Assembly (NCBI GenBank): GCA_020426425.1
Contig: JAGQQB010000001.1
Coordinates: 1 to 34,729, forward strand
Source: Planctomycetaceae bacterium
Lineage (GTDB): Bacteria; Planctomycetota; Planctomycetia; Planctomycetales; Planctomycetaceae
DNA length: 34,729 nt
Direction of reading: 5' to 3'
The notes beneath the pieces were generated by a model. It was not told where the DNA came from. It searched no databases and worked only from the letters and a program-made list of their open reading frames with translations. Positions within the stretch are counted from its first letter, which is position 1; every line of letters starts with the position of its first letter. The translations under genes were made by a program, and so were the position numbers. Shown here piece by piece: positions 1-34,729 of this stretch.

Positions 1-486
1 GAGTTTCGCATCCCCTACAAGCCGATGGCTCGTGGACAGGGACGCGGCAATAGTGGCTTCTATCTCCAGAGCCGCTACGAAGTGCAAGTGCTGGATTCGT
101 TCGGCCTCGAAGGGATCGAGAACGAGTGTGGCGCGCTGTATCGCACACGTCGTCCGGCCTTCAACATGTGCCTGCCTCCTTTGCAGTGGCAGACCTACGA
201 CATCGACTTCAGCCCAGCGAAGTTTGACGCACAGGGCAACAAGACCCGCAACATGCGGATCAGTGTGTGGCATAATGGCGTGTTGATCCACGACCGCGCG
301 GACATCCCCAACAAGACCGGTGCTGGTAAGCCGGAAGGACCGGAGCCGCTGATTACCAAACTCCAGGATCACGGCAATCCGGTCGTGTATCGGAATCTGT
401 GGATGATTGATCGAACACAGCCTGGGACGGAAAGCATCAGTTGGTTGCGACTTCCGCCACAAGGTCCGCCCGTGCCGATCCGGTGA
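1..486 (+). CDS. DUF1080 / 3-keto-disaccharide hydrolase-family protein, C-terminal fragment (5' end upstream of window)
   Basis: Frame 1 is open from base 1 (EFRIPYKP precedes the tracked Met at 25) and stops at TGA 484-486. The motif run [57 protein letters not shown] matches the DUF1080 jelly-roll family as I recall it. Confidence 0.75.
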
Positions 487-581
487 TGCCGTCGTCGATC
501 CGTTGATCTGGGTCGGCATCGCAGGGTATGATCAGCGGTGCAAGGATGGACCCGATTTCTGCCACCTGAGGGAGGCTCACG

Positions 582-878
582 ATGGCCGCTGCTCCCGATC
601 AGATGACGTTGCGTGAAAAGCTCAGCGAGGCGGAACGCCTGACGCGCGAGCTGATTCATCACGTGGAACATGGCTTTATCCCCAAAGCTCACCAGTTGCG
701 GCGGATTACGCGCTACAAGTCCGGCGACGACGAGCATTCCGACATCACTGATCACACAGTGCGGTCGACTGCTGAGAAAGTCCTGGAGAGCGACCAGTTT
801 ACGCGACAGGTTTGCGAGCAGCTCAATGGTGTGCTGAAAAGTGTGCAGGCCGATGTGGAACGACTCCAGGGGCGTTAG
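582..878 (+). CDS. hypothetical small charged/helical protein (98 aa)
   Basis: A GAGGGAGG Shine-Dalgarno at 568-575 lies 6 nt before ATG 582. Third-codon positions are G/C-rich (66 of 98 by hand count). The competing 249-aa minus-strand ORF (369..1118) overlaps the DUF1080 3' end and looks like a shadow. No family recognised. Confidence 0.5.
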   Translation: MAAAPDQMTLREKLSEAERLTRELIHHVEHGFIPKAHQLRRITRYKSGDDEHSDITDHTVRSTAEKVLESDQFTRQVCEQLNGVLKSVQADVERLQGR

Positions 879-945
879 GAGTGCGTACTGCGGGCGAGGA
901 CTTCCAACTTTCATACGAAAAAAACGGATTTTCGAGGAAAAGACT

Positions 946-975
946 GAGAACCTTTCCAATAATTGGGTGGTTCTC
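946..975. repeat. near-perfect 30-nt palindrome GAGAACC-ttt-CCAAT-a-ATTGG-gt-GGTTCTC in an AT-rich patch
   Basis: GAGAACC (946-952) is the reverse complement of GGTTCTC (969-975). The inner CCAAT/ATTGG pair is also self-complementary. It lies between the small ORF (stop 878) and the kinase start (1207). Confidence 0.5.
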
Positions 976-1206
976 ACTATGAGCACAACACGTTCACTCA
1001 CGCATTTCGATTCGGGCAATTCGCCCAAGGATTTTTCAATCAGTTCGTTGACCTTGCGCCAGATGCCCATGTCTCCTTCGGCCGAAGTGGCAATGTGGCG
1101 GCTGCGAGTTCGAGGCAAATCCGGTCGGCGATTGGGGATGGTTCCCCGACGTCCACCTCAGTTTCACCTGATTCCCACATCCTGATTCCAACGGAAGTGA
1201 TCCCCG

Positions 1207-4068
1207 ATGTCCACGGGCGTTCGGCTACCGAGCGGTGAATCCAGCGGCACAGCGTACGCGTTTGTGCGTCCGCTGCCGGGCGCTCCACGCGCATCAGACA
1301 GCAGCGTTTCGCATCCCAGGCTGCCAGCAGAGTTCGTGACTGGCGATGTCGCGGGAGTGCTCTTCCCTCCCAAGCACACCGATTCCGATCTGCTGCCCTC
1401 GGTTACAGGGATCGCATTGGGGCATTTCGTCATCGAGGAGCGAATTGGTCGCGGCGGCATGGGGGCGGTCTTCCGCGCGATTGATCAACGGCTGAACCGC
1501 GTCGTGGCTCTGAAGATTCTGACGCCACACCAGTCGATGGACGCCCAGGCGATTCAGCGATTCCAGAACGAGGCTCGTTCCGCGGCTCAGCTCGATCATG
1601 ATCACATCGCACGCGTGCATTTCGTGGGCGAAGAACGGGGGCTGCATTTCATTGCGTTCGAGTTTGTCACCGGGACCAACATTCGCGATTTCATTCTGCA
1701 GAAGGGGCGGCTCGAACCGATTGAAGCGGTGAGTTATACGCTGCAGGTGGCGGAAGCGCTGCGTCACACGGCGGCGCAAAACGTGGTGCATCGTGACATC
1801 AAACCGTCCAATCTGATCGTTTCCCCCACTGGTCGCGTGAAACTTGTCGACCTTGGTCTCGCACGGCAGTTGCGTGCCGACGAGGCGAGCGCTGAAGATC
1901 TCACGACCGCAGGGACCGCGCTGGGGACCTTTGATTACATCTCACCCGAACAGGCGCGCGATGCCCGCAACGTCGATGTCCGCAGCGACATCTATTCGCT
2001 CGGTTGTACGCTGTATCACATGCTGACTGGCGAACCTCCGTACCCACGGGGGACGATGATCGAGAAGGTCGTCAGCCATCACGGTGCACCGCCTGACCCG
2101 TCGCTCAAGAATCGCGATGTCACCCCTCAATTGGCCCAAGTCGTCCAAAAGATGATGGCCAGCAATCCGGACGAACGATACGCATCGCCCGATTTGCTCA
2201 TTCAAGATCTTGTGCAGGTAGCGGAAGACCTTGGTCTTACGCGGCTCCCGTCGGAAGGTTACATCTGGGCGAGACCACTGTTCTCGCGTGATCAAGGCCG
2301 AGGCCGAGGGACCAGAACCTGGTTCACGCTGCTGGCCGCCCTCGTGGTGATGGCGATTCTGGCGGACAAGTTGCCGTGGCTCGCGGGGGAGACTCCGGAA
2401 GCCCCGTTCCCTCCTGCTCCGTCGGTGACAATCGACGTGGCGCCCAAGGCCCTGGATGCCGCGCCGGCGCCTCCTGCGCCAGCGGCAGCAGGACCATTAG
2501 TCGCAGCGGATGCGTCCGCTGGCACTCCAGCGACAAATGCCGACACGCAAACCGGCGGCAACACGAACGACTCCCAGGCCAGCGGTGTGATCGCAGCATT
2601 GACCGCTATGCAGCAGGCGCGTGCAACGCTGGATGAACCGCCACCGCGGGAAGTGATCGAACCAGAACCCGGTCCGCTGACAATGGTCGATCCAGGTGAT
2701 CTGTTACTGGCGCCAGAACGTGGATCCGGCGAAGCTGTGTTGGCTCGACCCGGGACGACCACCATGAGTCCAGAGACCACGATTGCGGCAACCACTGGCT
2801 CGCCTAGGGTGAGTCCTGAGACCACCTTCCCTAAACCGCCAAGTGTGGCACCTGCAGTCCAGCAACCGTTTGTCCTCCTGGGGACTGATGGAGACCGGAA
2901 GCCATATGGCACGCTCTTCGCCGCACTGAATGATGCCTCCGACGATGCAGTGATCGAACTCGAATATAACGGCCGCGCCGCAGGTCCACAGGACCCACTG
3001 CGCGTGAGTGCCAAACGCATTCGCATTCGCCCCGCCGAAGGGTTTCGACCAGTTCTCGAATTCCAACAGAAGTCGGCGGCGGCGACCTCCATTAACTCCG
3101 CCATTCGTGGCATCACCTTACTCAACGGGATGCTCGAGTTGTACGACCTGGATCTGGAACTGCGCACAACAGCGAACTCGGTTGTCGACCAATGGGCCTT
3201 GTTCTCGTTGACTGGTCGTAGTGAAATTCTGCTCAAAGGCTGCTCCTGCACGATCGTCAACACGTATCTGCGTCCTGCGGTGTTGTTTGAACTCCCGGTG
3301 CGGCAGTCGTCGGGACTGACCCAAATGATGAACGACCAGATGCGGGCGCCGGGCTACTCGATTCGACTGGAAGAGTGTGTCATTCGTGGCCAGGCGGACT
3401 TTCTGCAGCAAGATCACGCGTACCCCACGGACGTGTCTCTGGAGAACGTCGCCCTGGCCCTCAGCGGGCACGTCCTGACAATTGATGGGCGCGACAATGT
3501 CTCGACTTCCAGTGGCGATGAAGAAGATGACCTCATCGACTTGAAGCTTAATCACGTTACGGCCCTGATGGGGGAAGGGTTGATTCAAGCGACTTCGGGC
3601 GACTACGGACGGTTCCCGGTCATTCAGGTTGACACCCGCAACAGCCTGTTCAGTTCACTCGATCCGCAGAAACCGCTGATCGAATTCTCTGGACACGAGG
3701 AACTCGACTTCCTGCTGGAAAAGCTTAGCTGGATCAGTCGCCGTGACCCCAACTTCTTTGAACTGACCGGCCCGATGTGGTTCGTCGATGCTCCGCAGTC
3801 GCTGGGACTGGAATTTCAACGGAGCTTCGACTTCGCGACATGGGCCGAATTCTGGGGAGAAGAAGGAGACGCAATCGTGCGTTCTGGGCTGTTCCGCAAT
3901 CCTCGCCTGGGACCGGTGTCGCAGCTCGCACAGATGGAGTCGGCCGATTTCGTCCTCCGATCGAGCGATGTCGTCCCCAACCCCGCTCAAAGTGCGACTG
4001 GCGATCGACGCGACTGCGGTGTTGATTGGTCGTCCCCGCGCGTTCCGCGGCATCTGCCGACCCCGTGA
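1207..4068 (+). CDS. membrane-anchored Hanks-type Ser/Thr protein kinase with large extracytoplasmic C-terminal region
   Basis: Kinase motifs present: glycine loop GRGGMGAVF, VALK, catalytic loop HRDIKPSNL (about 1789-1815), DLG (about 1848-1856) and SPEQ. One TM helix WFTLLAALVVMAIL lies at about 2320-2361. A Pro/Ala-rich linker follows, then about 430 aa of beta-rich sequence with no motif I recognise. Confidence 0.9.
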   Translation: MSTGVRLPSGESSGTAYAFVRPLPGAPRASDSSVSHPRLPAEFVTGDVAGVLFPPKHTDSDLLPSVTGIALGHFVIEERIGRGGMGAVFRAIDQRLNRVVALKILTPHQSMDAQAIQRFQNEARSAAQLDHDHIARVHFVGEERGLHFIAFEFVTGTNIRDFILQKGRLEPIEAVSYTLQVAEALRHTAAQNVVHRDIKPSNLIVSPTGRVKLVDLGLARQLRADEASAEDLTTAGTALGTFDYISPEQARDARNVDVRSDIYSLGCTLYHMLTGEPPYPRGTMIEKVVSHHGAPPDPSLKNRDVTPQLAQVVQKMMASNPDERYASPDLLIQDLVQVAEDLGLTRLPSEGYIWARPLFSRDQGRGRGTRTWFTLLAALVVMAILADKLPWLAGETPEAPFPPAPSVTIDVAPKALDAAPAPPAPAAAGPLVAADASAGTPATNADTQTGGNTNDSQASGVIAALTAMQQARATLDEPPPREVIEPEPGPLTMVDPGDLLLAPERGSGEAVLARPGTTTMSPETTIAATTGSPRVSPETTFPKPPSVAPAVQQPFVLLGTDGDRKPYGTLFAALNDASDDAVIELEYNGRAAGPQDPLRVSAKRIRIRPAEGFRPVLEFQQKSAAATSINSAIRGITLLNGMLELYDLDLELRTTANSVVDQWALFSLTGRSEILLKGCSCTIVNTYLRPAVLFELPVRQSSGLTQMMNDQMRAPGYSIRLEECVIRGQADFLQQDHAYPTDVSLENVALALSGHVLTIDGRDNVSTSSGDEEDDLIDLKLNHVTALMGEGLIQATSGDYGRFPVIQVDTRNSLFSSLDPQKPLIEFSGHEELDFLLEKLSWISRRDPNFFELTGPMWFVDAPQSLGLEFQRSFDFATWAEFWGEEGDAIVRSGLFRNPRLGPVSQLAQMESADFVLRSSDVVPNPAQSATGDRRDCGVDWSSPRVPRHLPTP

Positions 4069-4380
4069 TTCGGACTGCGGTCGTACGGCACCGCTTGCGA
4101 AGACAAACGCGATCGATGGCTCACTGGGCCCATGTAGCCGTTACACGCCATCAATCCGCTGCAGTCCGCGAAATCCGACTGAACGGGCTGTTCCCATCCT
4201 CGGCAATGCTGCCTGTTGACGAATTCCAACATCCACAGGCGATTGCTTCTTCGCGTGGCTGCCTCGCATGGCAGGTTTGACCGTGTGCGCCACTTGGAAG
4301 CTGTGCGCGCATCGGGCGATGCATGGCAGTTTTGAAGAAAATGAATCCGGACGCCGCCATTTTGCGTTCGTCCTGCAGAA

Positions 4381-4414
4381 GCCCGATTTCGCACGACGCC
4401 CGATTTCGCACGAT
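4381..4414. repeat. tandem direct repeat, 2 x 17 nt (GCCCGATTTCGCACGAC / GCCCGATTTCGCACGAT), 26 nt upstream of the giant ATPase start
   Basis: Read directly: 4381-4397 and 4398-4414 are identical at 16 of 17 positions. A third degenerate copy of the core (GATTCGCA) overlaps the ATG at 4440. Confidence 0.85.
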
Positions 4415-4439
4415 GTAGTCCCCAACGAAACTGATTCGC

Positions 4440-7400
4440 ATGGTCGATTCCCCAAGTGCCCCCGCATCCCCTTCTCAACTGGAAGGCGGGACTTATGAGA
4501 TTCTGCGTCAACGCCTGGCAACGCACGCGAGCGATCTGCGCGATCGGCTGGACCAGCTCAACGAGCAACGTAAGTCCGTCTTCGGGTCCATCGATCTGCG
4601 TCTACTGACGACCGAACGAATTACCACCGATCACAACTGCGTTCCGCGCGACATGGTAGCGATCGGGCACCGCTTGCTGTTTGGATACAACGTTCACTTC
4701 GGTCTCAAGACCGAGCGGAACATCGAAGACGTTTTTGCCATCTATCGTTACGACGAGACCGAGCGCCAGTTGCACGTCGATGGTCTTGATCTGCTGCGTG
4801 ATGAACGATTCCTCAAAGACTTTCAGGAGGTCTATCGCTACTACAAGAACGCCACGTTCTCGAAGTTCTTCGTCACGCGCACGCACTTGTACATGGTGTT
4901 TCAGGTTGGTAAGGCGGCCACCGACATCAAGACGTTCAAGTGGGCGATCACGCCGGATGGTCTTGCCTATCTTGATAATCGCAGCGACCACGAGGTGCGG
5001 TACCCGCCACAGCATGAGTTCTCCTGGATTCGTACGACGCGCGACATGCATCGACCAGGGCTGCATCCGCACGTTTCGATTGAAGATCGCATCTTTGTCG
5101 AGACGGTCGGTGGCGATCTGACGATCAAAGTTGAGAACAACACGGAGAGCGGTGCCGGCATCTACTCCGAACCAGTCGACGATCCCGACCAAACGCTCGA
5201 TGATGCCGACATCAGCTATGCGGTCGTCGGCAACTGCATTTTGCTCAAAGTCCGCCCGTATCAGGAGCAGGCGAATCGGTTCATCGTCTACAACCAGAAG
5301 ATCGCTCAGGCGCGACGCATTGATGCGTTGCGCGATGCCTGCGTCCTGTTGCCGGATGATCACGGACTGATCTTCTCCAACGGGTACTACCTGCAGACCG
5401 GTGAACACAAGATGTTCGAAAGCGACATGCGCGGATTGCTATTCGAGCGGCGCATCGTTTCTCCCAACGGCGAGGACACGCTGTTCGTCTTTTACCAGCC
5501 TGAGACGGGCGTGTACGTGCTGCTCGGTTACAACGTCATTCGGCAGCAGGTGGAAACCCCCATCGTCTGTCACGGTTTCACGATGTTTCATGGCGGCGAG
5601 ATGATCCTGATCAAGTCGCCGGATCAGCCACAGAAGCATCATGCGATTCAGTTGTGGCAGACGCCTTATGTTGGCGCCGACTATGTCCCCGAGCAAACGA
5701 CTGATTCGTATCTGTACAAGATCGGTAACCGGGACATCGTGCGGGGAATGTCTGAATGCCACGAACTGCTAAGTCTCATTGATCAGGATGACAGCTACTC
5801 CGGCCTGTACATCGACCTTGTGCGTCAGTCGACGGACATTCTCGACAGCTTCTTCTGGATTCACGAAGAAACAGCGGGCAATCTTGGTGTTGCGCTGACC
5901 GAAGTTCGGGCAGCCGCCAAGGCGGCGGTGGATGAATTTGAAAAGGTAACGCGTGTCCGCCGCAACACAGCGGAACAGACGAGCAAGGTCAGCACTGCGA
6001 CCCGGGAAACCCTCAACGCCGTAGGGCGGCGGCGGTTCGATCGCGTTGAGGAGTTCGTCCAGTCGCTGGCGAATCTCCGCAAACTGCGCGGGGAGGTGAT
6101 CGCATTGCGTGACCTGCGCTACGTGGACGAGGAACTCATTGCCGGACTGGAACAGCAGATTTCCGCATCGTCCGATCAGCTTTCACATCGGTGCGTCGAG
6201 TTCTTGCTGCAGGACGATGCGCTCCAGCCCTACGAACAACGAATCGATGAACAACAGACGCAAATTGGCAAACTCCAAAAGGTCGCCGAAGCACGCGTAC
6301 TGGACGAACAGATTTCCGCCTCGGGTCATGAGCTGGAATTGCTGATCGAGATAGTCTCGAACCTAAAGATCGACGACGCGACGCAGCGCACGCGAATCAT
6401 CGACAATATCTCTGCCATCTTCAGTCGTGTGAATACCGCACGGGCAAGCCTGAAGCGGCGCCGCAGCGAACTGGCGAGCACGGAAGGGGCGGCGGAATTT
6501 TCCAGTCAGCTCAAGTTGCTCAGCCAGTCTGTCGTCAGTTCACTCGATGTCTGTGACACGCCCGAAAAATGCGAGGAGTACCTCACGCGATTGATGGTGC
6601 AGATTGAGGAACTCGAAGGCAAGTTCGCCGAGTTTGATGACTTCCTGCTGCAACTCGTCGAGAAACGGGAAGACGTTTCCGGCGCCTTTGAATCACGCCG
6701 CATGCAACTGGTTGAGCAGCGGAATCGTCGCGCGAACTCGTTGGCGCAGGCAGCTGATCGAATTCTCAAAGGGATTCGCTCGCGTGTCTCTGCGCTGGAG
6801 TCAATCCAGGAGATCCACGGCTACTTCGCCGCTGACCTGATGGTCGACAAGGTGCGCGATCTTATTGGCCAGCTCACCGAACTGGATGACTCGGTCAAAG
6901 CCGAGGACATTCAGTCGCGACTGAAGACGATTCGCGAAGATGCGGTTCGGCAACTCAAGGATCGTCAGGAACTGTTCGAAGAGGGCGCGAGCATCCTGCG
7001 ATTCGGACAGCATCGTTTCTCAGTGAACACGCAGTTGCTCGATCTGACGACCGTGTTGCGAGACGATCGATTGCATCTGCATTTGACCGGCACCGAGTTC
7101 TACGAACCGCTCGACAAGACCGAGTTAAATGAGACCCGACCGGTCTGGGGCATGGAGGTTTGCAGTGAGAATGCGGACGTTTATCGGGCCGAGTATCTCG
7201 CCTATCGCATGTTTCGCGAACTGGGGAACGCAATCGATCTGGCTGAGTCGAACGTGTTGGCAGCAGTCCAGCAGTTCATGGCCCCGCGATACGTGGAAGG
7301 CTACACCAAAGGAGTGCATGATCATGATGCCGCCCTCCTGATTCGCGCCCTGTGTGAGTCCGATCAGCACGCTGGGCTACTACGTTATTCACCCCAGGCG

Positions 7401-9815
7401 CGTGCGCTTGCGAGTTACTGTTGGCGGCAACTGTTCCCAAAGGCGGAACAACAGTTGATGGAGGCCGCGCTGCGAGGTATGGGGCATGTTGCCCGACTGT
7501 TCCCACAGACGCAAGGTCGCGATGAATTGTTACGGCGTCTGCGACGCCTGCTGCAACAGGCGCTCGCCCCCATCGACTCGGAGCTGGAGGTTTCGGCCCC
7601 GCTGATTGATGAAGCGGCACAATACCTGTTCGCGGAATTCACCGGTGGTGATCTCGAACAACGCGGTGACGCGTTCGCCGTCAGCCAGACTGCCGCAGAT
7701 CTGGTGCATGCGTTTCAGGAATATCTGCACACGCACAATGCGGAAGATCGATTTCAGCAATCAGTGAAAGCCCTGGCGGACGATCCACTCGCCGCATGGA
7801 AACTCGCCCAGGCGTGGCTCGATGCGTTCCAGCCTGTGCTCCCTGCAGCGACTCGCGCCGGACTGCACCAGGGATACATCGCGGAAGCCGGTTTGCTCTG
7901 CCTGGAACGAACGCTCGATGAACGTCGGATTCTCTCCGCGACAACGCATCACCAGCTTTCAGGGCTCATCGGATCACACGGCGTGATCGGCGAAGGGGGG
8001 CGGTATGAGTTCGACCTGCATCGCTTCGTCAATCGTCTGCGTCGGTTCGAATCTGAAACACTGCCCGCCTTCGAGCGCTACCATCAACTCAAAGGAGAGT
8101 TGGTTGACCGCGCCCGAGCCGCGATGAAGCTGTCCGAGTTCCAACCAAGAGTGCTTTCTTCATTCGTGCGGAATCGCCTGATTGACGAAGTCTACCTGCC
8201 GCTGATTGGAGACAATCTCGCCAAGCAGATTGGCACAGCGGGCGACGCGAAGCGAACCGATCGACAGGGACTACTCCTGCTCATCTCCCCACCGGGTTAC
8301 GGCAAGACGACACTGATGGAGTACATCGCGAATCGGCTCGGGATTATCTTCGTGAAAGTGAACGGCCCGGCGCTGGGGCATCAGGTAACGTCACTTGACC
8401 CCGCTGCCGCCCCGAACGCAGGAGCACGGGAAGAGATCGAGAAGCTCAACCTCGCGCTGGAAATGGGCGACAACGTCATGCTGTATCTGGACGACATTCA
8501 GCACTGTCATCCGGAGTTCCTGCAGAAGTTCATTTCGCTATGCGATGCCCAGCGGAAGATTGAAGGGGTGTGGAAGGGGCAAACCCGCACTTACGACTTC
8601 CGCGGCAAGAAAGTCGCCGTGGTTATGGCGGGCAATCCTTACACAGAGAGCGGCGAGAAGTTCCAGATTCCCGACATGCTTGCCAACCGCGCAGATATCT
8701 ACAACCTGGGCGAGATCATTGGGGAGACGCGCGAAGCGTTCGAGATGAGTTATCTGGAGAACGCTCTGACCTCGAATCCCATCCTGGCAAAATTGGCGGC
8801 CCGGTCACAACAGGATGTCTATGCGGTGATCAAACTCGCGGAGCAGGAGCGCCGCCGCGAATCGGCGGGACCGCTGAACATGCAAGGGATCGATTTCGAG
8901 GGAAGCTACTCGATGGAGGAACTGGGTGAGTTTGTCGCCACCATGACCCGCCTGATGCGTGTGCGCGATGTGGTCCTGCAGGTGAATCGCGAATACATTG
9001 CCTCCGCCGCGCAGCACGACGACTACCGAACCGAACCCCCATTCCTGCTGCAGGGCTCATACCGCAATATGAACCGCATCGGCGAGAAGGTCCTTCCGGT
9101 GATGAATGCGACGGAACTTGAAACGCTGATTGGCAGCAGCTACCAGAACGATGCCCAGACGCTGACCTCCGGTACCGAAGCGAATCTACTCAAGTTCAAG
9201 GAACTGCTCGGTACATTGACTGCCGACGAACAGACCCGCTGGGACCAGATTCGCCGGACATACCAGCAAAACGTCAAACTGCGTGGACTCAGTGCCGATG
9301 ACCATGTCGGCCAGGTGATTGCGACGCTCATGACTTTTTCTGATGGTCTGAACTCCATTCGCGAAGCGCTGCAATCGGGTGTGCAACGACTCTCTGCAGA
9401 TCGTAGTTCGGCGCAGGCGCAGGCGATTCAGTCGCAGTTAGCGGGAATGACCGAGCAACTGACGCAGGGACTCGATCGACTGACAGAGGCGGCGCGGCAG
9501 TCTGCTGAAGCGGCGATGCACAGACCATCGCGGGCCGGTTTGCCAAGTCCGCCGACCAACGATGCCGAGACCAGCGTCGATGCCGCCGGCCGATTGACGA
9601 TCGTGAACCGCATTCCGCGCACGGTCCTGAATGTGATGGAAACACAATTCGACCTGATGCAGAACTGGCTCCGGCCACTCAGTGAGATGACCACACGCCA
9701 GACCGCAGACCTTGAAAGCCTGCGTCCCATGGTCGAAGAGTGCCTGCAACACTACCGCGTGTTGTTGCGGAAGTTGGAGGAGGCGCACGAACGAGAATCT
9801 TCGGAAGATGAATGA
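4440..9815 (+). CDS. giant (1,791 aa) AAA+ ATPase of the MoxR/dynein-like clade with beta-rich N-domain and long coiled-coil region; function unknown
   Basis: Single uninterrupted ORF. Walker A is LLLISPPGYGKTTL (GYGKT at 8295-8309, Lys about residue 1289). Walker B is VMLYLDD (DD at 8490-8495). VVMAGNPYTESGEKFQIPDMLANRADIY resembles the MoxR/AAA_5 pattern (xxATxNP....G...LP.A.L.RF). Residues 1 to about 440 are strand-rich, and about 440-1260 and 1480-1791 are heptad-like helical. Confidence 0.9.
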   Translation: MVDSPSAPASPSQLEGGTYEILRQRLATHASDLRDRLDQLNEQRKSVFGSIDLRLLTTERITTDHNCVPRDMVAIGHRLLFGYNVHFGLKTERNIEDVFAIYRYDETERQLHVDGLDLLRDERFLKDFQEVYRYYKNATFSKFFVTRTHLYMVFQVGKAATDIKTFKWAITPDGLAYLDNRSDHEVRYPPQHEFSWIRTTRDMHRPGLHPHVSIEDRIFVETVGGDLTIKVENNTESGAGIYSEPVDDPDQTLDDADISYAVVGNCILLKVRPYQEQANRFIVYNQKIAQARRIDALRDACVLLPDDHGLIFSNGYYLQTGEHKMFESDMRGLLFERRIVSPNGEDTLFVFYQPETGVYVLLGYNVIRQQVETPIVCHGFTMFHGGEMILIKSPDQPQKHHAIQLWQTPYVGADYVPEQTTDSYLYKIGNRDIVRGMSECHELLSLIDQDDSYSGLYIDLVRQSTDILDSFFWIHEETAGNLGVALTEVRAAAKAAVDEFEKVTRVRRNTAEQTSKVSTATRETLNAVGRRRFDRVEEFVQSLANLRKLRGEVIALRDLRYVDEELIAGLEQQISASSDQLSHRCVEFLLQDDALQPYEQRIDEQQTQIGKLQKVAEARVLDEQISASGHELELLIEIVSNLKIDDATQRTRIIDNISAIFSRVNTARASLKRRRSELASTEGAAEFSSQLKLLSQSVVSSLDVCDTPEKCEEYLTRLMVQIEELEGKFAEFDDFLLQLVEKREDVSGAFESRRMQLVEQRNRRANSLAQAADRILKGIRSRVSALESIQEIHGYFAADLMVDKVRDLIGQLTELDDSVKAEDIQSRLKTIREDAVRQLKDRQELFEEGASILRFGQHRFSVNTQLLDLTTVLRDDRLHLHLTGTEFYEPLDKTELNETRPVWGMEVCSENADVYRAEYLAYRMFRELGNAIDLAESNVLAAVQQFMAPRYVEGYTKGVHDHDAALLIRALCESDQHAGLLRYSPQARALASYCWRQLFPKAEQQLMEAALRGMGHVARLFPQTQGRDELLRRLRRLLQQALAPIDSELEVSAPLIDEAAQYLFAEFTGGDLEQRGDAFAVSQTAADLVHAFQEYLHTHNAEDRFQQSVKALADDPLAAWKLAQAWLDAFQPVLPAATRAGLHQGYIAEAGLLCLERTLDERRILSATTHHQLSGLIGSHGVIGEGGRYEFDLHRFVNRLRRFESETLPAFERYHQLKGELVDRARAAMKLSEFQPRVLSSFVRNRLIDEVYLPLIGDNLAKQIGTAGDAKRTDRQGLLLLISPPGYGKTTLMEYIANRLGIIFVKVNGPALGHQVTSLDPAAAPNAGAREEIEKLNLALEMGDNVMLYLDDIQHCHPEFLQKFISLCDAQRKIEGVWKGQTRTYDFRGKKVAVVMAGNPYTESGEKFQIPDMLANRADIYNLGEIIGETREAFEMSYLENALTSNPILAKLAARSQQDVYAVIKLAEQERRRESAGPLNMQGIDFEGSYSMEELGEFVATMTRLMRVRDVVLQVNREYIASAAQHDDYRTEPPFLLQGSYRNMNRIGEKVLPVMNATELETLIGSSYQNDAQTLTSGTEANLLKFKELLGTLTADEQTRWDQIRRTYQQNVKLRGLSADDHVGQVIATLMTFSDGLNSIREALQSGVQRLSADRSSAQAQAIQSQLAGMTEQLTQGLDRLTEAARQSAEAAMHRPSRAGLPSPPTNDAETSVDAAGRLTIVNRIPRTVLNVMETQFDLMQNWLRPLSEMTTRQTADLESLRPMVEECLQHYRVLLRKLEEAHERESSEDE

Positions 9816-9882
9816 GGAACTCGCCGACCGTGGGTGCAGCTTGCGAATTGTCATTCAGTCAGCGCATTTGCAATCTACGCCA

Positions 9883-9915
9883 GTCTCAGCACGATGCTTT
9901 GAATCGTGCTGAGAC
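9883..9915. terminator. perfect 13-bp hairpin (GTCTCAGCACGAT-gctttga-ATCGTGCTGAGAC) between convergent genes; no U-tract
   Basis: The arms at 9883-9895 and 9903-9915 are exact reverse complements with a 7-nt loop. It lies 68 nt after the ATPase stop and downstream of the minus-strand heme-protein gene. The missing T-run lowers confidence that it is an intrinsic terminator. Confidence 0.45.
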
Positions 9916-10078
9916 CTTCCAGGGCGTCAATCGACGAATACACGTTCGCCAATCGAGTTGGACTCAACCCGACTCAGAAACTCGGGTGACACGGTCTCGA
10001 ACTGCACGACGAATCGCAACGTGTGTCCCTTACTGACCACACCGCCGTGAACGCGTAGGATCGCAGAGCGATCCACGA

Positions 10079-13000
10079 CTATCGACTCGCCTGCTGGCCT
10101 TTGAACATCGGATCGTTTCGGTTGCCGCGGGACAACAGGTACGCCATCAGGTCCAGAATCTCGTCTTCGTTAAGAGTGTTGAGCAGGCCGTTGGGCATCA
10201 TCGACACTGGAGAGGCTTTCATCTCTTCAATCTGCTTACGGTCCACACTTGCCAACTCGTTTGGATCGAGCATGTTCGTGTTGATCTTCAGCGAGTCCCC
10301 GGCCAGATTCATAATGCGTCCGACGACGACTTTCCCATCGAGTGTGAGAATCTGCACGGCAGCGTACTGATCGCTGATGACCTTGCTCGGATTCGTGATC
10401 GCTTCCAGGAGATACTTGCGGTCGAACCGTCCCGCGACTCCCGAGAGGTCGGGACCGACCGCCCCGCCCGTGTTGTCGAAGCGGTGGCATCCAAAGCAGT
10501 TGGCCGCAGCGAACATCTTCCGGCCATTTTCGAAATTGCGATTCTTGAGTTGTTCGACTTTGGGAAGCAGTTCGTCGAGTGTCCATTCTTTGACGAACGG
10601 ACGCGGGGCCGCAGAGAGCGGCGTGACGAGTCCTTCGGGCTTCTTGTCGAGGATCGGTTGCAGCACGACCTTCTCTTCGTCGGACAGGAGCGCAACGGCA
10701 TCCTTCTTCATCTCATCGACAAACATCGTGAAGCTTGCTCCGCCACGATAGCCAGCTGCGCGGACGTACCATTCGAAGTAGCGGGCCTGCAGTTCCGGAG
10801 TCCAGCCGGTCCGCAAATGGCGCAGGGACTTGGCGAATGAGATCTGCTCTTCCTGCGTTGGCGCAGCTTCCAGCAGCGCGACCCCTTTCTCTGCCGCCTG
10901 TGCGCTTTGCAGGAAGATCAGGATGTCGAGCAGCATGTTGTCGTACTCGAACCGACCATGTGGCAATCGCGGTTCCAGTGCCGCAACGACACCATCCCGC
11001 AGTTCCTGAATCGGCATGTCGAACCTCAGCAACGCCAACTGGATGATCCGTAGTGACTGCAGCGACTGCTCATAGGTGAACTCGTTGTCACGATCCAGGC
11101 GATCCAGCGTTTCCAGGATCGCCACCTGCAACAACCGCTGATCGTTGGCACTCCCGTCGGCGGGCGGGTACTCCGTGGGCGACGGGGTGTCGACCGCTTC
11201 ACCTGGCTTCTTGCCTGCGCGTTCCTGTGTGCGGACCAGGGCAAGCAGCGCCTCGAGTGCGGTCGTGAGATGCGGTTCGGCAATCGCTTTCGCCGCCCAC
11301 TCTTCGCGTGGACGATGTTCGATCGCCACTCGGGCGGCGGTACGAATCGTCCGATCAGGATGCGACAGATACGGCCACGCGACTTCAACCGCTTCAGGGT
11401 GATCGCCAAGATGCAGTTCTTCCAACCGGCGTCGGAGCTTGCGATCATCCGCACCGGCGGTGTTGGCGGCATCGACCGGTTCGGTTGGCTCTGCCCCGGT
11501 GTAGGTCACCTTATACAACCCCGACTGCACGCGGCGTCCACCGATCGCAAAGTACATCGCGCCATCGTGTGGGTTGATCACAATGTCCGTCAGCGGCAAT
11601 GGTGTGCCGGTGATGAACTCCTCGAACTTGGCAGAGTAGCTCCCACCCTGCGGTTGCAGATGCACAGCATACAGTTTGCCATAACTCCAGTCATTGATGA
11701 AGAACGCCTGCTGGTACTTGGCAGGGAACTTCGCTCCGTAACCAAACGTCACTCCGGTTGGTGATCCGGGACCAATGTTGACGACCGGCGCTGGAGTATC
11801 GGCGAAGTACTCGGGGAACTTCGCACTGCCATTTCGCCACCCGTAATCGACCCCGCTGAGCACCTGGCATACACGCGTGGGGCGATACCAGGGGGTGTTC
11901 ATGTCCCATTCCATGTCGGCGTCATAGGTAAACAGTTCGCCATCGGCGTTGAATGCGGCGTCGTACTGGTTGCGGAAGCCGACGGTGATCAATTCCCAAT
12001 GCTTGCCATCGGGATCAATTTTGCTGACATACCCCCCAGGCGCCGGAACGCCTTTCATAAAACCTCGCCCATACACACGGGGCAGCATGTGGTCTTCATC
12101 CCACAGCTTGGGCACGCGCGACGCTGTGAATTCTGTGAGGTTCGTCTTATTGCCACACACCACGTAGAGCGATTCTCCGTCTGGGCTGAGCAGCACGGCA
12201 TGGGGACCGTGTTCGCCACCAGTGCCAGGCAGCAGTCGCAGCGTTTCGAGCGCGTCGAGTTGATCATCGCCATCGGTATCGCGCACTCGGTACAGGCCGC
12301 TCTCGTACTTCTGACCTTTGTTGACGACGACATACAAACTGTCGAAAGCCCAGAGCAAGCCCTGCGCCTCGCCGATGTCGACAGGGATCGGTTCGATCTG
12401 AATTTCTGTCGCCCCTTGGATTCCCGGCGGGGTGATTCGAAAGAGTCCGCCATATTGGTCGCAAGCAATTAGTCGCCCCTTGGGATCCACGCACATGCTG
12501 ACCCAGGAGCCTTCCTCGGTCATTGGAACCGAGTGGAGCAGATCGACCTGAAACCCCTTAGCGATGATCATGTGATCGATCGGCGTCGCCTCAGGCTGTT
12601 TGAGATTGCCAACTGCCAGCAGTTGTTCATCGGTCAGCTTCCATGGTTCCCCGCCAATCTCGCCAACCACATCGACCTTCCGCCAGTCGTCTCCCGGCTT
12701 GAAGTCGACCTGTTGCCAACCTTTGGCCGCCTTGGTCGCTCCGAGCCAAGAGGCATCAGAGACTTCGGCCCACGTATCGCGCCAGCCGGATTCCAACACG
12801 AGCTTGAGTAACACACCGGCCGCCGACTTGCTGTTCTCCGCCGCGACGGCGATGACATGTTTTCCTCCCGGAGTTTCCCGCTCCAGTTGCTTGGTGATGT
12901 CCATGAACGCGGGTTTGCCCCAGTTGGCATGCTTGAGCACTTGCTGCCCATCGACGAAGACCGTCAGGCGGTCATCGGCAGTGGCGTACAGACGTCCCGA

Positions 13001-13210
13001 GGCAATCGCTCCCTGAATCGTGATCTCCTTGCGCAGGAAGACCTTGCCCGCCGGCGTGTCGCCTTCGTTCAGCCAGATCCAGGAGGGTTTCGCCAGCTCC
13101 GGCCGAGGCTTCTTTTCTTTCTTCCCCTGTGCGAGACCGACAGCAGTCGTTAGCGTCAGAGCGAGTCCCAGGACGATGTTCAAACCACGGCGCATCGGTT
13201 GTGTGTTCAT
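10079..13210 (-). CDS. PVC-type heme-binding CxxCH protein (membrane-bound dehydrogenase-like beta-propeller + HEAT-like repeats + C-terminal cytochrome c domain)
   Basis: C-terminal ANCFGCHRF (CFGCH encoded at 10484-10498), then [20 protein letters not shown] and the [11 protein letters not shown] Met ligand region. This is typical of the Pirellula/Verrucomicrobium heme-binding domain. The central region resembles glucose/sorbosone dehydrogenase-type propellers. The longest ORF starts at 13261, but the signal peptide [29 protein letters not shown] begins at ATG 13210 (alternative 13195). Confidence 0.9.
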
Positions 13211-13366
13211 CAGCAAAGTGCATCTTGAAAGCAGGAGACGGTGCGACCGCTGGGCCGCCAAATTTGAGCGAATATGCTAACAGAGACGCCTGCCTGCGGC
13301 AAAAGCGTGGGCACTTTCGCCGGAGTTGCGTGCGTCGTGAAGTCCGCGTTGTACTGTGAATCGATC

Positions 13367-16321
13367 CTACCGCCGCACGAACAGCCAGTAGATCACTCCC
13401 AGCAAGAGGAGATTGACCCCGATCAGAATCCACAGGCGACGGTTCAACCAGGGTTGCTCCGCAGGCACAACTCCGCCAGGGACAAGATTGGGGATTTGTT
13501 GGCGGGGGCGTTTCGGTGTCAGTTTTGCCAGCAGCGGGCTGTTGAGGAACTCGGTGTGCGACACCATATTGTCGCCATCGACATCGGAACTGAGGAGAGC
13601 TTCCTCAATCTTGGCGGCAAACGCTTGCGCTTTGGCCCACTCCTCAGATTGCGGATCGGCACTCGCCGCCGTCCGACGACGGGTCAGTTCCTCTGAGCTG
13701 AGCCGCTGGTCATTGTTCTCATCGAAGTATTCAAAGAGGCGGTCCGGTGGTAGTTCGTTGATCTTCGTCTTGAATCGCCGTTCGGCAAAAGAGAGTTCGC
13801 CATCGTGATTTGTGTCCCATTGCCGGAAAGCCCACAACCGGTATCCATGGGCCAAGAGCGGTTCGTATTCGTTCGCAACCCCCCCGGCAATGAACTCGGC
13901 GGCACTCAGACGCCCATCGATGCTGCTGTCGACCGGGTCGCTCCAGTCATCCACAGGATTCGTCAATGGGCATCCGCAAAACTCCCGAAAGCTCAACTTG
14001 CCATCGCCATCGTCATCGAAGGCAGGGATCAACCGATCTGCGTAACGTCGAAACCAGTCGGGAGGATCGTGTGTGAGTTCACTGAGACTCACTTGAGCAT
14101 CGAGATCAGTGTCCAGCTGCAGAAACGTACGCAGTGGATCCGACCAGAACACACTCCCTTGCAGCAGTTCCGGCAAAGTGAGGACTTGATCGCCATTGAC
14201 ATCGATCCGTTCGCACCAGGCGTGCAACTTCTCACCTGGAATCCCGCCCTTCTTTGCAGCGGTTGCATACGACAACCCGGCACTGCCAGCTTCCAAGCCA
14301 TTGAAGTAGTTCCGAACCGAAAACCGCAGACCCACGGGAGAACGCAGCGATGGTCCTTTCAATCCGGCTCGCAGGCCATAGAGCACCTCGAGACCATTTC
14401 GCAGTTCGTCCACGGTGACCGCCTCGTCGGAATTGATGTCGAGTTGTCCGAGATCCAACCTTGGGGGGACCGCGCTCATCTCTTCCGGGACGGGATACTC
14501 GCCCTGGTACTTCCATTCATCGGGCGACCACTGGGAGTCGTGGTTGGTGTCCAGTGGGCGGAGCAACTTGACCCACTGCTCGAGCAATTCCGGAATGCGG
14601 TCGGCGACTGGATCCGGGAATCGACCTCGCAATCGTTCATTGTTGTTGCGTGGTAAGGACAGGAACTCCTCAAAGTTCAAGCCGGCACTTTGGTCGAAAT
14701 CGAGGACCGTGAGTTGCTGCCGCAGTACGTCCGGACGCTCATCCGTCTGAGCGACAATCAACTCCGCTTCGCTGACTTCGCCATCCATGTTGCGATCTGC
14801 GTCCCGGAACTGATTCCAGAGAACCCGACCATGCTGCCGCCACAACTGGACCGTATCTTGAAGGGCCACGGCGGGAATGAGTTCATCTGCCGCAAGTACC
14901 TCGTCGTGGTTCACGTCCACTTCCCCAAACAACGGGCGGAACCAGGAAAGCATTGGCACCTGGGGATCGGGACCAGGGAGTCCGAAGGCCTCGTCAAACG
15001 TCACGTGACCATCGTCGTTCAGATCGAGTGAGGTGGCGAGTGCTGCGGGCTGAACTTCCACCCGGCGCACTTTGAACGGCAGTTCCGCCTGAGCGAGTGA
15101 CTCGGGTTCGTCATCCGTTTGCAGTGCATCGAACATCCAGCGCGCCTGGGCCATTACCAGTTCGACTTCGGCGGCGACTGCACCATCGGGAATGGACTGG
15201 ACCAGGAACTCAGGCCAGGTCAGCTTCAGATCATTGTCTTCGTCTGAGTACGCACGAAACCAGTCACCCAGCGTGAGTCCCCAGGCTGAGCCCAAATACT
15301 CCGTCAACGAGAGTTGGCCGTCGTGATTGCGGTCGGCGGCGTGAAAGTAGAAAGCGAAGTTGCGTTGTTCCCATTTGGGTGCCTTTTGCCGGACTTCCTC
15401 GGCGGACAACAGCCCATCACCCGCCTGGCCATTCACGCCGACATCCCACTTCGCAAAGTCGCTCACCAGATCTTGCCGTAAGATCGCGTTGCTGGCGGCT
15501 TCGGCGAACGAGAGTTGCCCATCCTCATCCTTGTCCGCCCGGCCAAACAGCGCCGCTCCTTTCTCCGGTCCCCCCCAGAACTCGGGCACAAACTCTTCAC
15601 GCGAGAGCAACCGATTCTGGTCCACGTCCCACTTCAGCCATTTCTTCCAGTTGAACGCTTCGCCGCCATTCCGCAGATTCGCTTCACCCGCGCGCAGTCC
15701 GTAGATCGCGAGCAGCCGCTGTTCGACTTCGAGGCTCGTCACCGTTTGATCGGCGTTGCGATCCCAACCCGCGATCGGCTGCCAGGGAATCCAGTTTGGC
15801 AGTCCATCCGGGGGGGCGAGCGACGCCCATTCCGCAGGATCCAGATGCCCACTCTGATCAATGTCGGCGGCGGCGATCATGTCGACGGACTGCTTGATGA
15901 TCGCGTTCGCTCTGCGCTGCATTGGATCGGGAATCGACGCACGGTCTTTCGCACGCTCAAAGGCACGGTGCAGCCGCCACTCGTTGAAGGTGAGATCGCC
16001 CGATCGATCCGCATCACATATCCGCATTCGCTGTGTCTGTTCAGCGATGGATTCCGGAGGGATCTCAACCAGCAGTTCACTTAGTTCGACCCCTCCACTC
16101 TCGTTGCGATCCAGTTCACGAAAGACCTTCCGTAGCGACTGTGTTTTCTTCTGCTCGGCGGAGAGAATTCTGATCCGGTGTGGCAGGGGAACCGGAGGCG
16201 GGGAGTGTGTGTTGACTACCGGAATGATTGTCGAGAGGACGCGAGAATCGTCCGCGTGAAGCTCGTGCGCTGCGGAGTTTGCGAACGCAAGCAGCAGCAT
16301 GCCAGTCAGCAACAGACGCAT
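13367..16321 (-). CDS. secreted poly-EF-hand calcium-binding protein (about 22 EF-hand-type loops) with C-terminal TM anchor
   Basis: I count 21 canonical 12-residue D-x-[DN]-x-[DNS]-x6-E loops plus one irregular loop, for example DADRSGDLTFNE, DKDEDGQLSFAE, DRNHDGQLSLTE, DDDGDGKLSFRE and DTNHDGELSFAE. The signal peptide MRLLLTGMLLLAFANSAAHE starts at internal ATG 16321 (longest ORF starts 16483). The C-terminal helix is LWILIGVNLLLLGVIYWLFVRR. Confidence 0.85.
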   Translation of the reverse strand: MRLLLTGMLLLAFANSAAHELHADDSRVLSTIIPVVNTHSPPPVPLPHRIRILSAEQKKTQSLRKVFRELDRNESGGVELSELLVEIPPESIAEQTQRMRICDADRSGDLTFNEWRLHRAFERAKDRASIPDPMQRRANAIIKQSVDMIAAADIDQSGHLDPAEWASLAPPDGLPNWIPWQPIAGWDRNADQTVTSLEVEQRLLAIYGLRAGEANLRNGGEAFNWKKWLKWDVDQNRLLSREEFVPEFWGGPEKGAALFGRADKDEDGQLSFAEAASNAILRQDLVSDFAKWDVGVNGQAGDGLLSAEEVRQKAPKWEQRNFAFYFHAADRNHDGQLSLTEYLGSAWGLTLGDWFRAYSDEDNDLKLTWPEFLVQSIPDGAVAAEVELVMAQARWMFDALQTDDEPESLAQAELPFKVRRVEVQPAALATSLDLNDDGHVTFDEAFGLPGPDPQVPMLSWFRPLFGEVDVNHDEVLAADELIPAVALQDTVQLWRQHGRVLWNQFRDADRNMDGEVSEAELIVAQTDERPDVLRQQLTVLDFDQSAGLNFEEFLSLPRNNNERLRGRFPDPVADRIPELLEQWVKLLRPLDTNHDSQWSPDEWKYQGEYPVPEEMSAVPPRLDLGQLDINSDEAVTVDELRNGLEVLYGLRAGLKGPSLRSPVGLRFSVRNYFNGLEAGSAGLSYATAAKKGGIPGEKLHAWCERIDVNGDQVLTLPELLQGSVFWSDPLRTFLQLDTDLDAQVSLSELTHDPPDWFRRYADRLIPAFDDDGDGKLSFREFCGCPLTNPVDDWSDPVDSSIDGRLSAAEFIAGGVANEYEPLLAHGYRLWAFRQWDTNHDGELSFAERRFKTKINELPPDRLFEYFDENNDQRLSSEELTRRRTAASADPQSEEWAKAQAFAAKIEEALLSSDVDGDNMVSHTEFLNSPLLAKLTPKRPRQQIPNLVPGGVVPAEQPWLNRRLWILIGVNLLLLGVIYWLFVRR

Positions 16322-16587
16322 CTTCGGGGCCCTTTGGGTTTCGTCGAGTTCGAGAAGTTGCCGTCCACCCTGGCTCGCGTCGGCGGAATCTGCCGCAGTC
16401 GACCGAGTTGAGTCGATCGACAACAGCCGCGATTCTGACGGTTTGCCTACGCAACTTGAAGCTTTTTTCCAGCAGCCGAACATTTTTTTATGACGGAGTC
16501 CGGATTGTGACGATGAGACAGAAGAGGTGAACTGCCGTGACCATGTGGCTGCGCGCCGATTGCTGACTCAGCACTGTCGAGACTTCG

Positions 16588-18099
16588 ATGAACGAGCAAG
16601 GCTTAGAATTTCTGCCAGACGACGTGAAGGAGACACCCGAGCTCCTATCCGTATCTCCCGGTGCCCGATTGGCGTTACGGCTTTCCATGTCTCCGTGGTT
16701 ATGGGGCGCGGTGTTGACGTGTGGCGTCTATGGTGCGATCAACGTGTTGCCGGTCGGACGAGATCTAGCACAGCGGTACTTCTGCAACCATCCGCTCGAA
16801 TACGCGTTGGCCGCACTCTTCTGCGTCGGGCTCGCCATCATTCTTGCCAAGACGCTGACCAATCGCTGGGAATGGTCTGCGTTTCGCAAGGCACGACAAC
16901 TTCCGATCGACTCGAACGAAGTCCCCTATGCGGAACGCCTCGATCTGTTGAAGAGTCACGCCAGCCAGTTCACCACAAATCTGCACGAAACATACTGGGG
17001 GCACCGACTGGGGCACTTGTGGTCGTTCCTCAGCGGCAAACCTCGTGCTGATGGAATCGCCGACCATCTGAACTACCTCTCGGAATCGTCGCTGGATCGG
17101 CTCCATGCCAGCTACAGTTTGATGAATACCATCATCTGGGCGATTCCCATTGTCGGGTTTCTCGGAACCGTGATGGGGATCACGCTGGCGATCGCCAATA
17201 TCACTCCCGACCAACTGGAAACGTCGATGGGCGCGGTCACCGGCGGACTGGCGGTCGCGTTCGACACGACCGCAGTCGCGTTGACCTGGTCGCTCGTCCT
17301 CGGCTTCGCTTCTCTGTTCGTCAAACGAACGGAAGAACAGTTGCTCGCCGAGATCGACGAACAAACCCGCGTCGAAGTGAATCGCTGCTTCCCGGCGGAA
17401 CAAGCCGAGAGCCCCCTGTTGTTGGCGCAGAGCGATGCCGCCCGGCGCGTCATTCAGGAAACCGACGAACTGGTACGCCAGCAACGCGATCTGTGGCAGA
17501 CCGCTGTCGATGCATTCCGTAGTGACTGGTTCGAGACACTGCAGCGGCAACAGGCAGAGTTGGGCACATCGTTGAGCAATGCGACCGCCAGTGCTGCCGG
17601 GAGTCATGCGCAACAACTGCGTGAATTCCGCGATGAATTCGTCACGGCGTATCAGGCGGTGTCGGCATCGCTCGGAGCCGAACTGCGACAACTCGAAACG
17701 GGACGCGCGCTGTTCTCTGATCGGTTGAGTGCGACACTGGAGACATTCGATGATCGCCTGCGATCGGGGCTCGAACAGCAACTGGAGCAACAGCGGCAAG
17801 CCAACGAACAGACGACGGAACAGGTGGTCGGGCAGTTGACGCGTCTGGAAGATGCGATCACGCAGTGGCAATCTCAGTTCGCCGAGCTCTCTGCCGCCAG
17901 TCGCGAACATGCTCAGGAGTTGCGATCTCAAACCGACCTCCTATCGCAACTGGTCGGTCAGAAGTCGGAGCTGGCCGAACTGCAGTTGCGACTGACAGAC
18001 AATCTTCAAGCGGTCCGGTCCGCCGAGACATTCGACGAAACGCTGCACAATCTGACTGCTGCGGTGCATCTGCTCACGGCGCGCGCCCGGGCGGCTTAG
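16588..18099 (+). CDS. MotA/TolQ/ExbB-family proton-channel protein with about 245-aa C-terminal coiled-coil tail
   Basis: Four predicted TM helices. The TM3-TM4 region (about 17149-17352) reads IWAIPIVGFLGTVMGITLAI...MGAVTGGLAVAFDTTAVALTWSLVLGF. This matches the family signature (P.vGLlGTV.GM ... GIa.AL.tTa.GL). Residues about 256-503 are continuous Q/E/R/L-rich helix. Confidence 0.85.
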   Translation: MNEQGLEFLPDDVKETPELLSVSPGARLALRLSMSPWLWGAVLTCGVYGAINVLPVGRDLAQRYFCNHPLEYALAALFCVGLAIILAKTLTNRWEWSAFRKARQLPIDSNEVPYAERLDLLKSHASQFTTNLHETYWGHRLGHLWSFLSGKPRADGIADHLNYLSESSLDRLHASYSLMNTIIWAIPIVGFLGTVMGITLAIANITPDQLETSMGAVTGGLAVAFDTTAVALTWSLVLGFASLFVKRTEEQLLAEIDEQTRVEVNRCFPAEQAESPLLLAQSDAARRVIQETDELVRQQRDLWQTAVDAFRSDWFETLQRQQAELGTSLSNATASAAGSHAQQLREFRDEFVTAYQAVSASLGAELRQLETGRALFSDRLSATLETFDDRLRSGLEQQLEQQRQANEQTTEQVVGQLTRLEDAITQWQSQFAELSAASREHAQELRSQTDLLSQLVGQKSELAELQLRLTDNLQAVRSAETFDETLHNLTAAVHLLTARARAA

Positions 18100-18141
18100 T
18101 CGCCTTTCGCGTTGTCCGCACGTTCCTGATGGTTCCACTCC

Positions 18142-20409
18142 TTGAAACGCCGCCGTTCAGAACTGTCATTCACGCTGTTCCCCTTTCTGGCCGTGCTGAT
18201 GTGTACGATGGGGGCGCTGGTGCTATTGTTGCTCGTCACCACGCGTCAAATGCGGGAACGAGCCGTCGAGCAGCAGCAACAGCAGGCCCGCGCGGTCGCA
18301 GGCGCAGAGTCGTATGTACCCATCGTCGTTCCGCATGTCGCCGGGCTCCCGGCAGCTGACGAACCCATCCCACTTGAGGGCGTATCACCACCGGAGTTGA
18401 GCCCAATTGAGGCCGCCGTCGAAACCGCATCCCCACTTCCGGTGACTGCTGATCATCCACTCCTTCCCGAACTCGTTGATGATCCTCCCGCGACGGGTCC
18501 CTCCGCCGCAGAATTAGCCCGTCAGGCTTATGAACGCCAACGATCCCAGCGTGCAGCGGAACTGACTCAGCTGCGTGAAGAATGGGAACAGCAGGTGCGG
18601 GAACTGATGCGGCAACGCGATCGCTCTGCCCGCGATCTTGCCCGCTCCAAGGAACTGGTTGGGACAGAGCAGCAACGCGTCGAGCAACTCCGTCGCGATC
18701 AGCAGATGATCGCCACCAAACTGCAACAACTCGTGAAAGAGCGACAAGGCCAACAGCAACTCCAATCAGCGCTACTGCAGGAACAACAACGCGCGGAGCA
18801 GGCTTTGGAGCAGATCAAGTCGCTGGAGAAGCACGCACAATCCAGAACGCTGGAGCCGAAGACGCGCCTGTCGGTCATGTCCCATGGCGGTCAATCGGGC
18901 ACGCAACGGCGGGCGATCATGATCGAATGCAGAGCAAACGAGATTCGCTTCGCCAGTGAGGGGGTCTCGCTCACAAGCCAGCAACTCTCCGGATTCACCC
19001 CGGACTACAATCCGCTGCAACTGGGCGCCGAAGTGCTGCGCCGCTACTGGGCGCAGCGTGATTCGGATCGCGGTGACGAAGCAGATCCATATGTGCTGCT
19101 CGTCGTCCGCCCCGATGGAACCGAAGCGTTTTATGTCGCCCAAATGCTGCTTGCCAAGGTCAAGGTCGAAGGGGGCTACGAACTGGTCCTGCAGGACGAA
19201 CAGATTGTTTGGCCCGAGGCCGATCCTGAGGCGGCTGCGATTTGTCGACAGGCGGTCGAACAGATGCTCGCGGAGCGGGAACGGATCGTGGCTAAGGTTC
19301 GCAATGGACGACTGCCCGTCCATGGTGAACTGGATTTCGTTGGTCCCGATGGTGGATTTCGATTGCAGGAGGTGGAGCGGCTGCGGAACGCCGACGATCC
19401 GTACGCGATCGCGAATCCGACCTGGGCCAACCCACATCGACGCTCACTCGATGTCGACTGGCGCAGCACGCAGGGACGCCGCGTGTTTACTCCGCGCTCG
19501 GAACCAGAATGGTCCGCCAGTCGGGGACCGTCGCTGGATCACCCAGGATCGTCGGACGCAGCGATCCAGGGCGGTGGTAAAGCGGGGAGCGGTCCCGGTT
19601 CGCTGGGAAGCGAATCCATCGAGTCGACCGATGGGAATCCATTCGCACGTCCCCTCCAGCGCGGCTCGGTAGCGGGTGGCTCGTCACAAGGTCCATCGGG
19701 AAGTGGTCACGAATCTGGCACAGGGACTGAGGCTGGGGGAGGAACGATCGTGCCTCCCGATCCTGATGCTCAATTCGGGAACGCTCACCAGACGGGAACC
19801 GCAGCACTCGATCCAACTCGTCTGCGGTCGAATGACAATTCTCGCACGAATCCAGGAACCGAGTCGTCGACCGCATCCGGCGAACCAGGGAGGCCGGGCC
19901 AACGAGTCACTCCGGGGATGGCCCCGCCGCATCCTGGGGCGGCCGGAAGCCGTGCACCGGGATCTGGAAGCATGTCGGGAGAATCGTCGCCAATCCCCCT
20001 GCCTCAGTCGACGCCATCCAATGTGCCACCAGGACAGGCAGCTGGCGATCCGAATGAATGGCTGAATGATGGGGGTCGCAATCGTAGATGGGGGGCACCG
20101 CCGCGATCCAATGCCATTGGCTTGGAACGAGACGTCGTCCTGGACGTCTGGACTGATGCGGTGGCACTCGAAGGAGCGGAACAGCGAACCCAACTTGAGG
20201 CGGCGATCGCGCGACAGGACCTGCAGCGACTGGTCGCGGCACTCATCGAAGAACAGATTGCCGACTGGGGACCGGCACCGGCTTCATTCATGTGGCGACC
20301 GACGCTCCGGGTGCGCATCCATCCTGGCGGTCATGTGCATAGTGGTCGCATCGGCGAAGTGGCACGCCATTGGGGCTTTCGCATGCAGACCGAGACGTTG
20401 TTGGAGTAA
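18142..20409 (+). CDS. single-pass membrane protein (755 aa) with ExbD/TolR-like N-terminal anchor (Asp replaced by Ala), Pro-rich spacer, Q-rich coiled coil, two alpha/beta modules and a Gly/Ser/Pro-rich disordered tract
   Basis: TTG start at 18142; no in-frame ATG precedes the TM helix. The N-terminus MKRRRSELSFTLFPFLAVLMCTMGALVLLLLV aligns without gaps to the N-terminus of the next gene. The coiled coil spans about residues 120-235. The low-complexity tract lies at about 19500-20100. The gene starts 42 nt after the upstream stop. Confidence 0.8.
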   Translation: MKRRRSELSFTLFPFLAVLMCTMGALVLLLLVTTRQMRERAVEQQQQQARAVAGAESYVPIVVPHVAGLPAADEPIPLEGVSPPELSPIEAAVETASPLPVTADHPLLPELVDDPPATGPSAAELARQAYERQRSQRAAELTQLREEWEQQVRELMRQRDRSARDLARSKELVGTEQQRVEQLRRDQQMIATKLQQLVKERQGQQQLQSALLQEQQRAEQALEQIKSLEKHAQSRTLEPKTRLSVMSHGGQSGTQRRAIMIECRANEIRFASEGVSLTSQQLSGFTPDYNPLQLGAEVLRRYWAQRDSDRGDEADPYVLLVVRPDGTEAFYVAQMLLAKVKVEGGYELVLQDEQIVWPEADPEAAAICRQAVEQMLAERERIVAKVRNGRLPVHGELDFVGPDGGFRLQEVERLRNADDPYAIANPTWANPHRRSLDVDWRSTQGRRVFTPRSEPEWSASRGPSLDHPGSSDAAIQGGGKAGSGPGSLGSESIESTDGNPFARPLQRGSVAGGSSQGPSGSGHESGTGTEAGGGTIVPPDPDAQFGNAHQTGTAALDPTRLRSNDNSRTNPGTESSTASGEPGRPGQRVTPGMAPPHPGAAGSRAPGSGSMSGESSPIPLPQSTPSNVPPGQAAGDPNEWLNDGGRNRRWGAPPRSNAIGLERDVVLDVWTDAVALEGAEQRTQLEAAIARQDLQRLVAALIEEQIADWGPAPASFMWRPTLRVRIHPGGHVHSGRIGEVARHWGFRMQTETLLE

Positions 20410-20412
20410 CCG

Positions 20413-21597
20413 ATGGCCCGCAGACACAGCTCCGATGAGATCGCATTCAGTTCCGATTCGTTCCTCGACATTGTCGCGAACATGGTCGGCATTCTGATCA
20501 TTCTGATCGTGATCGCTGGCGTTCGCGTGAGCCGCGCGCCGGTCGTACTGCCGGTGATCGAGAACACGTACGATCTCGCCGCACTGCCGCATCCCGACTT
20601 CAGCGACCCGCCCATCGTGCAACAGATTATCGTCGCCGATCCACAGGTTGTCGGCGAACTGACCGATCCGGAACCACCAGTTGAGACACCGTTCGTCAGT
20701 ACGCCACCACCCAAACCGGCTCCCGAACCAGAACCGATTCCGGTCTTTCCGCCATTGCCGGAGCTGCATCCTCCAGCGGATCTCGTCATGACCGCCAAGG
20801 ATCTGGGCGCCGAACTCGAACGCCTCCAGGCCGCCCAATCAGGAGAGGAGCAGCAGTTTCAGGAATTGCAAACGTCTCAGCGTGCCTTGGTTGAAGCGCT
20901 GCAACAGCAGCGAAGCGAGGTGGCCATGTTGACACAGCAAGTCGACTCCATGTCCCAGACCAGTCAGGAGGTCACAACCGAATTGCGTTCGCGTCAACTG
21001 GCGGTGTCGCAGGCGCAGCAACGATTGGCACAAGTCCAGTCAGCCGAATCGCCAACGAAAGAACTGAAACACCAGATGACGCCGGTCTCCAAGGTGGTTA
21101 CCGGGAAAGAGGTCTTCTTTCGGTTGGCAGAGAATCGCGTTTCGTACCTGCCAATGATGGAACTCGCGGAACTGCAAGCGCAGGATTTGCAGCGTCGCCG
21201 CACGGCGCTGCTGGTTGGGCAGTTGTATCAGGGGAAGGTTGGACCGGCGCAAGGTTACGAACTGGCGTACATTGCCCAGTTGGAGGAACGCTCGTTCGCC
21301 GAGGAACTCGGCGGAGGTCGCCGCGTGGGCATCAGCTGGATGCTGCGCCCGCATGTGACATTGCACACGGAGTCGGTCGACGAAGCACTCCGTCCGGGCT
21401 CTCGTTTCATGCAGGCGTTGGCTGATGCTGGTCCCACAGCAACCGTCACCTTCTGGGTTTATCCGGACAGCTTCGAGATTCATCGCCGACTCAAACAGTA
21501 TGCCGAAGAGACCGGTTACTGGATTGCCACCCGACCGATGCCGTTCGACGTACCGATCGCCGGCACACCGGACGGATCGCGCTCGCGAGCGCAGTAG
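20413..21597 (+). CDS. single-pass membrane protein (394 aa) with ExbD/TolR-like anchor retaining the conserved Asp, Pro-rich spacer, coiled coil and C-terminal alpha/beta module
   Basis: ATG at 20413 is 3 nt after the upstream TAA (20407-20409). The N-terminus DEIAFSSDSFLDIVANMVGILIILIVIAG resembles the ExbD/TolR motif (..TPLIDVvfvLLiFF), with Asp19 encoded at 20467-20469. PPPKPAPEPEPIP is the spacer and the coiled coil spans about residues 130-215. Confidence 0.85.
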   Translation: MARRHSSDEIAFSSDSFLDIVANMVGILIILIVIAGVRVSRAPVVLPVIENTYDLAALPHPDFSDPPIVQQIIVADPQVVGELTDPEPPVETPFVSTPPPKPAPEPEPIPVFPPLPELHPPADLVMTAKDLGAELERLQAAQSGEEQQFQELQTSQRALVEALQQQRSEVAMLTQQVDSMSQTSQEVTTELRSRQLAVSQAQQRLAQVQSAESPTKELKHQMTPVSKVVTGKEVFFRLAENRVSYLPMMELAELQAQDLQRRRTALLVGQLYQGKVGPAQGYELAYIAQLEERSFAEELGGGRRVGISWMLRPHVTLHTESVDEALRPGSRFMQALADAGPTATVTFWVYPDSFEIHRRLKQYAEETGYWIATRPMPFDVPIAGTPDGSRSRAQ

Positions 21598-21735
21598 CCC
21601 CAACTCCGTTTGTGAGTGGTCCCCGATCGCCAGCAGTCGATAGGATGCGTCAACCGCGTGACAAGTCCCTGCATCGGCTGGTTGCGTTCAGCAATCTTTC
21701 TCCTCTGCCCGTGGCCCGTCGGCCGGACCGAAACC

Positions 21736-22647
21736 ATGTCGCTCCCCACTCCAGGTACCCCGCCCGATCCTCAGCGTGTGGGAGAACTGTTTCGCAAATT
21801 CTGCGATGTCATCGCCCGGCTGCGAGCTCCAGATGGTTGCCCGTGGGATCGTCAGCAGACACTGGCGACCATCAAGCCGTATACGCTCGAAGAGACCTAC
21901 GAGCTACTCGAAGCGATCGACTCCGGCGATGATCACGCGATCGTCGAAGAACTGGGCGATGTGCTGCTGCAGGTGGTGCTCGATGCACAGATCGGGGCGG
22001 ATGAAGGTCGGTTCGACATCGTTGAGGTATTGGAGGGGATCACCGCGAAGATGATTCATCGGCATCCTCACGTGTTTGGGGATGTCCGTGTCAGCGATGC
22101 CTCCGAAGTGCGACAGCACTGGGATCAGGCAAAGGCGGCGGAGGCGGCCAAGCAGGAACGAACATCCGCGCTCGATGGCATTCCCGACGCGCTCCCCGCG
22201 CTGGCCCGAGCCGCGCGGCTCTCGAAAAAGGCCGCACGCGTCGGTTACGACTTTCCCCACCGAGCGATGCTGTTCGACAAACTGCGGGAGGAAATCGAGG
22301 AATTGCGTGCGGAACTCGATCCACAAGGGAACATGCCCGAGATTCCCGCAGCGGTCGACATGGCACCGGTCCCCGATGAACCAATCGACGATGCCGCGCG
22401 TCGAGACCGCATCGAAGGGGAACTGGGAGATGTCCTGTTCGTGGTTGCCAACATCGCCCGCCGCTGGGACGTCAATCCGGAAGAAGCTCTCCGCCGAGCC
22501 AATCGCAAATTCTCCCGGCGCTTCCAGCATATCGAAGCGGGATTGCAGGCGTTGAATAAGACGATCCGCGACGCCACCTTGCAGGAGATGGAGGCACTCT
22601 ATCAAGAGTGCAAGGTGTTGGAGCGGAAAGGGGGGAATAGGGAGTAG
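21736..22647 (+). CDS. mazG: nucleoside triphosphate pyrophosphohydrolase MazG (tandem MazG domains)
   Basis: [33 protein letters not shown] and [12 protein letters not shown], followed by [11 protein letters not shown]. The second domain carries [37 protein letters not shown]. Start set at ATG 21736, since the 40-aa extension from GTG 21616 looks non-protein-like. Confidence 0.9.
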
Positions 22648-22652
22648 GTGAT

Positions 22653-22738
22653 GGGGAGTCGGGAGTGGGGAGTAGAGTCTTCTGTCTCATTTTGCGCGCG
22701 CAGCACGCGCGAAGTCAGACTCCCAGACCCCAGACCCC
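22653..22738. repeat. interrupted inverted repeat: G-run arm (GGGGAGTCGGGAGTGGGGAGT) versus C-run arm (ACTCCCAGACCCCAGACCCC) flanking an all-GC mini-hairpin; probable convergent-gene terminator region
   Basis: By hand pairing, 13 Watson-Crick pairs plus 1 wobble out of 20 positions between 22653-22672 and 22719-22738. The central segment GCGCGCGCAGCACGCGCG (about 22694-22711) is self-complementary. It lies between the mazG stop (22647) and the minus-strand gene stop (22820). Confidence 0.45.
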
Positions 22739-22819
22739 TCGCGGCCATTCCGTGGAACAATGCTCTTTGGTTGCGGCCACACGGCCGCGTTGGGTCGTGG
22801 GAACGTAGCCGTTCGTCTG

Positions 22820-23473
22820 CTACTTGACGAGGTTCAGCCGTATCCAGTCCGCGGCTGAATCCGCTGGTTGCAGTGCTCCAGCCGTCCGTGCGTTCCGCTG
22901 CTGCAGACGGGCGAGCTGTCGGGTCACGATGGAGGTTTCAATGCTCTCGTCCTCGGTCATCCCCACGGACTCCAGTATGGTCTGGAGGTTCTGCATGGGG
23001 GCAAACATTGGATGGTCAACTGCCGATTGCACGACCACTCCACCCGCCGCTGGCAGACCGGCTTCCAAACGATGCAGCGGTTCATCGCCCGCTGCGTGAG
23101 GATGATGTTCCGTCGCCATAACGGTGACTTCCAGCGGCGGACCGGGCGGATCAAGTTGCGGATCCAAATTCGGAACATCCTTGCTTGGCAGCAACCAGAT
23201 GCGGCCTGGGCCCGATGCAAACGGTTCGCGCAGCTCGCGCCAGTCGCGAGGTTGCCAGTCCTCGAATTCCAACTCTTGCTGGTCCAGCCACTGCGTGATC
23301 TGTTCCCAGCGCTGCGGGAAATGCGCGACGAGAATGACGTGTCGACCGCACCCCAACTCCGTGTCGAGTTCCTTCCGCAGATTGGCCCACAGCGCCGCGT
23401 CGCTAAACCAAACCCGGTCCAGCACCTGTGGCGTTGGTTGCTTCGCACCGAACAGCCAGTCCCAAAGTCCCAT
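22820..23473 (-). CDS. hypothetical protein (217 aa)
   Basis: GGAGG (complement of 23482-23486) lies 8 nt before ATG 23473. The frame has G/C-rich third positions and a balanced acidic/Trp-rich composition (MGLWDWLFGAK...). The plus-strand ORFs over the same DNA are Arg/Ser-rich shadows. No family recognised. Confidence 0.7.
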   Translation of the reverse strand: MGLWDWLFGAKQPTPQVLDRVWFSDAALWANLRKELDTELGCGRHVILVAHFPQRWEQITQWLDQQELEFEDWQPRDWRELREPFASGPGRIWLLPSKDVPNLDPQLDPPGPPLEVTVMATEHHPHAAGDEPLHRLEAGLPAAGGVVVQSAVDHPMFAPMQNLQTILESVGMTEDESIETSIVTRQLARLQQRNARTAGALQPADSAADWIRLNLVK

Positions 23474-23514
23474 GTTTCAAGCCTCCAGGTCGTGCCCAGT
23501 GCCCCCAATGCAAA

Positions 23515-23545
23515 CGGGGCGTTTCGCCCCATGCGAAACACCCCG
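23515..23545 (-). terminator. intrinsic terminator downstream of secDF
   Basis: On the minus-strand RNA: CGGGGUGUUUCGC-AUGGG-GCGAAACGCCCCG, followed by UUUGCAUU. This is a 13-bp stem including one G-U. On the plus strand the same position is a C-A mismatch, so the structure is better on the minus strand. It starts about 30 nt after the secDF stop (23577-23579). Confidence 0.6.
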
Positions 23546-23576
23546 CAGATTCATTCGATGTTCAACGCACTCACAA

Positions 23577-26525
23577 CTAAGCGGCAGTCGCCACCGGCTT
23601 CGTCTTGCGATTCATCAGCCAGACCAGCACGGGCGAGGCGACATAAATCGAGCTGTACGTACCGACGATGATGCCGAACAGCAGGCAGAAGGCGAAGCCG
23701 TGAATCCCTTCGCCACCCATGAAGTACAGAATCAACAACACGACGAGTGTCGTCATCGAGGTGAGCAAGGTCCGGGAGAGTGTCTGGTTCAGGCTCAGAT
23801 TGATCATTTGATCGGTCATCGCCGGATTCCGTCCACGGACTTCGCGAATGCGGTCGAACACCACAATCGTGTCGTTCAGCGAGTAACCGACAATGGTCAG
23901 GAACGCAGCCACGATCGAGAGGTTGATCTTAAAGTCTTCCAGCAGCAGGATGTTCCGCAGCGGTGTGTTACTCAGGTATGAGGCGACTGCGACGGCCCCC
24001 AGAGTGATCAGCACGTCATGCACGAGTGCGACCACGGCGGCGAGACCGAAGTTGACCGCCTGGAACCGCAACCACAGATAGGCGACGATGGCGCCCAAGC
24101 TGAAGATCATCGCGGTGATGGCTGCCGTCTGCGTCTCACCAGCGACCTGACCGTCAAACGTGTTCACTTCTTCAAACAACGGCTTGCCATCCATTTCACT
24201 GGTCATGGCAGTCACCAGCAGATCGACCGATTCCCGAGGAATCGCTTGAGCCAGGCGAATTTGGACATCGTTCACCTTGGTTCCCGGCGCGATGCCATCG
24301 TCCACAGGCTGTACGGCAATCAAATCGGGAACGTCGGCCTCGCCGAAACCTTTCACGTCATTAACGAGCGTGTCCATGATCGACGCCTTCACGCCAGCGG
24401 CGGTCATCGCTTCTTTCAGGTGGAGCGTGGTCTGATGTCCGCCCGGGAACAGATCAGGCTTCTCGTCGGCGGCTGGGGCTTCCTCTGCTGGAGGAATCGC
24501 TTCAATCGCGCCGAACTCGATCTGCTGGGTCATCAGTTTCATCTCGGTGCCAGCGAACGCCTGACCGACTCGGTCCTTCACGCTTTCGGCGATGTCTTCT
24601 TCCGATTTGGCGATGATCGTCCGCAGGCGATACATCTTTTCTTTCTGACCGTTCTCATCAACTTCGAGTTCTTCCAGAGAAATCGACTTGTCGAACTTGG
24701 CTTCCAGCGTGCTGCGAATCTCGCTGAATGCGGGTGACTGACCCTCTTCGAATCGGAAGGTCGCCATCGCGCCGCCACGGAAATCGATGTCCAGGTTGTC
24801 CTGACCGCGAGAGCCAACGGCGAACAATCCAATCGCGATGAGCACGATCGAGAACAAGGCCGCGACCTTCTTCTTGCCCACGAAGTCGAAGTTCGCGTTG
24901 TTGCTGATCAGGCTGAACATTTTCAGATCGGTCAGCCAGCGTTTCCGTTCGGCGATGTCGAAGATCAACCGTCCGATGTAGACGGCGCTAAACATACTGG
25001 TGCAGATGCCGACGAACAGCGTGACCGCAAAACCTTTCACCTGATCGGTGCCGATGTAGTACAGCACGACGGCAGTAATCAGGGTGGTGATGTTGGCATC
25101 GAAAATGGTCGAGAAGGCTTTCTCGAAACCGTTCTTGATCGCCATTCGCAGGCTGGACCCCTTGTCCCGTTCTTCGCGCATACGTTCGAAGATCAGCACG
25201 TTGGCATCGACCGCCATACCGACGGTCAGCACCAAACCTGCGAGGCCGGGCAGGGTGAAGGTGGCGTCAATCAGCGCCATCACCCCCAGCACGAGCAGGA
25301 TGTTGATCGCCAAACAGATATCGGCGACGAAGCCCGCCGTGAGGTAATACGCACCGGTCACGACGAACACGGCCACCAGCGACCAGATCATCGCCCACTT
25401 GCCCTTAACCTGTACGTCTTTACCGAGCAACGGACTCACAGTGGACTCATTCACTGGCTGCTTCTTGAGCGGCACTTCGAGCGCCCCGGCGTTCAGCACG
25501 CTGAGCAGTTCGTCGATTTCCGCCTGAGTGAAGTTACCGTCAATTTCCCCTTCGCCACTGGGAATCGGAGAATTGATGACCGGTGCCGAGTGAACCTGAT
25601 TGTTCAGGAGAATAGCCAGGTGTGTCTTTGGGTTGCCTTCGCGCGGCTGATACTTCGTCGTGACTTCGCGGAACAGCCGAGCGCCATCTGAGTCGAGACT
25701 GAACGCGACCGACAAACCGGACTGCCCCAGGCGTTCCGAGACACTCCGCAGCATGCGGCCAGTCACGCGGCGTTTCGGATTCGGGTCAACGACGACGAGG
25801 AACTCGGTCGTTTCACGGCCCCCATGCCGCGCCCTGCGGGTCAAACCGTTTTCAACGGCACTGATCTTTTCTTCACCGTCGGCTGTTCGAGCCGTTGGAC
25901 GCCACATGCCGACCAGCTGACCATCCTGATACAGTTCAGTAACGGCATCTCCTTTTTCCTCGGCCAGCGCGACCAACTTCGGATGGTCCGCCGGATTCGC
26001 CAACATTGCGAATTCCAGTTCCCCCAGGTTCACGATCTTGCGCTTGGTCTCTTCGACCTTTTCCTGGTCGGCACCGGGCACAATCACTTCAATGCGGTCG
26101 TTGCCGACCACACGAACCGTGACTTCCTCGGTCCCGGTCGGATTCACGCGGAGCCGGACGGCCGCGACCATCTTGTCCATCACCGCCGGGGTGATGTCCT
26201 TGGATGTCTGCTGACGGTCGACCTCGTACACGAGGTTGGTTCCCCCGGCGAGGTCGATCCCCAGTTGCAGTGCTTCATTGATTGGCTGAAGGCAGAAAGG
26301 AATCGCCGCCAGGGTGATGCAGAACAGCGTCACGCCGAGGCGATTGGCGATATCTTTCATCTTCAGTGCAACGGCGATCATGTTCCCCAACAGGAACGGC
26401 AGAATGATCACGCCAATCACGATCGCGAACGTGATCACGCCACCCCAGGGATTCGCTTCCGCCGCCTGCACCGCAGTGCCTTCCTCGGCGGCCAACATCA
26501 ACCAGTTTTGACCCAACGGGTTCAT
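23577..26525 (-). CDS. secDF: fused protein-export membrane protein SecDF
   Basis: 982 aa. The SecD-like N-terminus has LGIDLAGGTNLVYEV and a large periplasmic domain, followed by six TMs (GFVADICLAINILLVLG, VLTVGMAVDANVLIFERMREE). The SecF-like half has FDFVGKKKVA, DIDFRGG and SLNDTIVVFDRIRE. GGAG lies 8 nt before ATG 26525. Confidence 0.95.
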   Translation of the reverse strand: MNPLGQNWLMLAAEEGTAVQAAEANPWGGVITFAIVIGVIILPFLLGNMIAVALKMKDIANRLGVTLFCITLAAIPFCLQPINEALQLGIDLAGGTNLVYEVDRQQTSKDITPAVMDKMVAAVRLRVNPTGTEEVTVRVVGNDRIEVIVPGADQEKVEETKRKIVNLGELEFAMLANPADHPKLVALAEEKGDAVTELYQDGQLVGMWRPTARTADGEEKISAVENGLTRRARHGGRETTEFLVVVDPNPKRRVTGRMLRSVSERLGQSGLSVAFSLDSDGARLFREVTTKYQPREGNPKTHLAILLNNQVHSAPVINSPIPSGEGEIDGNFTQAEIDELLSVLNAGALEVPLKKQPVNESTVSPLLGKDVQVKGKWAMIWSLVAVFVVTGAYYLTAGFVADICLAINILLVLGVMALIDATFTLPGLAGLVLTVGMAVDANVLIFERMREERDKGSSLRMAIKNGFEKAFSTIFDANITTLITAVVLYYIGTDQVKGFAVTLFVGICTSMFSAVYIGRLIFDIAERKRWLTDLKMFSLISNNANFDFVGKKKVAALFSIVLIAIGLFAVGSRGQDNLDIDFRGGAMATFRFEEGQSPAFSEIRSTLEAKFDKSISLEELEVDENGQKEKMYRLRTIIAKSEEDIAESVKDRVGQAFAGTEMKLMTQQIEFGAIEAIPPAEEAPAADEKPDLFPGGHQTTLHLKEAMTAAGVKASIMDTLVNDVKGFGEADVPDLIAVQPVDDGIAPGTKVNDVQIRLAQAIPRESVDLLVTAMTSEMDGKPLFEEVNTFDGQVAGETQTAAITAMIFSLGAIVAYLWLRFQAVNFGLAAVVALVHDVLITLGAVAVASYLSNTPLRNILLLEDFKINLSIVAAFLTIVGYSLNDTIVVFDRIREVRGRNPAMTDQMINLSLNQTLSRTLLTSMTTLVVLLILYFMGGEGIHGFAFCLLFGIIVGTYSSIYVASPVLVWLMNRKTKPVATAA

Positions 26526-26539
26526 CCGGAAAACTCCAG

Positions 26540-26577
26540 CCCCATCACTTCCCGAACACCTCGGGCCGTTGATGGGG
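26540..26577 (-). other. intercistronic two-tier stem-loop between yajC and secDF
   Basis: CCCCATCA (26540-26547) pairs with TGATGGGG (26570-26577). The inner pair is CCCGA/TCGGG. It sits about 15 nt upstream of the secDF start on the transcribed strand. Confidence 0.4.
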
Positions 26578-26620
26578 AGCTAAGACTAGAAAGGACTCGG
26601 TAAACTCAGGCGACAAGCAA

Positions 26621-27025
26621 TCAGCTCTTTGCCGGTTCTTCACTACTTGAACTCTTCGGGAAGTCGCGGATCGCCCACGCTTCGATCTTCATGCGGGTGT
26701 TGTCATCGATCTTGATTGTGATCTCCGACTTGTCCTGCGATGCACTCACAAATGTTCCTTTGATTCCACCGCTGGTGACGATGGGATCATTCTTCTTCAA
26801 CGCGGCAATCTGATCCGTGCGGCGTTTCGACTCACCTGACTCGCCCCGCTTGAGCATCATCTGCACCAGCAGCATGAATGCCAGGGCTGGCAACATGATG
26901 GTGAGCAGTCCGCCCCATGGATTCTCGTTCTGCTTGGCGGCTTCGCCTGGATCGACCGGCACCCGTTGCAGGGTGTCGTCGGCCAGTATCAGCAACGTAT
27001 TCAGCCAGGACCACATGGACATCAC
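26621..27025 (-). CDS. yajC: preprotein translocase subunit YajC
   Basis: Single TM LLTIMLPALAFMLLVQMML, followed by the YajC core KKNDPIVTSGGIKGTFVSA...ITIKIDDNTRMKIEAWAI. It has the classic position between tgt and secD. Confidence 0.85.
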   Translation of the reverse strand: MMSMWSWLNTLLILADDTLQRVPVDPGEAAKQNENPWGGLLTIMLPALAFMLLVQMMLKRGESGESKRRTDQIAALKKNDPIVTSGGIKGTFVSASQDKSEITIKIDDNTRMKIEAWAIRDFPKSSSSEEPAKS

Positions 27026-27086
27026 ACACTGTTAAACCCAACCCCCGTGGATCACTGGGATTCAGGTAACCGCTACGGCCTCATTG

Positions 27087-27109
27087 AATGAGGTTCCCAG
27101 AACCTCATT
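27087..27109 (-). other. 10-bp stem-loop (AATGAGGTTC-cca-GAACCTCATT) between tgt and yajC, with a competing upstream pairing partner
   Basis: The arms at 27087-27096 and 27100-27109 are exact complements. CCTCATT at 27079-27085 can alternatively pair with AATGAGG at 27087-27093. Confidence 0.4.
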
Positions 27110-27140
27110 CGACGCCGCCGAGAAAATTGAAGCGGGTAGT

Positions 27141-28577
<1,437 letters not shown>

Positions 28578-28623
28578 TTATCGAGCTTGTGCGGCCCCAC
28601 ACATCCGGTTGAGGAACCAGAAG

Positions 28624-29268
28624 ATGTCCAGACTTTCAAGACTTTCCGTCGTCACACTTTCGGGGCTGACGCTGTGCCTGAGTGTCACACTGAGCCCGTC
28701 CACCGCACTGGCTGATCCGCCGGCTCAGGAGAAAGAGGGCAAGGCTGAAGCGCCGCGCAAAGGACCGCCATTTGGTCGCGGCTTCGGTCGGCAGAACGAT
28801 CCCAAATTCCAGGAGGATCATGAAGTCTTCTTCTATCTGCTGGAACACCGCAAGTCGATTACCCGCACGGTCAAATTGCTCGACAACGGGATCGAAACGG
28901 TGACCGAATCGAAGGATCCGGAAGTCGCCGCCAAGATTCAGGAACATGTCGCCGCGATGTACGACCGCGTGGAAAACAACAAACCGATCCACATGCGCGA
29001 TCCCCTGTTCCGCGAGCTCTTCCGCAACACGAAGAAGCTGACGATGAAAGCCGAGGAGACCGAGCACGGCGTGAAAGTGACCGAAACCTCCGACGATCCT
29101 TATGTGGCGAAACTGATTCAGTACCACGCCGAGGTCGTCTCGCTGTTCATCAAGAATGGCTTCTCGGAAATGCCGAAGAACCATGACCTCCCACCGAAGG
29201 ATGGAGACGAGGCGAAGCCAAAGGAGGGAGCCGAGGCACAGCCGAAAGACTCGGTCGAGGGCAGGTAG
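28624..29268 (+). CDS. secreted hypothetical protein with internal ~36-aa duplication
   Basis: GAGGA (28611-28615) lies 8 nt before ATG 28624. The signal peptide is MSRLSRLSVVTLSGLTLCLSVTLSPSTALA/DPP. Two ungapped-alignable repeats contain G[IV]x[TV].....DPxVAxxIQxH. The C-terminal tail is Lys/Glu/Pro-rich. Confidence 0.75.
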   Translation: MSRLSRLSVVTLSGLTLCLSVTLSPSTALADPPAQEKEGKAEAPRKGPPFGRGFGRQNDPKFQEDHEVFFYLLEHRKSITRTVKLLDNGIETVTESKDPEVAAKIQEHVAAMYDRVENNKPIHMRDPLFRELFRNTKKLTMKAEETEHGVKVTETSDDPYVAKLIQYHAEVVSLFIKNGFSEMPKNHDLPPKDGDEAKPKEGAEAQPKDSVEGR

Positions 29269-29303
29269 TTTCGCTGTGCCAACTGCGAAAAAAGCACACC
29301 CGG

Positions 29304-29330
29304 CAGCCGTTACCACTCAGGTAACGGCTG
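29304..29330. terminator. bidirectional rho-independent terminator between convergent genes
   Basis: CAGCCGTTACC-actca-GGTAACGGCTG forms an 11-bp perfect stem. On the plus strand it is followed by TCCTATTTT. On the minus strand a TTTTTT run follows about 10 nt later. It lies 36 nt after the plus-gene stop and 2 nt after the minus-gene stop. Confidence 0.75.
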
Positions 29331-29332
29331 TC

Positions 29333-29788
29333 CTATTTTGAGGACTCGTTCTTATGCGGTTCGTCAGCAGACGGTTCGTCCTGACCCGCCGCCCAGATCG
29401 CTCGAGCCAACATACCGCCGAACCAGGCCAGGGGCAGATAGATCAGCAAATCAAGTACCGCGAACCAGACAGGATGCGGTATCGTCACCAGATTGCCGAT
29501 GCCAGCGATCAGGAAGAGCGTGCCGACCGTCATTGCGCCACGCAGTGAATTCGACTTTGAGATCCATTGGCAAACGGCTGCGCCGGCGAACGCTCCATCA
29601 GCATGTGCCAGCAGGACCAGAATGAACGCTCCGGGAGGGAGCGACTCGATGAACTTGCTCAAGTCCTCTGGATGTGTCAGGTCAAGTCCCGCTGGGGGAG
29701 GATAAAGCGAAGACGAAATCGTCTCACCGATGGCGACAAAAACAGAGCCGACCACCAGTCCCAGCAACACGGCGAGTGCGAAACGCAT
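29333..29788 (-). CDS. small integral membrane protein (151 aa, about 4 TM helices)
   Basis: Hydrophobic helices: FALAVLLGLVVGSVFVAI, GAFILVLLAHADGAFAGAAV, AMTVGTLFLIAGIGNLV and VWFAVLDLLIYLPLAWFGGML. Its ATG overlaps the upstream stop (TAATG at 29786-29790). No family recognised. Confidence 0.7.
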   Translation of the reverse strand: MRFALAVLLGLVVGSVFVAIGETISSSLYPPPAGLDLTHPEDLSKFIESLPPGAFILVLLAHADGAFAGAAVCQWISKSNSLRGAMTVGTLFLIAGIGNLVTIPHPVWFAVLDLLIYLPLAWFGGMLARAIWAAGQDEPSADEPHKNESSK

Positions 29789-31530
29789 TAAGGTTGGTCC
29801 TGTTGACTTGGTGCTGACTGCGGTGAATCTCTAGTTTCGGGTGAGTCGTCCATGGCAGTGTTGTCCGCTGCCGCTCGCCCGCGCATCGCCTCCGCACGCT
29901 CCGCTTCCGGCAGCGTAATCAGTCCATCTGCATCCTGATCGATCGCTGCAAAATCTGCTTGCGAGCCAGGGAATTCCCGCCAGGAGACGTCGCCATCGAG
30001 GTTGCGGTCCATCCGGCGAAACCACAGCGGTCCTGATGCCTCTTCCCGTACGATTCCCTGTCGCGCGGCGGTGTTCATCGCGGTGTCGACGCGCACATCG
30101 ATTAGTTCCGGCTGACTAATGGTGATGCGAAACCGGCTCGCCAGTTCACTGCTCCCCAGCGCACCATCGCCATTGCGATCGTATTCGGTGAGTACATTGG
30201 TTGCGTCACGCAGTTCGCGCTCCGTCAGCCGATTGTCGGAGTTGGCGTCCAGTAGATTGAACAACACCTTGGCTTCGTTCGACAGGGTTGCCACGAGTCG
30301 GCTCTGTGCGGCGAGCCCATCCAGCGTGAAGTACAGATCGATTTCATCAGCGACCACCTGTTCGTTTCCATCAAGATCGACATCTTCGAATTGCGCTGGT
30401 GCCTGCAGGCCGGCGAACTCTCCTCGGTCCAGATAGCCGTTCTTGTCGGCATCTGAAGTCCGGAGGCGAATCTTGAACAGGCTCACCTGATCACGCAGAT
30501 CGCGGGCTTTGTTCCGGGCAACGTACTCCACCGGGACGCCCGCCAGGTCGAGGACCGGTCGGCCTCCTGACGAGATGACGGTAACAGTCTCTCCAGAACC
30601 AATGCGTCCCAGCGCGACTTGTGGCGGCGCAAGCGAGACCGACAGATTCAGTTGCGCGGGGGACTTCTCCAGATAACGCACCAGTTCCGCCGCGTTGAGC
30701 GATCCCTCCTTGTCCATATCGAAGGCGCGAAAGAATCGTTCGCTGATGCCGAGTTGCTCAGCATTGGTGAGAGGTTGGGCAGCTCCGTAGGTGGTCAAAA
30801 TGCGTTCCGCTGCACGCTCGCGCTCCGTCGTCGTGGTCGCGAGTACAAGTGGCAACTCCTGATCAGGATCGCGGGCATCTGCCATCTGTTGCGCCTGCAC
30901 TACCGAGAGCGGAAAGGGTTGCAACTCGGCGACGCTCAGGGCTTCGTCGTCATCAAAGTCCGATCGCTGCAACCGTCGCAATCCTTCGTCGAACTCCTCG
31001 GGCGAGATCGACTGATCGCCATTCGTGTCGAGTTCTTCATACAGTCGCACCGTCTGCGTTAGTCGCGGCACTTGGCGCTCCACAGTCAGGGGCGGTCCGA
31101 GTTGGACGTCGAGGCATCGCCGCAGTTCTTCCAGCGACAACAGATCGTCGGTCGGCTCGGTGTCATGCTCTTTCCAGTCAGTGCCGATCTTCTTTGCCGT
31201 CGCGATGAACCGACCTCCGAGTGGAATGGCAGCCGCTTCCGAGGAATCCAGCATTCCGTTGTGGTCCTGATCGAGTCGCTCGAAGGCCCCTTGCGCATAC
31301 CGCTGCCGCACTTGATCGAGCCCGAATGGACCAGCCTGAATTTGGACTTCCATCAGCACGGGCGATTTCGGACCCAGAAACACGAATCGATATGTCTGAG
31401 CGGCGCACTCGCGCATGTCCGCGACCAGCAGCAGGCAAAAACCGGCCAGAAACACCCTGATCCGGTGCTGGATGACCAAATCCCGTTGCGGTCGCCTGAT
31501 CGTAGTTGGCATTTGTGAACCTTCTGCCAT
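29788..31530 (-). CDS. secreted EF-hand repeat calcium-binding protein (about 9-11 loops)
   Basis: Loops include DQDHNGMLDSSE, DTNGDQSISPEE, DMDKEGSLNAAE, DADKNGYLDRGE, DANSDNRLTERE, DRNGDGALGSSE, DRNLDGDVSWRE and DQDADGLITLPE. The signal-anchor-like segment is IRVFLAGFCLLLVADMRECAAQ. Start chosen at ATG 31530 (alternatives 31512 and 31632). Confidence 0.8.
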   Translation of the reverse strand: MAEGSQMPTTIRRPQRDLVIQHRIRVFLAGFCLLLVADMRECAAQTYRFVFLGPKSPVLMEVQIQAGPFGLDQVRQRYAQGAFERLDQDHNGMLDSSEAAAIPLGGRFIATAKKIGTDWKEHDTEPTDDLLSLEELRRCLDVQLGPPLTVERQVPRLTQTVRLYEELDTNGDQSISPEEFDEGLRRLQRSDFDDDEALSVAELQPFPLSVVQAQQMADARDPDQELPLVLATTTTERERAAERILTTYGAAQPLTNAEQLGISERFFRAFDMDKEGSLNAAELVRYLEKSPAQLNLSVSLAPPQVALGRIGSGETVTVISSGGRPVLDLAGVPVEYVARNKARDLRDQVSLFKIRLRTSDADKNGYLDRGEFAGLQAPAQFEDVDLDGNEQVVADEIDLYFTLDGLAAQSRLVATLSNEAKVLFNLLDANSDNRLTERELRDATNVLTEYDRNGDGALGSSELASRFRITISQPELIDVRVDTAMNTAARQGIVREEASGPLWFRRMDRNLDGDVSWREFPGSQADFAAIDQDADGLITLPEAERAEAMRGRAAADNTAMDDSPETRDSPQSAPSQQDQP

Positions 31531-31660
31531 TAAGATTCCGCGCTGTATCCGTCCACAAGGCCGAACCGTTCTGCCGGGAACCGGCTCCGCCTGAGAGGTA
31601 GGAACCATCGGCGGGTTTCGAAGCCGATCCACCAGACACCTAGTCTACACCGCTGTTACG

Positions 31661-34273
31661 ATGAACACGAACGAATTGCGAGAAGCGTATCTCTCCTTCT
31701 TTGAATCGAAGGGCTGTGTCCGTCGGCCGAGCGACGTCCTTGTCCCCAAAGACGACCCCACCGTGCTGTTCACCCCGGCTGGGATGAATCAGTTCAAGAA
31801 CCAGTTCCTGGGAATTGGTCCGATCGACTTCACTCGGGCGACCACCTCACAAAAGTGCCTGCGGACAGGGGACATCGGTAATGTCGGCGTGACGGCGTAT
31901 CACCATACGTTCTTCGAAATGCTGGGGAATTTCTCGTTCGGCGACTACTTCAAGAAAGAAGCAATCCACTGGGCATGGGAATTCCTGACCGAAAAGAAGT
32001 GGCTCGGCCTGGCGAAGGACCGGCTCAAGGTCACTGTGTACCTCGACGACGATGAAGCGTACGACATCTGGCACAAAGAAGTCGGGCTTAGCACAGAGGC
32101 GATTCGCCGGGACGATGAATACGAAAACTTCTGGCCCGCTGGTGCTCCGACCGATGGCCCCGACGGAGTCTGCGGTCCGTGTAGTGAGATCTACTACTAC
32201 CCCCCCAGCGGTGGCAAAGAAGTCGAGATTTGGAACTTGGTCTTCACGCAATTCAATCGTGTCGGTAACCCACCCGATAACCTCCGCCCTCTCCCCAAGC
32301 AGAACATCGACACCGGCATGGGACTCGAACGCTGTGCGGCGGTACTGCAAGGTGTCGAGAGCAATTACGAAATCGACATTCTCCGCCCCCTGTGCGTCGC
32401 TGCTGGCGAAGCGCTCGACCGCAAGTATGAGTTCACCGCACCGGAAGGACGCGCGCTGCGTCGTATTGCCGACCATGTTCGCGCCTGCGCGTTCGCCATT
32501 CACGAAGGGGTCGCCCCTGGCAGTCATGGACCAGAGTACATTATCCGTCTGTTGCTGCGGCGGGCGTTTCTCGAAGGTTATCTGCTCGGCATGCGCGAGC
32601 CATTTCTGCATACGTTGGTGCCCGAAGTCAACGCTCTGATGTCCGTCCCTTATCCTGAACTCTCCAAGACAGAGAAAGCCGTTCGTGAAACGATCCAGGC
32701 CGAGGAGTCTCACTTCCTTTCGACCATTGATCGCGGCCTTGGCAAGTTCGAGAAACTGGTCGAGAAGGCAACCTCATCTGGCAGTAAGGAATTGCCTGGT
32801 AAGGAGGTCTTCGATCTGCATCAGACCGACGGTTTCATCCTCGACCTCACCAAAGCCCTCGCTGCCGATCGTGGACTCACAATCGACCTGCAAGGCTTCA
32901 AAGTCGCCGAAGACAAGCACAAGGCAACCAGCGGACAGGGTTCCTGGGGCGTGATGGCCGCCGGTCCGCTCGATGCGATCCAGCAGTCCGCAGGCGACAC
33001 CGAGTTTCTCGCCTACGACACCACGTCCGCCGCAGCCAAAATCGTGGGACTGGTCGTCGCCGGCGAGTCGGTCGAGTCATGCGATCTCGCCGATGCCCAA
33101 GTCGACGTCGTCCTCGATCGGTCCCCATTCTACGGCGAATCGGGGGGACAGGTGGGGGACAAAGGCGCGATCACCGGACAGGCGCTGCTGTTCGAAGTCG
33201 ACGACGCTCAGAAACATGCTGGCTTGATCGTCCATCGCGGTCGACTCGTCTCTGGGACACTCCGTGTCGGCGATACGGTGCAGGCGAACGTCACCAGCGA
33301 TCGTCGCGCTGGCATCCGACGCGCGCACTCGGCGACGCATATTCTGCATCATGCCCTGCACAAGGTGCTCGGTGAACATGCAATGCAGCGCGGCTCGAAA
33401 GTCGAGAACGATCAACTCCGCTTCGACTTCTCACACGGCGCTGCGGTGACGCCCGAGGAACTGCTGGAGATCGAAACGATCATCAACGAGAAGATCGCCG
33501 AAGGGGCGCCAATCGCCATTGACTACATGGACCTCAAGGACGCCAAAGCGGCCGGGGCCATGGCCCTGTTCGGCGAGAAGTACCCAGACCGCGTGCGACT
33601 GGTGGCGATGGGAGACTTCAGCAAGGAACTGTGCGGCGGCACGCACTTGAGCAACACCGGACAGGTGGGGCTGTGCAAGATCGAGCATGAGGAAAACGTT
33701 GCCGCCGGAGTGCGCCGCATCGTCGCCCTGACCGGTAAGAAGGCGCTGCAAAGAGTCCGCGACACCGAGAACCTGCTGCGCGATGCCGCCATTGCACTCA
33801 AGGCTCCGCAACTGCAGGAAGTGCCGCGCAAGGTGCAGCAACTGCAGGAGGAACTGCAACATCTGAAGAAGGAACTCGCGCAGTACACCAAGGCCTCGGT
33901 CAAAGACTCCGTCGCCAAGCTACTGGCCGATGCCGAAGCCATTGGCGATGCGAAGATTCTGTGCGTGCATCTCGGCAACGTCGACCGCGACTCGCTTCGC
34001 GAATACGCCGATCAGTTGCGTCAACAGGGAGGAGAAATCGCCTTGCTGCTTGCGACCGAAACCGAAGGCAAAGTCGCTCTGCTCGCGGCGGTTTCCAAAG
34101 ACCTCGTGAAGCGCGGAGTCAAAGCGGGTGACTGCGTCCGCGAAGCTGCCAAGATCGTCGGCGGAGGAGGCGGAGGCCGCCCCGACCTCGCGGAAGCTGG
34201 CGGCAAAGACGCGACGAAAATCGCCGCCGCCCTCGACGTCGCACGCGAGTTTTATCGCGGCAAACTAGCTTAG
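31661..34273 (+). CDS. alaS: alanine--tRNA ligase
   Basis: 870 aa. The N-terminus is [43 protein letters not shown]. The editing domain carries [16 protein letters not shown] is present, and the C-terminal DHHA1-type motif is [15 protein letters not shown]. Confidence 0.97.
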
Positions 34274-34463
34274 TCATCACGACTCGCCAACAGCATCCTC
34301 GCCCGCACTGCGACGACCACTACGTGTCCGCGACGCTGATGCCGGTGATTGCAACAGGCGACAGGATGGCATGAGCGCTGGTTACCGCTTACGATTCTTT
34401 GAAAGCTTTCCATCCACACGACTGCGTTTGTGCTGTCGTTTCACGAATTCTTATCGCTATTCC

Positions 34464-34729
34464 ATGCTTGACACGACGAATGAATACCTCGACCACCTGT
34501 TTGGCCTGAGCGGCAAGACCGCAGTTGTCATTGGGGGGACTGGCGTGTTAGGCGGTGCGTTTGTGGACGCACTGATCGGTGCTGGCGCGTACGTGATCGT
34601 CGTGGGTCGCAACGCTGCAGCAGGGGCGGACGTTGTCGCGCGATGTCCTGAGCGAACCGAGTTCTTCGCCGCCGATTCCACCAGTCGCGACGATCTGGAG
34701 AAACTCGTCGCCCATCTCCGGCAGTCGTC
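34464..34729 (+). CDS. short-chain dehydrogenase/reductase (SDR) family oxidoreductase, N-terminal fragment (3' end beyond window)
   Basis: The frame stays open to the window end, so it is absent from the ORF track. Translation is MLDTTNEYLDHLFGLSGKTAVVIGGTGVLGGAFVDALIGAGAYVIVVGRN, containing the Rossmann TGxxxGxG motif. The tracked minus-strand ORF 34457..34681 is its shadow. Confidence 0.7.
   Translation, partial: MLDTTNEYLDHLFGLSGKTAVVIGGTGVLGGAFVDALIGAGAYVIVVGRNAAAGADVVARCPERTEFFAADSTSRDDLEKLVAHLRQS

Follow-up and report, generated by a model that had tools for sequence, protein, structure and literature searches.

The window, by which is meant the whole 34,729-nucleotide stretch of planctomycete DNA analysed here, carries a single unbroken open reading frame that starts at the first ATG past an upstream stop and encodes a very large AAA+ ATPase (Table 1). 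A run of 1791 stop-free codons would arise by chance with a calculated probability of ~1e-28 at ~58% GC. The surrounding context consists of housekeeping genes (secDF, yajC, tgt, alaS and mazG), and a gene for a Ser/Thr protein kinase lies upstream. The ATPase is judged to be soluble because its hydropathy reaches a maximum of only 1.0 over 19 residues. A preliminary description of this DNA had reported one uninterrupted 5.4-kb frame, which is borne out, and had raised the prospect of a fusion artefact; colinear full-length homologues in hundreds of genomes mark the frame as a genuine single gene. A scan for promoter-like sites around the gene returned none. A weak terminator-like hairpin is present at positions 9829-9845, at a strength within chance expectation.

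Table 1. Features of the ATPase gene and of the kinase gene upstream (nucleotide positions in the window; residues of the ATPase unless stated otherwise)
Feature	Position (nt)	Strand	Residues	Basis or remark
Ser/Thr protein kinase, 953 aa	1207..4068	+		372 nt upstream of ATPase; one hydrophobic segment near kinase residue 375
ATPase ORF	4440..9815	+	1-1791	Complete, 1791 aa; DUF3686 / 'DNA repair ATPase' family; soluble, no transmembrane segment
N-terminal long helix	4488..4583	+	17-48	AlphaFold2 model 1
Predicted beta-propeller, ~28 strands; core of DUF3686	4599..5660	+	54-407	Pfam, AlphaFold2, Foldseek
Long-helix, coiled-coil-like region (~420 residues)	5709..6974	+	424-845	AlphaFold2 model
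DUF7902 (PF25472), within helical region	6216..6470	+	593-677	Pfam, 105 bits, E=3.1e-30
Small five-stranded beta domain	6993..7109	+	852-890	Both AlphaFold2 models
Globular all-helical domain	7185..7904	+	916-1155	Model 2, pLDDT ~90
AAA+ module (alpha/beta core 1278-1422, then helical lid)	8175..9284	+	~1246-1615	Pfam, Foldseek
Walker A, SPPGYGKTT (K1289)	8286..8312	+	1283-1291	Sequence; invariant in 54 diverse homologues
Walker B, MLYLDD (DD instead of usual DE)	8478..8495	+	1347-1352	Sequence; 54-sequence alignment
Predicted pre-sensor-1 beta-hairpin	8556..8597	+	1373-1386	Model 2, strands 533-538 and 541-546
Sensor-1 strand, VVMAGNP (N1399)	8619..8639	+	1394-1400	Sequence; 54-sequence alignment
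Candidate arginine finger (ANRADIY), right before strand beta-5	8688..8690	+	R1417	Model 2 position
C-terminal long helices (1622-1693, 1727-1790), disordered linker (1694-1727)	9303..9812	+	1622-1790	Model 2

The domain layout proposed in the preliminary description is broadly correct when compared with Pfam matches and AlphaFold2 models, although several segments must be redrawn. The first 440 residues had been called strand-rich, which holds, and free of any nameable motif, which does not, as the Pfam family PF12458 (DUF3686) matches residues 32-472 over the whole model (positions 1-448 of 448) with 654 bits (cut-off 25, E=1.2e-196). The strands of this region are modelled with good confidence (mean pLDDT of 85.6 for the model and ~90 for the propeller), and Foldseek matches them to 6- and 7-bladed propellers at E-values of 1e-6 to 1e-4, including Elp1, DCAF1, CyRPA, prolyl oligopeptidase and YncE. 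The N-terminal domain is predicted to be a beta-propeller of about seven blades. Residues 440-1260 had been read as long helices throughout, a reading that stands for the coiled-coil-like region but fails for the small beta domain and the globular helical domain behind it. DUF7902 occurs in every homologue among the matches listed, and five residues of the beta domain (G856, F860, V862, N863 and T885) do not vary among 54 aligned sequences. Foldseek matches to IFT-A, clathrin and nucleoporins reach TM scores of only ~0.1; a protocoatomer-like reading was rejected, and these matches are not taken as homology.

A single P-loop module had also been proposed, and Pfam and Foldseek both recover one AAA+ module, which is nearly invariant between phyla. 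The motif coordinates given earlier for GYGKT (residues 1286-1290, nt 8295-8309) and for the DD pair (residues 1351-1352, nt 8490-8495) are correct, and the motif reported as MAGNP...IPDMLANRADIY is found in the ATPase sequence. Across 54 diverse sequences there is no variation at K1289, D1351-D1352, N1399 or R1417; N1416 beside R1417 and an IQH directly after the Walker B DD are likewise invariant. R1417, by its invariance and its modelled position, is a candidate arginine finger. Judged by its retained catalytic motifs, the motor of the copy in the window is intact. The DD version of Walker B is shared family-wide, and ATP hydrolysis could consequently be slow; the protein might even serve as a nucleotide-dependent switch or scaffold instead of a processive motor. 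In AlphaFold2 model 2 the helical lid and further helices extend to about residue 1615 and give way to long helices.

The preliminary description had placed the module in the MoxR/dynein clade, and the corresponding explanation would be that the protein is a MoxR-type chaperone whose VWA/MIDAS partner is encoded elsewhere. The MoxR-type proteins NorQ and CbbQ are indeed among the nearest solved folds, with the best target-normalised structural matches (TM scores of 0.57 and 0.48-0.52, respectively), and some homologues carry the label 'MoxR-like ATPase' at JGI. The protein shares with NorQ, CbbQ and RavA the presence of just one AAA+ module, in which a pre-sensor-1 hairpin is predicted, and a similar spacing between sensor 1 and the arginine finger, and its motif GNPx6Gx5Px5R resembles that of MoxR proteins. 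However, the marginal Pfam score for AAA_5 (27.7 bits, cut-off 22) is no better than those for AAA (28.0 bits) and AAA_22 (31.8 bits), all of them just past their cut-offs, and the Foldseek matches at E-values near 1e-5 include MCM, Clp, Cdc48, RuvB and others at values similar to those of NorQ and CbbQ. An NCBIfam search of the ATPase returned no MoxR match. The helix-2 region (residues 1309-1326) is modelled as a loop with no predicted beta-hairpin. Moreover, MoxR proteins are only a fifth as large; the ~1,450 extra residues here make up the propeller, helices and additional domains. No VWA gene is present in the window and none is conserved among more than 85 loci, where a lone VWA_CoxE gene appears at one locus (L091); the conserved partner is a flotillin, as described below. 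A MoxR-type chaperone is thus very unlikely. Assignment to the classical AAA clade (Cdc48/p97, Rix7, NSF) was rejected. PDB sequence searches with the single sequence and with the family profile match p97, Rix7 and RuvB at Walker A only (E ~1e-4 over ~40-60 residues), plus coiled-coil noise, and a pre-sensor-1 hairpin is predicted.

The ATPase had been called an orphan, a description that must be abandoned, as more than 6,900 homologues are found at E<=1e-5. The best 120 of these are full length, with 54-66% identity and 99-100% query coverage, and 727 clusters remain at 50% identity (E<=1e-10). Homologues from at least ten phyla are colinear end to end at 1,600-1,900 aa, and the architecture is unchanged in distant Vibrio and Proteus members. 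The copy in the window has the family motifs SPPGYGKTT, DDIQH, AGNP and NR together with DUF7902 and the single C-terminal AAA+ module, and by these sequence features it is a member of the DUF3686 family. The NCBI name for this family is 'DNA repair ATPase', and the preliminary description was right that such proteins are auto-annotated in this way. A role as a DNA repair ATPase is nevertheless scarcely credible. Beyond the name, it can draw on weak RuvB matches (E 1e-4, well below cut-offs) that extend no further than Walker A. The protein has no recognisable DNA-binding or nuclease domain, the family's neighbours encode membrane proteins rather than repair functions, and literature searches returned no paper backing the repair name. 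Indeed, these searches found no experimental papers on the DUF3686 family or its operon.

The preliminary description had seen no partner in sight, which holds for the window but not for the family. Among 85 loci with usable upstream sequence, 76 have the ATPase gene just downstream of genes for a YqiJ/NfeD-like membrane protein and a flotillin/SPFH protein of ~700 aa. Of 82 related loci, 68 have a flotillin-like gene upstream in the same orientation and 57 have a YqiJ-like gene, many of the loci that lack the latter being truncated contigs. The median gap between the flotillin and ATPase genes is 131 nt, and clustering of the surrounding open reading frames identifies flotillin and YqiJ-like genes as the only widely conserved neighbours. 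The triad, in which the ATPase gene comes third, also occurs in Symmachiella, Gimesia, Proteus, Vibrio, Streptomyces, Deinococcus and Hymenobacter and on the Pseudomonas fluorescens plasmid pQBR103. Pairwise identities of ATPases and flotillins are correlated (r=0.89), partly due to shared species phylogeny.

Most of the individual flotillin-like partners have no match in Pfam or NCBIfam. Their identity is therefore drawn from Band_7 matches in a minority of members (4 of 24, best E=3e-13), from a match of the family profile to the SPFH protein QmcA (E=1e-4), and from the NCBI names 'flotillin family protein', 'SPFH domain-containing protein' and YqiK. The smaller partner matches YqiJ_N in 13 of 23 members and NfeD in five of 23, and its top PDB matches, both weak, are the NfeD-type 'stomatin operon partner' and YuaF.

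An operon of flotillin, YqiJ/YuaF and an AAA+ protein linked to PspA was described computationally before (Ravi et al. 2024, mSystems; PMC11237479), with a flotillin that combines transmembrane, band-7 and coiled-coil parts. The family in that system is the same as that of the Hymenobacter, Pseudomonas, Proteus and Vibrio operons compared here, and AlphaFold2 and Foldseek predict the same architecture for the ATPase in the window, an AAA+ module preceded by a propeller and coiled coil. The PspA link made in that study invites another explanation, namely that the ATPase remodels polymers of PspA/IM30, which are ESCRT-III-like, in the manner of Vps4, and that flotillin and YqiJ are a mere recruiting platform at the membrane. 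In accord with this possibility, the Hymenobacter locus has an extended CesT/Tir-PspA-YqiJ-flotillin-ATPase operon, and on pQBR103 the triad is preceded by a yjf-type cluster (DUF2491, DUF350, DUF1190 and glutathionylspermidine synthase), a gene neighbourhood associated with PspA. The parallel with the Vps4/ESCRT-III and PspF/PspA systems is that, in some operons, the AAA+ gene lies near genes for PspA, a member of the ESCRT-III superfamily. But PspA adjoins the ATPase gene in a small minority of loci and is absent from the widely conserved neighbours, the module belongs to a different AAA+ clade, and Pfam detects no MIT-like or other known PspA-binding domain in the protein. PspA as the principal substrate is hence unlikely, albeit the most plausible of the alternatives considered.

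The locus in the window departs from the family pattern in that flotillin, YqiJ/NfeD and PspA genes are missing and the ATPase gene stands behind a Ser/Thr kinase gene amid housekeeping genes. The absence of flotillin and YqiJ/NfeD homologues applies to the entire window, as judged by tblastn and HMM searches. Together with two relatives, L005 and L083, the gene forms a small monophyletic subclade of planctomycetes that is unlinked from flotillin. Despite this loss of linkage, the ATPase is still under purifying selection, and distances from the subclade to outgroups are just ~5-15% above those of linked sister genes. Such selection suggests that the ATPase has probably kept its partnership with a flotillin whose gene lies at another genomic site, although co-function in this organism is an assumption, as neither partner gene is in the window. 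Alternatively, since about 10% of evaluable loci have no such partners, the protein could perhaps function without flotillin and YqiJ.

The kinase gene occupies the exact site where the yqiJ-like and flotillin genes stand in most relatives, and the kinase is at most a candidate member of the system. Phospho-regulation by this kinase had been considered conceivable in the preliminary description, and its fuller form would be that the planctomycete subclade has a flotillin-independent role under control of the membrane kinase. The two genes are on the same strand and remain paired in the closest relative, L005 (65% identity for the kinase and 72% for the ATPase), and unlinked ATPase copies have arisen several times. 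However, the arrangement recurs only in L005 among the 82 related loci, and common descent would by itself account for this. In L083, the third subclade member, no kinase gene lies upstream, and at five other loci with a kinase gene within 10 kb its position and orientation vary. Also, planctomycetes are rich in kinases. All family-invariant residues are kept in the unlinked subclade, whose rate shows no marked acceleration, and scans for promoters and terminators give no signal that decides for or against co-transcription. Kinase control of a flotillin-independent function is, on balance, rather improbable.

Two other candidate partners were tried and rejected. The C-terminal half of the kinase is not a diverged flotillin, since BLASTP finds no similarity to the flotillin partner. 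The MotA-like operon at 16588-21597, whose co-occurrence with the ATPase had been suggested as a check, is not a conserved companion, as tblastn with its three proteins finds homologues at none of the 82 related loci.

The giant size of this NTPase could point to a mobile system for biological conflict or defence against phages, as could its uneven spread among phyla at >50% identity, a pattern suggestive of horizontal transfer. The family resides on large plasmids of Pseudomonas, Hymenobacter, Deinococcus and Streptomyces, and an AbiEii fragment and a DUF559 endonuclease-like gene adjoin two of the unlinked copies. Yet the ATPase matches no PADLOC anti-phage model, Pfam reveals in it no effector domain such as a nuclease, protease or TIR domain, the neighbours in the window are of the housekeeping kind, and the conserved partners of the family are membrane-scaffold proteins. 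A role in defence is highly doubtful.

The best explanation for these data, and one that is favoured with some reserve, is that the ATPase is an ATP-driven remodeller or cofactor of flotillin or PspA assemblies at the inner membrane. On the cytoplasmic side of this membrane, the protein would serve a flotillin scaffold as its partner. Its AAA+ modules may come together in a ring, and the propeller and helical arms might dock on the flotillin (or PspA) assemblies. Turnover of ATP would then assemble, remodel or dismantle these assemblies under membrane stress.

There are parallels to known systems. In the HflK/C-FtsH and prohibitin-m-AAA systems, a scaffold of the SPFH family is likewise genetically coupled to an AAA+ ATPase, and the functional analogy is drawn from established knowledge of HflK/C-FtsH. 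In contrast to these systems, the ATPase described here has neither a protease domain nor a membrane anchor. Its putative SPFH partner belongs to the flotillins rather than to the HflK/C type and carries a long cytoplasmic coiled coil. A far bolder version would hold that DUF3686 is the long-missing energy machine of flotillins, an AAA+ ring with propeller-tipped helical arms that builds or dismantles cages as a counterpart of FtsH-HflK/C or Vps4-ESCRT-III, and that in this planctomycete lineage it has lost its tie to the flotillin operon and come under the control of a membrane Ser/Thr kinase. This version is speculative and, taken as a whole, improbable.

The mechanism of bacterial flotillins and the turnover of their assemblies are still unsettled, and a large, strongly conserved AAA+ protein that accompanies flotillin and an NfeD-like partner in many phyla readily suggests itself as the active part that has been missing. 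The database name 'DNA repair ATPase' steers experimenters in the wrong direction, while tractable hosts of the family exist in Proteus mirabilis, Vibrio and Pseudomonas fluorescens with pQBR103. The window itself adds a small point, which is that the ATPase persists under selection when it is unlinked from its usual partners, and this persistence bears on whether the family may have flotillin-independent activity.

The 5.4-kb open reading frame reported in the preliminary description proves to be a single frame, which begins at the first ATG past an in-frame stop and, at a GC content of ~58%, has a calculated probability of ~1e-28 of staying open by chance. The motif positions were likewise exact, with GYGKT and a DD pair followed downstream by MAGNP...ANRADIY. 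The label "orphan" must be abandoned, as more than 6,900 homologues (E<=1e-5) were recovered from 5.8 billion proteins searched. The best 120 of these are full length, 54-66% identical, mostly from planctomycetes, and named "DNA repair ATPase" by NCBI. An exhaustive search with residues 1-700 as query yielded 727 clusters at 50% identity (E<=1e-10), and a second search seeded with a Vibrio member (29% identity) uncovered the same architecture in Vibrio, Proteus mirabilis, Neptuniibacter, Pseudoalteromonas, Cellvibrio, Gilliamella and Persicimonas. Relatives were also found by a one-genome-per-species scan in Planctomycetota, Bacteroidota, Verrucomicrobiota, Kiritimatiellota, Desulfobacterales, Calditrichia, Hydrogenedentota and Candidatus Ozemobacter, and by a plasmid search in Streptomyces, Nonomuraea, Deinococcus, Hymenobacter, Halomonas and the Pseudomonas fluorescens SBW25 plasmid pQBR103. 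Complete members span 1,600-1,930 aa. The family as a rule shows the full-length layout, so a fusion artefact is ruled out.

Two AlphaFold2 models, built from a 54-sequence alignment that included distant members (mean pLDDT 85.6 and 85.5), predict an architecture that broadly agrees with the one first described, and Pfam supplies names (DUF3686 and DUF7902) for two stretches that the first description left unnamed. In Foldseek searches of the PDB, the N-domain model resembles generic 6- and 7-bladed propellers (Elp1, DCAF1, CyRPA, prolyl oligopeptidase and YncE; E 1e-6 to 1e-4), and the C-terminal model resembles AAA+ proteins (E about 1e-5). The best target-normalised TM scores for the latter belong to MoxR-type NorQ (0.57) and CbbQ (0.48-0.52), but MCM, ClpC, Cdc48, RuvB and spastin give similar E-values, so the proposed MoxR/dynein-clade placement is plausible without being established. 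Membership of the classical AAA clade is made less likely by the predicted pre-sensor-1 hairpin, and no helix-2 beta-insert is seen in the modeled AAA+ module. Walker B reads DD rather than DE and is followed by IQH, with both elements invariant in 54 diverse family members. Active AAA+ motors seldom have such a motif, which may point to slow hydrolysis or to an atypical arrangement for catalysis. PDB sequence searches revealed no related solved structures beyond the Walker A region.

A model of residues 1-900 (window 4440-7139) also matched IFT-A subunits, clathrin heavy chain and nucleoporins in Foldseek (E 3e-6 to 1e-4, TM only ~0.1). Planctomycetes are known for coat-like proteins; the likeness to eukaryotic coat and scaffold proteins that join a propeller to helices is probably one of architecture only.

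Features of the AAA+ protein, its window and related loci (L-handles) carrying homologues
Feature	Position	Strand	Basis or remark
ATPase gene	nt 4440-9815	+	1791 residues
N-terminal helix	residues 17-48		AlphaFold2
DUF3686 (PF12458)	residues 32-472		Pfam, E=1.2e-196; described as "ATPase involved in DNA repair"
~28 beta-strands (N-domain)	residues 54-407		AlphaFold2
Very long helices	residues 424-845		AlphaFold2
DUF7902	residues 593-677		Pfam, E=3e-30
Five-stranded beta domain	residues 852-890		AlphaFold2
Globular helical domain	residues 916-1155		AlphaFold2
AAA, AAA_5, AAA_22	residues 1274-1404		Pfam, marginal
AAA+ alpha/beta core	residues 1278-1422		AlphaFold2
GYGKT	nt 8295-8309
Walker B DD (D1351-D1352)	nt 8490-8495
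Predicted pre-sensor-1 beta-hairpin, between Walker B and sensor 1	residues 1373-1386		AlphaFold2
Helical lid	up to residue ~1615		AlphaFold2
Long C-terminal helices	residues 1622-1693 and 1727-1790		AlphaFold2
Disordered linker	residues 1694-1727		AlphaFold2
Ser/Thr kinase gene	nt 1207-4068	+	Hanks-type, one hydrophobic segment
PVC-type haem-binding CxxCH protein	nt 10079-13261	-	1060 aa; TIGR02603 and TIGR02604
EF-hand repeat protein	nt 13367-16483	-	1038 aa; many calcium-binding repeats; also XopAW calcium-binding effector model
MotA-like cluster	nt 16588-21597	+	three genes
mazG	nt 21616-22647		follows MotA-like cluster
EF-hand repeat protein	nt 29788-31632	-	614 aa; many calcium-binding repeats
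Extended cassette, Hymenobacter plasmid	L089 34-9347
Extended cassette, pQBR103	L086 1-10650		triad directly after yjf-type cluster
Inserted DMP19-like and DUF3997 genes	L060 8612-9698		between flotillin and ATPase genes
Inserted DUF5687 and ABC ATPase genes	L066 7340-9905		between flotillin and ATPase genes
Insertion	L050 9193-9882		between flotillin and ATPase genes
Region with TelA, Vibrio	L085 13502-15823		near triad
TerD, Streptomyces plasmid	L087 14678-15211		near triad

The claim that no partner is in sight fails for the family. In Symmachiella and Gimesia, two genes (~205 and ~700 aa) that are conserved between these genomes lie upstream of the ATPase gene on the same strand and carry the NCBI/UniProt names YqiJ and YqiK, or "flotillin family protein". 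Using tblastn, a flotillin-like gene was located upstream of the ATPase in 68 of 82 loci and a YqiJ-like gene in 57, and six of the 14 loci without the former have <400 nt of upstream sequence. When later examined loci are added, a flotillin gene accompanies the ATPase gene in 76 of 85 evaluable loci. Unbiased ORF clustering returned these two genes as the only widely conserved neighbours. No VWA protein was among them, and a MoxR-VWA chaperone role, toward which the NorQ and CbbQ scores might point, finds little or no support. The median flotillin-to-ATPase gap is 131 nt, and pairwise identities of the two proteins correlate at r=0.89, a value to which shared phylogeny contributes. Band_7 was found in 4 of 24 flotillin-like members (best E=3e-13), whose family profile matches the E. 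coli SPFH protein QmcA (E=1e-4). The small partners show YqiJ_N (13 of 23) or NfeD (5 of 23), and their profile has as its top two PDB matches, both weak, the NfeD-type "stomatin operon partner" and YuaF.

The association itself is already known from computation: operons combining four elements, including CesT/Tir-PspA and a YqiJ/YuaF membrane protein, have been described, and shorter flotillin-YqiJ(-ATPase) versions were noted to be widespread (Ravi et al. 2024, mSystems, PMC11237479). That paper works without the Pfam name, and "DUF3686" is not among the entries of its supplement; equating the families thus rests on a matching Hymenobacter operon and a matching architecture. The Hymenobacter plasmid carries the order CesT/Tir chaperone-PspA/IM30-DUF1449(YqiJ)-flotillin-ATPase. 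A PspA-directed, Vps4-like role is compatible with this extended cassette, though it seems unlikely. The window gene is a member of a known, functionally uncharacterised family for which the literature search found no experimental study. The doubt originally expressed over the database name was well placed, and neither DNA repair nor a defence system has more than little or no support.

In pQBR103, the triad of YqiJ-like, flotillin and ATPase genes follows the cluster DUF2491-DUF350-DUF1190-glutathionylspermidine synthase, and a phospholipase D gene lies ~8 kb downstream. Insertions in some Bacteroidota show that the cassette tolerates additional genes. At two distant loci, tellurite-resistance-type genes and a ClpX-like ATPase are found close to the triad, a setting consistent with general membrane stress or metal stress, though not a conserved one.

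Flotillin and YqiJ partners are absent from all six frames of the 34.7-kb window (tblastn and HMM search). The haem-binding gene identifies the window as chromosomal DNA from a planctomycete or PVC bacterium, and the remainder holds housekeeping and typical planctomycete genes, including secDF, yajC, tgt, alaS and mazG. In a neighbour-joining tree, the window gene forms one unlinked subclade with two related loci, L005 (72% identity) and L083 (66% identity; same 3-keto-disaccharide hydrolase gene upstream), and the sister clade (L003, L091 and L092) has kept its flotillin genes. Independent unlinking has also occurred in several Bacteroidota and Desulfobacterales lineages. Unlinked copies stand only a little farther from outgroups than linked sisters do, and all invariant residues are retained, so the window gene is still under selection. 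Control by the upstream kinase, in an independent role particular to this lineage, is quite improbable: the same kinase precedes the ATPase gene in L005 and is missing from L083, a pattern that shared ancestry can explain.

The MotA-like cluster, also raised as a possible partner, co-occurs with the family in none of 82 loci and is unrelated to it. The product of its first gene, a MotA/ExbB-type channel protein (503 aa) extended by a long helical tail, is weakly ZorA-like (PADLOC ZorA2, E=7e-12; NCBIfam ZorA, E=2e-4), and the next two genes encode a 755-aa protein without a family match and a coiled-coil protein of 394 aa. A ZorB/OmpA-like partner was not identified in the cluster.

Overall, the best-supported reading, and a reasonably probable one, is that the window ATPase is the AAA+ component of a flotillin-YqiJ module. 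Its sequence contains no transmembrane segment. By analogy with SPFH-AAA+ pairs (HflK/C-FtsH) and AAA+ remodellers generally, it would work as a machine in the cytoplasm, with its propeller and helical arms attaching to assemblies of flotillin (or PspA) that it would build, remodel or take apart at the cost of ATP. The family is of moderate interest, and the unlinked copy in the window is of low to moderate interest.

Follow-up and report, generated by a model that had tools for sequence, protein, structure and literature searches.

A candidate 5:2-type motor of planctomycetes that joins an ExbB-type channel protein to two large coiled-coil partners

A three-gene module of planctomycetes encodes what we judge, with modest confidence, to be an envelope-spanning motor of the 5:2 type that is specific to Planctomycetota, in which a pentamer of a MotA/ExbB/TolQ-family protein (ORF1) would surround an axle made of two large bitopic proteins (ORF2 and ORF3). 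Motors of this ion-driven class drive flagella, TonB-dependent uptake, maintenance of the envelope by Tol-Pal, gliding, type IX secretion and defence by Zorya, and each new variant represents another route from membrane potential to work. The trio unites features that have so far been seen apart, namely a ZorA-style tail, long periplasmic subunits of a putative axle and two unlike axle proteins. One of these two (ORF2) has lost the key aspartate, and the module is a natural case for asking whether a single protonatable site is enough to drive a 5:2 motor.

A three-gene module spread through planctomycetes

The module was identified in a stretch of 34,729 nucleotides from a Planctomycetaceae bacterium (hereafter the window), where all features described below lie on the plus strand. 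ORF1 (16588..18099, 503 aa; ORF calling and Pfam) is an A subunit of the MotA/ExbB/TolQ family whose C-terminus is extended by a long tail. It is followed by ORF2 (18142..20409, 755 aa, TTG start), a bitopic protein that contains a coiled coil and two alpha/beta domains homologous to each other, and by ORF3 (20413..21597, 394 aa), a bitopic protein with a conserved transmembrane aspartate, both delineated by ORF calling, homologue alignments and AlphaFold2 (AF2) models. As originally predicted, the three genes are co-directional and tightly packed, with gaps of 42 nt between ORF1 and ORF2 and 3 nt between ORF2 and ORF3. The database gene call for ORF1 starts at Met34 and yields a protein of 470 aa. 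All three are real genes, since homologues exist for each of them: hundreds of full-length ones for ORF1 and for ORF3, and 47 detected for ORF2. Promoter and terminator scans at the locus were no different from those of shuffled sequences.

With ORF3 as the marker, relatives were detected in at least 495 species-representative genomes; 836 clusters (50% identity) match at E <= 1e-30, and the best 80 marker loci are all planctomycete. The complete trio is found in 58 of the 83 loci examined, which bears out the synteny expected across planctomycetes. ORF2 and ORF3 adjoin in every locus that has both, frequently with a 4-nt overlap of their frames; ORF1 stands apart from them in about 30% of loci, and no ORF1 was found within 7 kb in three complete Planctomicrobium genomes. 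Clustering of all ORFs from 85 loci recovered the trio only, with no further recurrent neighbour and no other B-type gene, and no ExbD/TolR homologue was detected across approximately 1.2 Mb of family loci. The flanking genes are variable and of ordinary metabolic function, and the neighbourhood is free of OmpA, TonB, Tol-Pal, flagellar and Zor effector genes, as had been noted from the start. PADLOC returned nothing from the neighbours except a generic kinase, and viral contigs contained no relative of the module. An origin from a defence island was rejected on these grounds, i.e. variable metabolic flanks, no linked defence genes and no viral copies. The wide species spread, the changing metabolic context and the lack of viral copies are best explained by an accessory function that is chromosomally inherited and non-mobile.

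The orthologues of Planctopirus limnophila are Plim_1832-1834. They are non-essential, and therefore provide no phenotype pointing to a role. In a conservation table for this species, the orthologue counts of the ORF2 gene are far below those of both its neighbours. A literature search retrieved no paper on the module, its family or Plim_1832-1834, in line with the proposal that it fits no described system. Since genetics exist for P. limnophila and the three genes are dispensable, the question of a motor with one protonatable site is directly testable.

The channel protein and its long C-terminal tail

Residues 153-256 of ORF1 match the Pfam family PF01618 (MotA_ExbB) with 51.4 bits, well above the cut-off of 22.9, and the protein thus belongs to the MotA/ExbB/TolQ family, as claimed initially. 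The same domain is carried by all listed homologues, which have a size of about 490 aa. Hydropathy delineates four hydrophobic segments (residues 38-56, 73-91, 182-200 and 220-245). The first two make up a TM1-TM2 hairpin (aa 38-91; 16699..16860), which was also delimited by invariant columns; it includes the conserved RYFCxHPLEY motif, and the invariant residues of the region are Y48, R63, Y64, H68 and E71. The last two form the TM3-TM4 channel core (aa 182-245; 17131..17322; GFLGTVxGIT ... AFDTT), assigned from hydropathy and from conservation, which reaches its highest value within ORF1 in this part (0.83). T194, D226 and T228 are invariant there, T194 and T228 across 35 sequences, and these two threonines align to T148 and T181 of ExbB, meaning that both pore threonine positions are kept. 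The ExbB sequence used for this alignment is consistent with the match of ORF1 to ExbB in the PDB. In a PDB profile search, the nearest solved relative of ORF1 is 8vvn (a weak match; E 3.4e-5, 26 bits), a 696-aa pentameric protein with a MotA/TolQ/ExbB domain that we take to be ZorA and that outranks ExbB (E 0.047). The PADLOC model ZorA2 also matches weakly (E 7.4e-12, 43 bits), and the NCBIfam ZorA models gave 16-20 bits, below their cut-offs of 100-700.

About 255 residues follow TM4. This tail (aa 246-503; 17323..18096) is predicted to be a cytoplasmic amphipathic helix, and it ends in a conserved tip (aa 441-503; 17908-18096; conservation 0.68). Its putative helicity is based on its periodicity, along with an Apolipoprotein match below threshold. 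The heptad-like character first described does not hold, because the hydrophobic periodicity of the tail peaks at 3.64-3.68 residues, a hendecad-like (11-residue) pattern, with negligible power at 3.50. Such a periodicity predicts a right-handed coil, and the tail of ZorA is a pentameric right-handed coiled coil (PMC11946911). Together with the weak matches to 8vvn and PADLOC ZorA2, this supports the ZorA-like character originally attributed to the tail. Its length is nearly fixed, with a median of 254 residues and an interquartile range of 254-256 (n=121 proteins).

Two large partners with unlike anchors

ORF2 and ORF3 have a common layout, i.e. a basic N-terminus, a transmembrane (TM) helix, a Pro-rich linker, a heptad coiled coil and one or two alpha/beta domains. 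This layout had been anticipated and is reproduced by AF2 monomer models built on family alignments, in both of which the long helix begins at residue 122. The 3.50-residue periodicity of the two long helices is strong and well above shuffled controls, with a power of 67 for ORF3 versus 16 +/- 4.6 for its shuffles.

The ORF2 anchor (aa 13-35, LFPFLAVLMCTMGALVLLLLV; 18178..18246), which is part of a helix spanning residues 13-55 in the AF2 model, is among the most conserved parts of the protein (invariant F13, F15, V18, L19, C21, G24, L26 and L30), and alignments put Ala17 at the position of the ExbD/TolR aspartate. It is followed by a Pro-rich disordered linker (aa 58-119; 18313-18498; AF2), a periplasmic heptad coiled-coil helix (aa 122-236; 18505..18849; AF2 and 3.50 periodicity) and a first alpha/beta domain (aa 258-387; 18913..19302) with the order beta-beta-beta-alpha-beta-alpha-beta-alpha and a pLDDT of ~90-98. 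A Gly/Ser/Pro-rich disordered linker (aa 420-634; 19399..20043; pLDDT <50), which differs in length and sequence among species and is unalignable in the family alignment, then leads to a second alpha/beta domain (aa 659-752; 20116..20397; AF2) that is homologous to the first (hhalign probability 93%, E 2.6e-7). The single TM anchor of ORF3 (aa 14-40, SDSFLDIVANMVGILIILIV; 20452..20532) displays the invariant residues D15, D19 and N23 in an alignment of 56 sequences, Asp19 being part of an invariant FLD motif. Behind it come a Pro-rich disordered linker (aa 41-120; 20533-20772; AF2), a periplasmic heptad coiled-coil helix (aa 122-210; 20776..21042; AF2 and 3.50 periodicity) and a C-terminal alpha/beta domain (aa 233-384; 21109..21564; AF2 pLDDT >90). 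The remaining C-terminus is conserved as ...RPLPxGVPIAGSPxGSxSxAQ, with invariant residues reaching the terminal Gln.

The anchor of ORF2 (PFLAV) aligns with that of ORF3 (hhalign probability 69%, E 4.5e-5), and the two proteins are best explained as distant paralogues. ORF2 evolves much faster, with a mean column identity of 24% versus 40% for ORF3. B subunits are marked by one TM helix at the N-terminus that contains a conserved aspartate, a feature shown by ORF3 only; more than 90% of ORF2 members have an alanine at that position, and the aspartate is retained in the ORF2 relatives P0259 (FPFIDVL) and L084 (LPFLDIL). The lengths of the spacer between TM helix and first domain co-vary between ORF2 and ORF3 (r 0.87 in 43 loci and 0.66 in the 31 loci left without the extremes, both being raw coefficients across genomes that ignore kinship).

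The original prediction had described both proteins as ExbD/TolR-like, a view that holds for the N-terminal anchors and finds no support in the periplasmic domains. Even for the anchors, the apparent resemblance is short and statistically weak, and the aspartate of ORF2 is absent in this clade. Pfam ExbD (PF02472) matched neither ORF2 and ORF3 nor 56 + 26 family members at E <= 10. The aspartate-keeping P0259 gave E 0.075 (13.5 bits, cut-off 25.4) with the same model, over the TM region only and in register; this was its sole Pfam match, and Pfam scans of mini-constructs (TM helix plus domain, made to remove coiled-coil noise) produced nothing else. PDB profile searches returned coiled-coil noise only with the full-length profiles, and no match, ExbD/TolR included, with the TM-plus-domain profiles. 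Comparison by hhalign with ExbD/TolR yielded probabilities of at most 2%, from a thin alignment of three sequences with low power, which was used because the fetched loci contained no ExbD/TolR genes for a deeper profile; the same alignment placed ORF2 domain 1 on ExbD 59-129 with a probability of 1-2%. Foldseek searches with the full-length models gave nothing at E <= 1e-3, and ExbD/TolR was absent from the best 50 matches. The best of these non-significant matches (NTPDase/ASKHA lobes, ribosomal protein S11, YeaZ, an integrase core and RuvC) are only suggestive of an RNase-H-like fold for the modelled domains.

No Pfam or PDB entry matched the periplasmic domains, which have no relation to MotB, OmpA or vWA proteins in these searches; a vWA identity of the heads was discarded, being supported neither by Pfam nor by Foldseek. 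Pfam, NCBIfam and PADLOC gave no match to an OmpA-like peptidoglycan-binding domain or to ZorB. Membership of the TonB/TolA group was also rejected, as neither anchor has the histidine of the SHLS motif and the TonB_C and TolA models remained unmatched.

The proposed motor, its rivals and its relatives

In the motor that we favour, ORF1 would act as the A subunit and assemble into a pentamer, by analogy with every solved relative. Its tails of about 255 residues would come together as a right-handed coiled coil extending ~35 nm into the cytoplasm, and the conserved tip at its end is likely to dock a partner encoded elsewhere. The B-type axle would be made up of ORF2 and ORF3, with their N-terminal helices lodged inside the pore of the pentamer; the protonatable Asp19 would be supplied by ORF3, and ORF2 would contribute the alanine that replaces it in this clade. 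Both proteins would exit the membrane via their Pro-rich linkers and wind around each other in a parallel heptad coiled coil 13-17 nm long, with alpha/beta heads facing a target in the peptidoglycan or the outer membrane. Ion flow at the ORF1/ORF3 interface may then set the pentamer in rotation against the axle, and this rotation would couple membrane potential to force or signal on both membrane faces; we hypothesize that the proton motive force is thereby coupled across both compartments. The periplasm of planctomycetes is unusually wide, and their envelope and cell cycle are atypical. The role of the module would be an accessory envelope function, dispensable in laboratory culture, and not phage defence. 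The most detailed version of this model, which we hold tentatively and with more doubt than belief, is a heteromeric 5:1:1 rotary motor with one aspartate-bearing axle helix, which acts on both sides of the membrane through a length-calibrated cytoplasmic coil of ~35 nm and a heterodimeric stalk with novel heads that spans the periplasm, in an envelope process specific to planctomycetes. If true, it would define a new architectural class within the MotA/ExbB motor family. To our knowledge, an axle with a single aspartate has no characterised precedent, and the loss of this residue in ORF2 counts against the axle reading.

This loss would be accommodated if a homodimer of ORF3 conducted alone in an ORF1(5):ORF3(2) motor, with ORF2 either in a complex of its own, non-conducting or regulatory, or serving as a scaffold bound to ORF3 via the periplasmic coiled coil only. 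All the solved 5:2 motors we know of have homodimeric B subunits, and the fast divergence of ORF2 and its low counts in the P. limnophila table point in the same direction. We consider this arrangement fairly unlikely all the same: the highly conserved ORF2 anchor is unexpected in a mere membrane tether, the ORF2 and ORF3 genes are tightly coupled, their spacer lengths co-vary and their helices share a start residue. It is unlikely, too, that ORF2 and ORF3 are bitopic scaffolds of the TolA/TonB or PilN/PilO kind, outside the ORF1 complex or independent of it, and that ORF1 pairs with an ExbD/TolR protein encoded elsewhere. The arrangement of a TM helix, a coiled coil and an alpha/beta head is indeed shared by PilN/PilO and GspL/M, searches with ORF2 and ORF3 gave no significant match to ExbD/TolR, and some genomes have ORF1 unlinked from both. 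Against this stand the family loci devoid of ExbD/TolR homologues, the lack of the SHLS histidine, the invariant mid-TM aspartate of ORF3 in an F-[IL]-D-[IV] context, which is a hallmark of pore-inserted B subunits, and the fact that Pfam ExbD picks exactly the anchor helix of P0259.

The likeness to Zorya raises another alternative, an anti-phage system or sensor of envelope damage in which ORF1 acts as ZorA, its tail recruits effectors encoded elsewhere, and ORF2 and ORF3 replace ZorB as periplasmic sensors. As in the ZorA-ZorB pair, an A subunit of the MotA/ExbB type would continue C-terminally into a long helical tail on the cytoplasmic side, for which a right-handed coil is predicted and whose length is apparently constrained; the conserved tip, the weak ZorA matches and the non-essentiality in culture would also fit. 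However, four TM helices are predicted in ORF1 versus three in ZorA, and the tail has ~255 aa versus ~500 (PMC11946911). The NCBIfam ZorA models are far from being reached, no ZorB-like peptidoglycan-binding domain and no ZorC/D/E-like gene was found in the window and the 85 loci, and ZorF/G are likewise absent. The module is inherited across the phylum, with divergence that tracks relatedness, metabolic flanks and no viral copies found, whereas Zorya is sporadic and defence islands are patchy. A defence role of this kind is therefore highly improbable.

Among the other relatives of the proposed motor, ExbB-ExbD and TolQ-TolR have in common with it the Pfam family of ORF1, the pore threonine pair and the F-[IL]-D-[IV] anchor of ORF3. 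They differ by their TonB/TolA, TolB or Pal partners, which the module does not have, and ORF2 and ORF3 are 3-5 times larger than ExbD/TolR, with coiled coils and periplasmic domains that are not detectably ExbD-like. The AglR-AglQ-AglS system of Myxococcus gliding resembles the trio in combining one A-type gene with a pair of unlike B-type genes within a single operon, but AglQ and AglS are small, of TolR size, and both carry the aspartate, AglR has no long tail, and Glt-type partners are not linked to the trio. In GldL-GldM and PorL-PorM, the axle itself is long and periplasm-spanning and the A subunit extends into the cytoplasm, as proposed for the trio; GldM, which is homodimeric and built from helical and Ig-like domains, does not have the aspartate. 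Membership of the GldLM group was rejected, with no GldL or GldM family match and no T9SS genes, and so was that of MotAB, with no OmpA-like domain. Finally, another study predicts that a TolQ-like gene, where no tolR accompanies it, works with a heterologous pair of vWA proteins bearing an aspartate in a transpore helix (PMC12204202). These pairs, found mainly in Proteobacteria and Verrucomicrobia, are large periplasmic proteins whose N-terminal helix is proposed to sit in the pentamer (PMC12204202). The trio likewise combines a gene of the TolQ/ExbB type, in the absence of tolR/exbD, with two large periplasmic proteins that differ from each other. It is distinguished by its coiled coils, by the lack of vWA domains in Pfam and Foldseek searches, by an aspartate in one partner only, by the long cytoplasmic tail of ORF1 and by its occurrence in Planctomycetota.

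A conserved three-gene module of planctomycetes

The trio consists of three co-directional genes, ORF1 (16588-18099, +, 503 aa), ORF2 (18142-20409, +, 755 aa, TTG start) and ORF3 (20413-21597, +, 394 aa), separated, as originally stated, by gaps of 42 and 3 nt, and the many full-length homologues of each establish them as real genes. Together they form a conserved, uncharacterised module that is a variant within the MotA/ExbB 5:2 motor kind. The public gene call starts ORF1 at Met34 (470 aa); the longer start is plausible since homologues reach about 490-497 aa and the N-terminal stretch is poorly conserved. Long antisense 'shadow' ORFs cover all three genes (16765-17931, 18772-19437 and 21040-21603, all on the minus strand, and others) and have counterparts that are seen repeatedly in related loci; we regard them not as genes but as a side effect of coding sequence that is rich in G+C.

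An ORF3 relative is encoded in at least 495 genomes in a scan with one genome per species. The best 80 of these loci are all planctomycete, mostly labelled Planctomycetaceae, with Gimesia, Planctomicrobium, Schlesneria, Thalassoglobus, Planctopirus and Planctomyces as named genera, and an exhaustive profile search yielded 836 clusters at 50% identity (E <= 1e-30). Synteny of the trio was confirmed by tblastn, which recovered all three genes in 58 of 83 loci, mostly in the order ORF1-ORF2-ORF3; ORF2 and ORF3 are always adjacent where both occur, frequently with a 4-nt frame overlap. In more distant trios (L085, L086), the ORF1 relatives measure 446-480 aa and keep the motif at the tip of the tail, the C-terminal stretch after TM4. 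The same motif is retained in five variant loci (L014, 8935-10209; L044, L046, L072 and L076), four of them labelled Schlesneria, where the order is ORF2-ORF3-ORF1' and where ORF1' is shorter (424 aa, tail about 170 aa) and reads AFNTT in TM4 versus AFDTT in ORF1. In three complete Planctomicrobium genomes (SH664, SH661 and SH668; loci L009, L031 and L051), no ORF1 relative was found within 7 kb; in L009, TilS and an FHA-cyclase protein lie on either side of the ORF2-ORF3 pair.

ORF clustering over 85 loci revealed no recurrent neighbour apart from the trio. In the window, its flanks encode a Ser/Thr kinase, a DUF3686-AAA giant, a cytochrome c protein, an EF-hand protein, MazG, SecDF, TGT and AlaRS, with no defence-system match among them except generic kinase similarity, and none of the viral contigs searched carries a relative. 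The kinase (1207-4068, +, 953 aa) strongly matches PADLOC PD-T4-6 kinase models (E 6e-84), which probably reflects generic kinase-domain similarity rather than a defence gene. The 1791-aa protein (4440-9815, +) contains DUF3686 ('ATPase involved in DNA repair'), DUF7902 and an AAA domain, with no PADLOC match. Two large EF-hand-repeat proteins are encoded at 13367-16483 (-, 1038 aa) and 29788-31632 (-, 614 aa), the former having a hydrophobic C-terminal segment and being divergent from ORF1; neither is conserved beside the trio in other genomes.

Channel core and tail of ORF1

ORF1 is a MotA/ExbB-type protein, as had been proposed, with a Pfam MotA_ExbB match at aa 153-256 (51.4 bits versus a curated threshold of 22.9). 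Hydropathy gives four TM segments (38-56, 73-91, 182-200 and 220-245) with a loop of roughly 90 residues between the two hairpins, a MotA-type arrangement that would place the C-terminus in the cytoplasm. Conservation is highest in TM3-TM4, where Asp226 is invariant together with T194 and T228, which align to the ExbB pore threonines T148 and T181. The closest solved structure by profile is 8vvn (E 3.4e-5), a 696-aa pentameric MotA/TolQ/ExbB-domain protein that we take to be ZorA, followed by ExbB (E 0.047) and TolQ (E 0.27). PADLOC ZorA2 models match ORF1 weakly (43 bits), and NCBIfam ZorA models score far under their cut-offs.

The tail comprises about 255 residues. It had been described as heptad-like, which was not borne out: the hydrophobic periodicity peaks at 3.64-3.68 residues with negligible power at 3.50, indicating a hendecad-like pattern from which a right-handed coiled coil is predicted. 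Its length is near-constant (median 254, IQR 254-256, 121 proteins) despite only about 40% identity, which suggests a molecular-ruler constraint. A deletion of about 25-30 residues is seen in the tail of a minority of family proteins. The last 60 residues (AETFExTLHSLSAAVHLLTAR) are conserved far above the tail middle.

The membrane-anchored partners ORF2 and ORF3

AlphaFold2 models built from family alignments confirmed the common layout expected for ORF2 and ORF3. In ORF3, a TM helix (14-40) is followed by a disordered Pro-rich stretch (41-120), a single helix (122-210) and an alpha/beta domain (233-384, pLDDT >90). ORF2 similarly shows a helix that includes the TM segment (13-55), a disordered stretch (58-119), a helix (122-236) and a domain (258-387), and extends further, through 215 disordered residues of Gly/Ser/Pro-rich sequence, to a second domain (659-752). 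The long helix starts at residue 122 in both models and has a clean 3.50-residue periodicity in both proteins. By hhalign, the two domains of ORF2 are homologues of each other (93% probability, E 2.6e-7). Moreover, the ORF2 and ORF3 anchors, i.e. their N-terminal TM helices, align with each other (69% probability, E 4.5e-5) and domain 2 of ORF2 gives a weak alignment with the ORF3 domain (29% probability), so that the two proteins are, judging from their sequences, probably distant paralogues.

The proposed ExbD/TolR likeness of both proteins held for the TM anchors only. In ExbD and TolR, the F-[IL]-D-[IV] context reads PFIDVML and PLLDVLL, respectively. The ORF3 TM segment (SDSFLDIVANIVGILIILIV) shares this context, and its D15, D19 and N23 do not vary across 56 sequences. 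The ORF2 segment (LFPFLAVLVCTMGAL) has an Ala at the expected Asp position in >90% of members, the Asp being kept in the ORF2 relatives P0259 (FPFIDVL) and L084 (LPFLDIL). The sole Pfam match of P0259 is ExbD, below threshold (E 0.075; aa 6-34 versus profile positions 4-32). For the rest of the proteins, the likeness was not supported: Pfam scans of 82 family members gave no ExbD match, a PDB search with TM-plus-domain or domain-only profiles returned nothing, and hhalign against a thin ExbD/TolR alignment reached <=2% probability, in the expected register. ExbD and TolR are also absent from the best Foldseek matches of the models. For both proteins, the top hits fall among RNase-H-like-motif folds (NTPDase/ASKHA lobes, ribosomal protein S11, YeaZ, integrase core and RuvC) without reaching significance, and we therefore describe the modelled periplasmic heads simply as alpha/beta domains that have no significant fold match.

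In the distant locus L084 (7001-10844), two ORFs of 424 and 479 aa take the place of a single ORF2, the latter being extremely rich in Gly; the ORF called as the ORF3 relative has no TM segment and no ORF1 is adjacent. The conserved extreme C-termini of both families hint at docking or recognition motifs: ORF3 (window 21565-21594) ends in ...RPLPxGVPIAGSPxGSxSxAQ with a terminal Gln invariant in 56 sequences, and the ending E-x-x-L-[E/D/N] is shared by most ORF2 relatives (window 20380-20406).

A putative motor and its alternatives

We found no description of the module in the literature searched. According to a survey of MotAB relatives, additional domains at the N- or C-terminus are frequent among non-flagellar 'GIT' A subunits, and very large periplasmic domains occur in some partners; this family is not described there (PMC12505986). 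The closest concept is that of TolQ-like genes lacking tolR beside heterologous pairs of vWA proteins, whose Asp-bearing ExbD-like transpore helix is predicted in the pentamer (PMC12204202, section 8); unlike those pairs, ORF2 and ORF3 have no vWA domain. The trio is outside ExbBD, TolQR, MotAB, GldLM, AglRQS and Zorya as those systems are defined, in agreement with the original prediction that it fits no described 5:2 motor system.

The best-supported reading, toward which we lean, is a 5:2-type ion-driven motor. ORF1 would form a pentamer whose pore accommodates the ORF2 and ORF3 anchors as an axle, with the protonatable Asp supplied by ORF3. Beyond flexible Pro-rich linkers, the periplasmic coiled coils would associate in a stalk some 13-17 nm long that presents the heads to the wall or outer membrane; the ORF1 tails would bundle together, extending about 35 nm into the cytoplasm and ending in a docking tip. 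The spacing between the TM motif and the first globular domain, counted in residues, is correlated between the ORF2 and ORF3 proteins encoded in one genome (r 0.87, 43 loci; r 0.66 in 31 de-duplicated loci with two extremes removed; both computed without correction for phylogeny), an independent hint of co-assembly. What the analysis shows directly is the family to which ORF1 belongs, the domain anatomy, the conservation and the co-varying lengths; stoichiometry, insertion into the pore, rotation and the role in the cell are inferred.

In a rather doubtful alternative, ORF3 homodimers would serve as axles and ORF2 would be accessory; slightly less probable still, both proteins would be peripheral scaffolds. 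The right-handed geometry predicted for the ORF1 tail is that reported for the coiled coil of the pentameric ZorA tail (PMC11946911). A Zorya-like sensor is the least likely of the rivals and appears improbable, because the module is inherited phylum-wide, its flanks are ordinary metabolic genes and no Zor partner of any sort was found, the predicted absence of Zor effectors nearby being upheld. Gene order shared with the locus of Planctopirus hydrillae (trio, glycerate kinase, hypothetical gene, PurL, prephenate dehydrogenase) points to Plim_1832-1834 as the probable orthologues in Planctopirus limnophila, and all three scored non-essential in TraDIS (PMC10632474, supplementary file 3).
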